From NCBI GenBank assembly GCA_965214905.1, contig OZ243984.1, forward strand, positions 2,518,003 through 2,582,002: 64,000 bases of DNA. The letters are read 5' to 3'. The number at the start of each line of letters is the position of its first letter. Position 1 is the stretch's first letter. Both the position numbers and the translations under genes were made by a program. The notes beneath the pieces are model-generated. The model was not told the origin of the DNA. It saw only the letters and a list, made by a program, of their open reading frames with translations, and did not search any database. Below, one piece after another: positions 1-64,000 of the stretch. This stretch comes from an uncultured Candidatus Binatia bacterium (GTDB taxonomy: Bacteria > Desulfobacterota > Binatia > UBA9968 > JAJDTQ01).

Positions 1-498
1 TTTGATCGGCTCCTTCTGGGTCAGCGACGCGATCAGGCTGATTCCCAGCAGCGCCATGAGGAAAAACTCCGGCGGCCCGAACGAGAACACCACGGAGCGC
101 ACCACCGGCAGGAGCAGCAGGAAGATCACGTAGCCGAACACCGACCCCAGAGCCGACGCCGTCGCGGAGATGGCCAACGCGTACCCGGCGCGTCCCTGCC
201 GCGCCAGCGGGTGGCCGTCGAACACCGTGGCGATGTTGGCCACGGTACCGGGAACATTGAGAAGGATGGCGGAGACGGACCCGCCGAAGGTGATGCCGCC
301 AATGGAGGCGGCGAAGACCATCATGGCCAGCGCCGGCTCCAGGGCCATGATGATGGGCAGGGACAGCGTCAGGATGACAATGCCGCCCAAGCCGGGGAGC
401 GCTCCGAAAAGCATGCTCACCGTGGTGCCGAACAGCACCACGAGGATGTTGGGAAACCCGAAAACGTTGACGAGCGCTACCCCGATGGCTTCAATCAC
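1..498 (-). CDS. tctA: tripartite tricarboxylate transporter permease TctA (5' part; gene continues beyond the window start)
   Basis: The minus-strand translation is hydrophobic and Gly-rich (VIEAIGVALVNVFGFPNILVVLFGTTVSMLFGALPGLGGIVILTL...), typical of a TctA N-terminus. It lies downstream of tctC on the same strand. The start is a GTG near 496, preceded by no obvious alternative. Confidence 0.6.
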   Translation of the reverse strand, partial: MIEAIGVALVNVFGFPNILVVLFGTTVSMLFGALPGLGGIVILTLSLPIIMALEPALAMMVFAASIGGITFGGSVSAILLNVPGTVANIATVFDGHPLARQGRAGYALAISATASALGSVFGYVIFLLLLPVVRSVVFSFGPPEFFLMALLGISLIASLTQKEPIK

Positions 499-533
499 GG
501 ATCGTCTCTTTTGGCGCGGCAGCCCGCATTTTC

Positions 534-633
534 ATGGAATACGCGGTCTTGGGCCGTGATGGAATACGCGGTCTTGGGCCGTGATGGAATACGCGGTCTT
601 GGGCCGTGATGGAATACGCGGGTCTCGGGCCGG
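534..633. repeat. tandem direct repeat, 25-bp unit x4 (atggaatacgcggtcttgggccgtg; 4th copy degenerate)
   Basis: Read directly from the sequence. There are three perfect copies, at 534-558, 559-583 and 584-608. A variant fourth copy occupies 609-633. The array lies in the tctC-tctA intergenic space. Confidence 0.9.
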
Positions 634-713
634 CCCGGACGCCCGCGGAACAAGGGGTCCGCGAGTCATCCGGGCCGAAGGGTACGGCGGGGGGCTCGAG
701 CCTGATTCAAAAC

Positions 714-1727
714 CTATTTCTTCTGCTGCGCCTTGTACAGAGCGATCAGGTTCGCGTAGTCCTTGATCAGGTTGTTCACGAGCATGGCCGTCTCCTTGCC
801 GGTGGCCGGCGAGTGGATGACCTGCGCCTTGCTCTCGATCTCCGCCTTGGACTCGGCGATGATCTGGTGCACGGCGTTGCTCAACACCTCCGCGACGGTC
901 TGCGGCATCTTGGGCGGCGCGGCCACGATGATGTACAGGATGCCGCCGGCCATGAGGTCCTTGCGTCCAAGGGCTTCGGCCGAAGGCACGTCGGGGAAGA
1001 ACGGATCCTTGTCCTTTTCCGAGGAGAGCTGCACCAGTCCGCGGACCTCGCCGGACTTGATGAAGGTGATCACGCCGCCGGTGGTCTTGATGGTGGTATC
1101 CACGTCGCCGCGGGCTACCGCCACCACCAGCGAACGCCCGCTCCTGTACCCGGTGACATCCTTCACCTGGATGCCCGTCTTGTCGATGATGTTGGCCAGC
1201 ACGAAGGAGCCGGCCGAGGCCGTGCCGGCGGAGGAGAACTTCAAGGGCTTTTTCTTTCCCGCTGCAATCAGGTGGTCCAGAGTGCCGATGGGGGAATCGC
1301 CTTTCACGAACAGGAAACGGGGAGCGGTAGTGATTTTCGCCAGGTAGGTGAATTTGGAAAGGTCGAAGCCGACATCCCGTATCGCCGATTGCGCCAGCCC
1401 GCCCGCCGGCAGCATGCTGCCGATGACGCTCCCGTCCGGCGGCGAGTCGAACAGCCTCTTCGTCCCCACGGTGCCGCCTGCCCCCGGCAGGCTCACCACC
1501 TTGACCTCCTTGACGCCGTTGCCTTCGAGCTTCTTCTGCAACTTCGGCGCCAGCAGCAGGGCCGAGGTCCCGGTGCCGCCCCCGAGTCCGAAGGGAACGA
1601 TCCAGGTGATCTTGCCCGGCAGTTTCTGGGCGACTGCGTTGGAGCCCGCGAGCAGACACAGAAGCATCGCCGCCGCGCCCGCGCCGGCCATCACAAAGGA
1701 CTTTCGCAAACTCGTTCTTCTCCGCAT
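714..1727 (-). CDS. tctC: tripartite tricarboxylate transporter substrate-binding protein (TctC/Bug family)
   Basis: The 337-aa ORF has an N-terminal signal peptide (MRRRTSLRKSFVMAGAGAAAMLLCLLAGSNAVA). Its body matches Bug/TctC periplasmic receptors, with motifs such as GGGTD-like GLGGGTGTS and a length of about 320 aa. Confidence 0.8.
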   Translation of the reverse strand: MRRRTSLRKSFVMAGAGAAAMLLCLLAGSNAVAQKLPGKITWIVPFGLGGGTGTSALLLAPKLQKKLEGNGVKEVKVVSLPGAGGTVGTKRLFDSPPDGSVIGSMLPAGGLAQSAIRDVGFDLSKFTYLAKITTAPRFLFVKGDSPIGTLDHLIAAGKKKPLKFSSAGTASAGSFVLANIIDKTGIQVKDVTGYRSGRSLVVAVARGDVDTTIKTTGGVITFIKSGEVRGLVQLSSEKDKDPFFPDVPSAEALGRKDLMAGGILYIIVAAPPKMPQTVAEVLSNAVHQIIAESKAEIESKAQVIHSPATGKETAMLVNNLIKDYANLIALYKAQQKK

Positions 1728-1889
1728 GGTTCACCTCCGTGGGAAACTTGCCAAACTCGAGTTACCGACCCCAGTGCTTTACGCGCGTTTCACGGACCTG
1801 TATCGCACACCCGCCGGGGTTATCACAGGAGCCCGGTCCATTGCAATTTCCATCCGGCTCCCCCTGGTCGCCTGTCGGACTTGGCAAGA

Positions 1890-1998
1890 ATCTACCGCGA
1901 GGCATGGAAATGGGTCCATTTTCAGTTGGATTTTCGTCAAATATTCCCGATATTTTCCTCACATCCGCCTGAAATGGCCTCCATTTCCATGCCTCGCG
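1890..1998. promoter_or_regulatory. 18-bp perfect inverted repeat (cgcgaggcatggaaatgg / ccatttccatgcctcgcg) flanking an AT-rich core; candidate operator/promoter region upstream of tctC
   Basis: The two arms sit at 1890-1907 and 1981-1998 and are exact reverse complements. The 73-bp spacer is conspicuously AT-rich for this genome. The feature lies in the 380-bp gap between the tctC start and the hyuB-like gene end. Confidence 0.5.
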
Positions 1999-2110
1999 CT
2001 ACGATTCGCCAAATCCGACGGACTCCTGGCGCGCCCGTCCCCACCGCTACGCCAAGCGCCCGTGTCGGCCGGTAGCGCGATGCGGGCACGGGCGGGTTTG
2101 AAACCCGCCC

Positions 2111-4360
2111 CTACATCGGGTGTCCGGGTTCTACGGCGTCGGCTGCCAGTCCCGAGCAGTCGAGCTGGATGTCCCAGAGGGGTCTCTGATCGTCCCGGTC
2201 CGGACAGAAGACGTCCACCTGCAGCAGCGTGGCGCATCCCGGGCAGACGTACCCCAGCAACACGCCGCGATAGGGGTCGCCCGAGGGCACGCGCTCGCCG
2301 GCCAATTCTTCCAGGTCCATGGCGATCTCGACCGCGGCGCGTTTGTAGTTGTCCTCGCCGTGGCCGAACCCGTGGGCGCACTTGCGGCATCGCACCATCA
2401 GGCGGCCGTCGACTCTGACGAGATCGAGGTAGGCGTGGAGGTGCAGCACGACCTCCCCGCCGGCCGGGCCGCCGGCGCTGCCGTCACCGGCGCCGTCGGC
2501 GGGGAGGGATCCCCGTGCCAAACGCTCCGCCCGAAGCTCCTTCCGGCGCTCGGCGGTGGCGGCATCGTCCACGACACCGGCGCCGTCGAGCCTCACGCCG
2601 TAGATCCGGTCGGCCACCTCGGCACTGGTCCGGCCCGTCCTGAGGTCGCGTTCCACCTGCGCGGGGCTCCGCTCCAGCGGGTCGCCGAACCCGCCGCCGC
2701 TCTGGGTGACGTCGGTGATGAATGCCAGCTCGGGGATCGGGACACGCGGCTGGAAGCCCTCGGGCAGGTCGATCCGGCACCAGTCGAGGCCCCGCAGTTC
2801 GTCGGCGCCCGTGGGATAGGCGCCCTCGCGCAGGCGCTGCAGCAGGCCGTCGGTGCGATAGACGGCCCGGTTGCCGCCGAAGCCCGCGGGATAGCCGCCG
2901 AACAGGCCGAACCCGTTGGGCACCGCGCCGTAGGGGCGGTAGTTGGCGGTCACGTCGGTGGAGCCGTAGACGAACAGCAGGCGCTCGCTGCCGTATCCGC
3001 CGCGGTGCCTGCCGAAGCCGGCGCCGTCCTTCACGTGCCTGCGGGAAAGGTAGAGGAACGGATACTGCATCTCGATGCGCTCGATGTCGGAGATGCCGCC
3101 GGACGGAATGTTCATGTGGCCGCCGGTGTCCACGCCGTCGCGGTCCGGCCTGGCGCCGAGGCCGCCGCCGTGCACGTCGTAGAGTCCCTGGGCGTTGGCC
3201 AGCCCCTCGCGGTTGTGGCCGCCGTACATGAAGCCCGGGCCGCCGGAGTACCAGGCGCCGGCCCAGCCCGCGTTGACGTCCTCCCTGCGCCCGGCCGCGT
3301 AGAGCATCTTGGCCAGGCATTCGCTGACCGCGGCCACGAACATCCCGCCGATCATGGGCGCCAGGCCGCAGGCTGCGGGGAAGGTGCAGTTCAGCACCGA
3401 ACCCTCGGGCACCGTCATGCGGATGGGCGCCAGCTTTCCGTCGTTCCAGGGGATGTCCCAGAAGAGCTGGTTGGTCAGCGCGATGTTGAGGTGCGCCACC
3501 GTGCTCGGCAGGGTCGAGTTGGTGTCTCCGGAGGTCTGGGGGCTGGTGCCGTCGAGGTCGATGTCCAGGGTGCCGCCCTTCTTGGTGACCGCGCAGACCA
3601 CCGCGATGATGTCGGCGTCGGACTGATCGGCCTCGCGCGCGGAATAGTAGACCCGCGAGCGCCAGACGCCGTCGGGCAGCGACCGCAGCTTGGCGCGGGC
3701 CATCTCCTCGGCGTCCGCCAGCGTCTTCCGGCCCGCCGCCTCGATGAACTCCAGGCCGAACTTGTCCACCAGGCTGAGGTAGCGGGCGGCGCACACGTTG
3801 TTGCCGGCGATCATCGCCTTGATGTCCAGCCCCACGTACCGGGGGTCGCGGCACTGCTCGGTGAGGGTCCGGAACACGTCCTCGCGGAACTCGCCCCGCT
3901 CCACCACCTTGACGCCCAGGATGCGGATGCCCTCGTGGAAGATCTCCTGGGCCGCGCCTCGCAGCACCCCGCCGGTGTCGGCGGTGTGGGTGCTGGTGGC
4001 GATCCAGGCGATCAGACGCTGGTCGAGGAAGATGGGCTTGACCACCATCATGTCGTAGGTGTGGGACCCGGCCACGTAGGGGTCGTTGAAGAAGAGCTGG
4101 TCGCCGTCGTGGAAGCCCGGGGAGGACTCGAACCACTCGATCATCTGCTTGATGGCGTCCGAGGTGGCCGCGGCGAAACGCAGGTGGCCGGAACAGGCCA
4201 GCACCATGGCGCCGGCCGCGTCATAGAACGAGCTCATGACCTCGCCGCCCTGAGCCACGATGGGCGAGGCGGTGACGCGCTGGAGGGTGGAGCGCCCCTC
4301 CTCGCCCACCGCCCACAGGCGATGGAGAAACATCTCGTAGCGGATCGGATCGACGTCCAT
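2111..4360 (-). CDS. hydantoinase B/5-oxoprolinase (HyuB) family protein with C-terminal Cys-rich zinc-ribbon extension (acetone-carboxylase-gamma-like)
   Basis: The 749-aa ORF has a HyuB-type body (…DPYVAGSHTYDMMVVKPIF…). Its C-terminal roughly 120 aa carry CRKCAHGFG…CPGCATLLQVDVFCP cysteine pairs. No HyuA-like partner is adjacent. Confidence 0.75.
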   Translation of the reverse strand: MDVDPIRYEMFLHRLWAVGEEGRSTLQRVTASPIVAQGGEVMSSFYDAAGAMVLACSGHLRFAAATSDAIKQMIEWFESSPGFHDGDQLFFNDPYVAGSHTYDMMVVKPIFLDQRLIAWIATSTHTADTGGVLRGAAQEIFHEGIRILGVKVVERGEFREDVFRTLTEQCRDPRYVGLDIKAMIAGNNVCAARYLSLVDKFGLEFIEAAGRKTLADAEEMARAKLRSLPDGVWRSRVYYSAREADQSDADIIAVVCAVTKKGGTLDIDLDGTSPQTSGDTNSTLPSTVAHLNIALTNQLFWDIPWNDGKLAPIRMTVPEGSVLNCTFPAACGLAPMIGGMFVAAVSECLAKMLYAAGRREDVNAGWAGAWYSGGPGFMYGGHNREGLANAQGLYDVHGGGLGARPDRDGVDTGGHMNIPSGGISDIERIEMQYPFLYLSRRHVKDGAGFGRHRGGYGSERLLFVYGSTDVTANYRPYGAVPNGFGLFGGYPAGFGGNRAVYRTDGLLQRLREGAYPTGADELRGLDWCRIDLPEGFQPRVPIPELAFITDVTQSGGGFGDPLERSPAQVERDLRTGRTSAEVADRIYGVRLDGAGVVDDAATAERRKELRAERLARGSLPADGAGDGSAGGPAGGEVVLHLHAYLDLVRVDGRLMVRCRKCAHGFGHGEDNYKRAAVEIAMDLEELAGERVPSGDPYRGVLLGYVCPGCATLLQVDVFCPDRDDQRPLWDIQLDCSGLAADAVEPGHPM

Positions 4361-4418
4361 GGTGAACCTCCGGTTGGTCAGCCGGGCCTTTGGCGTGGAG
4401 AAGGTTGTTCGGGGCGCT

Positions 4419-4470
4419 CCTCACTCGCCCTTCGGGCGCCCTCTCCCGGAGAGAGGGGTGGTGGCGCGCG
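4419..4470. repeat. dispersed REP-like palindromic element, copy A (cctcactcgcccttcgggcgccctctcccggagagagggg)
   Basis: It has the same prefix (cctcac…) and the same palindromic core (ccctctccc-N3/4-gggagaggg) as the copies at 5691, 8207, 13381 and 38740. It is intergenic. Confidence 0.7.
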
Positions 4471-4515
4471 CCGCGCCGCTTCCGCGAAAGAAGGCTCCCG
4501 CGACGCGGACCTTGC

Positions 4516-4803
4516 TCAGAGGGTCTCGGCGACGTAGTAGTCGCCGATGCCGGGCTTGGTCTGCCAGGGGTCGATGGTCTGGCGGAACTTCGTGTGCGGC
4601 GGCGTGCCGCGCCAGCGTTCGTGGTGCTCGCGGGTTTCCCAGTTGAGCAGAACCATGACCGCGGCGGGGTCCTCATCGCTGCACAGGATGAGGCCGCCGT
4701 GGCATCCAGCCTCCTTGCTGGACTGGATGGCTTCCTTGTAGGCCCTTACGTACTCGCTTCGCCGCTCCGGATCCACCGTCTGGAACCGCACTTCATAGAT
4801 CAT
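4516..4803 (-). CDS. antibiotic biosynthesis monooxygenase (ABM) domain protein
   Basis: The roughly 95-aa product (MIYEVRFQTVDPERRSEYVRAYKEAIQSSKEAGCHGGLILCSDEDP…) has ABM/ferredoxin-like fold signatures. An AGGAGG ribosome-binding site precedes the ATG at 4803. Confidence 0.6.
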   Translation of the reverse strand: MIYEVRFQTVDPERRSEYVRAYKEAIQSSKEAGCHGGLILCSDEDPAAVMVLLNWETREHHERWRGTPPHTKFRQTIDPWQTKPGIGDYYVAETL

Positions 4804-4918
4804 GGCATTGCCTCCTTTGTCCTTGGCGGTCCCGCAGGATTCCGCGCGTTGACTTTTCGCCGCCGTGCAATGATATAAGGACAAGGACCGTTTGTCTTGC
4901 GGAAAGGAGCCCTTTTCC

Positions 4919-5617
4919 ATGCGTATCGTCGATCTCAGCATGACCGTAGATGAGTGCGATTCGGCTCCCTTTGCTCCCGACGAGACCTACTTCAAGGTGA
5001 AACCCATCATCGACTGGGAAGACAAAGGGTTCGTCTCGAACCTCGTGGAGATGACCGTTCACGTCGGCACCCACATCGATTCGCCGCATCATTTCTTCCG
5101 TGACAAGCCGTCGGTGGAGCAGCTTCCGCTGGAGCCGTTGATGGGCACGGCGGTGGTTCTGGACCTTTCGTTCCGATGCCAGCCCGGAGCCCGCATCACG
5201 CCGGAGGATCTGGAGCGGGCGGAGGCGGCGCTGGCGGAGCAGGGGGTGAAGATCGAGCCCGAGGGCATCCTTCTGCTCCGCACCGACTGGCCCAAGGGGC
5301 ATCAGACCACCGATCCGTCCTGGTGGAACGACTCGCCGTTCCTGTCCCGGGAGGCGGCCCAGTGGGTCGTGGACAAGCAGCCCGCGGTGATCGGCTACGA
5401 CTTCGCCCAGGAAGAGAAGGGCGCGGACTACCAGCACGCCGACGAGATCCTCGACAGCGGCATGACGGTCCACCGCACCATCCTGCCCGCGGTCACCTGC
5501 CAGATCGAGAATCTCATCAACCTGGACCTGATCGGCGCCACCGCGAAGATCATTGCGTTGCCCGTCAAGTGGAAGACCGAATCCGCCCCGGCCCGGGTGG
5601 TGGCGTTGCTGGACTGA
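4919..5617 (+). CDS. cyclase family protein (kynurenine formamidase-like)
   Basis: The product begins MRIVDLSMTV and contains the HVGTHIDSPHHF metal-binding motif typical of the cyclase/arylformamidase family. Confidence 0.7.
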   Translation: MRIVDLSMTVDECDSAPFAPDETYFKVKPIIDWEDKGFVSNLVEMTVHVGTHIDSPHHFFRDKPSVEQLPLEPLMGTAVVLDLSFRCQPGARITPEDLERAEAALAEQGVKIEPEGILLLRTDWPKGHQTTDPSWWNDSPFLSREAAQWVVDKQPAVIGYDFAQEEKGADYQHADEILDSGMTVHRTILPAVTCQIENLINLDLIGATAKIIALPVKWKTESAPARVVALLD

Positions 5618-5690
5618 TGCCGGATCATCGTCGCAGCATTGCTTTGCCGAAGGCGCCGCCGGGCCCCCGGCACCGAGGGATTGATCCGTG

Positions 5691-5733
5691 GCGCCCTCAC
5701 CCCGACCCTCTCCCAGAGGGAGAGGGGGTCACG
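5691..5733. repeat. dispersed REP-like palindromic element, copy B (gcgccctcaccccgaccctctcccagagggagagggggtcacg)
   Basis: The core ccctctccc aga gggagaggg is a perfect palindrome. It is intergenic between the cyclase and qor-like genes. Confidence 0.8.
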
Positions 5734-5789
5734 TTCGCACAGGCTGCTGGGGTCTCGAAGCACGGCCGGCGGTTCGGGGTCTCCGCCCC

Positions 5790-6806
5790 ATGGTCGCCGG
5801 CGCGGAGCCGTCCGAGTTGAAGGCCGTCCGGGTGCACGAACCGGGCGGCCCCGAGGTGCTCCACTACGAAGAGGTGGAGGCGCCCGAGCCTGGGGCGGAT
5901 GAGGCGTTGGTGGAGGTCGCGGCCGCGGGGGTCAACTACCTGGACATCTACTACCGCTCGGGTTTCCACTGGGGCGGACACCACCGGCGGGCGCTCCCCT
6001 ATATCCCCGGCGCCGAGGGCGCGGGCACCGTGCTGGCGGTGGGGCGCGGGGTCTCCGAGTTCCGGGTCGGCGACCGGGTCGCGTACGGTATTTCCAACGG
6101 CCAGGGTTCCTACGCTGATTTGGCCGCGGTGCCCGAGCGGCACTTGGTGCGGCTGCCGGGCGCCGTGGATTTTCAGTCCGCGGCCGCGGCCATGCTCCAG
6201 GGCATGACCGCCCACTACCTCACCCGCGACACCTACCCCGTCGGACCCGAAGACACCGTGCTCGTGCACGCCGCCGCCGGCGGCACCGGACTGCTGCTGG
6301 TCCGGATGGCGAAGATGCGCGGCGCCCGGGTGTTCGGCACGGTATCGACGCCGGAGAAGGCGCGCATCGCCGAGGAGGCCGGCGCCGATGCGCTCATCGA
6401 CTACGCTCACGCGGACTTCGCCGCCGAGGCGCGCCGGCTCACCGGCGGCCGCGGCGTCAACGTCGTCTACGATTCGGTGGGAAAGAGCACTTTCGATCAG
6501 AGCCTGGACGCATTGGCGCCGCGCGGCTGCATGGTGCTCTTCGGCCAGTCCAGCGGCGCCGTACCGCCCTTCGACACCGCGGTGCTGAATGCCAAGGGTT
6601 CGCTTGCCCTCAGCCGCCCGAGCCTGACACACCACACCACTCACCGGGCCGAGATCCTGGCCCGGGCCGGAGACGTGCTGCAATGGATCGAGGCGGGAAA
6701 GCTCGCCATCCGCATCGGCGTCACGCTTCCGCTGTCCCAGGCCGCCGAGGCCCATCGGCTGCTGGCAGCCCGAAGGACCGCCGGCAAGATCCTGCTGATC
6801 CCGTAG
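5790..6806 (+). CDS. NADPH:quinone oxidoreductase / zinc-binding alcohol dehydrogenase (MDR) family
   Basis: The product reads …KAVRVHEPGGPEVLHYEEVEAPEPGADEALVEVAAAGVNYLDIYYRSG… and carries the AAGGTG Rossmann motif, as in Qor-like enzymes. The start is uncertain; ATG 5790 is the first in-frame Met. Confidence 0.75.
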   Translation: MVAGAEPSELKAVRVHEPGGPEVLHYEEVEAPEPGADEALVEVAAAGVNYLDIYYRSGFHWGGHHRRALPYIPGAEGAGTVLAVGRGVSEFRVGDRVAYGISNGQGSYADLAAVPERHLVRLPGAVDFQSAAAAMLQGMTAHYLTRDTYPVGPEDTVLVHAAAGGTGLLLVRMAKMRGARVFGTVSTPEKARIAEEAGADALIDYAHADFAAEARRLTGGRGVNVVYDSVGKSTFDQSLDALAPRGCMVLFGQSSGAVPPFDTAVLNAKGSLALSRPSLTHHTTHRAEILARAGDVLQWIEAGKLAIRIGVTLPLSQAAEAHRLLAARRTAGKILLIP

Positions 6807-6825
6807 CCGCTACATCGCCGCATTC

Positions 6826-6875
6826 CAAAAAATCGGCTTGGCGCTAAAGAACGGACGCGAGCAGCCGATTTCTAT
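6826..6875 (+). terminator. possible intrinsic terminator/hairpin after the qor-like gene
   Basis: The arms aatcggct … agccgatt form an inverted repeat, followed by a T-rich tract (tttctattctc). The loop is long, so confidence is low. Confidence 0.3.
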
Positions 6876-6962
6876 TCTCATGCTTGTTGACATTTCCGCC
6901 GTCTCCTGGTGTTGTATTTTCAACTCGGCGCCGCGCCGAGGATCGCTTTACAGGATGGGCCG

Positions 6963-7226
6963 ATGAGCCTGATCGTTTCAGAAGTCTACGATGCGCTGAT
7001 CGAAGCCGGAACTTCCGAGGAAAAGGCAAAGGCCGCGGCCGGCGCGATCCCCCTTGCCGACCGCTTGGCCACCAGGGAGGACATCGCCAGGCTGGATAAG
7101 GACATCGCCAAGCTGGATAAGAGCATCGCCAAGCTGGATAAGAGCATTGCGCTTCTCAATCTGGCGGTCTTCAGCTTCAGCCCGGCCATGCTGGCCTTAT
7201 TGGTCAAGCTGGCTTTCTTCCCGTAG
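6963..7226 (+). CDS. DUF1640-family coiled-coil protein with C-terminal transmembrane helix
   Basis: The product reads MSLIVSEVYDALIEAGTSEEKAKAAAGAIPLADRLATREDIARLDKDIAKLDKSIAKLDKSIALLNLAVFSFSPAMLALLVKLAFF. It contains an internal 21-nt triplicated repeat, catcgccaagctggataagag, at 7081-7143. Confidence 0.55.
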   Translation: MSLIVSEVYDALIEAGTSEEKAKAAAGAIPLADRLATREDIARLDKDIAKLDKSIAKLDKSIALLNLAVFSFSPAMLALLVKLAFFP

Positions 7227-7268
7227 CCGCGCATCGCCCTCTGCGTCTACATCGTCGGGGTGCCTGGG

Positions 7269-8090
7269 TCAGACTCTCATGAGGTCCCGTGCCACGACGA
7301 CCTCTCCCGAATAGTGGGCCGCGACCTCCGCCTTGAGCCGCTCCTCCTCCTTCTCCGACCAGAGGTGGGTGAGCACGAGCTTCCCGGCGTTGGCCTCCGC
7401 GGCGATCCTGCCCACCTGATACGGCTTGGTATGGCGCACGCGGTTGGCCCACTCGGGATGGATGAACTCCGGGTGCCGGCCGGCCGGCGCGCCCGTCTGC
7501 TCCAGCTCCGGCGAGAAGAGCACCTCGTGGATGAGGAGATCGCAATCCCTGGCCAGCCCCACCAGGGCCGGGCACGGCCGGGTGTCGCCGGAGAAGACGA
7601 TGGACCGGTCCCGAGTGTCCACACGGAAGCCGAGGCTGTCGGGTATGTGCACCACGCGGACCGCGTCGAGCTTCCATGTCGGCGTCTCCCACACCGGACC
7701 CTCGTCGATCTCCCGGGTGGAGACCTCGAATCGGGAGTTGGTGCCGGTGGCCCGGCGGCCCTGGATATCGATCTTGAATGCCTCCAGGAGCGCTTCCACG
7801 AAAGCGGTGGTCCCCGCCGGCCCGAACACCTCGACGCCGGTGCTGCGCCCCACCATCCAACTCCCCAGCAAGAGGTCCGGAAGCCCGATGATGTGGTCGT
7901 AGTGAAGATGGCTGAGAAACACCTGCTCCACTTGCGCCGGGTCGATGCCCGCGCGCACGAGCTGCGTAAGCGCCCCCCGGCCGCAGTCGAGCAGGATGGG
8001 CTTCTCGTCGATGATGACGGCGATACAGGAGCCCTGCCGGTTCGGGTTGGGCTCCGGGACTCCTGTCCCGATCATGATGACCTCGGTCAT
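7269..8090 (-). CDS. MBL-fold metallo-hydrolase (RNase Z/beta-lactamase superfamily)
   Basis: The HLHYDH (HxHxDH) motif is present, as are downstream His/Asp ligands. The product is 273 aa. Confidence 0.8.
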   Translation of the reverse strand: MTEVIMIGTGVPEPNPNRQGSCIAVIIDEKPILLDCGRGALTQLVRAGIDPAQVEQVFLSHLHYDHIIGLPDLLLGSWMVGRSTGVEVFGPAGTTAFVEALLEAFKIDIQGRRATGTNSRFEVSTREIDEGPVWETPTWKLDAVRVVHIPDSLGFRVDTRDRSIVFSGDTRPCPALVGLARDCDLLIHEVLFSPELEQTGAPAGRHPEFIHPEWANRVRHTKPYQVGRIAAEANAGKLVLTHLWSEKEEERLKAEVAAHYSGEVVVARDLMRV

Positions 8091-8206
8091 GACGGATCCT
8101 CCCTCAGCTTGAATTCAGTGCACGTTCCCTCGCCCCAGGCCTCTTTTTGTCGCGATCGAGTGTGGACGACCACGTCGCCCCTTGCCGGACAAAAACCGAC
8201 CCTGTC

Positions 8207-8278
8207 CCTCACCTGGACCCCTCTCCCGGAGGGAAAGGGGCTCTGCCCTGGCTCCGTCGCTTTCCGGGAGAGGGCCGG
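8207..8278. repeat. dispersed REP-like palindromic element, copy C (degenerate, duplicated core)
   Basis: The sequence reads ccctcacctggacccctctcccggagggaaagggg…ctttccgggagaggg. It is intergenic between the MBL hydrolase and the TRAP permease. Confidence 0.6.
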
Positions 8279-8291
8279 ACGAGGGCAACCG

Positions 8292-10226
8292 TCAAGCTAC
8301 TCGGCTGTCCCTGCCCCGGAAACCCCCCGTGGCCGCCAGAATGCCGACCAGACAGGCCCCGGCCACGTCCGTCCAGATGCCGTAGCCGACCCCTCCGGCC
8401 GGAAAGAACAACAGCGCTCCCGCGGCCAGAAACAGACCGCGGTGGACAGCGCCCAGAGGCTTTGCGAAAAAGCCCATGAAACCGGCCGACACCAGCCAGA
8501 CGCCGATGACGGCGGTGGCAGAGGTGTGAAGGATTTGAAGCGCCGAACCCTGCATGAGCAACTCCGGCGCCAGCACGAACAGGAACGGGACGACGTAGGC
8601 GGTCCAGCCGAAGTGGACCGCGGCGAACCCCGTGCGCATGAAATTGGCGCCGGCCACGGTGGCCGCGGTGAAGGCCGCCACCGCCACCGGCGGCGTGATC
8701 AGCGACAGCATGCCGAAGTAGAGGGCGAACAGGTGCGCCGCCATGGGCGGGATGCCGACCTCCACCATGGACGGGGTCACCAGCGTCGCCAGCAGCAGAT
8801 AGACCCCCAGGGTCGGCATGCCCATGCCGAGGACGATGGAGATCAGCGCCGCCAGCAGCAGGATCATGGCGGTCTGCCCCCCGGCCAGGTGGATGATGGC
8901 CTGGGTCAGGGCAAAGCCGAGGCCGGTGATGTTGAGGACCCCGATGATGATGCCGGCCATGCAGCTAATCATCAATAGCTGCACGCACAGGGCGCCGGTC
9001 TTGGCGAGGACGGTAAAGATGACCGTCCAGGACATGCGCTCGCCCTGGTAGCCGATGAACAGGCCGATGGGGACGAGGCTCCCGGCGGCCCACAGGGCCG
9101 AGGTCTCCGGCCTGAGGTTGAGGTAGAACAGGCACAGGATCACCACCGCGAACGGCGCCACGTAGGGCCAGCCGGCCCGGAACACCGGCCAGCGGGGCGG
9201 AATGGAGGCATCGTCGACGCGGGCGATATGTTCCCTTGCGGCGTAGAGATCCGCCTGGATGAACAGCGCCACGTAGTAGAGGATCGCCGGGATCAGCGCC
9301 GCCAGCACCACCTCCTGATAAGAGATCTGCAGGAATTCGGCCATGACGAAGGCGGCCGCGCCCATCATGGGCGGCATCAACTGGCCGCCGGTGGAAGCCA
9401 CGGCTTCGATGGCGCCCGCGGTATGGGCGGGGTATCCGCCCTTCTTCATCAGCGGGATGGTGATGACGCCGGTAGAGACCACGTTGGAGGTGGCGCTGCC
9501 GGAGATGGAGCCGAAAAGGGACGAGGCGGTGACCGCGATCTTGGCGGACCCGCCGCGGTACCGGCCCATGAGCGCGGTGGAAATGTCGGTGAAGAACCGG
9601 GAGCCGCCGGAGAGGTCGAGGAGGTTGCCGAAATAGATGAAGGCGATGACGATGGTGGTGGCCACCGTCAGGGGAATCCCCACCAGGGAGTTGGAGTCGA
9701 GGCTCAGATAGATCACCAGCCGGTCGATGTCGACGTCGCGCCCCTGGAACTGGCCGGGGATGAAGTGGCCCATAAGGCCCAGGGCGAAGAACGACAGCAG
9801 GAAGATGAACAGCACCGGGCCGGCGGTGCGGCGCACCCCCTCCGCCACCAGCACCAGGATCACCGCGCCTCCCACCAGGGCGTCACGGGGGCGCGTGTAG
9901 AGCTCCTCGAAGATCCGTTCGTAGTGCCAGCTCAGGTAGGCGCACACCAGCAAGCCGGCCGTTGCCGCCAGCGCGTCGAACCAGGGGACGCCGAGGCGTT
10001 TCGCCCCGTGCGTTGCCGGATTGAGGATATAGAGGGTTCCGAGCGCGAGGCCGAGCAACGCCAGCAGGCGCTGCTCGGCAAAGACCACGATGCCGACGGC
10101 CCGGTAGAGGTCGGCGGCCTCGGCCAGGGCCGCGGCCGTCAACAGTCCGCCGAGCAGGCGCCCGGCAATCCGCACCGTCCAGGACGCGGTCCCGGCCCGG
10201 ACGGTGTTTTCATCACCGCCGGTCAT
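8292..10226 (-). CDS. TRAP transporter fused permease (4TM/12TM fusion, TAXI-type system)
   Basis: The 644-aa product is highly hydrophobic and has a DctM-like C-terminal region. It is adjacent to a TAXI-family receptor gene. Confidence 0.85.
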   Translation of the reverse strand: MTGGDENTVRAGTASWTVRIAGRLLGGLLTAAALAEAADLYRAVGIVVFAEQRLLALLGLALGTLYILNPATHGAKRLGVPWFDALAATAGLLVCAYLSWHYERIFEELYTRPRDALVGGAVILVLVAEGVRRTAGPVLFIFLLSFFALGLMGHFIPGQFQGRDVDIDRLVIYLSLDSNSLVGIPLTVATTIVIAFIYFGNLLDLSGGSRFFTDISTALMGRYRGGSAKIAVTASSLFGSISGSATSNVVSTGVITIPLMKKGGYPAHTAGAIEAVASTGGQLMPPMMGAAAFVMAEFLQISYQEVVLAALIPAILYYVALFIQADLYAAREHIARVDDASIPPRWPVFRAGWPYVAPFAVVILCLFYLNLRPETSALWAAGSLVPIGLFIGYQGERMSWTVIFTVLAKTGALCVQLLMISCMAGIIIGVLNITGLGFALTQAIIHLAGGQTAMILLLAALISIVLGMGMPTLGVYLLLATLVTPSMVEVGIPPMAAHLFALYFGMLSLITPPVAVAAFTAATVAGANFMRTGFAAVHFGWTAYVVPFLFVLAPELLMQGSALQILHTSATAVIGVWLVSAGFMGFFAKPLGAVHRGLFLAAGALLFFPAGGVGYGIWTDVAGACLVGILAATGGFRGRDSRVA

Positions 10227-10255
10227 GGCGAGGACTCAAGCCGTTCATCCGAGCG

Positions 10256-11197
10256 CTACATGCCGGTTTCCTTGTAGTAGCGCTCGGCGCCGGGATGGTA
10301 CGGGACGCCCAGGTCGACGTGCATCTTCGCGGGATTGAACTGCTTGAACATGCCGTGGGACCCGATCAGTTTCTCCTTGTTGCCGTGCAGCGCCTTGACC
10401 ACCTTGTACACGACCTCGTCGGGTGTCGTCGTGCTTGCGTTGACGACGAAGGCCGCGGCAAACACGTTGGTGGGGCCCATGACGCCGGGATAGAGCTTCG
10501 CCGGATGGAGGGTCGCGATGCTCCCGGCCGGGACGATGCTCCGCAACGCCGCCAGCGCCTCCGGCGTGTTGTCCATGGACAGGACGCGGATGCCGCCGAC
10601 CGCGGCGTGGGCCTGACGGGTGATGCCCGAGGTCATGGAAAAGTAGGCCGCGTCGTTCTTCCCTTCCATGAAGTCGCGGACCCCGCGTACGCCGTTGGGG
10701 ACGGGCACGCCGACCACGTCCTCGAAGCTCAAGCCCACGGTGGCCAGCACCGACCGGGCGTTCAGGGCTACGATCTTCTGCTTGGTGAACTTCGTGGGAA
10801 GCCGTTTGCCCTTGAGGTCGCTCAGCGTCTTGATGTCCGAGTCGTTGCGCACGTAGAACATGCTGTAGAGCGGGAACAGCACGGCCACGAGCCGTACCTT
10901 CTCCTGCTTTCTTCCATCGAACATGGCCTGTCCGAGATAGGCGAACGAGGTGGCGGCTACGTTCGAGATGGTGAAATCCAGTTCGCCGTTGTCGAGCAAC
11001 GGCAAGGTGACCACGGGTCCGCCCTGGGGCACCACGCGCATGTTCACGCTCCCGGCCTCGATGGCGACCTTCGCGACCCCGGCCCCGGTGGCGTACGCCA
11101 GCGAGCCCTGGGGGTTGGTGCCGATGCTCACGGTCTGCGCATGAACGCCCTGGGCCAGAAACACCAACGCCAATACACCGATTGCGAACCTTGTCAT
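10256..11197 (-). CDS. TRAP transporter solute receptor, TAXI family
   Basis: The product has a signal peptide (MTRFAIGVLALVFLAQGVHAQ) and a TAXI-like periplasmic binding domain. It is directly upstream of the fused permease. Confidence 0.8.
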   Translation of the reverse strand: MTRFAIGVLALVFLAQGVHAQTVSIGTNPQGSLAYATGAGVAKVAIEAGSVNMRVVPQGGPVVTLPLLDNGELDFTISNVAATSFAYLGQAMFDGRKQEKVRLVAVLFPLYSMFYVRNDSDIKTLSDLKGKRLPTKFTKQKIVALNARSVLATVGLSFEDVVGVPVPNGVRGVRDFMEGKNDAAYFSMTSGITRQAHAAVGGIRVLSMDNTPEALAALRSIVPAGSIATLHPAKLYPGVMGPTNVFAAAFVVNASTTTPDEVVYKVVKALHGNKEKLIGSHGMFKQFNPAKMHVDLGVPYHPGAERYYKETGM

Positions 11198-11379
11198 GCT
11201 GTCCTCCTCTTTCCACGGCATCCGAGATTGATTCCCCTCTTCTCATTAAAACAGTGACGTTTGTCAAACGGTGCAAACGACCCGAAGGCCGCGGAGGTTG
11301 GCTTGTGGGCGCGGTTTCGTGTGTGATAGACGGGAAATCTGGCGCCCGCCATGTATTCGTGATCCGGAGGAGGTTGAAC

Positions 11380-12009
11380 ATGGACGAGACACGTCCCGCA
11401 GACCACTGGCGTATCGGCAAGGACAACACGGCGCTGATCGTCGTCGACATGCAGAACATGTGGGTTGACCCCAGGGGGACCCGCTATCTGCCGTCTTCGG
11501 AGGACATCATTCCCAAAATCCAGGACCTCCTCCAGGTGTGCCGCTCGTCGGACGTGCCGGTCATCTATCTCTACACTACCAAGCGCAAGGATCTGGCGGA
11601 TGTGGGCGTGTTCGCCGACCTGAAGCCGGTGACCCACCACACCGACGATCCCTGGACCAACATCGAAGGGGCTCCCGGCGCGCAGTTCTGCGACAGCGTG
11701 AAGCCCGAGCCGGACGAGATCACCATCAAGAAGTTCCGCTACAGCGGCTTCTATGGCACCAACCTGGAGAACGTGCTGCGGCGCCTGGGACGGGACGTGA
11801 TCGCCGTCACCGGCGTGGCCACCAACGTGTGCTGCGACAGCACCGCCCGGGACGGCGCCATGCGCGACTTCAAGGTGCTGTTCCTCTCGGACTGCAACGC
11901 CTGCTTTTCCGACGAGGAACAGGCGGCGACGCTCGAGAACTTCGACAAGCATTTCGGCGTCGTGATGGATTCGGCGAAGTTCCTGGAGAAGCTGCAACAG
12001 CAGGCCTGA
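11380..12009 (+). CDS. isochorismatase-family cysteine hydrolase
   Basis: The product reads MDETRPADHWRIGKDNTALIVVDMQN… and contains a VTGVATNVCCDSTARDG catalytic-Cys region. Confidence 0.75.
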   Translation: MDETRPADHWRIGKDNTALIVVDMQNMWVDPRGTRYLPSSEDIIPKIQDLLQVCRSSDVPVIYLYTTKRKDLADVGVFADLKPVTHHTDDPWTNIEGAPGAQFCDSVKPEPDEITIKKFRYSGFYGTNLENVLRRLGRDVIAVTGVATNVCCDSTARDGAMRDFKVLFLSDCNACFSDEEQAATLENFDKHFGVVMDSAKFLEKLQQQA

Positions 12010-12037
12010 CGGGCGGCGGGACCGCTTGGTCCCTTAT

Positions 12038-12075
12038 CCGTGAAGTAGTCCCCTTATCCGTGAAGTTCCGTGCAA
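12038..12075. repeat. 17-bp direct repeat x2 (cccttatccgtgaagt) upstream of the BNR-like gene
   Basis: The sequence reads tcccttatccgtgaagtagtccccttatccgtgaagttccgtg. It sits in the promoter-proximal region and may be a regulator binding site. Confidence 0.5.
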
Positions 12076-12177
12076 AATGACGAAGAAATCACAACGTTCG
12101 CCCTGAGCGAAGTCGAAGGGCGCCATTTTCGATTCCGGCTTCGGTTCCGGCTATGCCGGGTTTAGGAGGGACAGCAG

Positions 12178-13263
12178 TTGTCCGAGGCTCTCAGACTCTA
12201 CGCCGGGACCCAGGCCGGCATGGTGATCCTGCGCGGCGTGGGGGACATCTGGACCTCCATGCGGGGGTCGCGGGAATACACCAGCTTTTTCCCGGACCAG
12301 GTGGTGGACTCGGTCCGGGGGTGTCGCGCAACCCCCGAGGTGGTCTACGCGGGCGTGACCCGGGACGGCCTCTATCGCACCCGCGACGAGGGACGCCACT
12401 GGCAACGGGTGCTCGAAGGCGACATCCGCTGGGTTACGGTGGATCCCGCCGAAGACCGGGTGGTCTACGCCGGCACCGAGCCGGTGATGCTCTTCCGCAG
12501 CGAGGACGGCGGCGATTCCTGGGAAGAGCTGGACGGCCTTCGCGCACTCCCGCCCGAAGTGCAGCACCACTGGTGGTTTCCGTACCCGCCGCACCACGGC
12601 CACGTGCGCCACATCTACGTCGACCCCGACGATACCGACACGATCTATCTGGCGCTGGAGCACGGCGGCATCGTGCGCAGCTTCGACCGGGGCAAGACCT
12701 GGGAGGACGTGAGCGAGGGCATCGAGTACCCGGACGTGCACATGATCGTGCGCTCGCCCGCAAACCCCGCCGGCTTTTTCGCCGCCACCTCCCGGGGCTT
12801 CTTTCGCGGCGACCCTCCCGAGGCCGGATGGCAACGCGCCGAGCGGGGGATGGAGAGCGACTACTTCCACGACGTGGTGATGCTGCCGGGAGACCCGCCG
12901 GCGCTGTTCCTGGCCGGCGGACACGGCTCGCCCCAGTACTGGGACCGCCCCACCGGCGCCGACGGCCGGATCTATCGTAGCGAGGACTCCGGCCGGACTT
13001 GGCGGCAGGTGGGCGCCGGACTGCCGGTGACGCACCCCGGAATGTGCTGGCAACTGGCCCGCGACCCGTATGATGACAACGCGATCCTGGCGGCCTTCGG
13101 AGACGTGGCCCGAGGGCATACCGCCGGCCCGCCGGGCGAAGGAGACATCTGCCGGAGCCGCGACCGGGGCGACACCTGGGAGCGCATCGGACGGCAGAAG
13201 CGCGGCAGCAACTTCCTCGGCCTGCCCGCCATCCGTGTGCTCTGGGCGGCTGCCGAGGCGTAA
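12178..13263 (+). CDS. BNR/Asp-box repeat (sialidase-like / Ycf48-like beta-propeller) protein
   Basis: Repeated S-x-D-x-G-x-T-W motifs are present (SEDGGDSWEE, SFDRGKTWED, SEDSGRTWRQ, SRDRGDTWER). The start is a TTG at 12178 with an aggaggg ribosome-binding site. Confidence 0.6.
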   Translation: MSEALRLYAGTQAGMVILRGVGDIWTSMRGSREYTSFFPDQVVDSVRGCRATPEVVYAGVTRDGLYRTRDEGRHWQRVLEGDIRWVTVDPAEDRVVYAGTEPVMLFRSEDGGDSWEELDGLRALPPEVQHHWWFPYPPHHGHVRHIYVDPDDTDTIYLALEHGGIVRSFDRGKTWEDVSEGIEYPDVHMIVRSPANPAGFFAATSRGFFRGDPPEAGWQRAERGMESDYFHDVVMLPGDPPALFLAGGHGSPQYWDRPTGADGRIYRSEDSGRTWRQVGAGLPVTHPGMCWQLARDPYDDNAILAAFGDVARGHTAGPPGEGDICRSRDRGDTWERIGRQKRGSNFLGLPAIRVLWAAAEA

Positions 13264-13380
13264 CCGAGGCGTAAGAACCTGCCCGAGCAGTCGAATACAA
13301 CCCCGCTCTCTTCGGGAGAGAGTGGCCGGAGGCCGGGTGAGGGCGCCGCAATCACCCTGCCCCTTCCGTGGGGGGCGCCG

Positions 13381-13426
13381 GGGCGCCCTCACCCCGGCCC
13401 TCTCCCAGAGGGAGAGGGGGAGGACG
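13381..13426. repeat. dispersed REP-like palindromic element, copy D
   Basis: The sequence reads gggcgccctcaccccggccctctcccagagggagagggggagg. It is preceded by an inverted copy of the ggcgccctcaccc prefix at 13333-13348. Confidence 0.8.
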
Positions 13427-13436
13427 TGTAGCCGCC

Positions 13437-15749
13437 ATGAGCACCATCGGCGAGAACGCAGCGCGGGTGGACGGACCGGCGAAGGTGACCGGGGCGGCTC
13501 AGTACACCGGCGACCTGGAGTTTCCGGGGCTCACCTACGTGAAGGCGCTGAGAAGCGTCCACCCTCACGCGCGGCTGGTTTCCGTGGACGCAAGCGCGGC
13601 GGCGGCGCTGCCCGGCGTGGCGGCGGTGCTCACACGGGCCGATCTCTCCCAGGGAAACACCCATTTCGGGCCCGTGGTCAAGGACCAGCCTATCGTGGCG
13701 CTGGACCGGGTCCGCTACGCCGGTGAGGTGGTGGCCGCGGTGGCTGCGGAGGAGCCGGACATCGCCGAAGAGGCCGTCGATCTCATCCGGGTGGAGTACG
13801 AGCCGCTGACGCCGGTGCTGGACCCGGTGGCGGCCATGGCCCCTGGTGCGCCGATCCTCCACGAAACCCGGGTGCAGTCCGAGAGCCGTCTGGACAAGGG
13901 TCACTACCACTACGAGGACCGGGGCAACGTGCTGACCTCCTACAGCGTCGGCCGCGGCGACATCGAGGAGGGGCTCGCCGCCTCGGACCTGGTCTTCGAG
14001 GACGTCTACACCACCCCCAAGATCCAGCACGGCCACCTGGAGCCTCACGTGGTCACCGCGCTCTGGGATGCCGCGGGCAAGCTGACGGTCTATTCCGCCA
14101 CGCAGAACCCATCGTCCATACGGGTCCAGCTCGCGGAGTTGTTCGAGCTGCCCCAATCCATGGTGCGGGTGGTGGTCCCCTACGTCGGCGGCGGCTACGG
14201 CGGCAAGGTGCACCTGCGGCTGGAGCCTCTGGCTGCGGCCTTGGCCCGCAAGGCCCGCCGGCCCGTTCAGTGGAAGCTGACCCGGGAGGAAGTCTTCCTT
14301 ACCGGCCATTGCCACGCGTCGGTGGTGCGCATCAAGACCGGCGTGAAACGCGACGGCACGATCCTGGCGCGGGAGGTGGAAGCGGTCTACGACACCGGCG
14401 CCTACGCCCTCACCGGTCCCTCCACTTCGCGCAACGGCGGCGAGGTGTCGGGCGGACCCTACCGCATCCCGCACCAGCGCCTGACCTCCTGCTGCGTCTA
14501 CACCAACACCCCGCCCACCGGACCCTACCGGGGGTTCGGCGTTCCCCAGGTGTGCTGGGCCTACGAGGCTCAGATGGACGACATGGCGCGCCGGCTGGAC
14601 CTGGACCCGGTGGAGATGCGGCTCAGGAATCTGGTGCACGCCGGCGACCTGTTCGTCACCGGCGATACCCTGGAGGCGGTAGGGCTGGAGGATTGTCTCC
14701 GGGCCGCGGCCGAGGCGGTGGAGTGGCGGGGCAAGGCGGAGCAGGCGCCCCGGCCTCCGGCGCCGCTGGTGCGGGGCAAGGGCGTGGCGGTGATGATCAA
14801 GACCACCATGACGCCGTCCCATTCCTCGGCCAGCGTCCGGCTCAACGCCGACGGCTCGGCGACGCTGCTGGCCGGCAGCGTGGAGATCGGCCAGGGAGTC
14901 CAGACGAGCCTGGCGCAAATGGTGAGCGAGGTGCTTGGAGTGCCCCGGGAACGGGTCAGCGTCACTTTGCCCGATACCGACGTGACGCCCTTCGACCAGT
15001 CCACCAGCTCCAGCCGCACCGTCTTCAGCATGGGCAACGCCGCCATCCGGGCGGCCCGGGAGGTGGCCGGTCAGCTCCTGGACATCGGTGCGGGAGAGCT
15101 CGAGGCCGACACCGGAGACCTGGAGTTGCGGGACGGCTTCGTGCAGGTGGCCGGGGTGCCCGAGCGGCGGCTGCCCATCAGCGACCTTTTCCGCGCCCGT
15201 TTCGGCGGCGTGGTGGGAAGCCTCTTCGGCAGCGCCGGCTACCAGAGCCGAGGCGGCGTCGACCCCGCCACCGGCAAGGGCAAGGCCTCGGCCTTCTTCT
15301 TCCTGTCCGCCTGCGCCGCGGAGGTGGAGGTGGACACCGGGACCGGCAAGGTGCGGGTGGTGCGGCTGGTCACCGCGGTGGACGCCGGCAAGGCCATCAA
15401 CCCGCGCCAATGCCACCTGCAAAACGAGGGCTCCATGCTCATGTCCCTGGGCTCGTCCCTGTTCGAGGAGATGGTCTTCGACAACGGCCAGCCCGTCAAC
15501 TGCACCTTCCTGAGCTACCTCCCGCCGTCCATGCAGGACCACCCCGAGACCTTCACCTCCGTCCTGGTCGAGCACCCTCACCCCGACGGTCCCTTCGGCG
15601 CCAAGGGCATGGGCGAAGCCGCCCTCGGTCCGGTAGAGCCGGCCATCGGCAACGCCGTGGCCAACGCCCTGGGCGGCCTGCGAGTGAAGGATCTGCCGCT
15701 ACGACCGGAGCGGGTGGTGGCGGTGATGCGCACAGCATATCAGGGGTAG
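13437..15749 (+). CDS. xanthine dehydrogenase family molybdopterin-binding (large) subunit
   Basis: The roughly 770-aa product begins MSTIGENAARVDGPAKVTGAAQYTGDLEFPGLTYVKALRS… and ends with a GKGMGEAALGPVEPAIGNAVANALG motif. No adjacent FAD or 2Fe-2S subunit genes are present. Confidence 0.85.
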   Translation: MSTIGENAARVDGPAKVTGAAQYTGDLEFPGLTYVKALRSVHPHARLVSVDASAAAALPGVAAVLTRADLSQGNTHFGPVVKDQPIVALDRVRYAGEVVAAVAAEEPDIAEEAVDLIRVEYEPLTPVLDPVAAMAPGAPILHETRVQSESRLDKGHYHYEDRGNVLTSYSVGRGDIEEGLAASDLVFEDVYTTPKIQHGHLEPHVVTALWDAAGKLTVYSATQNPSSIRVQLAELFELPQSMVRVVVPYVGGGYGGKVHLRLEPLAAALARKARRPVQWKLTREEVFLTGHCHASVVRIKTGVKRDGTILAREVEAVYDTGAYALTGPSTSRNGGEVSGGPYRIPHQRLTSCCVYTNTPPTGPYRGFGVPQVCWAYEAQMDDMARRLDLDPVEMRLRNLVHAGDLFVTGDTLEAVGLEDCLRAAAEAVEWRGKAEQAPRPPAPLVRGKGVAVMIKTTMTPSHSSASVRLNADGSATLLAGSVEIGQGVQTSLAQMVSEVLGVPRERVSVTLPDTDVTPFDQSTSSSRTVFSMGNAAIRAAREVAGQLLDIGAGELEADTGDLELRDGFVQVAGVPERRLPISDLFRARFGGVVGSLFGSAGYQSRGGVDPATGKGKASAFFFLSACAAEVEVDTGTGKVRVVRLVTAVDAGKAINPRQCHLQNEGSMLMSLGSSLFEEMVFDNGQPVNCTFLSYLPPSMQDHPETFTSVLVEHPHPDGPFGAKGMGEAALGPVEPAIGNAVANALGGLRVKDLPLRPERVVAVMRTAYQG

Positions 15750-16055
15750 GGGGTCAAATCTTGGAGAATTACTCTATCCTCATTCCTGGTTGAGCCAGTT
15801 CGCCTCACAATGACGCCAGCCGTTCGGGTGCGGCAAACGCAGCGGTCTGGATGAAACGATGCCGATCTATGCGCTTCTTGCCTATGCGAGGGCGGCGCAA
15901 ACCGACCTGACACCCGATCAAAAGCGCGCGGTTTTGGCGCTCGCAGCCGCGCTTAAAGCTACACGGAAGGAGATGAAATGGGCAGATTTGGCGATGGCTT
16001 GATCTAGTCCCACCTCCAGCTATGAATCGATGGATTGTCCTTCCTATCCTCCATT

Positions 16056-17240
16056 TCAGAGGGCATCGTCGAGGCCCTCTGAAAAATCGGGAGTGGCTAT
16101 GATAGGAGAGCCGCCAATAGCCGACTGTACGGTTGTCTCGTTTATGTCGGACACCTCATCCTCTGCCGCTTTGCGGACAATGTTGCCGGCGGTTGAGAGA
16201 AGAAACCTCGGATGTAACATCCGTTGGTCTCCAAGCAAAACGCCCATACCAGCTTCCGTGAAGGGCTTTATGGTCCCTGCGTCGCTTTCGTTTATGCGAT
16301 AGTAGTCCAAGTGGGCGACTATAATGTCGCGGGCTTGGGTTTCGCTAGGCAAGGGCAATTCCACCGAATTAGGAGAAGTCGGGTCCAGGCGGGCGAAGGA
16401 CGATAATCCGGCTTCCCCCCAGGCCTGCGCCAAACCGACAGAAGCCTGCTGGTGGGTTGTCAGGACACTGGAAAAGAAGTTGTAAGACGTGTTGGCGTAG
16501 CCCGGTCGGACAGTGCAAAGCCCGAACTGTTTCGCGAATTCAATGCGATGCCGGCGTGCCATTTTGTCAACCAGGTTCTCGATATCGTCGATAAACAGAT
16601 AGCCGCCGGCGAATCCTGCCGCTCGCAAGTAATAAACCATGTCGTTGAAGAGCAACGAACGAGAGTAGTCCAGGCCTTTGGTATCTCGAGGAACGTAGAA
16701 GGGCTCAAGGCTCTCGTCTCTTCGCAAAGAGCGAAGGTAGTTCTCAAATTCGCCTTTAGCCAACTTCGTAGCCACGAGGGACCTTACTCCATCTTGCTGA
16801 AGCCGGGCTGCGATCTCAGCGTCCAGAGCGTCAGGCAAGATGCCCTTATCTTGCAAAATAGCATCGTCGAGTAAATTCTCGCCGCTCTGACTGCCGTCGG
16901 GGTTGGTCAGAACGGCACTGGCCTGCTCACTGGTCGGTGCACCCAACCGCAAGGCTGCCCTTGAAGATTTCAAGATAGCGTTTTTGCAGATATCAACCAA
17001 GGCAGACCAAGCCAGTTGCTCCATATGTCTGCGATCGACTTGAGAAGGGAAGGCAACGTAAATGACCGCCGCGGAGAATCGACTATTGAACTCGGTAGCT
17101 CCCCAGTCCTGGTTGATTCTATGCTGAAAGTAGCGGAGCAGGGCGATCTTACCCATCCCCCTCCCGCTCTGCTGGTCGCCTTTAGACCAGAGATAGGCCA
17201 GCCTTACTCGATTAGCGAAGTCGTCGGGGCAAATGAGCAA
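16056..17240 (-). CDS. hypothetical protein with P-loop-like motifs (noncanonical Walker A SGRGMGKIALL; Walker B-like YLFIDDIENL)
   Basis: The gene is visibly lower in G+C than the surrounding genome. A 71-aa ORF at 17204-17419 lies in another frame immediately upstream and overlaps it. This could mean a frameshifted single gene of about 455 aa. Confidence 0.45.
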   Translation of the reverse strand: MLICPDDFANRVRLAYLWSKGDQQSGRGMGKIALLRYFQHRINQDWGATEFNSRFSAAVIYVAFPSQVDRRHMEQLAWSALVDICKNAILKSSRAALRLGAPTSEQASAVLTNPDGSQSGENLLDDAILQDKGILPDALDAEIAARLQQDGVRSLVATKLAKGEFENYLRSLRRDESLEPFYVPRDTKGLDYSRSLLFNDMVYYLRAAGFAGGYLFIDDIENLVDKMARRHRIEFAKQFGLCTVRPGYANTSYNFFSSVLTTHQQASVGLAQAWGEAGLSSFARLDPTSPNSVELPLPSETQARDIIVAHLDYYRINESDAGTIKPFTEAGMGVLLGDQRMLHPRFLLSTAGNIVRKAAEDEVSDINETTVQSAIGGSPIIATPDFSEGLDDAL

Positions 17241-17418
17241 TCGTTCGATTTTTCAATTTCAGCCGCTACCGGCGACTCGGCATAGATGGCCCCGTTCCGA
17301 CGGGGATCGTCGCTGTAAGGGTCAGCCACGGGAGTAGCCGGGAAGGGCAAATCCTTTAGCCCCAGCAGTTTGTAAGGTGACTCGGTAGTTGTAGGATTTT
17401 GGATTGGCAGATTGACCA

Positions 17419-18513
17419 CTATGCCCTCCTCAACAGGTTGTATATCTGGCTTGACCCTCGGTTGCGAACCAGGGGTTTGCGCCGGCTGGAGATGTTCTCG
17501 TAGTTCAACCCCATAGTCAACGGCGCCGGCTGTAGATCCAGCAACTGGTTGACCCCTTCATCGAACACGGCTTCGGGAATGCGGAGTTCCTCGCAGACCG
17601 AGTCACGCACCTCGGGCAAGTCATAGTATCCGCCTCGAGGTGATAGCTTCTCGAAGATCTGGTCAATGACTTCCCAAAGCCTTTGTTGAGTCGCCTTGTC
17701 CGTCATATCCGGTTCACAAAAGTATATCGTGAAAGGGGAGGCGGAAGACGGTTCAATCGATAACTGCACATACCAGTCGTGCGGTGGAGAGTTGTCCACG
17801 CAGGGCGAATAGCTCTTCAAAAAATCGCACCCCTCGATGGTAGTAGAGTCTCTCGCGATGTTCAAAAGACGAAGGCTTACCAACCGATCAACGATAGACC
17901 TGAAAAGCGGTACCCTGATGCGGACACCCGGCAAGGCCCAATTTATCACCTTTTCTTGCAAGGCGTCCTCTATCTTCTTTGCCACTCCTCCCTGGAAACT
18001 TTCCCGGATGGTGTTTGCGATAGAGTCTGCCTTTTCGGCAAAGGTCGGTTCGAGCAGCCTTCGGAGGTACCCCTCCTGCTCAAGCTTGCCAGTTTCCACG
18101 GTGGGACGCCAAATACACCCTATCTCAAGGTGTTTCTGTACCACAGCTCGAAGGTTGTCGTAGGTCTCGATGTGAACGCTGGCCATAACACGCCGCAATT
18201 CCATGTGCTTACGGCTGTCCACCAGGTACATCACCTCTTTGCCTCGATCCGTAAGTTCGTATGCTCTTTTGGCCGAATTCGCGAACCCGAAATGAACCAA
18301 CTCACGGCAGACCTTTTCGCCAACGGTCTCGAAAGTTCCCCTCGGTTCAGGCAGTAGAAGCCGAAGAGCCTTGTTGCTGACGTATTTTCGAACGGAACGG
18401 GAGATAGTCTCCTCCTGTTCTTCTCTACGCGCGGTCAAGGGAAGACAGCCTAAGACCCTCAACCCGATGTAATGGTAACTTATATCGGAGATGTTGTAAC
18501 TAGATATGTTCAT
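17419..18513 (-). CDS. hypothetical protein (364 aa), possible winged-helix region
   Basis: No recognisable catalytic motif was found. The start overlaps the upstream gene stop (18510-18513) and the G+C is low. The stop TAG at 17419-17421 is immediately followed by GGAGGG-GTG of the next ORF. Confidence 0.45.
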   Translation of the reverse strand: MNISSYNISDISYHYIGLRVLGCLPLTARREEQEETISRSVRKYVSNKALRLLLPEPRGTFETVGEKVCRELVHFGFANSAKRAYELTDRGKEVMYLVDSRKHMELRRVMASVHIETYDNLRAVVQKHLEIGCIWRPTVETGKLEQEGYLRRLLEPTFAEKADSIANTIRESFQGGVAKKIEDALQEKVINWALPGVRIRVPLFRSIVDRLVSLRLLNIARDSTTIEGCDFLKSYSPCVDNSPPHDWYVQLSIEPSSASPFTIYFCEPDMTDKATQQRLWEVIDQIFEKLSPRGGYYDLPEVRDSVCEELRIPEAVFDEGVNQLLDLQPAPLTMGLNYENISSRRKPLVRNRGSSQIYNLLRRA

Positions 18514-19292
18514 CTTCGGCCGCTTGCCTCTCTAAACTTGGCCAGTAGATCCGTGCAGTCTCCGTTAAGCTGTCGCAGTTGTCGGCTCAAGGCCAAGGTC
18601 TGCAGGCCGCCGACGGCTTTCAGGACTATGGTATCTTCCGAGTGAAATCCACACCGGTTGGTTAGCCAAGTTTCGTTCAAGGCACGGGATAGACTGTTTA
18701 GTCCTACACAGAATTCCTCGAATTGATCCGTGGTTTCAGTAAGCAAGGGGATGCCTTTGTGAATTTCGGCGTTCATTCTCCAGGCGCTATCAATAAGAAC
18801 CGGCAGAGGCCGCACACCCGGCGCAATCGGATGGACGCCCAACCCTAAACAAGCGGCAAGCCCGCTTTCCTCAAAGGAAGTACTGGACATAAACGCAGGC
18901 AACACCTCTCGCATCAGTAGGGTAGGGTTAAAGGCCAGGTAATCCAGAATCTTGGCGAAGAAAATGACTATCTCATTTTTCTCCGTGGGATTTGCGGGGC
19001 GGTTTTTGATCTCCACAACGGCGACCAGATCCGAGGTTTGCGCCACGATGTCAACTTCGTGATGAACGCCAGACGCCGTGTCCAGCCCCTCCCCAAGCCA
19101 CATTTCTCGCTCTTGGGAGATTGTCCAATCCGAGAGGTTTTTCACACAGCTTTCCCGAAAGCGCATCTCGAACCCTTGGTCGCCCGTCGGTTCCCGGTTG
19201 ATATGTTGCCATTCCGAGTTGACGAACAAGTAACAGCGCTTCAAAAACTTAAGTGCCGTATCGGGAAGATAACTATCTTTCTGGATGTCCAC
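18510..19292 (-). CDS. hypothetical protein with PD-(D/E)xK nuclease-like motif (…HHEVDIVAQ…VAVVEIKN…)
   Basis: The product is 260 aa. A D…ExK motif sits on predicted beta-strands. It is the first gene of a three-gene low-G+C cassette at the trailer end of the CRISPR array. Confidence 0.45.
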   Translation of the reverse strand: MDIQKDSYLPDTALKFLKRCYLFVNSEWQHINREPTGDQGFEMRFRESCVKNLSDWTISQEREMWLGEGLDTASGVHHEVDIVAQTSDLVAVVEIKNRPANPTEKNEIVIFFAKILDYLAFNPTLLMREVLPAFMSSTSFEESGLAACLGLGVHPIAPGVRPLPVLIDSAWRMNAEIHKGIPLLTETTDQFEEFCVGLNSLSRALNETWLTNRCGFHSEDTIVLKAVGGLQTLALSRQLRQLNGDCTDLLAKFREASGRR

Positions 19293-19768
19293 TTGGAGAT
19301 CCCCTCATTTTTGGATCAGATGACACCGAAGATTTCACGGTACCGGGGTTGCTCCATCAGCATGTGGGCAAACTTCTCGACCAGTGGACGGAGTCGGTGC
19401 TCGGGCCAGTTCGGAATAGGCTCGTAGAGCATCGACCCTTGGCGAAATAGCGAGTGCGTGCGGCTCTTGACCGTGCTCGCCTTCAGCCACCGGTCATGGC
19501 CCAAGCTCTCGCCCGCTGCACCGAGCAACGTTAGCAAGGCAATCGACAGCGCGCTGAGAAGCAGCATGCGGTCGCGGCGCTGCGGCGCGCAAATCGCTCT
19601 GGAACCGGCTTGCGTCACCCGGAAGGGCCTACACCGACAGGACGCGAAATGTTCAGAATACAAATCGACGTTATATTCAGTAAGTTACGCATCTATTCTA
19701 AAGAAAATTATGAGGGGACCCCTAATATCGGGCTGCTGATCTGAAATTCTACAGCCAATATAACAGAA

Positions 19769-20232
19769 GTTCAATGTAGTCGATGGGTAGCGGGGGAGAG
19801 CGCTCGCACCCGGGCCTGAAGCCTCGCGACGGCCCCGTTTCAATCCGCTCCCCCCGCCGAAGCGGGGGGAGACACGGCGCCGCAGGCGGAAACGACGCCG
19901 GCAGAGACGTTTCAATCCGCTCCCCCCGCCGAAGCGGGGGGAGACACGGAGGCGGAGTGGGAGCGGCAGTTCGGGGCCGGGTTTCAATCCGCTCCCCCCG
20001 CCGAAGCGGGGGGAGACATCGAGGGTGACGTGTCGCTCTCGATGGAAGATCTGTTTCAATCCGCTCCCCCCGCCGAAGCGGGGGGAGACTGTTTTGGGTG
20101 GGTGCGGTTGGATGCCGGAAGTAGTTTCAATCCGCTCCCCCCGCCGAAGCGGGGGGAGACCGGTGATTACGGCGGTTACCGGGAAGCCGGGGTCGGTTTC
20201 AATCCGCTCCCCCCGCCGAAGCGGGGGGAGAC
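19769..20232 (-). CRISPR. CRISPR array, 37-bp repeat (minus-strand read: gtctccccccgcttcggcggggggagcggattgaaac), 7 repeats (trailer-most degenerate), 6 spacers of 34-35 bp
   Basis: Perfect repeats lie at 19837, 19909, 19981, 20053, 20124 and 20196. A degenerate repeat lies at 19769-19801. The repeat contains a 10-bp palindromic stem and ends …ATTGAAAC in the cas-gene orientation, as is typical for type I-C. An AT-rich leader sits on the cas2 side. Confidence 0.95.
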
Positions 20233-20413
20233 CCCACCCATTATAACTGGCAATATATCAAAAGGTTAGGTGTCCGGATGCGCGATCCGAGGAGATTGGG
20301 CGTCAGAGGACTCCTGTTCGATTGTCATGGAATGCAGTGATGCACTGTTATACAAGTCTTTACGAGTCGCGCGAAAGCAATGGCGAAACTCCCGCGCTGC
20401 ACGTTCGCGCAAG
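20233..20413 (-). promoter_or_regulatory. CRISPR leader (AT-rich) between cas2 and first repeat
   Basis: The sequence reads cccacccattataactggcaatatatcaaaaggttagg…. It is AT-rich relative to the locus and sits adjacent to the newest repeat. Confidence 0.6.
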
Positions 20414-20704
20414 CTACAAGATCAGCGGATCGTTCAAATTCACGGGCTCTTTTACCCCGTAGTGTTCCGTACTGTCCTTGACGTCTTCATCCAGATGATA
20501 GACTCTCAGGGAGTCCTGCTCGGGGTCGATCTCGTCCAGCAGGCGATTTTTGAGCGTAGCCCATTCGGTTCTTCCGACTTGACATTCAAAAACCGACTTT
20601 TGCACCCGGACCCCATAATCCTCGCACGCCCTTGCCACACGTCGGAGGCGTTTCTGCCCTACCTTGTCAGCGGTGGAGACGTCATAGGCGATCAGAATGA
20701 ACAT
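20414..20704 (-). CDS. cas2: CRISPR-associated endoribonuclease Cas2
   Basis: The product reads MFILIAYDVSTADKVGQKRLRRVARACEDYGVRVQKSVFECQV…, a classic Cas2 N-terminus. It begins 4 nt after the cas1 stop. Confidence 0.9.
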   Translation of the reverse strand: MFILIAYDVSTADKVGQKRLRRVARACEDYGVRVQKSVFECQVGRTEWATLKNRLLDEIDPEQDSLRVYHLDEDVKDSTEHYGVKEPVNLNDPLIL

Positions 20705-20708
20705 GGCG

Positions 20709-21788
20709 TTACTTGGGAATGAACGGGATATAATCGGGAATGTCGCCACGAAGCGTTCGGGCCAACAGCTTGGCCTGGATGCTGAACACCTGCCCGAGGC
20801 GGATGTTCCCCTTGAACAGAGCGTGCTTTATTTCCGTTTGCTTGCGACGCTGCCAGGTTTGGATAACTTCTTTTCTGCCTCGGTCGGTAAATTCCACTAC
20901 GCCTCCTTCTCGCTCTCGAAAGTGCCTGGGCTCGATTTGACGCCGGTTGATCAGGGTCAACGCCAATCGCTCCGCCAGACAGGGCCGGAACTCTTCCATC
21001 AGATCGAGGGCGCAGGCGGGCCTGCCCGCCCGCGTCGTATGGAGCCAGCCGACGTATGGGTCCAGTCCGGCGGTTGTCAATGCGGCCAGGCAATCGTGGC
21101 GGACCAGTGCATAGATGAAAGACAGCAGGCAGTTGATCCTGTCTCGTGGCGGCCGCCGGGTGCGGGTGAAGAATCGGAAGTCATTCCGTTGTTGCTTGAG
21201 CATGTGTTCGAACACGGAGAAATATACTTTGGCTCCGATGCCCTCCAGTCCCCGGATCGGGTCCAGCGTCGCCCGAAGGCTGGCACTTTGGTCGACCGGT
21301 GGGGCGTTTCCAGGCATGGACTTGGCCGCAAGTTGACGAATCAGTCGGGCAAGCTCGACCGCGGCGCCAGCCAATGCCACATGGTCCGATTCCTCATCCG
21401 CTTCCCGGGCGGACCGTAAGAGGTTGGAGCGCGAGTTTTGCAGCTTCCCGGCGACGATTTGCCGCGCGATGCGGGCCGCCTCCACGGGACTGTCAGCCGC
21501 CGCGTACTGAGCACGGCGCAGCAAGTAGCGCGTGTCGCCACTTCCCATCACCTGAGCCAGCAGGTAGCCGTTCTCCGTGTGGTAGTGGATCGCAACCTGA
21601 TGCTCCCAGCACAGGGCCATGGCGGGGGGCGTCACGACGACCTGTCCGAAGGCGCAGACGCTTTCCAGATGGTGGATCGGCAGGGTCAGGCGGGTTTGCT
21701 TTTCGACCTCGACCCGGAGCGTCAGATGATCCCGATGCACCACGGTTCCCGGCGTGGTCAGGTAGAGAGTGTTTTGAACGACGGCCAT
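20709..21788 (-). CDS. cas1: CRISPR-associated endonuclease Cas1 (type I-C-like)
   Basis: The 359-aa product begins MAVVQNTLYLTTPGTVVHRDHLTLRVE… and contains conserved Cas1 acidic and His residues. Confidence 0.9.
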   Translation of the reverse strand: MAVVQNTLYLTTPGTVVHRDHLTLRVEVEKQTRLTLPIHHLESVCAFGQVVVTPPAMALCWEHQVAIHYHTENGYLLAQVMGSGDTRYLLRRAQYAAADSPVEAARIARQIVAGKLQNSRSNLLRSAREADEESDHVALAGAAVELARLIRQLAAKSMPGNAPPVDQSASLRATLDPIRGLEGIGAKVYFSVFEHMLKQQRNDFRFFTRTRRPPRDRINCLLSFIYALVRHDCLAALTTAGLDPYVGWLHTTRAGRPACALDLMEEFRPCLAERLALTLINRRQIEPRHFREREGGVVEFTDRGRKEVIQTWQRRKQTEIKHALFKGNIRLGQVFSIQAKLLARTLRGDIPDYIPFIPK

Positions 21789-21829
21789 GGGGTGTCACGG
21801 GTCCGTGCAGGCCGTAAAGCCGCTGATCG

Positions 21830-22480
21830 CTACTCCCCGGTTTCGAACACTCCCCGAGAGAGCCGCGCCAGCATGGGTGGAGCGCTGGTGATCTCTGGAA
21901 GGCAGTGGTCGAAAAGTGAACATTCCGAACATTGGGGCTTGTGGATCGCTTTAGGGACCGTTTCCTGTTCGATGAGCCGGTGCACGGCTTCAATGGCCTG
22001 CTCGGTGAGGCACCGCAGTTCTTGGGTAAATTCCACCTCTCGGCGGCGCTTGCTCTTGGCGTGGAAGATGGCGCCTCTCGAAACCTCGATCCCGAACATT
22101 TCTTCCAGGCACAGAGCCTGGGCGCAAAGCTGGGCGTCGTCGTTGTCGAACTTGCGGCGTTTGCCTTTCTTGAACTCAACCGGGGTCAGCGAGCCATCGG
22201 AACGACGTTCGACAATGTCGCACTTGCCGCTGAGCCCGAGTCGGTCCGACCACACGGGCAAGGCACGCAACAGGGTCACACCCCTGACGGTTTCATAGCC
22301 GGAAGTATCGGTCTGTTCGTGAACGCTATCGCCGATAACCGTGTGCTCGTTGGCATCTCGCCATCCTTCGACTGCCTTCAACGCTGCCCTGCGATGGCAG
22401 TAGAGGAAATCGTTGATGAGCGAGAGGGGAAACATCTCCCGCTCGACAGTGTCTGAAGAGCCGTCGGGGCAACGCTGCAT
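21830..22480 (-). CDS. cas4: CRISPR-associated exonuclease Cas4 (RecB-like nuclease with C-terminal Cys cluster)
   Basis: The product reads …FLYCHRRAALKAVEGW… and carries a C-terminal CSECSLFDHC Fe-S Cys motif. An alternative start exists at 22435. Confidence 0.85.
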   Translation of the reverse strand: MQRCPDGSSDTVEREMFPLSLINDFLYCHRRAALKAVEGWRDANEHTVIGDSVHEQTDTSGYETVRGVTLLRALPVWSDRLGLSGKCDIVERRSDGSLTPVEFKKGKRRKFDNDDAQLCAQALCLEEMFGIEVSRGAIFHAKSKRRREVEFTQELRCLTEQAIEAVHRLIEQETVPKAIHKPQCSECSLFDHCLPEITSAPPMLARLSRGVFETGE

Positions 22481-22481
22481 T

Positions 22482-22886
22482 CTATTTTGCGGTTTTACCG
22501 GCGTCGAACCGCATTCTTCTGCCGGCCTTTAACAGAACAGCCGGCAATCGCTTCAGTTCCTCACTGCGTGGGTCCACCTCGAACCCACCGGATTCCAGGG
22601 CGGTAACGCCAAGTAACGGCTCCACCCCCTCATCGCCGTACACGACGGTCCCGCCAACGACTTCTCCTTGAAACTCGATCTCGGCGATGGTGATGTCCAA
22701 GGCGACGGACTTGCCATCCGCAAGCACGTACTCTCGGCGGCCTCTCGGTTCAAGCCCGATTGCTTCGAGGCAGGCTCTCGGTACAAGCGAGTCGAACGCA
22801 CCGGTACCAACTAGAAACTTGCTGGTCCAGCTCCGGCTCGGGTTCGCGGGATTGCGGATCGTGACATCAACGTAAGTCGCGCCCAT
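22482..22886 (-). CDS. hypothetical small protein, retropepsin-like (clan AA aspartyl-protease-like) fold candidate, translationally coupled to cas4
   Basis: The product is 134 aa: FLVGTGAFDSLVPRACLEAIGL…ADGKSV…LLGVTALESGGFEVDP. This resembles retropepsin-like domains, but with GTGA in place of DTGA. Its stop (22482-22484) lies 1 nt from the cas4 ATG (22478-22480). Confidence 0.45.
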   Translation of the reverse strand: MGATYVDVTIRNPANPSRSWTSKFLVGTGAFDSLVPRACLEAIGLEPRGRREYVLADGKSVALDITIAEIEFQGEVVGGTVVYGDEGVEPLLGVTALESGGFEVDPRSEELKRLPAVLLKAGRRMRFDAGKTAK

Positions 22887-23042
22887 TCTGGTTCCCTTCG
22901 GGTTGGTTACGGCTTCACCGAACCCCGTTGCGGTTGCAATCGCATTCTACGCCGACCTGAAATGACCGGAGAAAGGGTTGCTGAAACAGAACGAGGCAGC
23001 ATCGGGATCAGCGATACTTGGCCTTGAAATTCCAGATCAGCG

Positions 23043-25391
23043 TTACAGAATGATCCCTCCGTCACGCTGCGACTCCAGCAAGGGGAGCAGGCCCTTCCAG
23101 TAACCAAGAAACTCGTCGTAGCAGTTTGGTTGAATGCCTACCAACTCACTGTCACGACTCAGTGGTCGGGTGACGGGCAGATCGTTCTGTCTGGTTTTCC
23201 AGACCTGCACGCTATGACGCATGATTTCTGCGGGCGACGGAAACTCCTTGGGATCCCTCGCTTGAAATCGCTCTATCAAGTCCTGACTGACAAGCACCGT
23301 GAGTGTATCCTCGGCGATGATCCGGCAGCGGTTGGCAACTTCGGGATAGTCCCCATCTTCTTCGGCTTCAATGATATGCTGAGCCCCGATCTCGGTCCCG
23401 CCAAAACCCGAAATGACTTCTCGACGCAAGGCTTCGGTGCAGTGTTGCGGACTAAGAAGTTCGCCGTGTTCGATAAACATCTTGTCAAGCACCTTTCGCG
23501 AACTTTTGAACCCGGGGTGCAGGTTCAGAAAACCGGATTCGTCGTGTGCGAAATCCCATACCTCCGCTTGAGTGTATTCGCCGTTTCGATTGACCCGTCC
23601 GGCGACCTGGAGAAGGCTGGTCAGGCTGCAGCGTTCACGAAAGGCGGTACGAAAGGAAAAGTCCACCCCGGCTTCTATGCAACTCGTGGCTACCAGGATC
23701 CAGTCCCTGTCGCCTCTATTGCCGAGACGCTGCCTGATTCGGGAAACAATTGCCGATCGATGCGCAGGACAGATTGCCGTAGAGAGATGCTCTACTCGTG
23801 AGTCTGTCTCGCCCGTCCATTCACGACCTGGATAGAATCGACTCCACAGAAATTTGGCCAGGACAGCGGCAGATTGCACCGTGTTCAGAATTATCAACCG
23901 AGGCCCTGGTTTGTCCTTCTCAAGAACAAAGTCCGCCAACTTTTCGAGGGTCAACCGATCGTCGTGCCTCTTGAGAGATACCCGGTGGCCTTCGGAAGCG
24001 TCGGCCTGATCCTTCGATTCCCCAACGACGAGTGGAGGTACGGAGGGCCGTCGCTCAACCGGAACGAAGTCCTCCAGTTCCCAAAAACGTGGCAGCGAAC
24101 CACTGGCGAGGACGACGTGGCAGTTCCAGTCCTCGCATAGTTCTTGCAGCCAACGCCAGTGCTGAGGCCACAGCGGCGCCGGCACGGCTGCGTGTGCTTC
24201 GTCTACGAAGACTGCTGAACCCGGTACTTGATGGAGCTTGCGGAGCGCAGCGGTCCGATTCGCGGCGAGCGTCTCGAAAAACTGCACCGCCGTGGTCACG
24301 ACGATTGGCGCTTCCCAACGCTGCGCCAACTGCCGCAACTCTCTCCATTGTTCACCGCTGAACTCGACTCTGTGATGGTGAGCGGCAACCACCGATTCAG
24401 GGTCTTCACCGGGCAACACCAATGCCTTGCGATAAACGTCAACAGATTGATCGATGATGTTGGTGAACGGCAGGACCACGAACACCCGGCGCAAGCCGCG
24501 TTTATCAGCGACCCGCAGGAGATGTGCCATTACGGCAGAGGTCTTGCCGGTTCCGACCGGACTTTCACAGGCGACCATCCGTTCGCCGTTCTCAAGTTCC
24601 CGGTCGCGACAGGCTCGGTAGACGCTCTGTCGCAACCGAAGCCGTGTCGTCTCCGCTGGGGACGTGCTGGATTGGTTGCGTCCGAGGTTTTCTACGTAGC
24701 GGTCCAAGGCTTGTAAACGTTCGGCAGCTCTCAGTAGGGCGCCGTCCAACTCCCGCTCTTCCCGATAATGTTGCGCGGTGTCGCTATGATCTCCGTCCAC
24801 AAGACAGGATAGGGCTAGGCGACGGACCAAGCCGGTAAAGCAAGGTCGGGGATCGCCGGCGGGAGGGGGTTTGACGGGTTTGACGACATCGGCATGTTGA
24901 TGGAGATAGCCGTCAAGCAGTTTGTCCGTTCTCTCCCAGGACACTGCGTCCATGCCGTTCAGCTCTTTTCCGTCACGCAAGAAGAGGGATCGTTCTGTTC
25001 CTTCGTCATCAAATTTTGCTTTTGCTCTCTCCTTAGGCAGTGACGGCAAGCCAATGTGATGGCTGAAGCAGCATATCGCCGCTTCACCCAGCTTCCGCTT
25101 CAGCAGGTGAGCGGTGCCTGCCTCGACATGATTGAAACCTTCCTCATTGGGGCGGTTGCGGTACAGAATGTCCTGGAAGATTTCGTCCAACTTGCCGAGA
25201 TCGTGATAAGTGGCGGCCAATTCCACCACCGCCTGAAAAAATTCCCGCTCTGAATATGTCACCGCCGCTTCGCGAGCAAACTTGGCTGCAAGGCGGCGTA
25301 CGTTGGCTACATGTTCACGGTAGCTCTGCCCCGGTGAGCCTCGTCGGGCACTATGGGCCAGAGCGGAATGGTTGGAGGACGACATGCTCAT
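23043..25391 (-). CDS. cas3: CRISPR-associated helicase/nuclease Cas3 (HD domain + SF2 helicase)
   Basis: The 782-aa product has an N-terminal HD motif (…TYHDLGKLDE…) and a VFVDEAH DExH box. Its start overlaps the cas7 stop (TAATG). Confidence 0.9.
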   Translation of the reverse strand: MSMSSSNHSALAHSARRGSPGQSYREHVANVRRLAAKFAREAAVTYSEREFFQAVVELAATYHDLGKLDEIFQDILYRNRPNEEGFNHVEAGTAHLLKRKLGEAAICCFSHHIGLPSLPKERAKAKFDDEGTERSLFLRDGKELNGMDAVSWERTDKLLDGYLHQHADVVKPVKPPPAGDPRPCFTGLVRRLALSCLVDGDHSDTAQHYREERELDGALLRAAERLQALDRYVENLGRNQSSTSPAETTRLRLRQSVYRACRDRELENGERMVACESPVGTGKTSAVMAHLLRVADKRGLRRVFVVLPFTNIIDQSVDVYRKALVLPGEDPESVVAAHHHRVEFSGEQWRELRQLAQRWEAPIVVTTAVQFFETLAANRTAALRKLHQVPGSAVFVDEAHAAVPAPLWPQHWRWLQELCEDWNCHVVLASGSLPRFWELEDFVPVERRPSVPPLVVGESKDQADASEGHRVSLKRHDDRLTLEKLADFVLEKDKPGPRLIILNTVQSAAVLAKFLWSRFYPGREWTGETDSRVEHLSTAICPAHRSAIVSRIRQRLGNRGDRDWILVATSCIEAGVDFSFRTAFRERCSLTSLLQVAGRVNRNGEYTQAEVWDFAHDESGFLNLHPGFKSSRKVLDKMFIEHGELLSPQHCTEALRREVISGFGGTEIGAQHIIEAEEDGDYPEVANRCRIIAEDTLTVLVSQDLIERFQARDPKEFPSPAEIMRHSVQVWKTRQNDLPVTRPLSRDSELVGIQPNCYDEFLGYWKGLLPLLESQRDGGIIL

Positions 25392-26320
25392 TAGCCATCG
25401 AGCGCATAGTCTTGGTACTTGCCGCAGTTCGAGAATGTTCTACTGGACCCGAATCGGACAGGGTTGTCCTTGATTGCGTCCCATGTCGGAATTTCGTAGT
25501 CGTCCAGCGATTCGGAGGGCTTGTCCATCGCCGTCTTCTTGCGAGGCGTCAGGGCATCCAACAGGGCGAAATCGGACAACGAACCGCGTCGCTCATTGTG
25601 GGTGAAGACGTGAGCGTGAATGATCTCAACCATTGTTCGGACAACGGAGCGGGTGTGCGGATAAGCCAGAGGCAAAAGCTCAAGCATCAGCTTAACGTCG
25701 GTCTCCGTGCATCCCGTCTTGTGGGCCAAACCGGGATTGACAAAGAAAGGAACCGTATAAACTCCATGTTTGACGACGCGAAACGCCATGGGCGCCATGC
25801 CGCGGTCCTTGCCTGTTTCAACGCCTGATTTGCTCGTCCATGTTGAATACTCGATGTCTATCGGAGCCACGGAAACGCCGACACCAAAGTGTGCCACCCC
25901 GGTACGGATTGTGTCTCCACTGCCTTCTTCGAGGAAGGTGTTCCCAAACAGGCGTCCGTCCCAATAGGCTTCCTTGAACCCTTGAGAAAGTCGATGGTTA
26001 CCTTCCTTTTCCATGAGCTTGCGAATTTCTTCGCGGTTTCGCCCTCGCTGCTCGAGAATCTTAAATTCGTCGTCCGCCTGAATCTCCAACTTTTCTTTGA
26101 CTTCCTGCCACACCACGCCCTCCTTTTCCAGAACAAGATCGCGGAGCTTCCGTTTGAAAGACACCGGCGAGATCTCGCCCTTACCGTCCGGGCGCTGGCG
26201 AGGGGAGCCTTCGCGCTCGGGGTCGCCGTTGGGGTTGGATTTCCGTACCTCGATCACAAGCAGGCCAGTGATGCGAGGGACTTGCGTTTCGGTCCTGGTA
26301 CCGTGTTCCTGTGTGGACAT
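25391..26320 (-). CDS. cas7: Cas7 (Csd2/Cas7c family, type I-C)
   Basis: The product reads MSTQEHGTRTETQVPRITGLLVIEVRKSNPNGDPEREGSPRQ…PVSFKRKLRDLV, matching the Csd2 N-terminal signature NPNGDP…. Confidence 0.8.
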   Translation of the reverse strand: MSTQEHGTRTETQVPRITGLLVIEVRKSNPNGDPEREGSPRQRPDGKGEISPVSFKRKLRDLVLEKEGVVWQEVKEKLEIQADDEFKILEQRGRNREEIRKLMEKEGNHRLSQGFKEAYWDGRLFGNTFLEEGSGDTIRTGVAHFGVGVSVAPIDIEYSTWTSKSGVETGKDRGMAPMAFRVVKHGVYTVPFFVNPGLAHKTGCTETDVKLMLELLPLAYPHTRSVVRTMVEIIHAHVFTHNERRGSLSDFALLDALTPRKKTAMDKPSESLDDYEIPTWDAIKDNPVRFGSSRTFSNCGKYQDYALDG

Positions 26321-26324
26321 AGGG

Positions 26325-28514
26325 TTAGGCTTCCGTTTCGGTTTTCGGATGATCGGCGAGGTAGCCGAGAAGGAGTTGAGCCTTGTGAACGTCTTCCATG
26401 CGATCCGGCAGTTCGGCAACGTCGATGTGGCGTTCACGCTCGCCCATCTGACGAACAAACCAGTGAATCAATCCTGCGTCCTTACCCGAGTAGGTGTCTG
26501 CCCAGCCTTTGTACGGCCGGACGCGCTCGGCGAGGCGAGCAAGCGCCGACAGCGGATTGTCGAGGGCAAGGTTGAACAGTGAGTTTCCAAGCAACTCGGA
26601 TGGCGCTTCGACGTCGCCATTTTTTCGCTTCTGATCCGGGGTACGAACCCACTTGCAGTACTGCAGATGCAGGCCGTCGGCCAAGGCTAGCAGTCGCCCT
26701 ATCTGATAGGTCGAGTCTTGCATAAACTGATCCTTTGAATGTCCGAGTTGTTGAAGGAGAATGCCGATAAGCGAGATCGTCTTCCTGCACTGCCAACGAA
26801 CGTTGTCGCTCAGGTCTTTCCAACGACAACTGGTCTTGACACTTCCAAGGCCGACAAGAACCGGAGATGTCCGATGCAAAAGGAGCGAGAAACACAGGCA
26901 TGTCTTGTTCCGTGATATCGGCCCATCGGAAAAGAACAGGTCGTAGGCATCCGATGTGGTGACAGCACGTTGAAAGGATGAGGCGAAGCCGTTTTTGGCA
27001 TCTGATCTCCAGACACGATTAATGACTGACGTCAGGTCGAGCGGATGAGGCACAAAATGAGACTTCCAGTCGGCCTTCATTTCTTTCTTGTTAGGAAACC
27101 AGATGGAAACAGGCGGTGTGTTGGCGGCTCCAGTCTTCCATTCCTGAGCCGCGCGAATGATGTCCTGCACACGGAACTGGCGATGCAGGCTGACTTGCTT
27201 GCGTCCCTTGTCGATTTCACATAGAGTCAGAAGTCGAGCCGTCAAGTTCGGTTGTTCCTGTAATTTGCCCTCAAGGGCGTTAAGCACGGACCGTGTTCGT
27301 TCGGCAAAATCCGCATCTCCAAATCTTTGTGCCTCGCCACCGAATAGTTCGGCCAACTGTTCCTGGAAGTCTGGCGCTTGCTCCAGGTAGGCGATCAGCA
27401 GGTCGTTCCGGTTTCTGCCTGGAATTCCTCGCCATGTCAAACCTTCCTCTCTCTTCTCGTCGCCGAGGTAAAGCAGTGCGTTGTTCATTCTCTGTACGAC
27501 CGGTGTAGATGCCGGAAACTGCATGGATCCCTTCAGTCCGTAGCGACGAAGTGCCTTGATCTCGTCCGTGTTTACAGAGAAAAGCTTCACGTCACCGAGG
27601 TTTGCGACTTTGGGGGTCGGGTATTTGTCTTGCAAGAGACCTTGGTTTCCAAATGCGTCCAATTCACCCTGGTCGGATTGAGGTTTGACTGTATCGTGTC
27701 TGAGCATGAACTCGTTTATTGCCTTGCTGGTGTCCGGGTGAGCGACGGCTTTATGATTGAGATCGATCTTGGCCACATCGAAATATACGGGTTGGTTGGT
27801 GTTCTTAGCGTTCTTATCTTGCTTGGTCTTTTCCGACCAGTAGGCGTCCGAGCCCAGCTTGGCCATGCGCTTTCTCCAGTCGAGCACACCGAACAAGCCT
27901 TGTTGTATCAGGCAGAGATCCTCGCGATCAGCGGTTGCTGACGTGTGGAGAAAGGTGTCGGTCAGATTCCGGCTGAACCGATTCAGATCGAGTTCGGTGC
28001 GCCCCGCTACGTCCAGCAGTCGTGTAAAGTTGCTCAGTCCCGGTGTTGCCGTGCCAAGCATTTTTTGAAGCTCGTGAACCAACTTGACGACCGAGCGCCT
28101 GAACTGGCTGCACTGGGAGCTCGTGAACGGACGCGGCTGGGATAACTCGACCATCTTCGCAAGGGCATTGCAAATCTGCCTGGTCGGTGGGTTCTTTTCC
28201 TTCCACAAACCACAAAGCCGTTCCAAAACGGGGGTTAATCGGGTAGATGTGGATGTCGAATCAAGATGGCGAAGCGGTGTTGGGATGTTGAGTCCGGGAA
28301 AGCTGGAGCCCGATGAGCCGTGCTCCACGCGAAATAGACGGGCCGCCTTGTCACCTGGAACGAACTCCACTTCGGCTGGTCCGGCATCGTCGTTCAGTCG
28401 CACGATCAACAATTTCCTGGTTTTTGCCATCGGCTTGATACGCGGGTGTCGCGATGGCGGAACGATGCCCACTCGATCCATAGCCTGCGAGACGAGATAG
28501 AGCTCGTTAAGCAT
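26325..28514 (-). CDS. cas8c: Cas8c (Csd1-like large subunit)
   Basis: The product is 729 aa. It sits between cas5 and cas7 with the overlapping and coupled junctions typical of Cascade operons. Confidence 0.7.
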   Translation of the reverse strand: MLNELYLVSQAMDRVGIVPPSRHPRIKPMAKTRKLLIVRLNDDAGPAEVEFVPGDKAARLFRVEHGSSGSSFPGLNIPTPLRHLDSTSTSTRLTPVLERLCGLWKEKNPPTRQICNALAKMVELSQPRPFTSSQCSQFRRSVVKLVHELQKMLGTATPGLSNFTRLLDVAGRTELDLNRFSRNLTDTFLHTSATADREDLCLIQQGLFGVLDWRKRMAKLGSDAYWSEKTKQDKNAKNTNQPVYFDVAKIDLNHKAVAHPDTSKAINEFMLRHDTVKPQSDQGELDAFGNQGLLQDKYPTPKVANLGDVKLFSVNTDEIKALRRYGLKGSMQFPASTPVVQRMNNALLYLGDEKREEGLTWRGIPGRNRNDLLIAYLEQAPDFQEQLAELFGGEAQRFGDADFAERTRSVLNALEGKLQEQPNLTARLLTLCEIDKGRKQVSLHRQFRVQDIIRAAQEWKTGAANTPPVSIWFPNKKEMKADWKSHFVPHPLDLTSVINRVWRSDAKNGFASSFQRAVTTSDAYDLFFSDGPISRNKTCLCFSLLLHRTSPVLVGLGSVKTSCRWKDLSDNVRWQCRKTISLIGILLQQLGHSKDQFMQDSTYQIGRLLALADGLHLQYCKWVRTPDQKRKNGDVEAPSELLGNSLFNLALDNPLSALARLAERVRPYKGWADTYSGKDAGLIHWFVRQMGERERHIDVAELPDRMEDVHKAQLLLGYLADHPKTETEA

Positions 28515-29157
28515 AGAACAGCATTCCCTTATGGACTTTGATCCCCTGGCTGAAGCTTGGCTTTACGCGACCTTGCTGCGGGCGGTCGAATACCATGCGC
28601 AACATCGATGGCAGCTCATGACTCTCGGTCTCGCACACCCGTGTTCCCGAGCGAAACGGTCCTACGTAATCCGGGACGAATTCCTTCCATCCAAGGCAGG
28701 GCGTACAAAACCACCGGCCGTTCCCCAATCGACGGTTGAAGACATCCTGAAAGGCATGGGGCGAACATTGACCGTCCGGTGCCTTTGCTCGTTCGCCGTT
28801 TGGCCCGCGATTCCAGTCCACCTCGGCGTAGAGCCGATAGCAAACGTTCACCAGGACCATAGCGAATAACTGGAACGATGCGCGTTTTCTTCTTGCGTCA
28901 GATGCACGCAAGGGTCCTCCATAGTTGGTAACGTAATGATGAAACTGGACCGGCCGACAAATTTCTACCTTGACCGGCCTCACGTTGACGGATTTCCAAC
29001 GAAGGACGGACTCGAAGATGCCTTTCGCGGCGCTGAAGGTGGGCGCTACATAGGAAACCGGGGAGGAACCGGTATCCGGCCGGGTCCACATCGCGGTTGG
29101 GCCGGAGATTTCGAATTGGACTGCGTAGGATTTCATCGTTTCTCCATATGCATGCAT
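28507..29157 (-). CDS. cas5: Cas5 (Cas5c/Cas5d-like, type I-C)
   Basis: The 216-aa product reads …FEISGPTAMWTRPDTGSSPVSYVAPTFSAAKGIFESVLRWKSV…, matching the Cas5d N-terminal pattern. No cas6 is present in the locus. Confidence 0.75.
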   Translation of the reverse strand: MHAYGETMKSYAVQFEISGPTAMWTRPDTGSSPVSYVAPTFSAAKGIFESVLRWKSVNVRPVKVEICRPVQFHHYVTNYGGPLRASDARRKRASFQLFAMVLVNVCYRLYAEVDWNRGPNGERAKAPDGQCSPHAFQDVFNRRLGNGRWFCTPCLGWKEFVPDYVGPFRSGTRVCETESHELPSMLRMVFDRPQQGRVKPSFSQGIKVHKGMLFYA

Positions 29158-29205
29158 TTTTACCAGTCCGGTTGGAAACGCTCAACGCGCCTCTCATGAT
29201 GGCGT

Positions 29206-30120
29206 TCACGTCGGGACAGGCACCGACCCGGGGGAAGGGATCAAATGCTCGTTGAACCACTCCACGGACAGGTCCAGCAGCCGGCTGAGGTGGGGCTCCT
29301 TGTAGATGCCGTGATGGTCGACGTCGGGCATGATCACGTAGTGTTTGGGCTCGGGTGAGTTCTCGTAGAGGCCCACCTGCTCGTCGAGAGGGGTCAGGGC
29401 GTCGAGTTCGGCGGAGACGTACAGCGCCGGGCAGGTCATCTCGTGGATGGCGCTTTCGGGCTTGTACTCGATGATGGCGTCGGCGCATTCCAGGGGCATT
29501 TCCACTTCGCCTCTTTCCGGGTTGGCCGCCACGGTCTCCTTCCAGAACTCCCAGCCTTCCGGGGTGGTCTCCATGATGTGGTAGGGGTGGACGCGCCGGG
29601 ATTGGCCGCTCACGACCCGCTGGTTGCGGTCCTCTTGCAGTTCCTTCAGGAACGCCCGCCACTCCCATTCGCGGCGCAGGCAACGGAGCCAGCGCTCGCC
29701 GTTGCCTATCCCTACGACGCTGACGATGCATCGAACCCGAGCATCGACGGCGGCCGCGTAGGCCGCGTGGGCGCCGCCGAAGCTGGTGCCCCAGATGGCC
29801 AGGCGCTCGGGGTCCACCTCGTCGCGCACGCCTAGGCAAGTGAGGCCGTTGCGGATGTCCTCGATCTGCTCCAGGGGGATCAGGCGGTGGCGCGGCCCCT
29901 GGCTCTCGCCGAAGCCGCGGTAGTCGAATCGGAGCGTCACGTACCCTTCGGCGGACAAACGCGCGGCCACCTCGGGCATCAACGCCTCCTTGAGGCCGGC
30001 GTAGCCCTGGCACAGGATGACGCCGGGATGGCGTTCCGAGGCGTCGCGAGCGTCGGGGATGGAGATCACCGCGGACAGGCTGTAGCCGGGGCCGCTGTAG
30101 AAACGGACTGCTTCTTCCAT
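29206..30120 (-). CDS. alpha/beta-fold hydrolase
   Basis: A GTSFGG nucleophile elbow (GxSxG) is present, along with a downstream Asp/His. The product is 304 aa. Confidence 0.75.
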   Translation of the reverse strand: MEEAVRFYSGPGYSLSAVISIPDARDASERHPGVILCQGYAGLKEALMPEVAARLSAEGYVTLRFDYRGFGESQGPRHRLIPLEQIEDIRNGLTCLGVRDEVDPERLAIWGTSFGGAHAAYAAAVDARVRCIVSVVGIGNGERWLRCLRREWEWRAFLKELQEDRNQRVVSGQSRRVHPYHIMETTPEGWEFWKETVAANPERGEVEMPLECADAIIEYKPESAIHEMTCPALYVSAELDALTPLDEQVGLYENSPEPKHYVIMPDVDHHGIYKEPHLSRLLDLSVEWFNEHLIPSPGSVPVPT

Positions 30121-30196
30121 GATCCTGGTCCTTTCTTCCGGAAACAGCCCCGTGTCGGCTGCCTGGAATCCGTAGCCGGACGGGTCCCGCCCGATT

Positions 30197-31318
30197 TCAC
30201 CGTCGCAGCCAACGGGTGGCGCCGACGTAGATGTGCTGGGTGCCCATGTTCACTACCACGACCCGGGCCAGATGAAAGGCAATGACCGCAGGAACGCCGA
30301 TCTGCAGCGCCTGGGCGGTGATGGCCATCTCCGCCAGGCCGCCGGGCGAAGTGGCGATGATCATGGTGGCGATGGGGAGCCGGAAGACCCACGCCAGGAC
30401 CCCGGCCAGCACCATCGAGGCGGCCAGCACGAAGAACGAGTTCAGCAATGCGAACGGGATGAACAGCTTGTAGCGGGCAAAGAACGCGCGTTCGTAGCGC
30501 GCCCCGAGCACCAGGCCGAACATGAGCTGCGCAAGGTTCGTCATCCATTGCGGCACGGACGAGAGCTGGACCTCGGTCACCGTGAAAGCTGCGCCGAAGA
30601 AGATCGGCATGAGCAGATAGCCGTTGTGCATGTGCAGGCGCTCGGAGACCTCGCCCAGCACGAACCCGGCCAGCAGCCAGGGGATCAGCACGGCGACGTC
30701 CAGCGGCACTGCCGGGCGGTAGTCGCCGGTCTCCAGCGGGATGCCGCCGTAGGTCAGGGCGAACGGGATGACCAGGACGAGGATGGAGACCCGCAGGCTG
30801 TGGGCCACCGCCACCGGCGCGATCTGCGCGCCGTAGCGATGCGCCAGGTTGGCCATGGCCATGGCGCCGCCGGGGATGGACGCGAAAAACGTCGAGCGGG
30901 TCTCGACTCCGGATACCCGGCTCAGGATCACCGCCCCCAGGGCGCCGATCAGAAAAGTCGCCAGGGTCGCGAGCACGATGGGCATCCAGTTGGCGGCGAG
31001 CGCCGCCACCACCGGCGGCGTGAAGTACAGGGATATCCCCGAGCCGAGCAGCACCTGCCCCAGTTGCCGCGCGTAGGGCGGCGAATCCATGGGGACGCCC
31101 AGCAGGTTGAGCGCGGCAACGGCCACCATCGGCCCGATCATCCAGGGGATGGGCAGGTCCAGCCAGTGGCACAGGTATCCGGCGGGAATGCCGGCCGCCA
31201 GAGCGGTGAGAATGGCCGGTGCCCGCACGCGCAGGTCGTGGACGCTCCGGCGCAGCTTCGCCCGTGTGCGAGCGCTCCGGCTCGTGGACGCCGGGCTCAT
31301 GTGCGACGGCTGCGGCAC
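30197..31318 (-). CDS. AbrB-family (duplicated AbrB-type) membrane transporter
   Basis: The product is a 373-aa polytopic membrane protein with internal duplication, as in PF05145-like proteins. Confidence 0.55.
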   Translation of the reverse strand: MPQPSHMSPASTSRSARTRAKLRRSVHDLRVRAPAILTALAAGIPAGYLCHWLDLPIPWMIGPMVAVAALNLLGVPMDSPPYARQLGQVLLGSGISLYFTPPVVAALAANWMPIVLATLATFLIGALGAVILSRVSGVETRSTFFASIPGGAMAMANLAHRYGAQIAPVAVAHSLRVSILVLVIPFALTYGGIPLETGDYRPAVPLDVAVLIPWLLAGFVLGEVSERLHMHNGYLLMPIFFGAAFTVTEVQLSSVPQWMTNLAQLMFGLVLGARYERAFFARYKLFIPFALLNSFFVLAASMVLAGVLAWVFRLPIATMIIATSPGGLAEMAITAQALQIGVPAVIAFHLARVVVVNMGTQHIYVGATRWLRR

Positions 31319-31334
31319 GGGGACGCGGCGCCCG

Positions 31335-32516
31335 TCATACGATGTTTCTCTCGCGAAGGGATCGGATCTCTTGCGGGCTGTACCCCAACCCGGCGAGGGT
31401 CTCTTCGTTGTGCTCGCCCAGCGTCGGCGGCCGGAGCCGCAGCGTAATCGGGGTGTCCAGCAGGTTCAGGCCGTTGCGCACCAGCCTGAACGGACCGAAG
31501 TCGGGATGGTCCACCTCCATCAGCCGATCCAGGAACCGGACCTGCGGGTCCTCGAAGACCTCGGCGAAGTTGTTGATGGGTGCGCACGGGACGTCACGGG
31601 CGCGCAACTCCTCGAGCCAGTGCTCGCGGGGCGCCGACTGCACCACCGCGCCGAAGGTCTCGGAGATGAAGTCGTAGTTCTGCGCCCGCGCCGGCCGGTC
31701 CCTGGTGCGTTCGTCGGTCTGGAAGTCCGGCCGCCCCATGACCTCGGTGACGCCGATCCAGAACTTGGGCGGATGCGACAGGTGGATGACGAAAGGCTTG
31801 CCGTCCCCTGCCACCAGCGCGTAGACGCCGGCGGTTTTGATGCGGCTGCGCATGCTCGGCACCTCGCCGCTGAACAGGTACTGGGTCATGCCGAGCCCCA
31901 GAAAGCAGATGGTGGATTCCAGGAGCGACGTCTCCACCTTCTGGCCCGCGCCGGTGCGTTCCCGCGCGGCCAGCGCCGCCAGCACGCCGTAGCAGCCGAA
32001 GAGGCCGCCGAGATGATCGGAGAAGGCCGCCCCCGGGCCGTGGGGCTCGGCAAGGTCGGTGAGGACGCTCAAGAGCCCGCTCAGGGACTGCCCGATGGTG
32101 TCGTAGCCGGGCCGCTTCCGGTACGGGCCGTCCTGGCCGAAGGCGGAGATGGAACAGTAGATGATGCGCGGATTCGTCTCGCGCACCACGTCGTAGCCGA
32201 TGCCCAGCCGGTCCACCACTCCGGGCCGGAGGTTCTCGACGATGACGTCCGCGTCCCGGGCCAGCCGCAGGAAGACCTCCTTGCCCTCGGGCGCCTTCAT
32301 GTCCAGGGTCAGGCTCTTCTTGTTGCGGTTGAGGGCGCAGAAGCTCGGGCTGTAGTCCCTGGGCTCCTTGTCCCAGGTGCGGAACGGATCCCCCTTGCCG
32401 GGGGTCTCGATCTTGGTCACCTCCGCGCCCAGGTCGGCCAGCAGCAGCGAGGCGTAGGGGCCGGCGATGTAGTTGGTGAGGTCGAGGATCCTGATACCTT
32501 CCAGGGCTCCGGTCAT
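31335..32516 (-). CDS. CoA-transferase family III (CaiB/BaiF)
   Basis: The product begins MTGALEGIRILDLTNYIAGPYASLLLADLGAEVTKIE, the classic CaiB/BaiF N-terminus. Confidence 0.85.
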   Translation of the reverse strand: MTGALEGIRILDLTNYIAGPYASLLLADLGAEVTKIETPGKGDPFRTWDKEPRDYSPSFCALNRNKKSLTLDMKAPEGKEVFLRLARDADVIVENLRPGVVDRLGIGYDVVRETNPRIIYCSISAFGQDGPYRKRPGYDTIGQSLSGLLSVLTDLAEPHGPGAAFSDHLGGLFGCYGVLAALAARERTGAGQKVETSLLESTICFLGLGMTQYLFSGEVPSMRSRIKTAGVYALVAGDGKPFVIHLSHPPKFWIGVTEVMGRPDFQTDERTRDRPARAQNYDFISETFGAVVQSAPREHWLEELRARDVPCAPINNFAEVFEDPQVRFLDRLMEVDHPDFGPFRLVRNGLNLLDTPITLRLRPPTLGEHNEETLAGLGYSPQEIRSLRERNIV

Positions 32517-32622
32517 GGGGCGATTACCTCTCTGGCGGATACTCTCCGCTTTCGGGCAGCCGCCGAACCGACGAAGGGTTTCGAGCCGGTGACTGCCGTC
32601 GGCCTTGGGCCGAGCGCGGGCG

Positions 32623-32913
32623 TCAGCGGGTGCGGTTGTACTCGTAGTCCTCGCGCTCGGTGGCGCCGCCGCGAAGCTCGGGCCGCAACGGCGGACGCGT
32701 GGTGTTCACTTGCGCGTGAACGTCCAGCGCGGCCTGGTCGATCCAACGCTCGACCAGCACCATCTTGTCCGGGTTCACCACGCTGCGGAAAACCTCGAAC
32801 TGCTCGCACCCCGGCTCCTTCATGACTTCTTCGCAGCGCCCCCGATACGCATCGGCAAGCTCGGCGCCTTTCCCCTCGACGGCGTTGATGGTGACGATGA
32901 GTCGAACGGACAT
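32623..32913 (-). CDS. antibiotic biosynthesis monooxygenase (ABM) family protein
   Basis: The 96-aa product reads VRLIVTINAVEGKGAELADAYRGRCEEVMKEPGCEQFEVFRSV. Confidence 0.6.
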   Translation of the reverse strand: MSVRLIVTINAVEGKGAELADAYRGRCEEVMKEPGCEQFEVFRSVVNPDKMVLVERWIDQAALDVHAQVNTTRPPLRPELRGGATEREDYEYNRTR

Positions 32914-33380
32914 GTCGGTTCCTCCCCGTTGGTGTGCGTGGGCCTTCGGTTATGCAGCGTCCCGCGACACAGGGTCCCGCGACGGGACTTTCTCTGTGTA
33001 GCAGATCGGACGATGGCTCGCGAGACGGTCCCCGGTCATCGCCAGGACCATTTCACGCTGGCTGAGCATCCGCTCTGGATGGGCCGAAGCACTCTCATCC
33101 GTGCCGTCACGGCAGGCTGTGGACTCCGTGGGAGCCGCGGGTCGGCCGGATCTCGTCCGGGTCTCGCCATCCGAGCGATTGAATCCGATTTGGAACCGTA
33201 GCGTGAAATGATCCCGGTCATCGCGGCCCTCTCCTGCGTCCCGGCGCCCTCCGCCCCGACGTTCTCTCCGTCTCCCGGGTATCCCATCGAGTCCGACGTG
33301 TCCCCGTCACTACGATTCGACGTTCCCTCCGTCTCCCGGGCATCCTCTCCGTCATCCCGGACCCGGTCCGGGATCCGATG

Positions 33381-33523
33381 GGGTGTCCTGAATCAACCGT
33401 GCGGGTCCTTCAGGCCGTCGGCTGCGTGGCTCCGCCTCGCGTGGGACCGGCCGCGGCTCGTGGTCGCGCCTTGCCGACGACAAAGGTCCCGCGCATCCGG
33501 TCCACGGTTGATTCAGGACACCC
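33381..33523. mobile_element. MITE-like element copy 1 (143 bp) with 21-bp terminal inverted repeats gggtgtcctgaatcaaccgtg
   Basis: The terminal inverted repeats lie at 33381-33401 and 33503-33523. The internal roughly 70-nt GC-rich core is shared with the elements at 59471-59622 (inverted) and 58724-58880. Confidence 0.75.
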
Positions 33524-33574
33524 GCCAGGAAGGCCCGGAAGGGGTTATGAGGCGTGCTCGAACCGCCGGTGTCC

Positions 33575-34327
33575 TCACACCGGCTCCGGCATCTCGGCCA
33601 GAAGCCGTCCATAGCCGGGAATCGGCTGCCGCACGCCCAGACGCATCTGCGTCTCCCAGCAACGCGCCGGCAGTGCGTGCACCACCGGCACCCCCAGGTC
33701 CATCTCCAGCGGCTCGATGATGTCCAGCGTCTTCCAGGCGGACCCCAGCATGTAGAGGCATTCGCCCCCGGGATGCCGGGCGAACATCGCCGCGAGTTGC
33801 CGCCGGATCCCGGAGGACGGGACCTTCGGGACGTCGGCGAACGGCACGTCGATGCCCTCCATGCCCAGCACCTCGAAGCCGGCACCGGTCAGGTAGGCGC
33901 GGAAGAGAGCGTTCAACTCTTCCGGAAAGTAGCTCGCGCCCACGATCCGCCGTACCCCCAGGGTGCGGAACGCGCGCACGTGGTTCTGCCCCGAGGTTAC
34001 CATGGGGATGCCGTACCGGCTCTCCCAGGAGTCGAGGGTGGCGCGCTCGCCCTCGTAGCCCAGCAGCATGAAAGGCGGGGCGCCGATGGTGCGGATCAGG
34101 TCCGGCTTCAGCGCCGCCAGTTCGGCCACCTTGGCCTCGTAGCCCGGTATGGAGGCCCGGAACTCGGTCTGGGTTCCCCGGGTGAACTCCATGCTCAGAT
34201 GCACGAACCGGATGCTCGGCGGCAGCTTCGGGTCCAGTTCCTTGTCACCGAGCACTCCGGTCCGGTTCGTGGGCCACACCGAGCCCACCAGATACTCCGT
34301 TCTGGAACGTCGTTTTTCGTTCACCAT
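33575..34327 (-). CDS. Asp/Glu/hydantoin racemase family protein (arylmalonate decarboxylase/maleate isomerase-like)
   Basis: The product is about 250 aa. Family signature regions …IGAPPFMLLGYEGERA… and …VVHALPARCWE… are present. Confidence 0.55.
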   Translation of the reverse strand: MVNEKRRSRTEYLVGSVWPTNRTGVLGDKELDPKLPPSIRFVHLSMEFTRGTQTEFRASIPGYEAKVAELAALKPDLIRTIGAPPFMLLGYEGERATLDSWESRYGIPMVTSGQNHVRAFRTLGVRRIVGASYFPEELNALFRAYLTGAGFEVLGMEGIDVPFADVPKVPSSGIRRQLAAMFARHPGGECLYMLGSAWKTLDIIEPLEMDLGVPVVHALPARCWETQMRLGVRQPIPGYGRLLAEMPEPV

Positions 34328-34458
34328 GAGGCCCTCTGTAGAGGTAGGATTCCCCAAGGGTATCGGCCAAATTTACATGGCATAATTACATGTTACAAGA
34401 ATCGACCCCTTCCAGCCGGAGCCGCCAGCGGGTCTGCTTGCAGGGCCGGCCCCGGAGA

Positions 34459-34791
34459 CTATTTCGCGCTGACGTGGGCGCCACCGAAGGCTTCGGGGCG
34501 GTTGCCGTAGAGGAGCAGACGGCCCGTGCCCACGTTGGTGATCTGATAGTAATCCCTGGCGTCGAAGAAGACGACGTCGCCCTGCTCGATGATGCGCTCG
34601 TCCCCGTCGATCCCCTTGACACCGGCTTTGCCTTCGACCACCAGGAAGCTTTCCGGCTCCGTGTGGTAGTGCATATCGGTGTGATCACCGGGCTTGAAGT
34701 GAAGCATCCAGGTGCAGAATTTTCCGGTTCCATAGAGCCGCGTGAACCGCTGCCCTTTGTCCGCCTTCTCCGCGAGAGTCACGAATTCCAT
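34459..34791 (-). CDS. cupin domain protein
   Basis: The product contains a cupin motif, HYHTEPESFLVVEGKA…GDVVFFDA. Confidence 0.65.
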   Translation of the reverse strand: MEFVTLAEKADKGQRFTRLYGTGKFCTWMLHFKPGDHTDMHYHTEPESFLVVEGKAGVKGIDGDERIIEQGDVVFFDARDYYQITNVGTGRLLLYGNRPEAFGGAHVSAK

Positions 34792-35037
34792 GGACGCCTC
34801 CCATCTCCGAGGGTGTTTTGTCCGGCACCGGGGTATTCCAGGGTATTCCATCCAGCCCCCAAGCCATTAGCACAAAACCGTCAGGGGTAGACAGTGGCGC
34901 GCCAGGTGCTTCCCGGCCCCACCCCGTCCGGCTCCCGGGTCGAGCCCGGGAGCCGGGGAGGCTCGGGTTGCCTTGTTGCCCGGCGGCGTGATACGGGCGT
35001 TGGACAAAACCTTTCGGGAGAGAACAGGAGAGAGCTT

Positions 35038-36054
35038 ATGCGAGGCGTGATGTTCAATGGAAACCGAGTGGCCGAGATACGGGAGTTCCCCGACCCCCAT
35101 GCCGGACCCGGCGAGGCGGTGGTGAAGATCCGCGCCTCCGGCATGTGCGGCACCGATCTCCACCGGTACCGCGGGACCGTGGCCATCAACGCGATCACCG
35201 GACACGAACCGTGCGGCGTCATCGCGGAGTTGGGGGCCGGCGCCCCGGCCGGGCTTGCGGTCGGCGACCGTGTGGTCGTCCACCATTATGCCGGGTGCGG
35301 CATCTGCGAGATCTGCGCCATGGGCTTCGAGCAGGCCTGCCCCCACGGCCACGTGACCTTCGGCGGCGTGGACGCCCACGGCGCCAACGCCGACTACATC
35401 CTGGTGCCGTCGCGCCTCCTGGTTCATCTGCCCGACGAGTTGTCCTTCGAAGGCGGGGCCGCCATCTCCTGCGGCACCGGCACGGCCTGGAACGGTCTCA
35501 AGAAGATGAACGTGGCCGGCGGCGACGTGGTGGCGGTCTTCGGACAGGGGCCGGTGGGTCTGAGCGGGACCCTGTGCGCCAAAGCCATGGGCGCCCGGGT
35601 CATCGCCGTCGACGTGGTGCCGGAGCGGCTGGAACTGGCGCGCCGGTACGGCGCGGACCATGTCATCGACGCCGGCGACACCGACCCGGTGGCGGCCGTC
35701 AGGGAGTTGACCGGCGGTTTGGGATCGACCGCGGCGCTGGAGACTTCCGGCAACCCGGAAGCCCGCGGACAGATCCTCAAGGCCATGCGCACCTTCGGGC
35801 GCTGCTGTTACGTGGGCATGGGCGCCCCGTCCACCATCAACTTCAGGGACGACGTCATCTTCAAGGTGGCCACCATCTTCGGCTCCTGGACCTTCAGCAA
35901 GTCGGAGCTCATCGAGATCTGCCGTTTCATGGTGGAGGAGAAGGTGCCGCTGGACGACCTGATCACGCACCGCTTCGACCTCGACGACGCGGTCGACGCG
36001 TTCCGCATCTTCGACGGCGCGACCACCGGCAAATGCGTGTTCATGCTGGACTGA
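35038..36054 (+). CDS. zinc-dependent alcohol dehydrogenase (MDR family)
   Basis: A GMCGTDLH Zn-binding motif is present, along with a structural-Zn Cys cluster (CGICEICAMG) and a Rossmann GQGPVG. Confidence 0.85.
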   Translation: MRGVMFNGNRVAEIREFPDPHAGPGEAVVKIRASGMCGTDLHRYRGTVAINAITGHEPCGVIAELGAGAPAGLAVGDRVVVHHYAGCGICEICAMGFEQACPHGHVTFGGVDAHGANADYILVPSRLLVHLPDELSFEGGAAISCGTGTAWNGLKKMNVAGGDVVAVFGQGPVGLSGTLCAKAMGARVIAVDVVPERLELARRYGADHVIDAGDTDPVAAVRELTGGLGSTAALETSGNPEARGQILKAMRTFGRCCYVGMGAPSTINFRDDVIFKVATIFGSWTFSKSELIEICRFMVEEKVPLDDLITHRFDLDDAVDAFRIFDGATTGKCVFMLD

Positions 36055-36114
36055 CGCCGCACGAGTTCCGGCGGTCGAGGCGAACTCCGCCCTGCGCGCA
36101 AGAAGGCGTCCCGG

Positions 36115-37155
36115 ATGGAGAAATGGGTCACCAACCTGCTGAGCAGGCTGTTTCGACGGAGGCGACGGGCGGCAGTCACGGATCACGAACGGAATCGCGA
36201 ACTTGCCGGCAAGGCGCTGGATCGCCTCCGCGAGGGTCTCGCGCCCTTTGTTGCGCGTGAGCTGAAAGGTAAAAACGTAGACGACGGCTCCCCTTCGGCC
36301 GACAGGCGCTCCTCGTGGGCCGACAGGCCCGTGGCCGAGCGAGATACAGCGGGCCTGCTCAAGCTGATATGGGACAAGTGGCAATGGGTGTTTCGGAACA
36401 TCCTGGGACAGACGGAGCGCAGTTTGGTGTCGGAACTGCGCGACTGGCGCAACCGATGGGCGCATCAGGAAACTTTATCCAGCGACGATGCCTACCGGAT
36501 TCTGGACTCCGCGAGTCGCCTGCTGGCCGCGGTGTCGGCACCGCAGTCGGAAGACCTCGATAAGCTCAAGCAGGAGCTGTTACGTACCCGTTTCGACGAA
36601 CAGACCCGTGGGGAACGCCGCCAGCAGGTGCGGAATTCCACCAGCAGAGTGGGCGCCGCCATCAGGAGCCGGGTTCGACCCCTGGATGAATTCCGCATGT
36701 TCGTACCGCCCTGCGGTCGATCCTTCGACCACAACATGGAATATCGCCTCTACCACTGTCCGTCTACCTATAGCCATAAGCAGGATGCCGCGTTCCTCGG
36801 CATGTATATCGACAAATCGGTCCGGGGTATCGGGCGGATCGAACGTGGGTATGACCCGGTGAGCCGAACCGGCGCAGTGAAGGCAAGCCGCTGGAAAGCA
36901 GGTGCTTCGCCAGTGGCACGTTTCGCCGGCGGTATGGATGGAGTATATACCGTGAGATGTTCATCGAGCGTGTGGTCGCCTGCCTGCAGCGGGAAGGAGT
37001 GCGCTTCGCCATCGCCGGGGGTTACGCGGTGGCATTGCACGGAGCGGTGCGCGGCACGGTGGACGTCGATCTGGTGCTGGCCTTGTTCAGGAAGAACCTC
37101 GTTGCGGCGGAATCGGCGCTCAACCGCATGGGCCTGCGGTCGCGCCTGCCGCTGA
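36115..37155 (+). CDS. HEPN-domain protein (Swt1-like Rx4H motif: RNRWAH); 3' end uncertain (ORF overruns next gene start by about 200 nt)
   Basis: The N-terminal roughly 160 aa carry the Rx4HxxE-type HEPN signature (LRDWRNRWAHQE). The distal part of the ORF overlaps the following nucleotidyltransferase gene in another frame. Confidence 0.5.
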   Translation: MEKWVTNLLSRLFRRRRRAAVTDHERNRELAGKALDRLREGLAPFVARELKGKNVDDGSPSADRRSSWADRPVAERDTAGLLKLIWDKWQWVFRNILGQTERSLVSELRDWRNRWAHQETLSSDDAYRILDSASRLLAAVSAPQSEDLDKLKQELLRTRFDEQTRGERRQQVRNSTSRVGAAIRSRVRPLDEFRMFVPPCGRSFDHNMEYRLYHCPSTYSHKQDAAFLGMYIDKSVRGIGRIERGYDPVSRTGAVKASRWKAGASPVARFAGGMDGVYTVRCSSSVWSPACSGKECASPSPGVTRWHCTERCAARWTSIWCWPCSGRTSLRRNRRSTAWACGRACR

Positions 37156-37421
37156 AGGCGGAAGAGGTTTTCGACTTCCGGGAAGAATACATCCGCAACC
37201 GGAACCTCATCGCCTGGAGCTTCGTCAACCCGGCAGATCCCACGGAGCTCGTGGACATCGTACTCACCGAGGACTTGGTGGCCATGCAGGTGGACATGAT
37301 TTCGGCAGGAAGGCTGCGGCTGCCGGTGGTAGCAGTGCCCGACCTGATCCGCATGAAGGAAAAAAGCGCCCGGGCACAGGATATCGAGGACATCCAGGCA
37401 TTGAGGCGGATCGGCTCATGA
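36957..37421 (+). CDS. nucleotidyltransferase-fold protein (MNT-like partner of HEPN)
   Basis: The product reads …GVRFAIAGGYAVALHGAVRGTVDVDLVL…, a minimal nucleotidyltransferase G[GS]…D.D motif. Confidence 0.6.
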   Translation: MFIERVVACLQREGVRFAIAGGYAVALHGAVRGTVDVDLVLALFRKNLVAAESALNRMGLRSRLPLKAEEVFDFREEYIRNRNLIAWSFVNPADPTELVDIVLTEDLVAMQVDMISAGRLRLPVVAVPDLIRMKEKSARAQDIEDIQALRRIGS

Positions 37422-37714
37422 GACCTGTACAGTTCTTTTCGGACGAGTATCTCGATCAGTGCAGGCGGATGAAGCCGGCCGACGTCCTGCGGTTTCTCGA
37501 CGAGTTTCGCAGGCTTTACGCGCCCGCGCAGCGAATTGCCTTCAACGTCACCGGCCACCCGGCCCTCTCCCGGCTTTACGCGCCCGCGCGGCGAACGGAC
37601 GGCCGTCTCGTCAGCCTCGAGGTTCCCGAGGACCTGCCGGAGGCATTCAAGGCCGGGGCCCGCTTGCACGACGTGCGCTATCAGACCCGGATCAGACCCG
37701 GATCGAACGGTTGA
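37418..37714 (+). CDS. hypothetical protein (98 aa), start overlaps upstream stop (ATGA)
   Basis: It is translationally coupled to the nucleotidyltransferase gene. It contains an internal 26-nt direct repeat, gctttacgcgcccgcgcRgcgaa. Confidence 0.4.
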   Translation: MRPVQFFSDEYLDQCRRMKPADVLRFLDEFRRLYAPAQRIAFNVTGHPALSRLYAPARRTDGRLVSLEVPEDLPEAFKAGARLHDVRYQTRIRPGSNG

Positions 37715-37949
37715 TGACGGAGTGGCGGGTGGGACGTCCCACGGACACGGCTGCCGAGCTTCGCCGGCCCCTCGTCGCCGGCGAAGCTCGGGGAGCAGCG
37801 TGTAAGCACGGAGCTGTCGCCATGGACCTGCCCATTCTCGCCGAGCCGGTCGTCGTCGAAGGTCGGCGAAGCTCGGGGAGCCGTGTGCAGGGGCGGGTCT
37901 CGGGCCCGCTCCCGCCAGCACCGACCCCACCAACCGGTCAGGAGGATCA

Positions 37950-38705
37950 TTGATGCCCATATGGCAAGAGCTGAGCTGGCCCAGGATCAGGGAATGCGCC
38001 GGGAAGGGTTGCGTGGTGGTCATTCCCATAGGCGTCATCGAGCAGCACGGCCATCACCTGCCGCTGGATACCGACGCGTTCATCGCGCAGGAAATCGCTC
38101 GGGCAGCCGCCAGGCGGGATACGGAGATCCTGGTGGGGCCGACGGTGCCCTTCGGGTTCACCCCGAGCAACAAGAACTTCCCCGGCAGCATCAGCCTCAC
38201 CGCGGCCACCTGGTCGGCGCTCATCCGTGAGATCGTGCGTTCGGTGGCGCGGCACGGCTTCACCCGCATCGCCCTGTTCAACGGGCACGGAGGCCAGGTC
38301 TCGCTGTCGCGGGCGGTGGTGTCGGCCCTTCAGGACGAGGAGGGGATCCGCGTGGTGGTGCTGAACTGGTTCGGCTTGGTGGACAAGGACATGGACCGGC
38401 TGTTCCCGGACGAAAAGATGCCCGGCGGCCGCGTCGGCCACGCCGGCGCGGTGGAGACGTCCATGAACCTGCACCTGCGCGGCGAGTTGGCCTCCCAGGG
38501 CAGCCTGGTAACCCATCTCGGCCCGCAGATGCCGGACTTCGTCAGAAAAGTCGGGGGCTACGTTCAGACGCCGCGCGAGGACCTGTCGCCGTCGGGGGTG
38601 ATGGGCGACCCGAATCTCGCCAGTGCCGAGAAAGGCGGCGAGTTGTTCGGGCTATGCGTGGAACGGCTGTGCGCGTTCGCGCAGGAGTACCGCCGGGCCG
38701 AATAG
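37950..38705 (+). CDS. creatininase-family amidohydrolase
   Basis: The product reads …VVIPIGVIEQHGHHLPLDTD…, a creatininase metal-binding signature. Confidence 0.8.
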   Translation: MMPIWQELSWPRIRECAGKGCVVVIPIGVIEQHGHHLPLDTDAFIAQEIARAAARRDTEILVGPTVPFGFTPSNKNFPGSISLTAATWSALIREIVRSVARHGFTRIALFNGHGGQVSLSRAVVSALQDEEGIRVVVLNWFGLVDKDMDRLFPDEKMPGGRVGHAGAVETSMNLHLRGELASQGSLVTHLGPQMPDFVRKVGGYVQTPREDLSPSGVMGDPNLASAEKGGELFGLCVERLCAFAQEYRRAE

Positions 38706-38739
38706 ACGTGGGTGGCCGCCGCAGGCGGGAATGGTCGCC

Positions 38740-38797
38740 GCGCCCCTCACCCGGCCTTCGGCCACCCTCTCCCACAGGGAGAGGGGGTTGCTCGCGT
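38740..38797. repeat. dispersed REP-like palindromic element, copy E
   Basis: The sequence reads cgcgcccctcacccggccttcggccaccctctcccacagggagagggggttgc. Confidence 0.75.
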
Positions 38798-38890
38798 GCC
38801 TTTGCCGCAGCAGTGCCAGCAGAGCAATGCCAGCAGGCTCCCGGCCACGGCCTCGGGGTCCCGGAGAGGGTTCTGTCGGCGTGCTTCCGG

Positions 38891-39868
38891 TCAACGCAGC
38901 AGCGACCGGGCAGTGGCCTCGATACGCTCGGCGGTGGGCGTCACGTAATCCTCCAGCGGCGCCGCGAAGGGCACGGGCACGTGCGGGATGGCGACCCGCT
39001 TGATGGGCGCCTTCAGGCTGTCGAACGCCAGGTCCGCCATGAGCGCCGCCAGACCCGCGGCCACGCCGCAGTTGTCGTGGCTCTCGTCGGTGACCACCAG
39101 TCGGCCGGTCTTCCTCACCGAGGCCAGCAGGGTTTCGGTGTCCAACGGCTCCAGGGTCCTCGGGTCCACCACCTCCGCGGAGAGGCCGTCTCTGGCCAGG
39201 GCGTCGGCCGCCGCCAATGCCCGTGGCACCTGGACGCCGGCGGCGACGATGGTGACGTCGTTCCCCGGGCGCGCCACGGACGCCTTTCCGAACTCCGTTT
39301 CGCAGTCCCCGTCGGGCACCGGCCCGCGCTCGTTCAGCAGCCGCTCGTGGGCGAAGAAGATGGTCGGGTCCCGGCTCTTGAGGAGCGCGGTGCGGAGCAG
39401 CCCCTTGGCGTCCGCGGGAGTGGCGGGCATGGCCACCTGCAGGCCGGGCGTATTCCAGTACCAGGGCTGCGGGCTGCCCGAGTGCTGCACGCCCCCGCCC
39501 CCGCGGATGCCGTAGCGCATGAAGTAGGTGACCGGCACGTTGGTCCGGCCGCCGGAGTTCGAGTACGCCACCGCGGCCTCGTTGTTGATCTGCGGAATGG
39601 CCTCGTAGGAGAAGGTCGCGGTGCCGACGTCCACCAGCGGCCGCAACCCGGCCATGGCCGCTCCCGCGGCGATGCCGCAATAGCCCAGCTCGGCGATGGG
39701 AGGGGACTTGATGCGGCGGCCGTGCCGCTGGCGCACCGAGGCGAACCGCGCTCGGGCGGGACCCGAGCTCACCAGTCCGCCGCCGATCAATATCACCCGC
39801 CGGTCCTGCTCCATGGCCTCGGCCAATCCCTCGACCAGGGCCTCTCCCAGGGTCATCTCCTGCGGCAT
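38891..39868 (-). CDS. 2-oxoacid dehydrogenase E1 component beta subunit (transketolase-like)
   Basis: The 325-aa product has an E1-beta/transketolase C-terminal domain pattern. It overlaps the E1-alpha stop (ATGA). Confidence 0.8.
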   Translation of the reverse strand: MPQEMTLGEALVEGLAEAMEQDRRVILIGGGLVSSGPARARFASVRQRHGRRIKSPPIAELGYCGIAAGAAMAGLRPLVDVGTATFSYEAIPQINNEAAVAYSNSGGRTNVPVTYFMRYGIRGGGGVQHSGSPQPWYWNTPGLQVAMPATPADAKGLLRTALLKSRDPTIFFAHERLLNERGPVPDGDCETEFGKASVARPGNDVTIVAAGVQVPRALAAADALARDGLSAEVVDPRTLEPLDTETLLASVRKTGRLVVTDESHDNCGVAAGLAALMADLAFDSLKAPIKRVAIPHVPVPFAAPLEDYVTPTAERIEATARSLLR

Positions 39869-39871
39869 GGC

Positions 39872-40893
39872 TCAATCACCCCTTCCCGCGTAGGCATATC
39901 GGAGGGCCGCCTCGGGTGCGGGCAGCGGGCTGGTCAGCGCGAACCGCGCCGCCGCGTCGGCCTCCCGGCGTACCTCCTCGTCCAGCCGCACGATGGTGTC
40001 CCGGTCGCATCCCTCGCTGTCCGCCAGCTCCCGCGCGTAGGCCAGGATGCCGTCTCCCTCGGCGTACCAGGGGCGCACCTTCTCGGGAACGGGGCTGGGG
40101 TCCCAGGCCCAGTTGATGTCGGTGAGTCCGGCCACGAGCGTGGGGTGGTCGCCGTCGTTTCCCGGCCAGGGATGGGTGCGGGCCTCGACGAAGAACGGGC
40201 CTTCACCCGCGCGCGTCCGCCGCGCCAGCTCCAGGAGGGCGCCGTACACCTGGCCGACGTCGCCTCCGTCCACCGCGATGGTTTCCACGTTGAGGGCGCG
40301 AGGAATGTTGGTCAGGTCGTCGGCGCTGTGCCCGGTGTTGACCCTTCCGGCCCGCCGGTAGTTGTTCTCCATCAGGAAGATCAGCGGCAACTCCCACAGC
40401 CTGGCCATGTTGAGGCTTTCGTAGAACACGCCCTCATCCATGGCGCCGTCGCCGAAGAACACCACCGTGACGGCGTTGGTCTCCAGCAACCGGGCCGCCA
40501 AAGCGGCGCCCGAGGCCAGGGCCGTGCTGCCGCCGACGATGGCGGAGGTGTGCGGGATGTTCAGGTCCGGGGCCGCCACGTGGAACGTCCCGCCCCTTCC
40601 GAGGCAGTAGCCGGTCTCGCGTCCGATGATCTCCGCCAGCACCTTGCCGGGGTCGCCCCCCTTGGCGATGACGTGGCCGTGGTTTCGATGGGTGCTGAAG
40701 AGGTAATCTTCCGGCGCGAGCGCGGCGCAGACCCCGACCCCGGTGGCCTCCTGGCCGATATAGATGTGGAAGTGGCCGCGGACGAGGCCCTCGTGCTCTT
40801 CATTGAACCGGACCACGTGCTCTTCCGCCCGCCGGATCATGAGCATTTTCCGCAGCATCTCGAGCCGCTGATCTCGTGACATGTCGGGTAGCA
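39872..40893 (-). CDS. 2-oxoacid dehydrogenase E1 component alpha subunit (TPP-dependent)
   Basis: A TPP-binding region (GDGAMDEG…NN) is present. A GGAGG ribosome-binding site precedes the ATG at 40893. No E2 or E3 genes are nearby. Confidence 0.8.
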
Positions 40894-40932
40894 TCCTGCC
40901 TCCAATTCCCCCGGCTCCGCATCGCGCCGCGG

Positions 40933-41058
40933 TCATCGCAACCGCGGAAGAACCTCTTGGCGAGTCAGAATGACGACGGGCCGTTGCTTGTCGGGAGCCT
41001 TGAAGCGGTACTGCCATATCTCCCCGCCACGCAGCTCCGGCGTCAACTCTCCGGCCAT
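40933..41058 (-). pseudogene. truncated MazF/PemK-like toxin remnant (42 codons)
   Basis: The product reads MAGELTPELRGGEIWQYRFKAPDKQRPVVILTRQEVLPRLR, resembling a MazF/PemK N-terminus (GxIW…RPxVVL). It overlaps the antitoxin 3' end by 14 nt in another frame and then terminates. Confidence 0.4.
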
Positions 41059-41264
41059 ACGCCCTCGCCTGTCCATCCTTCGAGTTCGTCGCCTACCGCG
41101 GTAACGTCGCGGTACCTGCGGGCGATGTCTTCGGCGTCCTTGCGCTTCAGGTAGGCGGCGGCGGCCTCACGCAACACGGCAGACCGGCCTCGCTCCCGCA
41201 CCGCCGGATGTCGGTCGAGCTTGTCGAGCAGCTCCTCGTCGAAGGTGACCTGGACCGCTTTCAT
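41043..41264 (-). CDS. CopG/ribbon-helix-helix family antitoxin-like protein
   Basis: The 73-aa product begins MKAVQVTFDEELLDKLDRHPAVRERGRSAVLREAAAAYL…, matching the RHH fold pattern. Confidence 0.6.
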   Translation of the reverse strand: MKAVQVTFDEELLDKLDRHPAVRERGRSAVLREAAAAYLKRKDAEDIARRYRDVTAVGDELEGWTGEGVWPES

Positions 41265-41323
41265 GTACAGACATATATGGCATTCTCATCAACATAGCTA
41301 CATCGCATCCATCTCCGGACGGC

Positions 41324-42499
41324 TCAGGCGCCTGCGCCGTCGTCGAGGCGGAAGAACCCGACGGCGTTGCCGGCCACCATGCGGCGCCGCTCGTCGTCTG
41401 AGACGTCCTTCATCTGCGAGTCCAGCAACTCCATGGAGTGGGGCCAGCGGGTGACGATGTGCGGAAAATCGCTGCCCCACATCATCCGGTCGACGCCCAC
41501 TTCGTGGCGCAGACGGACCCCCACGTGGTCCTCGAAGAACCCCCAGTAGGCGTGCTCCCGGAGATACTCGCTGGGCAGCCGCTTCAACCGCGGCAGGCCC
41601 ATCTGCCGCTCCGCCCAGAACCGGTTGATGGAGTATTCGTGGTCCATCTGCTCGTAGAAGTACGGCAGCCAGCCGACGTTGTTCTCGGCCCAGTAGATGC
41701 GCAGCTTCGGGAACCGGTCGAATATCCCGGCCACCACCATCTGGCTGGCCTCCACCGATCCCGAGTGATACGGACCCTGCCGGGCGAGCCGCTGGACGAA
41801 GTCCGTGGGCGGGCGGCGCTCGCCCGGAGGCTCCCGGGGATACTGGAACAGCGGCGTTTCCCGGGCGCCGACCCGGGTCGGGAAGGAGGTGTGCACCACC
41901 AGCGGCACGTCGAGGTCCAGGGCCGCGGCCCAGAAGCGGTCGTCCTCCGCCGTGGGATGGCTCTTGCCGCTGGGGTAGGTGCTGAGCCACGCCGCCCTGA
42001 GCCCCAGGCGCTTGCAGTGCTCCATCTCGGCGATGTCGTCCTCGGCGCCGCGGTTGGGAAGGATGCCCACGCCGATCAACCGCTCCGGGTCCACGGCACA
42101 GTACTCCTCCGCCATGAACTGGTTGAAGTGGTGGATGATGCCGACGAAGGCATCCCGGTCGCGGATGGCGGGATTGCGGATCTCCAGGGCGAACAGCACT
42201 TCGGCGTCGATGCCGTCCTGATCCTGTTCGCGCAGCCGCTGCGCCGCCGAGCCGCACCCGGGCGTGTGGTCGAAGTCGATGACCGCGGGGTTGAACTCTT
42301 CCGGCGGGCGGCCGCCGTAGAAGCTGGTGCCGCCGTACACCAGGGGCCGGCCCTCCCGTTGCAGCGCGTCGTGCCCGTTGGGCAGGCGGATCCTTCTGGA
42401 GGCTCGGTCCCGGTACTTTGCGGGAATGCGATGGCGCCACAAGTCCGGCGGCGCCTCGAAATGGCTGTCCGCGGAAACGTGCCGGTAGGCTCTGGCCAT
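41324..42499 (-). CDS. amidohydrolase-2 (ACMSD-like) family protein
   Basis: Metal-ligand His/Asp motifs are present (HVSADSHF…, …WGSDFPH). The start is chosen at MARAYRH. Confidence 0.7.
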   Translation of the reverse strand: MARAYRHVSADSHFEAPPDLWRHRIPAKYRDRASRRIRLPNGHDALQREGRPLVYGGTSFYGGRPPEEFNPAVIDFDHTPGCGSAAQRLREQDQDGIDAEVLFALEIRNPAIRDRDAFVGIIHHFNQFMAEEYCAVDPERLIGVGILPNRGAEDDIAEMEHCKRLGLRAAWLSTYPSGKSHPTAEDDRFWAAALDLDVPLVVHTSFPTRVGARETPLFQYPREPPGERRPPTDFVQRLARQGPYHSGSVEASQMVVAGIFDRFPKLRIYWAENNVGWLPYFYEQMDHEYSINRFWAERQMGLPRLKRLPSEYLREHAYWGFFEDHVGVRLRHEVGVDRMMWGSDFPHIVTRWPHSMELLDSQMKDVSDDERRRMVAGNAVGFFRLDDGAGA

Positions 42500-42516
42500 G
42501 GCCGGGTCCTTGCGCG

Positions 42517-43362
42517 CTACGCGGATTCGGGGAGCGGCCAGTCGAGCCATTCGGCGATGGCCCGTCCCAGTATCCACTCCTTCTCGGTGGCGGTGAGGTT
42601 GTCCAGTTCCTCGGTGAACAGCGTCAGCGCCTGCCGGTAGGGACAGGGAAGGTGGGAAAGGTCGGTGCCCCAGAACACGCGTTGGGGTCCGAAGGCGTCC
42701 ACCACCCGGCGGACCTGCGGGTGGAGCGACGGGTAGGGGTAGCTCTCGGTGGAATAGCACGGCAGGGCCGAGGCCTTCACGACGACGTTCGGCAAGGCCG
42801 CCAGCTTGATCAGGCCGTCGATGATGGGTTCCAGCGGCTTGCCGATCAGGCTGGAGTTGAGCCCCATGTGATCGATGGCCAGCCGAAGACCGGGGTGGCG
42901 CGCGGCCACCTCGCCGAGCCGGGGCAGCGCGTGCGGCGCCAGCGCCATGACCGGGACGTCGTAGCGCTCCGCCGCCGCCCAGAACCAGTCGATGGCGCCG
43001 TCATCGAGCCATGTCCGGTAACGGCCGCGGTGGAACGTCAGGCGAATCCCCAACATGCCGGGTTGATCCTTCCACGAGGCCATGCGTTCCCGGCTTTCGG
43101 GCGCGTCGAGGGTCAGCCGCCCCATGACCGCGAACCGTTCCGGGTGGAGTCGGGCCGCCTCCAGGGAGGTGTCGTTCCGGTCGGCCTCCCAGGTGGGCGG
43201 CACCAGCACCGCGCGGGCAACGCCGGCGCCGTCCATCTCGCGCAGCAGTTCCTCATGCCCGAGCGGCTCGGGGCGGTGGGGCTTGGCGGCGTCCACCCGA
43301 TCCCAAGGCTTGTCGGGGGTCTCAGGCGCCCAGATGTGTACCTGGGAATCGATGATCTGCAT
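42517..43362 (-). CDS. amidohydrolase-2 family protein
   Basis: The product begins MQIIDSQVHIW… and ends …FWGTDLSH, matching the PF04909-like pattern. Confidence 0.75.
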   Translation of the reverse strand: MQIIDSQVHIWAPETPDKPWDRVDAAKPHRPEPLGHEELLREMDGAGVARAVLVPPTWEADRNDTSLEAARLHPERFAVMGRLTLDAPESRERMASWKDQPGMLGIRLTFHRGRYRTWLDDGAIDWFWAAAERYDVPVMALAPHALPRLGEVAARHPGLRLAIDHMGLNSSLIGKPLEPIIDGLIKLAALPNVVVKASALPCYSTESYPYPSLHPQVRRVVDAFGPQRVFWGTDLSHLPCPYRQALTLFTEELDNLTATEKEWILGRAIAEWLDWPLPESA

Positions 43363-43392
43363 GGCCGGGCGTATCCTTGCGGCGCACGGTCG

Positions 43393-44565
43393 TTACCGCG
43401 CCGCCTGCGGCTCGGCATCCCTGTAGGTCCACTGGAACTCGCGATCGCGGTAGACCTCGTCCGGCATCAGAGTGGTGAGCGCCCGCTTGTCCAGCTCGGC
43501 CTCGAAGCGCTCGCGAATCCACGGATCCTCGTCGGCGTACTCGATCTGGTCCCTGGCGCGGTCCTCGATCTTCTCGGCGTGGCCGCGGAACTGCCGGGGC
43601 GGATGGAGCGCCAGGTAGCGCGCGGGCGTGCCCCCGGCGTTGAAGTGCTGGTGAAACCACTTGCCGGGAGGAACGAACATGCTGGCCTCGTGCCACGGCG
43701 CCACCACCTTCTCCTTACCCTCCTCCCAGAGGATGGAGTAGCCTTCGCCGGCGGGAATGACGATGACCCGGCCCGGGCCGTGCCGGTGGGCCTTCTTGTA
43801 GGTTCGGGAGGGGAACACCGACATGTGGCAGGACATCTCGGAGTTGGGGAACGTCATGAGCACGCTGTGACCGCCCGCGCCTCTGCGGCTGCTGCGGTTG
43901 AGCTTGTTCCAGGAGCCCATGTCGGGGAAGAAATTGCCGTACCAGAAGATGCCGCTGCGGCCGCCCCAGGTTCTGGCGGGGTCGCCGTCGCGCACGAGCT
44001 TCGCCTCGGAGTAGAGCTGGCCGCCGTTGGACAGGAAATCCTCTCCCTCATGGTGGTTGTTGAAGAAGAACGACGGGTCGGTGTTGAGCGACATCGCCAG
44101 CGGCAGATAGCTGTAGCGCAGGAGCCGCACGGGCTGGTCGCCGCGCATGTTGCTCATGGTGTGATGATAGTTGTGCGGGATCTGGAACAGACTCCGGGGC
44201 TGCCATTCGAAGCTGTTCCTGCGACCGCTCTCGCCCGGCCACACCGTGGTCACGCCCTGGCCCTGCAGCACGTAGACCATCTCGTCGAGGGCGAACTTCA
44301 GCGGCGGGAGCGTCTCTCCGGGAGGGATCTCCTGCACCATGGCGGAGGTGACTCCTTCCTGTCCCACGAGCTGGATGAAGGCGCTCTCGCACCCGCGCTC
44401 CTCCCACCAGCCCAGCTCGACGGTGCGCAAGTCCTCGATGAAGTAGCCCCGATGGATCGGCACGCCGACGGAGGCCATCCAGTCATCGTAGGTGTATTCC
44501 TTGACCTCCAGCTCGGGAGCAACGGAATCGTCGGAACTCGTATCGGTCTGAACCTGCGTCATCAA
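43393..44565 (-). CDS. bicupin dioxygenase-like protein (gentisate 1,2-dioxygenase-like)
   Basis: The 390-aa product contains two cupin motifs (…HRHGPGRVIV…, …HNYHHT…). Confidence 0.55.
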   Translation of the reverse strand: MMTQVQTDTSSDDSVAPELEVKEYTYDDWMASVGVPIHRGYFIEDLRTVELGWWEERGCESAFIQLVGQEGVTSAMVQEIPPGETLPPLKFALDEMVYVLQGQGVTTVWPGESGRRNSFEWQPRSLFQIPHNYHHTMSNMRGDQPVRLLRYSYLPLAMSLNTDPSFFFNNHHEGEDFLSNGGQLYSEAKLVRDGDPARTWGGRSGIFWYGNFFPDMGSWNKLNRSSRRGAGGHSVLMTFPNSEMSCHMSVFPSRTYKKAHRHGPGRVIVIPAGEGYSILWEEGKEKVVAPWHEASMFVPPGKWFHQHFNAGGTPARYLALHPPRQFRGHAEKIEDRARDQIEYADEDPWIRERFEAELDKRALTTLMPDEVYRDREFQWTYRDAEPQAAR

Positions 44566-44668
44566 TCGCTTCTCCTTGGATAGTGACAGTCGTGCGGAGG
44601 GCGCTGCGCCCTTCCGTGAACCAATGGAGCGTCCGGTATGAACGCTCCTGTAGAACGCGGTGCGCGTG

Positions 44669-45094
44669 TTACGAGCCGGCCACCTCGTCGAACGACGGCT
44701 CGGGCATTCCGTCCTTCCACGTCGGGTCGCGAAGCTCGAGCCGGTTGCCGCTGGGATCCGAGAAATAGAGCTCCCGGCCCGGGAAATAGCCGCCCTTGCG
44801 GTAGTAGAGCTCCACCACCGGCACGTTCTTTTCCTTGAACACCTTGCAGGCCTCGTTCAGGGTCTCCGGGCTGACCGTGAAGGAATGATGGACGCGGTCG
44901 TCCTCCGCCTGCGTGGGGACTTCCCTGCGCTCGCACAGGAGGATATTGTGATCGCCCACGTTGAAGCACGCCATGACGTCGTTGGCGAGCCGGCCCAGCG
45001 ACTTGAGGCCGAGCAGGTCGCCGTAGAACTTCTCCGCCTCGCCCAAGTCGTTCACGGGAATCGACCAATGCGTAACCCCTTCAATCTTGAGCAT
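44669..45094 (-). CDS. VOC (glyoxalase/bleomycin resistance/dioxygenase) family protein
   Basis: The product begins MLKIEGVTHWSIPVNDLGEAEKFYGDLLGL… and ends …ELYFSDPSGNRLEL. Confidence 0.75.
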   Translation of the reverse strand: MLKIEGVTHWSIPVNDLGEAEKFYGDLLGLKSLGRLANDVMACFNVGDHNILLCERREVPTQAEDDRVHHSFTVSPETLNEACKVFKEKNVPVVELYYRKGGYFPGRELYFSDPSGNRLELRDPTWKDGMPEPSFDEVAGS

Positions 45095-45249
45095 GTGCCT
45101 GTCTCCTTTCCTGGTTGCCAAGGACTCTCGTGACCTGGACGAGATCAACCCTACCTGACCTCCTGCTCTCCGATCAAGGGCATTGCCTTTCCACGACGGC
45201 GTACCTACAATTCATCGGCCCGTAGAGCGAACCGGACGGAACGTGCCGA

Positions 45250-45280
45250 GTACATCCGAGTACATCCGAGTACATATCAG
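45250..45280. repeat. 10-bp tandem repeat x3 (ccgagtacat) immediately upstream of ubiD-like start
   Basis: The sequence reads gtgccgagtacatccgagtacatccgagtacatatcag. It ends 9 nt before the ATG at 45289. Confidence 0.6.
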
Positions 45281-45288
45281 GTGGAGCA

Positions 45289-46803
45289 ATGAGAGATAAC
45301 GACGACTTCTCGAAGGGCAAGCGCAATTCGCATGCAAAGCATCTCAGGAATACGCCCTGCGAAACGTTTGACGGCCTGCAGGAGTTCGTGGAGGCGTGCA
45401 AGCAGGTGGACGACTGGCGGGAGATCGAGAACGCGGACTGGGACGAGGAGATCGGCGCGCTGCGGGAGGTGACGGGGGAGTTGATCCCGGATCCTCCCAT
45501 GCTGCTGTTCGACAACATCAAGGGATATCCGGCGGGCTTCCGCGTGGTGGGGCTGCTGACCGCCTCCTACAAGCGCGCCGCTCTGGCCCTCGGGCTGCCG
45601 GTCCATGAACCCAGAGCAAAGCTCAGCGAGCTGGCGTCGCAAAAGATGCGGGAGGTGGAGCCGATCCCTCCGGTGGAGGTGGCGGACGGGCCGGTGATGC
45701 AGAACGTCATGACCGGGGAGGACGTGGACCTGTTCCGCTTCCCGGCGCCCCGCTACCACGCCATGGACGGAGGCCGCTACATCGGCACCGGCGACTGCGT
45801 CATCAACCAGGATCCGGAGACCGGTTTCGTGAATGCGGGGACCTACCGCATGCAGGTTCACGACCGCGCTCTGCTGGGTCTCTGGATGAGTCCGGGACAG
45901 CACGGAAGACAGATCTGCCAGCGCCATTGGGAGCGGGGCCGGAGTTGCCCGGTGGTGGCGACCTTCGGCGGCGATCCGTTGATCTTCATCGCGTCGCACA
46001 ACCGGATCCCCTGGGGCCGGGGCGAGCTGGACTTCGCCGGGGGTCTGCGGCGACGACCGGTGGAGGTCATCAAAGGCCCGGTGACGGGCCTGCCCATACC
46101 GGCCCATGCGGAGGTGGCCGTGGAAGGCGAGGCGCCGCCGCCGGGGGTGGAGTCACGGGACGAAGGGCCGTTCGGCGAATGGCCGGGATACTACTCGGGC
46201 GGAACCATCGGCACCGGCGAGCCCCAACCGGTGATCCGGGTCAAGGCCGTCTACCACAGGCACAATCCCATCATCCACGGAGACGCGCCCATGTGGCCCG
46301 GCGCGCGTCGAGGCGGCCTGGAGATGGGCGCGGGCCGCGGCGGCGTCGCCGACCTGGCGCGGGCCGGCATCCAGGACGTGGTGGGGGTCGGCAGGCACTT
46401 GGGCTACATTCGCGTGGTGGCCATCCGCCAACGCTACCCGGGGCACGCGCAACAGGCGGCGCGGGCGGTGGCCGCGGCCACGCGCAACGGCCGCTGGATT
46501 GTCATCGTGGATGAAGACATCGACCCCACGAACTTCACCGAGGTGCTGTGGGCCATGACCACCCGGGCCGAGCCGTCCCAGGACATCGAGATCCTCGAAA
46601 ACTGCTGGAGCACGCCGCTGGACCCGCTCATGCCGCCGGAGAAACGGGACTCCGGCGACCATACCAACTCGCTGGCGGTCTTCTACGCGGTGCGCCCGTT
46701 TCACCGGCGGGACCAGTTCCCGAAAGTCAGCCGCAGCCCCCGTGAGCTGCGCGAGAGGATGATCGAGAAGTACCGGTCGATCCTCCCGTTTCCTGCATCC
46801 TGA
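45289..46803 (+). CDS. UbiD-family (prFMN-dependent) decarboxylase
   Basis: The 504-aa product has a UbiD signature around …GRYIGTGDCVINQDPETGFVNAGTYRMQ…. Confidence 0.8.
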   Translation: MRDNDDFSKGKRNSHAKHLRNTPCETFDGLQEFVEACKQVDDWREIENADWDEEIGALREVTGELIPDPPMLLFDNIKGYPAGFRVVGLLTASYKRAALALGLPVHEPRAKLSELASQKMREVEPIPPVEVADGPVMQNVMTGEDVDLFRFPAPRYHAMDGGRYIGTGDCVINQDPETGFVNAGTYRMQVHDRALLGLWMSPGQHGRQICQRHWERGRSCPVVATFGGDPLIFIASHNRIPWGRGELDFAGGLRRRPVEVIKGPVTGLPIPAHAEVAVEGEAPPPGVESRDEGPFGEWPGYYSGGTIGTGEPQPVIRVKAVYHRHNPIIHGDAPMWPGARRGGLEMGAGRGGVADLARAGIQDVVGVGRHLGYIRVVAIRQRYPGHAQQAARAVAAATRNGRWIVIVDEDIDPTNFTEVLWAMTTRAEPSQDIEILENCWSTPLDPLMPPEKRDSGDHTNSLAVFYAVRPFHRRDQFPKVSRSPRELRERMIEKYRSILPFPAS

Positions 46804-46825
46804 ACCGGCGGCGTCTCCGGAATCG

Positions 46826-48727
46826 CTATCCTTTCGGGTACCCCAAACGGCTCAGGTCCTCCCTGATCTCGTCGAGTATGGCCGGGTCGTCGATGGTGGC
46901 CGGGGGTTTGTACGGCGTGCCGTCCGCCATGCTTCGCACCGTGCCCCGGAGGATTTTGCCGGACCGCGTCTTGGGCAGCCGCTTCACCAGCAGGGCCTGC
47001 TTGAAGTCCGCCACCGGGCCGATCTGTTCGCGCACGAGGCTCACCAGCTCCGGCACCAGCGCTTTCTCCGTGGTCTCGACCCCCGCCTTGACCACGATCA
47101 GCCCCAGCGGCAGTTGCCCCTTGAGTGCGTCGGCCACCCCGAGCACGGCGCATTCCGCGACCGCCGGATGGGCGGCGAGCACCTCCTCCATGGCGCCGGT
47201 GGAGAGCCGGTGTCCGGCGACGTTGATGACGTCGTCGATGCGCCCCATGATCCACAGGTAGCCGTCTTCGTCGCAATAACCCCCGTCCGAGGTGACATAG
47301 TAGCCCGGATGCTGCTCAAGGTAAGCCTTGCGATAGCCCTCCTCGTTGTTCCACAGCGTCGGCAGGCACCCCGGCGGCAACGGCAGCTTCACCGTGATGC
47401 TGCCCATCTCGCCGCGGGGCAGTTCCCGCCCCCCGTCGTCCAGCACCCGGACGTCGTAACCCGGCACCGTCCGGGTGGGTGAGCCGGGCTTCACCGGGAG
47501 CGGCTCGATGCCCATGCAGTTGGCCGCGATGGGCCAGCCGGTCTCGGTCTGCCACCAGTGGTCGATGACCGGCGCCTGCAGGAGGTCCCGAGCCCACACC
47601 AGCGTGTCGGGATCGCAACGTTCGCCGGCGAGGAACAGGGTCCGGAAGCGGCTCAGGTCGTGCTTCTTCACGTATTCGCCTTCGGGGTCCTCCTTCTTGA
47701 TGGCGCGGAACGCGGTGGGCGCGGTGAACAGCACGCTGACGCCGTGCTGGCTGAGGACCCGCCAGAAAGCTCCGGGGTCCGGAGTCCCCACGGGCTTGCC
47801 TTCGTAGAGGACGGTGGTGCAGCCCTTCAGCAGCGGCCCGTAGACGATATAGGAATGGCCCACCACCCAGCCCACGTCGGAGGCCGCCCAGTACACCTCG
47901 CCGGCATCCACGTCGTAGATGTTCTTCATGCTCCACTTGAGCGCCACGGCATGGCCGCCGTTGTCGCGCACGATGCCCTTGGGCTGCCCCGTGGTGCCGG
48001 AGGTGTAGAGGATGTACAGCGGGTCGGTGGCGGCCACGGAGACGCACGGAACCGGGCCGGCCGCGGCCACCGCGTCGTTCCAGTCCACGTCCCGACCGTC
48101 CACCATGGACGCCCGCGCCTGGGGCCGTTGCAGCACCAGGCAGGCCGCAGGCTTGTACTGCGCCAGCCGGATGGCCTCGTCCAGCAGCGGCTTGTACTCG
48201 ATGACGCGGTTGACCTCGATGCCGCAGCTCGCGCTCACGATGACCTTGGGCCGGGCGTCGTCGATCCGCGTCGCGAGCTCGTTGGCGGCAAAGCCGCCGA
48301 ACACCACGGAGTGGACCGCGCCGAGACGGGCGCACGCCAGGATGGCCACCACGGCCTCGGGTACCATGGGCATGTAGACGATCACCCGGTCGCCCACCCC
48401 CACGCCGTGATTCCGAAGCGCGCCGGCGAAGGTCGCCACCGCGTCCCGCAACTCCAGGTACGTAAAGACCTTGACGCTGTCCGTCACCGGGCTGTCGTGG
48501 ATCAACGCCGGCCGGCCGCCGTTGCCCTGTTCCACGTGCACGTCCAGGGCGTTGTAGCAGGTGTTGAGGGCGCCGCCGGTGAACCACCGGTAAAACGGCG
48601 GCCGCGAGTCGTCCAGCACCCGGTCCCAGCGCTTGTCCCAGTGAATGTCCCTGGCGGCCTCGGCCCAGAAACCATCCGGGTCGTTCAGCGCCCTTTGGTA
48701 AACCTCGGTGTAACCCTTGTCGCTCAT
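46826..48727 (-). CDS. AMP-forming acyl-CoA synthetase (acetyl/propionyl-CoA synthetase-like)
   Basis: The product begins MSDKGYTEVYQRALNDPDGFWAE… and contains an AMP-binding motif, YTSGTTGQPKG. Confidence 0.85.
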   Translation of the reverse strand: MSDKGYTEVYQRALNDPDGFWAEAARDIHWDKRWDRVLDDSRPPFYRWFTGGALNTCYNALDVHVEQGNGGRPALIHDSPVTDSVKVFTYLELRDAVATFAGALRNHGVGVGDRVIVYMPMVPEAVVAILACARLGAVHSVVFGGFAANELATRIDDARPKVIVSASCGIEVNRVIEYKPLLDEAIRLAQYKPAACLVLQRPQARASMVDGRDVDWNDAVAAAGPVPCVSVAATDPLYILYTSGTTGQPKGIVRDNGGHAVALKWSMKNIYDVDAGEVYWAASDVGWVVGHSYIVYGPLLKGCTTVLYEGKPVGTPDPGAFWRVLSQHGVSVLFTAPTAFRAIKKEDPEGEYVKKHDLSRFRTLFLAGERCDPDTLVWARDLLQAPVIDHWWQTETGWPIAANCMGIEPLPVKPGSPTRTVPGYDVRVLDDGGRELPRGEMGSITVKLPLPPGCLPTLWNNEEGYRKAYLEQHPGYYVTSDGGYCDEDGYLWIMGRIDDVINVAGHRLSTGAMEEVLAAHPAVAECAVLGVADALKGQLPLGLIVVKAGVETTEKALVPELVSLVREQIGPVADFKQALLVKRLPKTRSGKILRGTVRSMADGTPYKPPATIDDPAILDEIREDLSRLGYPKG

Positions 48728-48777
48728 TGGCGTCTCCCCGAATGCGAGATCCTCGTTGATGGTAATCGCGATATGCT

Positions 48778-49173
48778 TCACTTTTTATCTGCTGCTCCGT
48801 CGTTGTCCGTTCTCAGGCGCTCATATGTCGTCCGGATCATCTCCTCAAGGGCAACCGCTCCTTCGGAATTCAGGCGGGGATCGCGATGGATGATGGAGGA
48901 GATTTGAGCAAGGGGGCTAGCTGCCCCGAACTGTTCACTAGTGTCCGCGCGCATGAAGTGGTCTGCGGACATCCCGAGCCACGCGGTCAGGGCGGCCAAG
49001 CTGTTGACGTCGGGCCGGCGGCCTTGAGACAGGCGCGTAAGCGTTGATGCACTGACGCCCGACTCCGCTGCTACATCCTTCCAGGTGAGGCGCCGAGAGC
49101 GGCGCTCGGAGTCCATCGCGGCATGCAGCGCGCCGACATCGAACCGATCTACTCGATTTTCCGGTGGTTTCAC
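48778..49173 (-). CDS. XRE-family helix-turn-helix transcriptional regulator
   Basis: The product reads …LTWKDVAAESGVSASTLTRLSQGRRPDVNSLAALTAWLG…, a Cro/C1-type HTH. It is divergent from the Ubl operon. Confidence 0.75.
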   Translation of the reverse strand: MKPPENRVDRFDVGALHAAMDSERRSRRLTWKDVAAESGVSASTLTRLSQGRRPDVNSLAALTAWLGMSADHFMRADTSEQFGAASPLAQISSIIHRDPRLNSEGAVALEEMIRTTYERLRTDNDGAADKK

Positions 49174-49204
49174 ACTTGAAATCCTCCGTCACTATCGCTA
49201 CATT

Positions 49205-49232
49205 GCATAATAGCAATCAGCAGCCAGATTTG
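49205..49232. promoter_or_regulatory. near-palindromic operator-like site (ATTGC-N6-GCAAT) in divergent promoter region
   Basis: The sequence reads ctacattgcataatagcaatcagc, with a GGGG ribosome-binding site before the ATG at 49247. The region is AT-rich. Confidence 0.45.
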
Positions 49233-49246
49233 AAAGGGGTGACGAC

Positions 49247-49516
49247 ATGGCTACTACCGAGAACGCGAAGGACCGGATCCACGACGGGAAGATCGAGATT
49301 GCGGTCAACGAGAAGCCGGTGGTGCTTGACGGTCCGAAGCAGACGGGTGCAAGCATCAAGAAGGCGGCGACCGAGCAGGGCGTGAACATCAAGGAGGACT
49401 TCGTGCTGAGCATCGAGCTCGGCGGCGGGAAGACGCGTCTCGTCGGTGACGACGAGTTCATCGAGGTGAAGCCCGGTGAGCGATTCCTCGCGATCGAGAA
49501 CGACGACAACTCATGA
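49247..49516 (+). CDS. ubiquitin-like beta-grasp protein of the 'Multiubiquitin' type (single repeat)
   Basis: The 89-aa product reads KIEIAVNEKPVVLDGPKQTGASIKKAATEQGVNIKEDFVLSIELGGGKTRLVGDDEFIEVKPGERFLAIE. It is the first gene of an operon with E2-like and JAB-E1 genes. Confidence 0.6.
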   Translation: MATTENAKDRIHDGKIEIAVNEKPVVLDGPKQTGASIKKAATEQGVNIKEDFVLSIELGGGKTRLVGDDEFIEVKPGERFLAIENDDNS

Positions 49517-49905
49517 GCTCGATTGTTCCTGCGGTGACGGAGGCCATCGAGGAGATCCGCCGCACGTTCGACTCGTGTGTCGTGGAGGTGGTCCCCGATG
49601 GTTCCGGGGGGGCAGAGGTGGTGGTGAGGGGCATCCCGATGGGATGCCCCTATGTGCAGCCCGAGGTCTGGTTAGGCTTCCGGATGACCTTCCAGTATCC
49701 GTATGCCGATGTGTATCCGCACTTCACGAACCCGGAGTTGGTTCGCGCGGACGGCGCTACCCTCGGAGGCGGCTTCGGAACGGCGACATTTCAGGGTCAA
49801 CCGGCCATCCAGATCTCTCGTCGATCAAACAGGCTGAACCCCGAGACGGACACCGCGGTGTTGAAGTTGTTGAAGGTCCTCCGCTGGATGAAGGAGCCGA
49901 CATGA
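49513..49905 (+). CDS. E2/UBC-like protein (prokaryotic E2 family candidate)
   Basis: The 130-aa product has a central YPHF (HPN-like) flap motif and Cys in GCPY. Its stop overlaps the next start (ATGA) and its start overlaps the Ubl gene stop. Confidence 0.5.
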   Translation: MSSIVPAVTEAIEEIRRTFDSCVVEVVPDGSGGAEVVVRGIPMGCPYVQPEVWLGFRMTFQYPYADVYPHFTNPELVRADGATLGGGFGTATFQGQPAIQISRRSNRLNPETDTAVLKLLKVLRWMKEPT

Positions 49906-51323
49906 ATCCTTGGCGGCTGACGATTCCCGAGGGGCTGTACGCCGAGCTTCATGGCCACCTGTTTCCCGGAGATGGCGACGAACACGGAGCGGTGATCCTT
50001 GCGGGCACTTGCGAGTCCGATCGTGGCCTTCGGCTCATTGCGCGGGAACTCCATCTGGCGAAGGACGGTGTGGACTACGGACCCGGGAAGCGTGACTATC
50101 GCATGCTGAAGGCCGAGTTCATCCAGGGTAAGATCCTCCGTGCGAGAGACAAGCGATTGGCGTACCTCGCCATTCACAATCATGGCGGGACTGACTCGGT
50201 GGCGTTCTCGGGACCCGACATGGCGTCGCACGAACGGGGCTACCCCGCGCTACTCGACATCGCCCGGGGCATGCCGGTCGGCGCATTGGTCTTCGCCCGG
50301 TCCGCAGCGGCTGGCGACCTGTGGTTTCCCGGCTACAACCGTGCCGCACTGAGCCATGCGACGGTCATCGGGCCTCGACGACGGATGCTGTTCCCCAAGC
50401 CGGAGCGCAACGCGGCGGTGGTGGGCATGTATGACCGTCAGAGTCGCCTGTTCGGGGACGCGGGTCAGGAACTGTTGCGACGCACGCGGGTGGGCATTGT
50501 CGGCCTCGGCGGAGCTGGGTCCATACTGGCAGAGCTCCTGGCGCGGCTCGGTGTGGGAGAGTTCGTTCTCGCAGATCCCGATAGGGTGGAGGCGACGAAC
50601 CTGCCCCGCCTTGTCGGGGCTCGGCTACGCGATGCGGTTGTCCCTTCATGGGTGCCGAAGGCCATCGCCGACCGATTGCGACGGCCCAAGGTCAGGGTGG
50701 CGTTACGAAACGTCCGTCGTGCGAACCCCAATGTGCAGGTCGAGACGATGGCGCGTGACTTCCTCGAGGAGGAGGTGGCGGCTCGCTTCACGGACTGTGA
50801 CTTCCTCTTCCTTGCCGCGGATACGATGAGCGCGCGGCTTCTCTTCAACGCGATCGTGCACCAGTACGGGATCCCTGGAATCCAGGTCGGCGCAAAGATT
50901 CCGGTTGAAGGGGACGGGACGGTCGGGGACGTGTTCTGCGTCAGCCGCATGGTGACGCCGGAGCAAGGATGTCTATGGTGTAACGGGCTCATCAGCCCGG
51001 CTCGGTTGCAGGACGAGGCCGTGCCCGAGGCAGCCAAACGCGGATACGCGTACGTAGATGATCCGGGAGTGGCAGCTCCGAGCGTAGTTACCATGAATGC
51101 AGTCGCCTGCGCACATGCCGCTGACGACTTCCTGTTCCACCTGACGGGTCTCAAGTACGCGGACGCCGAGACCGCATGGTTTCGATGGAACTCCCGTCGC
51201 GGGGTGGCGGGTTACGACGTGCCGCGGTCCGACGCCGGTTGCATCGAGTGTTCGTTAACTGCGAGTAGCCGTTGGGGCATGGGTGACAATGGGAGCCTTC
51301 CGACGAAACCGCGCATGCGCTAG
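49902..51323 (+). CDS. JAB/JAMM metallopeptidase - E1 (ThiF/MoeB-like) fusion protein with C-terminal CxxC pairs
   Basis: The N-terminus carries a JAMM motif, E…HNHGGTDSVAFSGPD. The middle carries an E1 Rossmann motif, VGIVGLGGAGSILAELLARLGVGEFVLADPDRVE. The C-terminus carries CLWC…CIEC cysteine pairs. Confidence 0.75.
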   Translation: MNPWRLTIPEGLYAELHGHLFPGDGDEHGAVILAGTCESDRGLRLIARELHLAKDGVDYGPGKRDYRMLKAEFIQGKILRARDKRLAYLAIHNHGGTDSVAFSGPDMASHERGYPALLDIARGMPVGALVFARSAAAGDLWFPGYNRAALSHATVIGPRRRMLFPKPERNAAVVGMYDRQSRLFGDAGQELLRRTRVGIVGLGGAGSILAELLARLGVGEFVLADPDRVEATNLPRLVGARLRDAVVPSWVPKAIADRLRRPKVRVALRNVRRANPNVQVETMARDFLEEEVAARFTDCDFLFLAADTMSARLLFNAIVHQYGIPGIQVGAKIPVEGDGTVGDVFCVSRMVTPEQGCLWCNGLISPARLQDEAVPEAAKRGYAYVDDPGVAAPSVVTMNAVACAHAADDFLFHLTGLKYADAETAWFRWNSRRGVAGYDVPRSDAGCIECSLTASSRWGMGDNGSLPTKPRMR

Positions 51324-52906
51324 AGGCGCTTCTCCCTGCATTCGTACAACGCGTCGTTCTCGATCAGGTCCAGTTGCTCTGGATCCTCCTGCGCATCGAT
51401 ATCCTTGGTGAACAGCAGACCTGGAAGATGCAGCACTAGCAGGCCGTCGCCGTCTCTTCCGGTAGAAGTCGCATCGAGAACCGTATGGCCGAAGATTCTT
51501 CGCAAGCCTCGGGATGAGTGGTTGTAGGAGTCGATCGTCGCGATCTCGGTGATCCAGGTGAAGTGCGGAAGGTGAAGATCGAGCAAGGCGTCCTTGAGAT
51601 CATCACAGGCCGTTCCGCCAAGGATGTAGCGGCGGTACCCCGCGGCAGACGTCAAGTACGTTCGCAGCACGATCTGGTTGGCTCTGTGCGCTGCCTGCAG
51701 GTCGTCCAGCAACCGTGCATTGACGGAAAATCCCCATTTCTCGAGCAGCGGACGCATCGTTGGCATGCCGCGAAAGGCTTCGTCGATGCGGTCCCGAGCG
51801 GAGACTTCGGCGGTGGCGGCCGTCGAGAAGACCCTGGGCGACATGAGAGCGACTGCGAAGGTCGCGTGTTGGCAAACATTCAACTCGGTGAGACCAGCGG
51901 GCGTATCACGCCTGATCGTCTCCTCGGCGAAGGAGTATGTCGTGCTGGCCTTGTTGTCCATTGGCAGCCATCTGTATGGGCCACTCTGATCGTCGTGGAC
52001 GATGTAGGCGGGTACGTAGTCGATTGCCTGTTGCGTTGGATGCCGCTGTCTGGCCAACACGCGCCCGATGACGGTGACCGCGTGACCCAGCCCTCCACCG
52101 AACTGTAGTCCAAGGATTACCGGAATACCGGATTCGACATACGGCAGGATGTCGCGGTCGATCGCCGTGCCACGGAAACAAAGCGGTTGATAACCCGCTT
52201 CACTGATAGCACGAATCATCCGTTCGGAGGTCAGGAAGTCCGAACCTGCGGGAAGGGAGACGCCCTCGTGCGCGGTCGTCGGTCTGGCGAGTCGCGTGAG
52301 GTCCGCCACAGAAACCCAGTCGTAGTTGTACCGGGCGTGCATGTGTCGCATGCCGGCCCAGATCGCAACCTGGGCGCATGCGCCCACACGGGCGTCTTGT
52401 TGGAGGAAAGCCGTGCCGCCGACTTCAAGGTCGACGCCAAGCAGGTTCGCCTTGAAGTCGGCGCGGCAGGTAATCGTTGCCTCTCTGTCGAAGCCGCCGC
52501 TGACCCGCGCAGTGAGCACCGTTCTGCCGATCGGAGCGGTTGGCAAGGGACGAACGACGCAGAAGCCACAATAGGCTTTGCCTGCAGCGGCCTGAAATTC
52601 GCGCAGCCCTTCTGTTGTTAGCGGCCGCTTGAGCAGAGGGGACATGTCGATAGAGAAGAAATGGATGCGCTTGCAGTGGCGTTGGTGTGTCCGGAACGTT
52701 CGAGCATGGAATTCCACGTAGTCCGCCGAGTAGTCGCGATCGATATAGGGATCTTCGATTACGTACGACTTCGCCTGGAGTACCTTGAGATGACGAACTG
52801 TGTTGCATACGACTGGGAGGTTCCCACTCCCACCACTGAGCGTTTCAGTCAGGCGAGACCATGTGTCCTCACCGTCAAGCGGTTCGACGGTGTATTCGAT
52901 CTTCAT
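51320..52906 (-). CDS. hypothetical protein (528 aa), convergent with Ubl operon; possible Cys-His-Asp triad
   Basis: No confident family could be assigned. The motifs GACAQVAIW … GHAVTVIG … VHDDQSGPY are suggestive of a papain-like arrangement. G+C is lower than in the host genes. Confidence 0.4.
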   Translation of the reverse strand: MKIEYTVEPLDGEDTWSRLTETLSGGSGNLPVVCNTVRHLKVLQAKSYVIEDPYIDRDYSADYVEFHARTFRTHQRHCKRIHFFSIDMSPLLKRPLTTEGLREFQAAAGKAYCGFCVVRPLPTAPIGRTVLTARVSGGFDREATITCRADFKANLLGVDLEVGGTAFLQQDARVGACAQVAIWAGMRHMHARYNYDWVSVADLTRLARPTTAHEGVSLPAGSDFLTSERMIRAISEAGYQPLCFRGTAIDRDILPYVESGIPVILGLQFGGGLGHAVTVIGRVLARQRHPTQQAIDYVPAYIVHDDQSGPYRWLPMDNKASTTYSFAEETIRRDTPAGLTELNVCQHATFAVALMSPRVFSTAATAEVSARDRIDEAFRGMPTMRPLLEKWGFSVNARLLDDLQAAHRANQIVLRTYLTSAAGYRRYILGGTACDDLKDALLDLHLPHFTWITEIATIDSYNHSSRGLRRIFGHTVLDATSTGRDGDGLLVLHLPGLLFTKDIDAQEDPEQLDLIENDALYECREKRL

Positions 52907-52960
52907 TGCCTGTCCGACACCCGGAGGGCCTGTATCCTTCGGTGAAGGACCATCGACGGC

Positions 52961-53155
52961 TCATCGCCAAGCGAACTTCTGGTCATCCTGCGCCGCCTTG
53001 ATTGCCTCTTCTTCAATCCTGTCGATCTCCTTCATCGCCTTCTCGCTGATCGTGAGCGTGAAGTCCACCTCGCGGGCCGGGATCGTCTTTCTCCTGCCAT
53101 GGCGAGGGGGCGTTCGAGTCGTCTTCGCTTTGTCACGAGTCTCCCGTGATGGCAT
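52961..53155 (-). CDS. small RHH/CopG-like protein (64 aa) upstream of the 528-aa gene
   Basis: The product reads MPSRETRDKAKTTRTPPRHGRRKTIPAREVDFTLTISEKAMKEIDRIEEEAIKAAQDDQKFAWR. An AGGAGA ribosome-binding site precedes the ATG. Confidence 0.45.
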   Translation of the reverse strand: MPSRETRDKAKTTRTPPRHGRRKTIPAREVDFTLTISEKAMKEIDRIEEEAIKAAQDDQKFAWR

Positions 53156-53459
53156 GTGTTTCTCCTGGGTCGTGCGACATGGGCACGGAGGCAAGGGACA
53201 TTGTGGGGACAGTGCTCTGTCACGGCGCTGATGGACATTAACACAATCCGGTTGTGGCGGCGAACGAGTTGCGCCGCTCGCTGTCCCGCCTCGCCGACAA
53301 CAAGAACTCCCGCATGGTTCCACGGTTTGTTCAGGACATCACGCTGGTGTGGTGTCCTTCGGTATGGTAGGACTCCGTTCGGGTGCGTGACCGGACTCCG
53401 GTGACAGGACTCCGGACTCCGCGATACCCGTGTCGGAGATACCACACGACGAACCACCC

Positions 53460-55214
53460 ATGAGCTACAAGACCATCCATCACCAGGCCGACGTGCTGGT
53501 CATCGGCGGCGGCGCGGCCGGCGCCATGGCGGCCATCCGCGCTCGGGAGGCGGGAGCGGACGTGCTGCTGGTGGACAAGTCCGTGTTCGGCCGGAGCGGC
53601 TGCGCGGCGCTGGCTTCCGGGGCCTACATCACCTACATGCCGGGCGACGACATCATGATCCATCTCGGCGGCCGCGGCGTGCTCACCAACCAGACCAAAG
53701 CCATCGAGGCGATCTACGCCACCCACGACGTGCTCAAGATCCTCGACGGCTGGGGTGTGAAGTTCGTCAGGGAGCGCGGCGAGATCTGGCGCGGCAAGGG
53801 CGGGTCCGGGGCCGCCGCCAGCGGCGGGCTGGCCGCGGGGCTGGTGGGCGGCGGCACCGCGATGATGAAGGTGGTGCGGGGCGTGGCCTTGCGCGCGGGC
53901 GTCCGGGTGCTCAACCGGGTTTCGGTCACCGACCTGCTGACCTCGGACGGCAGGCACCCCACCGGCGGCCGCGTGGTGGGCGCGCTGGGGGTCTCCGGAC
54001 GGGAGCGCGAGGTCCACGTGTGCGAGGCCAGGTCCGTGGTCATGTGCGCGGGCGGTTTCAACTTCGGCTACAAGCAGCCGGGACAGTGGTTCGCCGGCAT
54101 GCCCCTCAACATCACCAGCGACGGCGTCGCCATGCAGCTCAGGGCCGGCGCGGTGATGGGCAACATGGCGGTGGGCAGCAAGTACCTCCAGACCATGGAG
54201 TTCATGTGCGCTCCCGGCATCGAGCACTTCACCACCATGGGCACCAGCTATTTCAACCGCCTGGGGGAAGACGTGATGAAGCGGTTCTCGGAATCCGAGG
54301 CCGAGTTCACCCGGCGGCTGTCGCTGGGACAGGCGGTGGCGCTGGAGATGCTGGAAGGCAAGGGCCCCGTGTACCTCGACTGCACCCGGCTCCCGCCGGA
54401 GAACATCCGGCTGCTGTACGAAGTCATCCCCATCATCATGAACACCTTCGAGGCTGCCGGATACGAGGTCAGCAAGGAGCGGATTCCCTATCTGCCGGTG
54501 CTGGCGGCCACCTACGGCTCCAGCCACGGCGGCGGCGCGGTGGTGGACGACCGGTGCAGGACCTCGCTGCCGGGTCTGTTCGCCGCCGGCGCCAGCAGCG
54601 ACGGCATGAACATCTCGCCGAACCTGAACCTCTCCTGGTGCATGGTGCTGGGCTGGTGGGCCGGGCTGCACGCCGCGGACTACGCCAGGAGTGCAGACCC
54701 CGGCGGGGGCGCCGTCGGGCGGCAGGTGGAGTCGCTCACCCGGAGCGCCACCCGGTACCTCAAGCCGGAGGGGATCGCCTTTGCCGAGATCCACGGCAGG
54801 GCCGCCGACCTGCTGCACGAACTGGGGGTCATCCTCAGCGACGAGAAGATCGCCCGGGTGCGGCAGGGGCTCATGGAGATCCTGGAAACCTATGATGACG
54901 TCATGGCGAAGGACCCCCACGACCTGGTGAAGGTCCTGGGGCTGCGGAACTCCATCGAGGCCCTGACCGCGGTGCTGGACTACCTGCTGCACCGGCAGGA
55001 AAGCCGCGGTTCGGTGATCAATCGCGATCATCCCGAGACCGACAACGAGAAGTGGCTGGTGTTGAGCAAGTCGATCATCGAGAACGGCGCGCTGAAGATC
55101 TGGGACGAGCCCATCCCCCGCGACGAGTTCTACGTGCGCTACCGGCCGAGGCCCGGGAAGGCCATGCACCCCTTCTTCAAGATCGCCGGTCGGACGGTGG
55201 AGGCGGGGGAGTAG
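53460..55214 (+). CDS. FAD-binding oxidoreductase, fumarate reductase/succinate dehydrogenase flavoprotein family
   Basis: A DVLVIGGGAAGAMAA dinucleotide-binding motif is present. The product is about 585 aa. Confidence 0.75.
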   Translation: MSYKTIHHQADVLVIGGGAAGAMAAIRAREAGADVLLVDKSVFGRSGCAALASGAYITYMPGDDIMIHLGGRGVLTNQTKAIEAIYATHDVLKILDGWGVKFVRERGEIWRGKGGSGAAASGGLAAGLVGGGTAMMKVVRGVALRAGVRVLNRVSVTDLLTSDGRHPTGGRVVGALGVSGREREVHVCEARSVVMCAGGFNFGYKQPGQWFAGMPLNITSDGVAMQLRAGAVMGNMAVGSKYLQTMEFMCAPGIEHFTTMGTSYFNRLGEDVMKRFSESEAEFTRRLSLGQAVALEMLEGKGPVYLDCTRLPPENIRLLYEVIPIIMNTFEAAGYEVSKERIPYLPVLAATYGSSHGGGAVVDDRCRTSLPGLFAAGASSDGMNISPNLNLSWCMVLGWWAGLHAADYARSADPGGGAVGRQVESLTRSATRYLKPEGIAFAEIHGRAADLLHELGVILSDEKIARVRQGLMEILETYDDVMAKDPHDLVKVLGLRNSIEALTAVLDYLLHRQESRGSVINRDHPETDNEKWLVLSKSIIENGALKIWDEPIPRDEFYVRYRPRPGKAMHPFFKIAGRTVEAGE

Positions 55215-55220
55215 GCTGCC

Positions 55221-55448
55221 ATGGCTCGAGATCTGCATCTGCCGAAGGTCGAGATCAGCAAGGAGGCCTGCATCTCCTGCACGGCATGTGATGATGCCTG
55301 CCCGACGGACGTGATCCGGATGGGCGGGGACGGCTATCCGTTCGCCATGTACGAGGAAGACTGCCAGGGCTGCTTCATCTGCGAGTGGGACTGTCCCGTC
55401 GGGGCCATCAGGATTCGCGTCGCGCGCTGGTACGAGGCGGGACAGTAA
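55221..55448 (+). CDS. 2[4Fe-4S] ferredoxin
   Basis: Two Cys motifs are present (CISCTACDDACP and CQGCFICEWDCP). The gene begins 7 nt after the flavoprotein stop. Confidence 0.8.
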   Translation: MARDLHLPKVEISKEACISCTACDDACPTDVIRMGGDGYPFAMYEEDCQGCFICEWDCPVGAIRIRVARWYEAGQ

Positions 55449-55548
55449 GTGTCCCGGCCGCCGGCTCGCCTGCCTGCGGACCCGCTCGCCTCCGCTCCAC
55501 GGACGCGGGCGGGCGGGAAGTCCAAGTCCCGTCCACGGTTCCTCCTCC

Positions 55549-56419
55549 GATGAGCATATTGTACGCCTTGATCGCGTCGCTGGGCTTCGCGACCTCGCAC
55601 ATCCTGATCCGCCGCGGCCTGGCCCGGTCCAATCCCCTGGCCGGGTTCGCCATCTCCATCGTCATCTCGGCGCTGACCCTCTGGTCCATGGTGGCGGCCA
55701 CCCTGCCCCTGACGGTTTTCCGGACCCACGCCATCTGGTATTTCGCGGTCGGCGGTCTGTTCGCGTCCGGGCTGGGCCGCTGGCTGGTCTATGTTTCCAT
55801 CGACCGGCTGGGCGTGGCGCGCTCCATCCCGGTGGTGAGCACGACGCCCATGTTCGCCTCGATCCTGGCCGTGCTCCTCGTCGGGGAGCACTGGACCCTG
55901 GGCGCGTTCTTCGGCACCGTGCTGATCATCTGCGGCGTCATCGTCATCTCGCGCACCCACGAGCAGACGGCCGAGTGGCGCCGCCGGGACTTGATCTTCC
56001 CTCTTCTGGGGGCGTTGTCGTTTTCCTTCTCCGCCAGTGTCCGGAAGCTCGGCTTTTTCATCGACAATCTGCCGCTGATGGCGTCATGCGTGAACGCCAC
56101 CACGGGGCTGGTGCTGGCCATCCTGATGATCTACGGCCAGGGCGGCCCGCGCAAGGTGCTGCCCATGTCCCGTTCGGTGTTCGCCTGGTTCGTGGGCGCG
56201 GGGATCTGCAACACCGCCGGGATGCTGGCCAACTTCTACGCCCTCTCCACCGGCGACATCGTCATCGTGGAGCCGCTCATCAGCACCAACCCGGTGTTGA
56301 CCGTGGTGCTCACGGCGATCTTCCTGCGGGACGTGGAGACCGTGAACCTGCGGGTGGCGGTGGGCGTCGGGTTCACCTTCGTCGGCACCCTGCTGCTGGT
56401 CTACGGCCGGGCGGGATAG
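55549..56419 (+). CDS. EamA/DMT-superfamily transporter
   Basis: The product has 10 predicted transmembrane helices with two EamA-like halves. Confidence 0.7.
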
Positions 56420-56636
56420 TCCCCCGGGCCTGTCCCCCTGCCGCCGACACACCGCTCCCGTCCGTGTCCTTTCCCTTCCGGCTCCGATAGAATGACCTGG
56501 AAGCCTGCGCCGTGGAACGCTGGTCGTGGAACGCCGCAGAAAGCTCGGCCAACAACAGGTATCCGCCTGATCGAATGATAACCACTATCCATAGTGTAGC
56601 TCGGGGCTCCGAACCGTTCCGTCGCGCAGGCTGCTA

Positions 56637-57809
56637 GTGCGTACCGGACTGGAAAGGCTTCTCGACGCACCGCGCCGCTGGCTCGGCTGCTCGCGCGTCG
56701 GGCTGGTGGCCAACCCCACCACGGTGGATCGCCGGCTGGCCCACGCCGCCGACCTGCTGCACCGGCATCCGGACGTGGACCTGCGCTGCCTGTTCGGACC
56801 CGAGCACGGGCTGCGCGGGTCGGCTCAGGACATGGTGGCGGTGCCGGACGGGGTCGACCGGGCCACGGGCCTGCCGGCGGTGAGCCTCTACGGCGCCACC
56901 TTCGAGTCCCTGTCGCCCACCCCGGAACAGCTTTCCGACGTCGACGTGTTGCTGTTCGACATCCAGGACGTGGGCGCGCGTTACTACACCTACGCCGCCA
57001 CCCTGGCCCTGTGCCTGCGCGCGGCCAAGGCTTCCCGGGTCAGGGTCGTAGTCCTCGACCGGCCCAATCCCATCGGCGGCGTGGCGGTGGAAGGAGGCGG
57101 TCTGGACCAGGGTCTGGAGAATTTTTGCGGCCTGTACCCGGTGCCGCAGCGGCACGGAATGACCCTGGGCGAACTGGCCCGGCTCTACAACGACACCTTC
57201 GGCATCGGCTGCGAGCTGGACGTGGTGGCGTGCGAGGGCTGGTCCCGAAACGCCTACCACGACGAGTGCGGCCTGCCCTGGGTGATGCCGTCGCCCAACA
57301 TGCCGACCCTGGAGACGGCGCTGGTCTATCCGGGCATGTGCCTGCTCGAGGGCGCCAACCTGTCCGAGGGCCGGGGCACCACGCGCCCCTTCGAGCTCTT
57401 CGGGGCGCCGTTCATCGACGGCGACGGGCTGGCCCGTGAGCTTCGGCGCCATGACCTCCCCGGGGTCCTGTTCCGCCCCTGCGTCATCGAGCCGGCGTTC
57501 CACAAGTTCAAGGGTCGGCGTTGCGGCGCGCTGCAGTTGCACGTGAGCGACCGGCGAGCCTTTCGGCCCTATCGAACGGGCCTTGCCGTGCTCGTCGCGG
57601 TGAGAAAGCTGTGGCCGGAATCGTTTGCCTGGCGGAGCGAGCCTTACGAGTTCCGGGCCGACGTTCCGGCCATCGACCTCTTGACCGGGCGCCCCGCGGT
57701 CAGGGAAGCCGTTGACGGCGGGGCGGACCTCGATGACGTGGTGCGGATTGCCTGCGACGGCACGGAGCTTTACGATGCCGGTCGCGGTCAGGCACTACTG
57801 TACGATTAG
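56637..57809 (+). CDS. DUF1343 family protein (NamZ-like exo-acting glycosidase family)
   Basis: The product reads …VGLVANPTTVD…LFGPEHGLRG…DVLLFDIQDVGARYYTY…, a DUF1343 hallmark. Confidence 0.75.
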   Translation: MRTGLERLLDAPRRWLGCSRVGLVANPTTVDRRLAHAADLLHRHPDVDLRCLFGPEHGLRGSAQDMVAVPDGVDRATGLPAVSLYGATFESLSPTPEQLSDVDVLLFDIQDVGARYYTYAATLALCLRAAKASRVRVVVLDRPNPIGGVAVEGGGLDQGLENFCGLYPVPQRHGMTLGELARLYNDTFGIGCELDVVACEGWSRNAYHDECGLPWVMPSPNMPTLETALVYPGMCLLEGANLSEGRGTTRPFELFGAPFIDGDGLARELRRHDLPGVLFRPCVIEPAFHKFKGRRCGALQLHVSDRRAFRPYRTGLAVLVAVRKLWPESFAWRSEPYEFRADVPAIDLLTGRPAVREAVDGGADLDDVVRIACDGTELYDAGRGQALLYD

Positions 57810-57983
57810 TTCGTTGCCGGTGAAGTCCTGCGCAAGCGGTCGAGGACCTGGATCGTCAATGACTCATCGTGAAATCCGTAATCCGGTTCAGCGCAACGGG
57901 GCCGGATCCCGGAACGGGATCCCCGGTAACGAGTTCACAGTCCGAGATCCGACCCTGTTCAGGCAACACGAGGAGGGAAAGTC

Positions 57984-58676
57984 ATGGCAGATCAAGAAGT
58001 TGCAGTGGTGGTGGGGGGAGGCCCGGGGCTGAGCGCCGCGCTCGTGCGGCGGTTCACCCGCGAAGGCATGAAGGCGGCCATTGCGGCCCGCAACCCGGAT
58101 AAGCTCCAGGCGTTGTCGGAGCGCACGGGTTGCCGCGCCTACCGGTGTGACGCGGTTGTCCCCGAGGAAGTGAACGACCTGTTCGCCCGGGTGTCGCAGG
58201 ACCTCGGAGCCCCCGACGTGGTGGTCTACAACGCCAGCGCGCGGGTCCGCGGTCCGATCACCGAGCTGGATCCGGGCGCGGTCAGGGACGCCGTCATGGT
58301 GACCTGCTACGGCGGTTTCCTGGTGGGACAGGCCGCCGCCGCCAGCATGCTCCGCAGCGGCAGAGGGACCATCCTGTTCACCGGCGCCTCGGCGAGCGTC
58401 AAGGGTTACGCCAACTCCGCATCCTTCGCCATGGGCAAGTTCGGGCTCAGCGGCCTGACCCAGAGCATGGCGCGGGAGCTTCAGCCGCAGAACATCCACG
58501 TGGCGCAGATCGTCATCGACGGCGGCATCGCTTCGCCCCGGCGAGACTCCGGCCGGGGCCCGGACACATGGCTGAGCCCGGACAGCATCGCGGAGACCTA
58601 TCTGCAGCTTCACCGCCAGCACCGGAGCGCCTGGGCGTCGATCATCGAGCTGCGACCCTGGGTGGAGAAGTTCTGA
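57984..58676 (+). CDS. SDR-family oxidoreductase
   Basis: A VVGGGPGLSAAL Rossmann motif is present, along with a YxxxK catalytic pair (YANSASFAMGK). Confidence 0.8.
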   Translation: MADQEVAVVVGGGPGLSAALVRRFTREGMKAAIAARNPDKLQALSERTGCRAYRCDAVVPEEVNDLFARVSQDLGAPDVVVYNASARVRGPITELDPGAVRDAVMVTCYGGFLVGQAAAASMLRSGRGTILFTGASASVKGYANSASFAMGKFGLSGLTQSMARELQPQNIHVAQIVIDGGIASPRRDSGRGPDTWLSPDSIAETYLQLHRQHRSAWASIIELRPWVEKF

Positions 58677-58723
58677 AGCCGACCGTTTCCTCGACCGTGA
58701 ACGGGGAGGGGCGAGGGACCGTG

Positions 58724-58880
58724 CCCGTGTCGTGTCACGGGAATATGTGGGCCAGGGTGCGGGTCTGTCGGCTGCATGGCTCCTCCTCGCGTGGTACGGG
58801 CCACTGCTCGTCGTCGCGCCTTGTCGACCCCGGAAATCCGGCAGGCTCCTGGCGCAGGTATTTCCGAGACACGACACGGC
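58724..58880. mobile_element. MITE-like element copy 3 (shares about 70-nt core with copies 1 and 2, different terminal inverted repeats: ccgtgtcgtgtcacgggaata / tatttccgagacacgacacgg)
   Basis: The core ggctcctcctcgcgtggtacgggccactgctcgtcgtcgcgccttgtcgac aligns with the copy-1 core. The terminal inverted repeats are about 21 bp. Confidence 0.6.
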
Positions 58881-58919
58881 TAAAGGATTCGCCGTTGCTG
58901 CCGATCTTCCAGAAGTGGA

Positions 58920-59459
58920 GTGAAACGACAGGATACACGGTCGCCGGTCCGGGGTGAGGATTTTCGTAATGGGTGTCTTCGTGATGGGTCTCTTCTCGGG
59001 GGCGAGGAAGGGATCGTCCTCCCGTCGGTCCTCATGCTGATCGCGGTCCTGGCCGTGGTGAGCGCCACGAGCATGACCGCGACCCTGACCGAGTTGAGGA
59101 TCGCCGACGCCTACTACAAGAGCGTGGCCGTGTTCCACATCGCCGAAGCCGGACTTGCCCACGCCCGGCATGAAGTTTCGGACGAGGACGGCGACAGGGA
59201 TTTTGCCGCCATCCTGACGCCCACCACGCTCTTCAACGGCCGGGGGCTCCACCGCGGCAGCTATACCGTCGTCGCCGCCCCCGTCGTCGGCGTCACACCG
59301 GCCAGGCTCCGGCTGCGATCCTCCGCCTGCTACCCGGCCGGAGACCCCTGCCCGCGCGCCAATGCAAGGGCCGCCCTCGAAGCCCTGCTGGAGCATGACC
59401 CCGCCGGCGCCACCCCCCGGGACCGTGTCCGTCTGGTAGCCTGGAGGTCGCTGGACTGA
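58920..59459 (+). CDS. PilX N-terminal domain (type IV pilus minor pilin-like) protein
   Basis: A hydrophobic segment is followed by a TLTELRIADAYY-type PilX_N motif. The start is uncertain. The gene is flanked by two MITE-like copies. Confidence 0.5.
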   Translation: MKRQDTRSPVRGEDFRNGCLRDGSLLGGEEGIVLPSVLMLIAVLAVVSATSMTATLTELRIADAYYKSVAVFHIAEAGLAHARHEVSDEDGDRDFAAILTPTTLFNGRGLHRGSYTVVAAPVVGVTPARLRLRSSACYPAGDPCPRANARAALEALLEHDPAGATPRDRVRLVAWRSLD

Positions 59460-59470
59460 CGCCGCCGGTG

Positions 59471-59622
59471 GGGTGTCCTGAATCGACCGTGGCCAGGATG
59501 CGCGGGAATTCGGGTCGTCGGCAAGGCGCGACCACGAGCCGTGCCCGATACCCCGCGAGGCGGAGCCACGCCGCCGACGGCGAAAAGGACCCGCAGACGA
59601 TCCACGGTCGATTCAGGACACC
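59471..59622. mobile_element. MITE-like element copy 2 (152 bp; inverted relative to copy 1; same 21-bp terminal inverted repeats gggtgtcctgaatcgaccgtgg)
   Basis: The reverse complement aligns end-to-end with 33381-33523, with a 9-nt insertion. Confidence 0.8.
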
Positions 59623-59907
59623 TCGCCGGGTGCGGACCCTCTCATTGCCGCGGAGGTGCCGGTTCCGGGCGAGGATGCTCCGCGCAGCACTTGGCGCAGC
59701 AGCGCTGCATACATCCGGGAAGCCTGTCGCGCCACCCGAAAGCGGGGAGGCGATCCTTCTCATTGAACGATCCTTCTCATTGGACAACCAGGGTTCTATA
59801 TAGGAGATGAACCCGGTGGTATCCTGCGCCTTCGATTCGTGGGCGCAGCGCCAACGGAAGACACTACCGCAAACTACCGCACGACCGGGAGACGGAAGGA
59901 TGAATCC

Positions 59908-61290
59908 ATGCTGAGGCGATTACGTATTCTCACCACCATGGGGCTCGCATTGGTGCTTTTGCCATCCATCGCGTTTGCGCTGGACGGCAGGATCGACGGG
60001 AAGCCGGTGCCGGAGTTGCAGGTAACGGTGGCCACCTTGTCGACCGCCATCGCGGGTATTCTGGTGTTCATCATGCAGGCGGGCTTCGCCATGGTCGAGG
60101 GCGGGTTTACCCGCGCCAAGAACGCGGTCAACATCATGATGAAGAACATCGGAGACTTCTCCATGGCCTCCCTGGGCTTCTGGATACTGGGTTTCGGCAT
60201 CATGTTCGGCAATGGCAACAGCTTCCTGGGAACCACGGGCTTCTTCGTTTCGCCGGACACGGGCGACCTGTATCCGTCTCTGAGCTGGACGTCGATTCCG
60301 ACCTTGATGGCGTGGTTCTTTCAACTGATGTTCTGCGCCACCGCCGCCACCATCGTCTCCGGCGCCATGGCGGAGCGCACCCGATTCGTGAGCTTCCTGA
60401 TATTCAGCTTCTTCATCTCGCTTATCTTCTATCCCATGGTGGGGCACTGGATCTGGGGCGGCGGATGGCTTGCGGAGCTGGGCATGCTGGACTTTGCCGG
60501 CTCCACGGTGGTGCACTCCACCGGTGCGTGGTTCGCTCTGGCGGGCGTGATCGTGCTCGGTCCCAGGCTCGGCCGGTACAGCGCTTCCGGCAGGCCTCTG
60601 GCCCTTCCGGGTCACAACCTGATGCTGGCCACGCTCGGGGCGTTGATCCTGTGGTTCGGCTGGTTCGGCTTCAACACGGGGAGCACCATGGGCGCGGCCC
60701 AGGGCGACCTGGCGCTTATCGCTGCAAACACCAACCTTGCGGCTGCCGCAGCCGCCATCGGCGCCACCGTGTCCGCGTGGTTTCTGTTCGGTAAACCCGA
60801 CCTCACGATGACTCTCAATGGCGCCCTCGCCGGTCTTGTGGCCGTCACCGGCTCATGCGCCTTCGTGGAGCCTTGGGCAGCCATCCTCTTTTTCGGCTTT
60901 CTGCCGGGAGTCGTGGTGGTCTTCTCCGTGCTGATGTTCGATCGCATTCACATCGACGACCCGGTGGGGGCGATATCCGTCCATGGTGTGTCCGGCGCGT
61001 CGGGGACGGTTCTGTTGGGGCTGTTTCACACGGAGTCCGGGCTGCTCTACGGCGGCGGCGCCGCCTTGCTGCTGGCCCAGGTGGTGGGCGTGGTGTCTGT
61101 CTTCGTTTTCTGCATGCTGTGCGGTCTGGCGATGTTCAACGTCATCAAGGGAGTGGTCGGCCTGCGTGTGTCGCCTGAAGCGGAGATAGCCGGTCTGGAC
61201 GCCACGGAGCATGGCAACGAGGCCTATCCGGAATTCGGTGTCTCGGAAATGGCGCGGCCCCGGGAGCGTAGTCCGAAGCCCCGGCCCTGA
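59908..61290 (+). CDS. amt: ammonium transporter (Amt family) with signal peptide
   Basis: The product reads …QAGFAMVEGG…DFAGSTVVH…, the Amt signature. An 11-TM topology is predicted. The product is about 460 aa. Confidence 0.85.
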   Translation: MLRRLRILTTMGLALVLLPSIAFALDGRIDGKPVPELQVTVATLSTAIAGILVFIMQAGFAMVEGGFTRAKNAVNIMMKNIGDFSMASLGFWILGFGIMFGNGNSFLGTTGFFVSPDTGDLYPSLSWTSIPTLMAWFFQLMFCATAATIVSGAMAERTRFVSFLIFSFFISLIFYPMVGHWIWGGGWLAELGMLDFAGSTVVHSTGAWFALAGVIVLGPRLGRYSASGRPLALPGHNLMLATLGALILWFGWFGFNTGSTMGAAQGDLALIAANTNLAAAAAAIGATVSAWFLFGKPDLTMTLNGALAGLVAVTGSCAFVEPWAAILFFGFLPGVVVVFSVLMFDRIHIDDPVGAISVHGVSGASGTVLLGLFHTESGLLYGGGAALLLAQVVGVVSVFVFCMLCGLAMFNVIKGVVGLRVSPEAEIAGLDATEHGNEAYPEFGVSEMARPRERSPKPRP

Positions 61291-61542
61291 AGTCGCAAGG
61301 GCCGGGAGGGAGCAACGCCGTCAGCGCCTTCTCTGGACGGCACAATGGTCCGGCGCATGGACACTCTGGAGCAGATGGCGGAGATTGCGCGTGGTTTCGT
61401 CGGAAAGCGGCTTCGCTACACGGACTTGGCAGCTACTCCGGATGCGGCCATTCCGCAGGTTGGAAGCGACGTGTTCTGATGTCTATCCCCGACGAAAGGA
61501 GGGCACACACCATGGAAAGGGAGGGGAAGTCGTGAGCCTCTA

Positions 61543-61786
61543 CGCTGTGGTCTTGAACAATCCGGACGAGAGTGTCATGGCCCGAGCCAAAAAGGAACTT
61601 GGCAACCGCATGTACGTCGTGACGGACCATCTGGCCCTTGTTTCGCCCGAGCAGACGGTGCTCACCGATAACGTGTCGGATATGTTCGGCATCGATAAGG
61701 ACACCACGGGATTGGTGATCGAGATCGAGAACTACAGCGGCTTCAACCAGAAAGCCTTGTGGGAATGGATGGAGAAGTTTTCATGA
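61543..61786 (+). CDS. hypothetical small protein (81 aa, GTG start)
   Basis: The product reads SLYAVVLNNPDESVMARAKKELGNRMYVVTDHLALVSPEQTVLTDNVSDMFGIDKDTTGLVIEIENYSGFNQKALWEWMEKFS. Its stop overlaps the next start (ATGA). Confidence 0.4.
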
Positions 61787-62208
61787 GTCGCAACCCGCCC
61801 AATGGTGGCGACGCCCCTTCTCGGCCGGGCGCCTCTCACAGAAGCTCCGACAGCAATGGTAACGGCAGCGTTACCGGGTATCGTCTTCAGGAGTTGGAGC
61901 GACGCGTTGGCGCCCTTGAGGGCAAGGTAGACGACATCAGCAAGTTGTGCATCGAGATCAAGACGAAGCTCGAAGGGATTGCCACCAAGGGATTCGTATG
62001 GATGGTCGTCGCCAGCGTTTTGCTGGTCAGCATCGGGTCCCTGGTGGGCCACCTACTAATACGCGGCGCCGCCCATTGGCGCGGCACGTCCTGCAAGGCG
62101 TTCGGGTCGGTGTCGGCCATCACCCGGCACAACGTCGAGTCCGACGGCGCTACCCAGCGCCGGGTCTTCGGGTCGCGCCAAGCCCCCAGGGCGCGTAACT
62201 CATCCTGA
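61783..62208 (+). CDS. XhlA-like coiled-coil membrane protein
   Basis: The product reads …YRLQELERRVGALEGKVDDISKLCIEIKTKLEGIATKGFVWMVVASVLLVSIGSLVGHLL. It has a coiled coil plus a single TM helix, as in haemolysin-XhlA/DUF1640-like proteins. Confidence 0.5.
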   Translation: MSRNPPNGGDAPSRPGASHRSSDSNGNGSVTGYRLQELERRVGALEGKVDDISKLCIEIKTKLEGIATKGFVWMVVASVLLVSIGSLVGHLLIRGAAHWRGTSCKAFGSVSAITRHNVESDGATQRRVFGSRQAPRARNSS

Positions 62209-62507
62209 CCGAGCTGGTTCGCCAACCGCTCCGTCGCCACCGGCCCGCTCGGCCCCGAGCAGCGCGCCAACGCGCACACCGCCAGCACCGCCGACAACCG
62301 GGTGCTTGCGCCCCTGGCCGCCGCAATCCCCGACCGCAAACTGGGTCAAACTGAGTCGTCGTTTAATTTTCAAACGTGCTGAAATTTGATATGTTGCCTT
62401 GGTCGCCGAGTTCGCGCGAGGGCCGCTGAGGGCGGTTGCAGGCGCAAGTCCCGTCGAGCGGCGTTTTCGTCCGACACTCGGGTTCCTGCTCCAGGGAGTA
62501 CAAAGAG

Positions 62508-64000
62508 ATGGAAGACAAAGACAACGGGCCGGACTCGATTCGCCTGAACGAGACCTCCGCTCCGGCGCCGGATCCCGAGGATGCATCGGACGAGAGTTTC
62601 CTCGGTGCTCCCTGGTGGGAGGTGGGGGCGGCGGCCGAGGACGAGCCCGAGGTCGAGGAGCCGGCTCCTGGTGCGCCCCGTATGTACAGAGGGGTGCGGT
62701 ACGGCGAGGCCGTTCCCGAGCCCGGGTCCCGGACGCCGCAAGAGCCGGACCGCGGCCATGAGCTGGCGGACCCGTCCGTGCTGGCCGCGATGTCGGAGGA
62801 CCGAACGGCCGTCCCTTCCGCGGCGGGAGGGGAGGCGCAGGAACCCGTCCCCGGTGCTCCCTGGTGGGAGGTGGGGGCGAGGCCCGAGGCGGCGGCCAAG
62901 GACAAGCCCGAGTCCGGTGCCGTTCCCGAGTCCGAGGTTGAGGTCGATGCCGGGGAAGGTCGCGGGGAGCCGGCCTTGGGTGCGTCCTATATGCACAGGG
63001 GGGTGTGGTACGGCGAGGCCGTTCCCGATGCCGGGTCCCGGACGCCGCAAGAGCCGGACCGCGGCCATGAGCCGGCGGACCCGTCGGTGCCGGCCGCGAT
63101 GTCGGAGGACCGAACGGCCGTCCCTTCCGCGGCGGGAGGGGAGGCGCAGGAACCCGTCCCGGATCCTCCCTGGTGGGAGGTGGGGGCGACGGCCGAGGCG
63201 GCGGCCGTGGACAAGCCCGAGCCCGATGCCGTTCCCGAGTCCGAGGTTGAGGTCGATGCCGGGGGAGGTCGCGGGGAGCCGGCCTTGGGCGCGTCCTATA
63301 TGCACAGGGGGGTGTGGTACGGCGAGTCCGTTCCCGATGCCGGGTCCCGGACGCTGCAAGAGCCGGACCGCGGCCATGAGCCGGCGGACCCGTCGGTGCC
63401 GGCCGCGATGTCGGAGGACCGAACGGCCGTCCCTTCCGCGGCGGGAGGGGAGGCGCAGGAACCCGTCCCCGGTGCTCCCTGGTGGGAGGTGGGGGCGACG
63501 CCCGAGGCGGCGCCCGAGGACAAGCTCGATGCCGATGCCGATGTCGTTCCCGAGCCCGATGCCGATGCCGTTCCCGATGCCGAGCCCGAGTCCGAGTCTG
63601 TTCCCGAGTCCGAGGTTGAGGAGGTGGGGGCGACGCCCGAGGACAAGCTCGATGCCGATGCCAATGTCGTTCCCGAGCCCGATGCCGTTCCCGAGTCCGA
63701 GATCGAGCCCGATGCCGGGGAAGATCACGGGGAGCCGGCCCTGGAGCCTCCTGCTTCTCAGGCCGACTTGCCCGCGGCGGCGGAAGCGCTTCCCGAAGGT
63801 CCGCCCGCCGACCTGATTCGCTCGATTGTCGCCGAGGTCTGTCCCGGCGAGATGCTGCTGGTGGACACGGCCGAGGCTCCCTTGCCGGAGTGGGCTCGCG
63901 CGGCCGTGACCATGGCCCGGAACGACCTGGACCGGCGCCTGGCCGAGCGCAGGCCCATCGATGTGAATGAACATCTACGGCTGGCCATCGTCGAGAACGT
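62508..64000 (+). CDS. repeat-rich acidic Pro/Glu/Ala protein with reiterated GAPWWEVGA motifs (3'-partial; continues beyond window)
   Basis: The frame-3 ORF runs from ATG 62508 with no stop to the window end. This is why it is absent from the complete-ORF track. It carries roughly 103-aa tandem repeats and then a non-repetitive C-terminal region (…DLIRSIVAEVCPGEMLLVDTAEAPLPEWARAAVTMARNDLDRRLAERRPIDVNEHLRLAIVEN). Confidence 0.6.
   Translation, partial: MEDKDNGPDSIRLNETSAPAPDPEDASDESFLGAPWWEVGAAAEDEPEVEEPAPGAPRMYRGVRYGEAVPEPGSRTPQEPDRGHELADPSVLAAMSEDRTAVPSAAGGEAQEPVPGAPWWEVGARPEAAAKDKPESGAVPESEVEVDAGEGRGEPALGASYMHRGVWYGEAVPDAGSRTPQEPDRGHEPADPSVPAAMSEDRTAVPSAAGGEAQEPVPDPPWWEVGATAEAAAVDKPEPDAVPESEVEVDAGGGRGEPALGASYMHRGVWYGESVPDAGSRTLQEPDRGHEPADPSVPAAMSEDRTAVPSAAGGEAQEPVPGAPWWEVGATPEAAPEDKLDADADVVPEPDADAVPDAEPESESVPESEVEEVGATPEDKLDADANVVPEPDAVPESEIEPDAGEDHGEPALEPPASQADLPAAAEALPEGPPADLIRSIVAEVCPGEMLLVDTAEAPLPEWARAAVTMARNDLDRRLAERRPIDVNEHLRLAIVEN
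62606..63600. repeat. tandem DNA repeat, roughly 310-bp unit x about 3.3, inside the acidic-protein gene
   Basis: The anchors ccctggtgggaggtggggg recur at 62606, 62856, 63167 and 63477. Flanking sequence is near-identical between units. Confidence 0.85.

Follow-up and report, generated by a model that had tools for sequence, protein, structure and literature searches.

The intergenic segment at 33381-33523 of the window, the 64,000-nt stretch of DNA analysed here, belongs to a set of repeats in which inverted arms enclose a common core, and it raises the question of whether these repeats are mobile DNA or whether their core serves the host. A preliminary description had called them MITE-like and had taken the core, said to be conserved independently of the termini, for a small RNA or a protein- or ribosome-binding module. 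Our analysis identifies the repeats as members of a hitherto undescribed family of short mobile DNA elements that are non-coding, form hairpins and occur in several Binatia genomes.

The copy at this position, c1 (33372..33532, plus strand), carries a window variant of the type A arm and scored 142 bits (E 4e-30) with a covariance model of the family. Its two 21-nt arms (33381-33401 and 33503-33523) are perfectly complementary and enclose a core at 33417-33478; 9 nt are missing from the left inner arm, and the element lies 51 nt past the stop codon of the maleate isomerase gene at 33575-34357(-). Copy c2 (59465..59629; 159 bits), also of arm type A, is inverted, with its core on the minus strand (59517-59578), arms at 59471-59491 and 59603-59623, and tips reading CCGG...CCGG. 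It is located 12 nt past the stop codon of a PilX_N-domain gene and differs from c1 by the 9-nt insertion TGGATCGTC. The c2 arms match GGGTGTCCTGAATCRACCGTG with 0 and 1 mismatch, and the sole difference between the arms of c1 and c2 is one mirrored A-T to G-C change. Copy c3 (58724..58880, plus strand; 127 bits) has a window variant of the type B arm, 32 nt long and 84% complementary (58725-58756 and 58848-58879), with its core at 58767-58828, and lies 48 nt past the stop codon of a short-chain dehydrogenase gene. The PilX_N-domain gene (58920..59459, plus strand; Pfam PF14341) lies between c3 and c2. Core identity was 87% over 62 nt between c1 and c3 and 89% over 82 nt between c1 and c2. Pattern searches of the window returned three matches to each of two core patterns and four to an arm pattern, whereas shuffled sequences would be expected to give 0.00-0.01. 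These data bear out the three copies, their intergenic positions, the near-identical 21-nt terminal inverted repeats of c1 and c2, and the inversion and 9-nt indel of c2. The termini of c3, however, are not unrelated to the others as had been thought: they form a second arm subtype of similar length that retains the GTGTC tip motif, and the same subtype occurs in another Binatia genome.

A truncated fourth copy, c4 (53273-53347, plus strand), has lost all but the right arm and the adjoining right part of its core (…GTCCCGCCTCGCCGAC…TTCAGGACATCACGCTGG) and marks the right-hand boundary of an island of 4.7 kb (48739-53444). Its right tip is abutted by a solo left tip, CTGGTGTGGTGTCCTTCG (53343-53360, plus strand), and the 4-nt sequence CTGG is common to both. 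Another tip-to-tip junction sharing a 4-mer was found at 7300-7330 of locus L013.

The earlier suggestion to look for further copies was fruitful, since they are present at unrelated loci in other Binatia genomes. Fourteen full copies of 143-195 bp were collected from the window and three other Binatia assemblies (OY282432.1, L013 and L022), with E values of 4e-18 to 1e-41 in a covariance model trained on ten copies. An exact-pattern scan of one genome per species revealed six copies in the Candidatus Binatia MAG OY282432.1 (4.09 Mb), which has no other 30-mers in common with the window; a seventh lies nearby in locus L008, giving a copy number of at least 7. The covariance model added four copies, two each in L013 and L022, among loci fetched through neighbouring proteins, and detected no full copy in twelve other related loci. 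The exact two-block core pattern gave only two matches in JGI metagenomes, both by chance in Pelomonas-like coding sequence, and this pattern is insensitive, matching 0 of 5 copies later found by other means; matches in Bauldia and Pelomonas genomes were likewise judged to be chance. Neither a scan of viral contigs nor a BLAST search of plasmids yielded a family member, and six-frame translations of the core, compared with 5.8 billion predicted proteins in search of spurious ORFs over other copies, had no match. A literature search on Binatia repeat content returned no paper describing it. The copies have no conserved ORF: all frames are open owing to the G+C content, and start and stop codons differ between copies.

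Folding showed that c1, c2 and c3 each form one long hairpin; z scores ranged from -3.7 to -6.8 for the RNA of either strand and from -3.6 to -6.7 for DNA. The arm is typically about 36 nt long and is bounded by C-Y-R-G, in most cases CTAG, at the terminus and by CTGC on the inner side; across copies, the arms measured 21-38 nt and were 84-100% complementary. We resolved at least four arm subtypes (A, A', B and C) of essentially equal arm length, of which the window copies represent variants of A and B. Mean pairwise identity was 0.23 in the flanks, which are unrelated sequence, and 0.72 in the outer 12 nt or so of the tip (TAGTGTnnTGTC; C-TAG-TGTnnTGTC); it was 0.42-0.52 in the mid-arm, which is free to vary while its pairing is kept, and 0.69-0.78 in the inner region, where AATCTGCnGGTCC is followed by a CUUUUCG/CGAAAAG helix. 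The highest values were those of the P2 helix (GUCGGC/GCCGAC; 0.93-0.98) and the apical core of about 50 nt (0.88), and the conserved core amounts to about 100 nt overall. The core is thus better conserved than most of the arms, as the preliminary description had held; it is not conserved independently of the termini, since the outer 12 nt or so and the arm length are common to all subtypes.

The arms showed compensatory changes at 21 of 33 pairs, with 91% of cells paired, a degree of compensation that none of 500 shuffles matched; in slid controls, 36-45% of cells were paired. The CUUUUCG/CGAAAAG helix also covaries, being replaced by GG/CC in A' copies, and a conserved, non-complementary GUCC/GUCC internal loop was present. 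In contrast, the helices predicted within the apical core were essentially devoid of covariation, with a two-sided change at only one pair and many broken cells (up to 5 of 14 per pair in core helices 4 and 5). A neutrally decaying TIR element would lose the complementarity of its arms. The arms of different subtypes differ at half of their positions and yet remain about 90% paired, which argues that something keeps them pairing: this may be either selection on the hairpin or arm-to-arm correction by template switching.

Orthologous loci, gathered through homologues of PilX and maleate isomerase, showed that the copies occupy intergenic insertion sites that are not orthologous and that their presence varies between close relatives. 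Relative to L012, which has about 90% nucleotide identity to the window, c3 is a clean 151-nt insertion (58726-58876) with a 1-nt junction overlap, and c2 is a clean 164-nt insertion (59461-59624) that replaces 4 nt of the L012 spacer. The same spacers are empty in L011-L016, representing six related genomes, and empty sites for c2 or c3 were found at 6-9 related loci in all. In L017-L019, which are 95-97% identical to the window and have the same PilX-to-Amt arrangement, c2 is absent and a 161-nt deletion has left only the right arm of c3. The spacer that holds c1 is 629 nt long in the window vs 53-118 nt in relatives; at this site, L020 has a family member with a strongly diverged arm, and L021 and L023 retain only a scar of about 20 nt, in which the inner-arm motif is joined to the right tip. 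Solo tips occur elsewhere, including L004 and L011, and the copy in L003 is chimeric, its two arms coming from different subtypes. The A' subfamily carries a foreign REP-like hairpin nested in the apical core at three loci in two assemblies. This hairpin, GGGGCGACCGC(C/A)GGTCGCCCCTAC, stands alone at L014 9733-9770 and is nested at L013 3895-3925, L013 7400-7430 and L022 1485-1520. The empty sites establish c2 and c3 as insertions, and together with the further copies in other Binatia they uphold the earlier label "MITE-like".

In the window (c3 - pilX - c2) and in L008, inverted copies flank a single gene in a superficially cassette-like manner, as might be expected of an integron attC-type recombination site. 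However, the PilX orthologues in L011-L016 have the same NamZ-SDR-PilX synteny and no elements, so that the PilX_N gene, an ancestral neighbour that is unflanked in relatives, is not cargo of the elements, and a composite transposon c3 - pilX - c2 is ruled out. Moreover, neighbouring copies are inverted rather than arrayed, their ends read CYRGTGT and not RYYYAAC/GTTRRRY, and the window encodes no integrase. These observations, together with the presence of copies at unrelated loci in at least four genomes, refute both the attC explanation and a chance local duplication, to which we attach next to no probability. Beyond c2, at 59625-59767, synteny with relatives is broken: c2 is followed by some 60 nt of homology to the pilO 3' end and then by an ammonium transporter gene in the place of the pilO-pilN-pilM-priA genes of relatives, and CGATCCTTCTCATTG is duplicated at 59751 and 59768. 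That c2 caused this pilONM-to-amt break is unsupported, as the same break occurs in L017, which lacks c2.

The ends of most copies are a 4-nt palindrome (CTAG or CCGG), and most of the copies outside the window match C-TA-GTGT…ACAC-TA-G or are one mismatch away. The ends of Tc1 and Tc3 start with CAGTG, and in a genome of 65% G+C, TAG stop codons are natural CTAG sites. These points favour a classical double-stranded TIR MITE, which a DDE transposase of the IS630/Tc1-mariner type would insert at the TA within CTAG, duplicating this TA. IS630 itself targets TA, preferably within 5'-CTAG-3', and duplicates it (PMC2170065 and the Tenzen references cited there). MITEs of the IS630/Tc1-mariner group, such as RUP, also resemble the Binatia element in the CTAG/TA context of most ends, in being bounded by terminal inverted repeats and in size. 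However, the recent insertions in the window lack TA, with c2 flanked by CCGG and c3 by CCG/CGG, and the empty c3 site of L012 reads CCGG. The palindromic nature of the flanking 4-mers makes a duplication of 2 or 4 nt indistinguishable from an extension of the inverted repeat, and the c3 junction is compatible with a duplication of 0-2 nt when compared with the empty site of L012. The flanks of the L007 copy, CCAG/CTGG, form an inverted rather than a direct repeat and so favour the inverted-repeat reading of the 4-mers. In addition, at least four arm subtypes on one core would need several transposases of differing specificity, binding of double-stranded DNA leaves the mirrored changes at 21 of 33 arm positions unexplained, and no cognate IS was found in about 0.4 Mb. 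An IS630/Tc1-type origin is therefore possible, although on the unlikely side.

In many cases, the gene upstream of a copy terminates at a TAG that overlaps, and is now provided by, the terminal CTAG of the element. This applies to the neighbouring gene of the copies in L002, L004, L008b and L022c, whose stop codon is the terminal TAG, and to the genes next to solo tips in L004 and L011; the use of the tip as a stop codon explains why solo tips remain when the remainder of the element has been deleted.

The stronger conservation of the core than of the stem, the covariation of the stem and of the CUUUUCG/CGAAAAG helix, the very stable fold (z about -6) and two U-A to U·G changes in a small apical hairpin are also what a multi-copy structured RNA would show, that is, a small RNA or cis-regulatory module with a functional core and a long stem that merely closes the fold. 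Against this, Rfam gave no match at the gathering score over the whole window, a permissive scan of the c1 region had a best E of 2 or worse, and neither a sigma-70-like promoter nor an intrinsic terminator was found around c1, c2 and c3. A sigma-54 promoter within the core (TGGCTCC…TCGC) was rejected by eye because the GG-to-GC spacing falls one base short and some copies have lost the GG. Among the 14 copies, 8 have the same orientation as the flanking genes and 6 the opposite one. The arm mismatches on the core strand comprise 22 G·U vs 28 A·C, favouring neither strand, and both strands fold equally well. Some copies fill their spacers with only 0-20 nt left to the neighbouring genes, leaving no room for signals of their own, and presence or absence differs between near-identical strains. 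Furthermore, copies with the foreign hairpin nested in the core still reached three loci, and the core helices, essentially without covariation, contain the broken pairs described above. The small-RNA gene reading of the elements is therefore not supported, nor is the view that the core serves the host as a binding module for ribosomes or proteins, and we regard a structured host RNA as very unlikely; judged from the alignment, conservation of the core could nevertheless stem from a host function instead.

The elements may also be hairpins that the host exploits after stop codons for processing or stabilizing mRNA, as targets of RNase III or RNase E like those of Correia and ERIC, possibly while being mobile as well. 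About 10 of the 14 copies lie within about 120 nt downstream of a stop codon in operon-like gene strings, and a near-perfect duplex of 25-33 bp is an RNase III-type substrate in either orientation; precedents are found in PMC2649163 and PMC10969869. Correia elements (CREE/NEMIS) of Neisseria are MITEs of about 100-200 bp with inverted repeats of about 26 bp, a conserved core and subtypes, and they are intergenic, co-transcribed with their neighbours, processed as hairpin substrates of RNase III and variable between strains (PMC2649163, PMC10969869). By description, the Binatia element is similar in its size, its intergenic location, its inverted repeats enclosing a conserved core, its several subtypes and its strain-to-strain presence or absence. 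However, Correia elements carry sigma-70 promoters and an IHF site, whereas no promoter-like site occurs around c1, c2 and c3; they duplicate TA, whereas the window copies are flanked by CCGG with an ambiguous duplication; and their hosts belong to another phylum. ERIC/YPAL elements, by their description, resemble it as well, being imperfect palindromes of 127-170 bp that lie in 3' untranslated regions and intra-operon spacers in either orientation, are highly conserved and tolerate internal insertions, but they occur in enterobacteria, an unrelated taxon, and ERIC is conserved over its whole sequence rather than as a core with covarying arms. By analogy with Correia and ERIC (PMC2649163, PMC10969869), the Binatia hairpin may be processed when co-transcribed. 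As an explanation of the family itself, host use of this kind seems quite unlikely: a CTAG/TAG target preference combined with purifying selection against intragenic insertion explains the placement equally well, and close relatives have lost or truncated copies without visible consequence.

We therefore consider the family to be non-coding, non-autonomous mobile elements of 143-195 bp in Binatia, best called foldback MITEs (MITE/REPIN-like), with a probability of roughly 0.72. MITEs are defined as elements of 50-800 bp without a transposase gene, with terminal inverted repeats of at least 10-15 bp and a target-site duplication of 2-10 bp (PMC11602168). Measured by this definition, the Binatia copies have a fitting size (143-195 bp) and no conserved ORF, arms of 21-38 nt that are 84-100% complementary, and a dispersed and polymorphic distribution, with 14 full copies in four assemblies and the c2 and c3 sites empty in 6-9 related loci. 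REPINs are hairpin-forming REP doublets mobilized by RAYT tyrosine transposases, and compensatory changes in their hairpins are common (PMC3116915). The Binatia element resembles them in being short, non-coding, intergenic and multi-copy, in forming one long hairpin over the whole unit with compensatory changes on both sides, in leaving solo halves that read as decayed remnants, and in having no clear target duplication. It differs in that REP ends are conserved and the spacer least so, whereas the central 100 nt or so are the best conserved part of the Binatia element (0.88-0.98 vs 0.72 at the tips); the family thus departs from the REPIN pattern of ends more conserved than the spacer. REPINs are also shorter, at about 70-110 nt compared with 143-195 nt, and no RAYT gene was found near the Binatia copies.

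No transposase with matching ends was found in the approximately 0.4 Mb examined, and the proteins of the window include neither a Y1 transposase nor a RAYT. The only transposase trace in the window is a 115-aa ORF (19316-19663, minus strand) that corresponds to the C-terminal part of an IS4-family transposase; it was rejected as the mobilizer because it is just a truncated C-terminal piece. An IS1595 element in L021 was also rejected, its inverted repeats being unrelated.

As foldback MITEs, the elements would be moved in trans by a putative transposase that reads the tip plus the core or inner junction, while the arms would need only to pair. Recognition of this kind points to a single-stranded hairpin intermediate, such as has been proposed for REPIN/RAYT and IS200/IS605. 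The tip, the core and the similar arm length common to the subtypes suggest a replicating unit that is recognized as a hairpin, with core and hairpin probably needed in cis for mobility. The core would then be kept because only copies with an intact core leave descendants, and not through use by the host; cutting of the co-transcribed hairpin, or stabilization of mRNA by it, may be a side effect. A more specific model, which we offer tentatively as rather unlikely, is that the element is read by its structure: an enzyme of the HUH/Y1 type, or a new one, might bind the core and inner junction of the single-stranded hairpin, use the arm of about 36 nt as a ruler and cut the tip beside the C-NN-G palindrome. 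Under this model, the core would be a cis-acting "handle", and the arm sequence would drift freely as long as it pairs; in a variant of it, the core may be an RNA-level module freed from operon transcripts by cleavage of the arms.

Binatia (phylum Binatota) are uncultured. The elements mark recent insertions, deletions and island boundaries and can therefore be used as strain markers; they are also a likely source of assembly breaks, the L020 contig ending within one, and they rewrite gene ends through the TAG stop codons that they supply. Their pattern of conservation, in which the core is best conserved and the arms covary, is unusual, and the family, in which tips and core are conserved while arms of similar length covary freely across four or more subtypes, provides a testable handle on how hairpin-shaped mobile DNA is recognized. 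Because the arms yield strong but misleading covariation, such elements should be masked ahead of RNA-motif discovery.

Several other repeats were observed in the window. A second, different MITE-like repeat at 33031-33224 has inverted repeats of 18 nt at 33042-33059 and 33200-33217 and the perfect 12-nt direct repeat CCCGGTCATCGC on either side. Its right end is a 95% match to nt 1-65 of L017, beside a remnant of the main family. A 20-kb rearrangement, considered because L017 nt 1-65 correspond to window positions 33154-33218, was rejected, as the stretch is the end of this repeat; L017 nt 1-65 are probably another copy of it or an assembly join. Immediately to the left of c1 are the direct repeat CGACGTTCYCTCCGTCTCCCGGG, spaced by 61 nt (33254-33345), and a perfect 10-bp hairpin (33354-33374), both of which belong to the roughly 575 nt of additional spacer sequence that relatives lack. 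A third repeat family, composed of CCCTCTCCC(A/T)(G/C)AGGGAGAGGG hairpins and a GGCCGAAGGCCGGGTGAGGG module, is found at 5686-5728, 13301-13343, 13378-13420 and 38744-38787 in the window and forms long tandem or nested arrays in L013 (7060-7230 and 10460-11080), where the tips of one version of about 245 nt read CYAGTG, as in the main family. Upstream of a TctC-family gene, at 534-621, the 25-nt unit ATGGAATACGCGGTCTTGGGCCGTG is perfectly repeated in tandem at least three and a half times. At 62599-63744, three tandem 309-nt repeats (87-92% identical) and partial units lie inside a large ORF; the number or arrangement of units differs in L017, in which the region is a called TPR-repeat protein gene.

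The 4.7-kb island at 48739-53444, of which c4 forms the right edge, is absent from relatives, whose acetyl-CoA synthetase-like and FAD_binding_2 (PF00890) flavoprotein genes are only about 200-300 nt apart at this site. Its gene products are a protein with a Multiubiquitin domain, a ThiF/E1-like one and one of 528 aa without a family match, and the island may be a defence-type ubiquitin-like system. A CRISPR array at 19836-20249 contains at least six 37-nt repeats (GTTTCAATCCGCTCCCCCCGCCGAAGCGGGGGGAGAC) and is accompanied at 20414-28514 by cas2, cas1, cas4, cas3, cas7 and a weak Cas8c match; the locus looks like type I-C and lies within a stretch of lower G+C content (54-60%) at about 16-29 kb. 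The IS4 remnant (19316-19663, minus strand) is located beside the array, and four more ORFs at 16056-19292 have no family match. An ORF with a Swt1-like HEPN domain (36115-37155) adjoins two small ORFs without a match (36957-37714), raising the possibility that this locus may be a toxin-antitoxin or defence module; near the corresponding locus, relatives have BrnT/BrnA-like genes.

Follow-up and report, generated by a model that had tools for sequence, protein, structure and literature searches.

Bacterial ubiquitination-like systems form a new class of immune system, from which eukaryotic ubiquitin signalling probably descends. To our knowledge, a C-terminal glycine on the ubiquitin-like protein (Ubl) is a rule obeyed by every characterised Ubl pathway. 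The Type I Bub operon (formerly 6E.1/DUF6527) of Citrobacter sp. RHBSTW-00271 encodes BubAB, BubCD and BubE (PMC11601596; PDB 9ea4, 9eae, 9eav), and the system was reconstituted and crystallised in 2024 (PMC11601596). The JAB peptidase of classic Bub cleaves the BubAB (Ubl-E2) fusion and exposes the C-terminal Gly. No operon protected E. coli from phage in the Bub study (PMC11601596). Bil, encoded by BilABCD operons, is an experimentally shown anti-phage system (PMC11601596); its E1 is a multidomain IAD-AAD-CYS enzyme, and a catalytic Cys is present in both the Bil E1 and the Bil E2.

Here we report the analysis of a six-gene cassette of 4.4 kb within a window of 64 kb, i.e. the whole stretch of DNA that was analysed. 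The cassette is probably a mobile, self-regulated protein-conjugation system of the 6E/Bub family. A preliminary description of the locus had regarded the pairing of a JAB-E1 fusion with a Mub-type Ubl as essentially uncharacterised, which no longer holds for the pairing in general, in view of the work on Citrobacter Bub, and does hold for the glycine-less branch represented here. It had also counted relatives of both Bil and Bub type among systems shown to be anti-phage; this is correct for Bil and not for classic Bub.

Layout of the cassette

All of the genes named in the preliminary description were found, at the following positions:

48778-49173, minus strand, XRE regulator gene (131 aa), divergent from the Ubl operon
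49247-49516, plus strand, Ubl gene (89 aa), product ending ...IENDDNS; Pfam PF14452
49513-49905, plus strand, E2-like gene (130 aa), UBC fold, BubB-like
49902-51323, plus strand, JAB-E1 gene (473 aa), JAB/JAMM peptidase and ThiF-type E1 adenylation domain
51320-52906, minus strand, papain-like peptidase gene (528 aa), convergent with JAB-E1
52961-53155, minus strand, small gene (64 aa), first of a two-gene unit with the 528-aa peptidase

The ATGA start/stop overlaps described earlier are present at both junctions, between Ubl and E2 (49513-49516) and between E2 and JAB-E1 (49902-49905), and the stop codons of JAB-E1 and of the 528-aa gene share the palindrome CTAG at 51320-51323. These ORFs are real genes and not chance ORFs, because homologous clusters are numerous for the E2 (817), the 528-aa protein (442) and JAB-E1 (more than 120 at 79-92% identity). 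A 615-aa ORF starting at 49476 was rejected as the JAB-E1 gene, being a same-frame upstream extension of it; the gene in fact begins with the ATG at 49902. The lower G+C content attributed to the locus is real but modest (0.613 in the cassette against 0.669 and 0.659 in the flanks).

Regulator and promoter region

The divergent XRE regulator was recovered above the Pfam cut-off of HTH_3 (23.8 bits, cut-off 23); HTH_31 scored 26.4 bits (cut-off 27, E 9e-6), and weak PADLOC matches were obtained to the N-terminus of RmrA and to capH. A helix-turn-helix at residues ~24-71 precedes a C-terminal extension of ~55 aa. The gene occupies the same position in ~36 loci at 60-88% identity, and in the sister clades the regulators are HTH and ImmA/IrrE pairs of the CapH/CapP kind. 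The shared intergenic region contains the only two promoter-like sites in 48600-53500, together with two operator-like sites:

49167-49182, strand not assigned, operator-like site 1, TTTCA-N4-TGAAA here; consensus ATTTCA-N3-TTGCAAT
49176-49204, plus strand, sigma-70-like promoter of the Ubl-E2-JAB/E1 operon, TTGAAA-17-TACATT
49202-49217, strand not assigned, operator-like site 2 (ATTGCATAATAGCAAT), palindrome ATTGC-N6-GCAAT
49207-49234, minus strand, sigma-70-like promoter of the XRE gene, TTCAAA-16-TATTAT, with an extended -10 TG

Site 1 overlaps both the start codon of XRE and the -35 hexamer of the promoter that serves the Ubl operon; the hexamer positions of this promoter are kept in other loci. 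In an alignment of ~38 intergenic regions the arms of site 1 are at least 80% conserved and its spacer is free. Site 2, the near-palindrome pointed out in the preliminary description, overlaps the -10 hexamers of both divergent promoters. Exact ATTGC-N6-GCAAT, with a variable spacer, recurs in the same place in 19 other loci, and a shifted copy in L040 brings the number to 20. Most of the remaining loci differ from it by one base. Because the arms are conserved and the spacers free, the XRE protein is proposed to be a repressor binding two putative 16-bp operators, which would lie across the -35 element and the two -10 elements of the face-to-face promoters and would keep the operon off until a signal arrives.

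The Ubl, E2 and JAB-E1 proteins

The Ubl consists of one Multi_ubiq beta-grasp domain (PF14452, E 4e-8, 33.8 bits against a gathering cut-off of 24.5), in agreement with the earlier reading of a single-repeat Multiubiquitin-type protein devoid of a C-terminal Gly-Gly. It ends in Asp-Asp-Asn-Ser (DDNS), encoded at 49502-49513, a tail that is invariant in more than 40 loci as well as in relatives with a JAB-E1 of 47-53% identity; no conserved Gly occurs in the last 12 Ubl residues across these loci and the distant relatives. We know of no E1 that activates a Ser-ending Ubl and therefore the conjugation chemistry may differ or be absent.

The 130-aa protein had been described as E2/UBC-like. Pfam matched it weakly to Prok-E2_E (E 0.007), and its AlphaFold2 model (pLDDT 88) retrieved BubB (9eae_C) as the sole Foldseek match in the PDB below 1e-3 (E 1.1e-5, TM 0.70), in support of the description. 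Residues S102-R103 are invariant and align with the Ser-Arg of WSRH in classic BubB-type E2s, making Ser102 the putative catalytic residue; the invariant columns of the homologue alignment hold no conserved cysteine at the E2 catalytic position. The motif is Ser-Arg-Arg (Ser-Arg-Lys in Mycolicibacterium) and S-x-H is absent, while Y68 occupies the classic Asp column with D66 and H70 nearby in the conserved DVYPHF motif. In Bub, S333A/H335A, affecting the Ser and His of the WSRH-type motif, abolished conjugation. As a separate observation, the His that accompanies the catalytic Ser in Type I Bub is missing from this E2, a point against Bub-like conjugation.

JAB-E1 comprises a JAB/JAMM peptidase domain (residues ~1-165) and a ThiF-type E1 domain (~175-473; Pfam ThiF E 1.7e-35). 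The JAMM residues are E27, H92, H94, S103 and D106, the last four within the motif HNHGGTDSVAFSGPD; the E1 part has a nucleotide loop (G201-S207), an arginine (R236), zinc-type cysteine pairs (C357/C360 and C447/C450) and a crossover-loop tyrosine, Y384. The only cysteines in or near the crossover loop are the zinc-type pair C357-x2-C360. The best phmmer match in the PDB was Citrobacter BubCD 9ea4 (E 6.8e-27), in which query residues 5-412 align with chain residues 8-400 over both domains. In this alignment E27, H92, H94, D106 and R236 fall on BubCD E28, H91, H93, D104 and R227, and the Y382/Y384 pair on Y370. MccB, which belongs to the ThiF family and acts on a C-terminal Asn, was also among the PDB matches, over the Rossmann part only. 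When relatives of 27-53% identity are aligned, the motifs, including Y384, prove invariant. The JAMM motif, the fusion to a ThiF/MoeB-type E1 and the CxxC pairs noted in the preliminary description are all present. A Pfam search proposed there for the JAB domain did not succeed, as the Prok-JAB model gave no match; the predicted JAB assignment rests on the BubCD alignment instead.

Distribution and mobility

The full six-gene cassette was found in 35 of 38 genome loci from ~nine phyla, and also on the Mesorhizobium plasmid pMspAR07b. Protein identity across these loci is ~55-90%, and the core proteins are ~80% identical across phyla. The Ubl, E2 and JAB-E1 genes occur together in every intact locus examined; the neighbourhood comparison suggested earlier shows that the three travel together and that the 528-aa gene accompanies them. 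Many of the hosts are sponge or coral symbionts, most of the genome matches being metagenome-assembled genomes with titles that point to such microbiomes; cultured Mesorhizobium and Bradyrhizobium also carry the cassette, which is clonable for that reason.

DNA homology ends at the cassette edges (48788-53093), and the G+C content of the cassette across loci (0.52-0.67, mostly 0.57-0.67) is steadier than that of the flanks (0.43-0.71). The cassette is horizontally spread; the acquisition proposed in the preliminary description agrees with these edges, with the G+C content and with the cross-phylum distribution.

The 528-aa peptidase and its 64-aa partner

The 528-aa protein, in which a possible Cys-His-Asp triad had been seen, contains a central papain-like cysteine-peptidase domain (Q170, C177, H275, D305/D306). 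The ordered Gln-Cys-His-Asp set is invariant on a papain-like fold, the structural model being of low confidence around the catalytic helix, and the suspected triad is borne out. The same Gln...Cys...His...Asp order is found in clan CA C39/C70-type peptidases (the ComA peptidase domain, AvrRpt2) and in the Ubl proteases UfSP/ZUFSP, and the clan CA arrangement, with Cys at a helix N-terminus and His on a strand, is common to the 528-aa protein, which has no sequence-level membership of clan CA families. No curated Pfam peptidase family matched the window protein; marginal C39_2 or C70 matches occurred in 3 of 42 relatives (E ~2e-3 to 9e-3), and the family profile retrieved nothing from the PDB. 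The regions flanking the domain (N-terminal ~130 aa, C-terminal ~200 aa) have no recognisable relatives. The family comprises more than 3,600 representative clusters and carries no annotation.

The 64-aa protein has a variable, basic N-terminus and a conserved C-terminal 43 aa ending ...KF(S/A)(W/L)R, and its gene is kept upstream of that of the peptidase, both in the cassette and in most of the distant members of the family. Pfam, NCBIfam, PADLOC and the PDB gave no match; hhalign against CopG (RHH) was weak (probability 19.7%, 18 columns, covering only the strand and first helix) and does not secure the RHH label used in the preliminary description.

In four unrelated kinds of system the pair lies directly against the 3' end of the final Ubl-operon gene, with stop codons that overlap or lie within a few bases: the DDNS-type operon, BilABCD (tail-to-tail with BilD), the classic BubAB-BubCD-BubE operon and a third Ubl system of GGSS-Ubl type. 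The adjoining Bil operon was identified by PADLOC profiles (BilD 2e-109, BilC 1e-61, BilB 7e-38, BilA 6e-32). None of the descriptions of Bil and Bub that were consulted mentions a peptidase plus small-protein component.

The pair would be a portable accessory of bacterial Ubl systems, and the peptidase most likely a Ubl-directed processing or deconjugating protease, or an effector restrained by its small partner. It is somewhat unlikely that the locus holds two independent neighbours, namely a Bub-like XRE-Ubl-E2-JAB/E1 unit and a self-contained pair with no biochemical link to the Ubl, such as a protease toxin together with its small antitoxin or repressor, or else an abortive-infection unit; the pair would then simply co-localise with defence genes. 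An upstream region of its own and an orientation opposite to that of the operon would suit an independent pair. The pair stands alone in ~25 of ~43 distant family loci with enough flank (in L045 as a two-gene islet between housekeeping genes), and it is absent from the DDNS-type operons of the sister clades in Rhizobium, Mycolicibacterium, Nostoc and M. huakuii; therefore it need not act on Ubl. Its junctions with the four kinds of Ubl operon count against independence, as does its retention in 35 of the 38 genome loci of the clade, and adjacency to rare E1 genes in ~40% of sampled loci is very unlikely to have arisen by chance. Within the favoured single cassette, the two convergent units may interfere with each other's transcription, because the shared CTAG stop leaves no room for a terminator.

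Biological role and proposed working

The genes present, their homology, conserved residues and folds, and the joint inheritance and horizontal spread of the cassette are results of the analysis, whereas all of the biochemistry and the biological role are inferred. Most likely, the cassette serves to defend its host against phages or other mobile elements. The flanks of some loci contain type I restriction-modification genes, an AbiEi antitoxin, transposases and recombinases; recognisable defence genes occur in a minority of flanks only, and the immediate neighbours in the window are metabolic genes. Conjugation that serves a stress response or host-association physiology, e.g. remodelling of own proteins in marine-invertebrate symbionts, is unlikely as an alternative: it would fit the predominance of sponge and coral metagenomes, the absence of reported phage protection for Bub, the metabolic genes in many flanks and the failure to find the JAB-E1 or peptidase markers on phage or viral contigs, but the accessory pair is common to the anti-phage Bil system (PMC11601596), restriction-modification, AbiE and transposase-family neighbours recur in several loci, sister clades have CapH/CapP-like regulators, and patchy cross-phylum spread with constant G+C is typical of defence cargo.

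Returning to a conjugating defence cassette, the three translationally coupled proteins would act as in Citrobacter Bub. The E1 domain would adenylate the Ubl C-terminus, the crossover-loop Tyr384 would take the Ubl as an oxyester, and the Ubl would pass to E2 Ser102 and then to a target lysine. This Tyr/Ser relay is proposed because of homology, the conserved residues and the lack of a cysteine at either catalytic position. Because the Ubl C-terminus is DDNS and not Gly, the activated carboxylate would be either that of the terminal Ser or that of a residue exposed through trimming by the fused JAB peptidase. That no protein is conjugated at all, the E1-like domain activating the Ubl tail for another fate (such as MccB/PaaA-type small-molecule or peptide chemistry at Asn/Asp, or a ThiS/MoaD-type sulfur carrier) or the cysteine-less E2 being an inactive binding module, is very improbable: the DDNS tail, the two CxxC pairs typical of MoeB/ThiF-type zinc sites, the MccB match and the original prediction, in 2006, of an inactive E2 in such operons (PMC1779556) would suit it, yet genes for ThiG, MoaE, a rhodanese or an exporter are absent from the cassette, the catalytic tyrosine and serine of Bub are invariant here, the E1 of the classic Synechocystis 6E operon, with a Ubl ending in Gly, also has both CxxC pairs, and a mobile, regulator-linked cassette is unlike cofactor pathways.

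Under the preferred reading of a conjugation system, the DDNS branch breaks the C-terminal glycine rule yet retains the Tyr and Ser that are catalytic in the oxyester-based Bub pathway, and can therefore be used to test directly how far E1/E2 chemistry stretches. More tentatively, and only as a possibility when both parts are taken together, the branch may activate and conjugate its Ubl via a non-glycine C-terminus, which could be Ser itself or an Asn/Asp exposed by JAB trimming, and the peptidase pair may be a hitherto unrecognised, portable third arm of bacterial ubiquitination-like immunity, common to Bil, classic Bub and the DDNS branch. Such an arm would act as an effector or as an eraser that sets the threshold of the system. 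If true, a non-glycine C-terminus with Tyr/Ser oxyester relays would be without precedent among Ubl pathways. The link of the peptidase to Bil and Bub points to a missing component, which would be either an effector or an off-switch.

Comparison with Bub and Bil

The cassette resembles Bub in its JAB-E1 fusion, homologous over both domains, with the JAMM residues, adenylation residues and crossover-loop Tyr kept; in a UBC-fold E2 with an aligned Ser-Arg and no catalytic Cys; in a Multi_ubiq beta-grasp Ubl; and in gene order (Ubl, E2, JAB-E1), with an HTH regulator upstream. Unlike in Citrobacter Bub, Ubl and E2 are separate genes, as they also are in the Synechocystis pSYSX 6E operon, so that the JAB has no Ubl-E2 fusion to cut. 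The Ubl ends in DDNS where the Bub Ubl ends in a conserved Gly, the E2 motif is S-R-R/K in place of S-R-H, the DVYPHF loop replaces PDMFY, and the two CxxC pairs of the E1 are absent from BubCD. Identity of the JAB-E1 to classic Bub-type JAB-E1 proteins on plasmids is only ~27-32%. BubE/DUF6527 is missing, and a papain-like peptidase and a 64-aa protein are added: an iterated search with two BubE seeds, which recovered L076, found no BubE in the 64-kb window or in loci L001-L043, and Pfam DUF6527 matched none of the cassette ORFs.

With BilABCD the cassette has in common the Ubl/E2/JAB/E1 conjugation logic and, in some Bil operons, a related peptidase and small protein lying tail-to-tail with the E1 gene. 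Bil differs in that its JAB has a gene of its own, and in that the Ubl of the Bil loci examined has a C-terminal Gly. Identity with BilABCD was rejected, as the PADLOC models for BilA, BilB, BilC and BilD matched no window protein (only Cap2-type E1-E2 models touched the Rossmann region), whereas L086-type proteins, the positive control, scored 1e-32 to 1e-109. On these comparisons the three plus-strand genes are a diverged, previously undescribed branch of the 6E/Bub family. JAB-E1/Mub-type Ubl conjugation is already known from Bub; what is new here is the glycine-less Ubl branch and the cysteine-protease pair linked to it.

Organisation and composition of the cassette

All of the genes announced in the preliminary description were located in both the ORF map and the raw sequence. 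They form a compact cassette of six genes in which an XRE regulator is divergent from a three-gene operon for a ubiquitin-like protein (Ubl), and a gene for a 528-aa putative peptidase, together with a small gene upstream of it (here, referred to as the pair), is convergent with that operon.

Genes of the cassette (ORF map and raw sequence)
48778-49173, minus strand, XRE regulator, 131 aa
49247-49516, plus strand, Ubl, 89 aa
49513-49905, plus strand, E2-like protein, 130 aa
49902-51323, plus strand, JAB-E1, 473 aa
51320-52906, minus strand, peptidase, 528 aa
52961-53155, minus strand, small protein, 64 aa

The ATGA overlaps of start and stop codons described for the Ubl/E2 and E2/JAB-E1 junctions were both seen, as were the JAMM motif HNHGGTDSVAFSGPD and the CxxC pairs of JAB-E1 (C357/C360 and C447/C450) and the palindrome ATTGCATAATAGCAAT of the XRE-Ubl promoter region (49202-49217). 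The genes for JAB-E1 and the peptidase finish in one palindromic CTAG (51320-51323), which gives TAG on each strand; there is no room for a terminator between the two. The cassette lies between an acyl-CoA synthetase-like gene and a flavoprotein gene, and its G+C is indeed lower than that of the flanks (0.613 versus 0.669 and 0.659).

A second low-G+C block of the window, at 16000-29200 (0.52-0.60), is a type I CRISPR-Cas locus; its three ORFs at 16056-19292 and a 729-aa ORF at 26325-28514 had no match in Pfam.

Features of the CRISPR-Cas locus
19837-20233, repeat array, period 72, 5.5 copies, consensus of the repeat-spacer unit starting GTTTCAATCCGCTCCCCCCGCCGAAGCGGGGGGAGAC
20709-21788, minus strand, Cas1
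21830-22480, minus strand, Cas4
23043-25391, minus strand, Cas3-like helicase
25391-26458, minus strand, Cas7
28507-29157, minus strand, Cas5d

The JAB-E1 and E2-like proteins

The ThiF domain of JAB-E1 was strongly recognised by Pfam (E 1.7e-35), and the best PDB relative of the protein was BubCD (9ea4) of the Citrobacter Bub (bacterial ubiquitination-like) operon, with an E value of 6.8e-27 over residues 5-412, a span that takes in peptidase and E1 parts alike. The zinc site and catalytic Glu of BubCD (E28, H91, H93, D104) align with E27, H92, H94 and D106 of JAB-E1, the adenylation Arg R227 with R236, and Y370, which is required for Ubl transfer in Citrobacter Bub (PMC11601596), is matched by a Y382/Y384 pair. 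E27, H92, H94, D106, R236, Y384 and both CxxC pairs were invariant in an alignment that brought in relatives of 27-53% identity (Chloroflexi, Rhizobium, Mycolicibacterium, Nostoc, Mesorhizobium huakuii and Synechocystis) and one metagenomic classic (Gly-ending) Bub locus. The Pfam Prok-JAB model matched neither the whole protein nor residues 1-173 alone, hence the JAB assignment rests on the BubCD alignment. Both the JAB and the E1 parts claimed for the 473-aa protein are thus borne out by this alignment, the ThiF match and the conserved motifs.

For the 130-aa protein, which had been described as E2/UBC-like, the Pfam Prok-E2_E match was marginal (E 0.007), but a confident AlphaFold2 model (pLDDT 88, pTM 0.85) agreed with the description: the only PDB chain below E 1e-3 was Citrobacter BubB (9eae_C; E 1.1e-5, probability 1.00, TM 0.70), followed by UEV and Ubc folds as weak matches. 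Invariant residues in 44 orthologues include D66, H70, S102, R103, R104 and S105, and no invariant cysteine was found among them. When the protein was aligned directly with diverse E2s using MAFFT, only four columns (G32, P63, S102 and R103) were invariant between the classic BubB-type E2s and those of relatives whose Ubl ends in Asp-Asp-Asn-Ser (the DDNS clade). S102-R103 coincides with the Ser-Arg of the classic W-S-R-H motif, the motif being S-R-R/K in the DDNS clade as opposed to S-R-H in classic Bub. The E2 of M. huakuii is without S105, which leaves S102 as the candidate catalytic serine.

The Ubl and its glycine-less end

The 89-aa protein was confirmed as a multiubiquitin-type Ubl by Pfam Multi_ubiq (E 4e-8; 33.8 bits against a cut-off of 24.5); its profile gave only a marginal match in the PDB, to the multi-ubiquitin protein of E. 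coli ZDHYS365. The reported absence of a C-terminal Gly-Gly also holds, as the protein ends in DDNS and no conserved Gly occurs in the last 12 residues. This ending was invariant in more than 40 loci and is kept in relatives with JAB-E1 identities of 47-53% (a Chloroflexi MAG, L040; Rhizobium, Mycolicibacterium and Nostoc); the M. huakuii Ubl ends in HEDS instead. Since DDNS is kept where the Ubl and E2 genes do not overlap, conservation acts at the protein level.

Two ideas bearing on this were rejected. A programmed frameshift fusing Ubl to E2 has no slippery site, and relatives with gaps of 8-14 nt still keep DDNS; the ATGA overlap as the cause of the terminal Ser fixes only the last base of the codon, and relatives with non-overlapping genes retain the residue.

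The N-terminus of DDNS-clade Ubls was observed to be variable, with the last domain and the DDNS ending constant (L003, L021, L029 and L036, near 7150-7615, as well as L033-L037 and L043; L numbers denote related loci fetched for comparison). Two beta-grasp repeats are present in some of these loci, and rhizobial members carry Gly/Asn/Pro-rich low-complexity tails that recall the N/G-rich ones described in other bacterial Ubls.

Conservation and spread of the cassette

A scan of one genome per species identified 38 cassette loci, and in 35 of these the six genes have the same order and orientation, with identities to the window proteins of 69-86% (JAB-E1), 57-79% (E2), 55-75% (peptidase) and 60-88% (XRE). 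The three operon genes therefore travel together, as does the 528-aa gene in the same 35 loci, though DDNS operons without the pair also exist. Hosts include Acidobacteriota, Chloroflexota, Alpha- and Gammaproteobacteria, Nitrospirota, Rhodothermales, Binatia, Thermodesulfobacteriota and 'Palauibacter'; judging from record titles, we take many carriers to come from sponge or coral microbiomes. Among cultured hosts, the cassette occurs in Bradyrhizobium spp. and on the conjugative Mesorhizobium plasmid pMspAR07b, on which the genes are annotated, in order, as HTH regulator, multiubiquitin domain-containing protein, hypothetical, ThiF family adenylyltransferase, hypothetical and hypothetical.

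DNA similarity of relatives to the window (63-79%) runs from about 48788 to about 53093 and stops at the cassette edges. Across loci the G+C of the cassette is 0.52-0.67 (mostly 0.57-0.67) against 0.43-0.71 in the flanks, being below the flanks in 18 of 39 loci and equal or higher in the remainder. The horizontal acquisition suggested earlier is in keeping with these edges, and the steady G+C of the cassette against varied flanks fits repeated horizontal transfer. No integrase, tRNA, Rfam family or terminal repeat was found at the borders, and there were no cassette matches in phage genomes and viral contigs. Ordinary genes were the majority among 136 flanking ORFs sampled from 20 loci, which also included transposases, recombinases and type I restriction-modification genes. 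Three sampled ORFs were extra ThiF-family genes beside the cassettes of L009 and L011 (about 4785-7260) and of one more locus; as no XRE gene was detectable in L009 and L011, the cassette may adjoin a second E1-type system there.

Regulatory region

Only two promoter-like sites were found in 4.9 kb, both within the 73-bp XRE-Ubl spacer and face to face. When about 38 such spacers were aligned, two 16-bp pseudo-palindromes with the consensus ATT(T/G)CA-N3-T(T/A)GCAAT were conserved and the spacers between were free. The first operator-like site takes in the start codon of XRE and the Ubl promoter's -35 hexamer; the second is the palindrome of the preliminary description and overlaps both -10 hexamers. 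As read from the sequence, this is the layout of a putative autoregulated repressor. The HTH protein stands alone in the cassette clade, and sister clades have an HTH and ImmA/IrrE pair, the same arrangement as the CapH/CapP-type pair present in 31% of Bub operons (PMC11601596).

The peptidase and the small protein

Neither the 528-aa nor the 64-aa protein was assigned to a family by Pfam, NCBIfam or PADLOC. An exhaustive HMMER search recovered 3,624 representative clusters related to the larger protein (2,692 below 1e-10), mostly of 500-560 aa. Q170, C177, H275 and D305/D306 are among the invariant residues in 42 family members with 22-57% identity, in agreement with the Cys-His-Asp triad earlier considered possible. 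In the AlphaFold2 model (pLDDT 67, poor across 160-238), C177 lies at a helix N-terminus with H275 and D305 on neighbouring strands, and a few relatives gave weak Peptidase_C39_2 or C70 matches. We conclude that the protein is a clan-CA-type cysteine peptidase with an unknown domain on either side.

The 64-aa protein has a basic, variable N-terminus and a conserved C-terminal region of 43 residues; profile comparison left the RHH fold once assigned to it possible but unproven. Small proteins of the pair show three C-terminal types, ...KF(S/A)(W/L)R, ...TKFAFR and ...(L/V)(L/M/F)G.

Association of the pair with Ubl systems

Relatives at 30-37% identity were compared in 80 metagenomic loci fetched by peptidase motifs alone. 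In about 11 of these the pair is tail-to-tail with a complete or partial anti-phage BilABCD operon, as identified by PADLOC (BilD 2e-109, BilC 1e-61, BilB 7e-38, BilA 6e-32), and the regulators are XRE and ImmA. In L077, L081, L086, L087, L090, L104, L107 and L111 (e.g. L086 5473-11240) the operons are bona fide BilABCD with XRE and ImmA/IrrE, and a peptidase relative with a small protein upstream of it lies tail-to-tail with BilD. The Bil descriptions in the literature searched make no mention of such an accessory pair. One further locus combines the pair with a classic Type I Bub operon, consisting of a BubAB fusion (…QTTEG|…WSRH), BubCD and BubE, and six or more have a third Ubl system with a three-domain Ubl ending in …RQGGSS. 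This third system (L082, L084, L085, L102, L114 and L115; e.g. L102 7654-10257) has a shorter E1-like ORF and no BubE, and its Ubl end, ...KFVSHVRQGGSS, is precursor-like, with Gly-Gly followed by two more residues.

The junction of the pair with the last Ubl-operon gene is always tight, either an overlap or a few bases. In Bil- and Bub-associated relatives it is as tight as in the cassette, but the tetranucleotide differs. The pair neighbours E1 genes at a frequency of about 40%, which cannot be chance because E1 genes are rare. In about 25 loci of L044-L123 it stands alone, e.g. as a two-gene islet between housekeeping genes (L045 5587-7605); such pairs, together with DDNS operons lacking one, show that the link with Ubl systems is facultative. 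The place after JAB-E1 is held by unrelated proteins with no similarity to the peptidase in L040 (9539-10603, 354 aa) and in a Nostoc plasmid (L127 6177-7865, 562 aa), which suggests that the downstream partners of DDNS-type operons are interchangeable. The accessory protease module seems not to have been described so far in the literature searched.

Proposed mechanism and role

What was observed directly is homology, fold, co-inheritance and the conservation of catalytic residues and operators; beyond this, a working scheme may be put forward. XRE would hold the operon off; after induction, the Ubl would be adenylated by the E1 and carried as an oxyester by Tyr384, then by Ser102, and finally be placed onto target lysines. 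The fused JAB, having no fusion protein to cut, may trim the DDNS tail or strip conjugates. The cysteine peptidase could be a Ubl-directed protease (for processing or as an eraser) or a guarded effector, and the convergent units might dampen each other without a terminator. Protein conjugation through the Tyr/Ser relay is slightly favoured, with the chemistry at a Ubl end other than glycine as its least certain part, and we regard functional coupling of the peptidase pair to the Ubl system as an even question. An anti-phage role is proposed tentatively, at somewhat less than even chance; defence is plausible in view of the defence-type regulators, the mobility of the cassette and a pair also found with Bil. 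Even for classic Bub, the authors of the Bub study observed no phage protection (PMC11601596).

Comparison with Bub and 6E systems

The relations to BubCD, BubB and Multi_ubiq show that the locus was rightly interpreted as a Ubl/E2/JAB-E1 conjugation-type operon with a regulator, and it is very probably a Bub-related system. The Bub family is defined by a Tyr-using E1, a Ser-using E2 (to which Type I adds His and Asp), a Ubl whose C-terminal Gly is conserved, a Type I BubAB fusion cut by the JAB domain, and BubE/DUF6527 as part of all operons (PMC11601596). Three of these five features are lacking here. Whereas the Bub Ubl ends in Gly and is fused as BubAB in Type I, the cassette Ubl is a gene of its own ending in DDNS; the E2 reads S-R-R/K and not the S-R-H of Type I; and a search that does recover BubE in L076 gave no homologue of it for the window and 43 related loci. 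The peptidase as a plain substitute for BubE was rejected, as L076 carries both.

Stand-alone E2 genes and a 'solo' Ubl were already noted as occasional in the 2006 description of class 6e (PMC1779556). The classic 6E operon of Synechocystis pSYSX likewise has separate Ubl and E2 genes but, unlike the cassette, it has a Ubl ending in …TTEG, WSRH in the E2 and a DUF6527 gene downstream. On the basis of the features that differ, the locus is a distinct branch of the 6E/Bub family, neither Type I nor Type II as defined, and represents a third, glycine-less branch of Bub-like systems.
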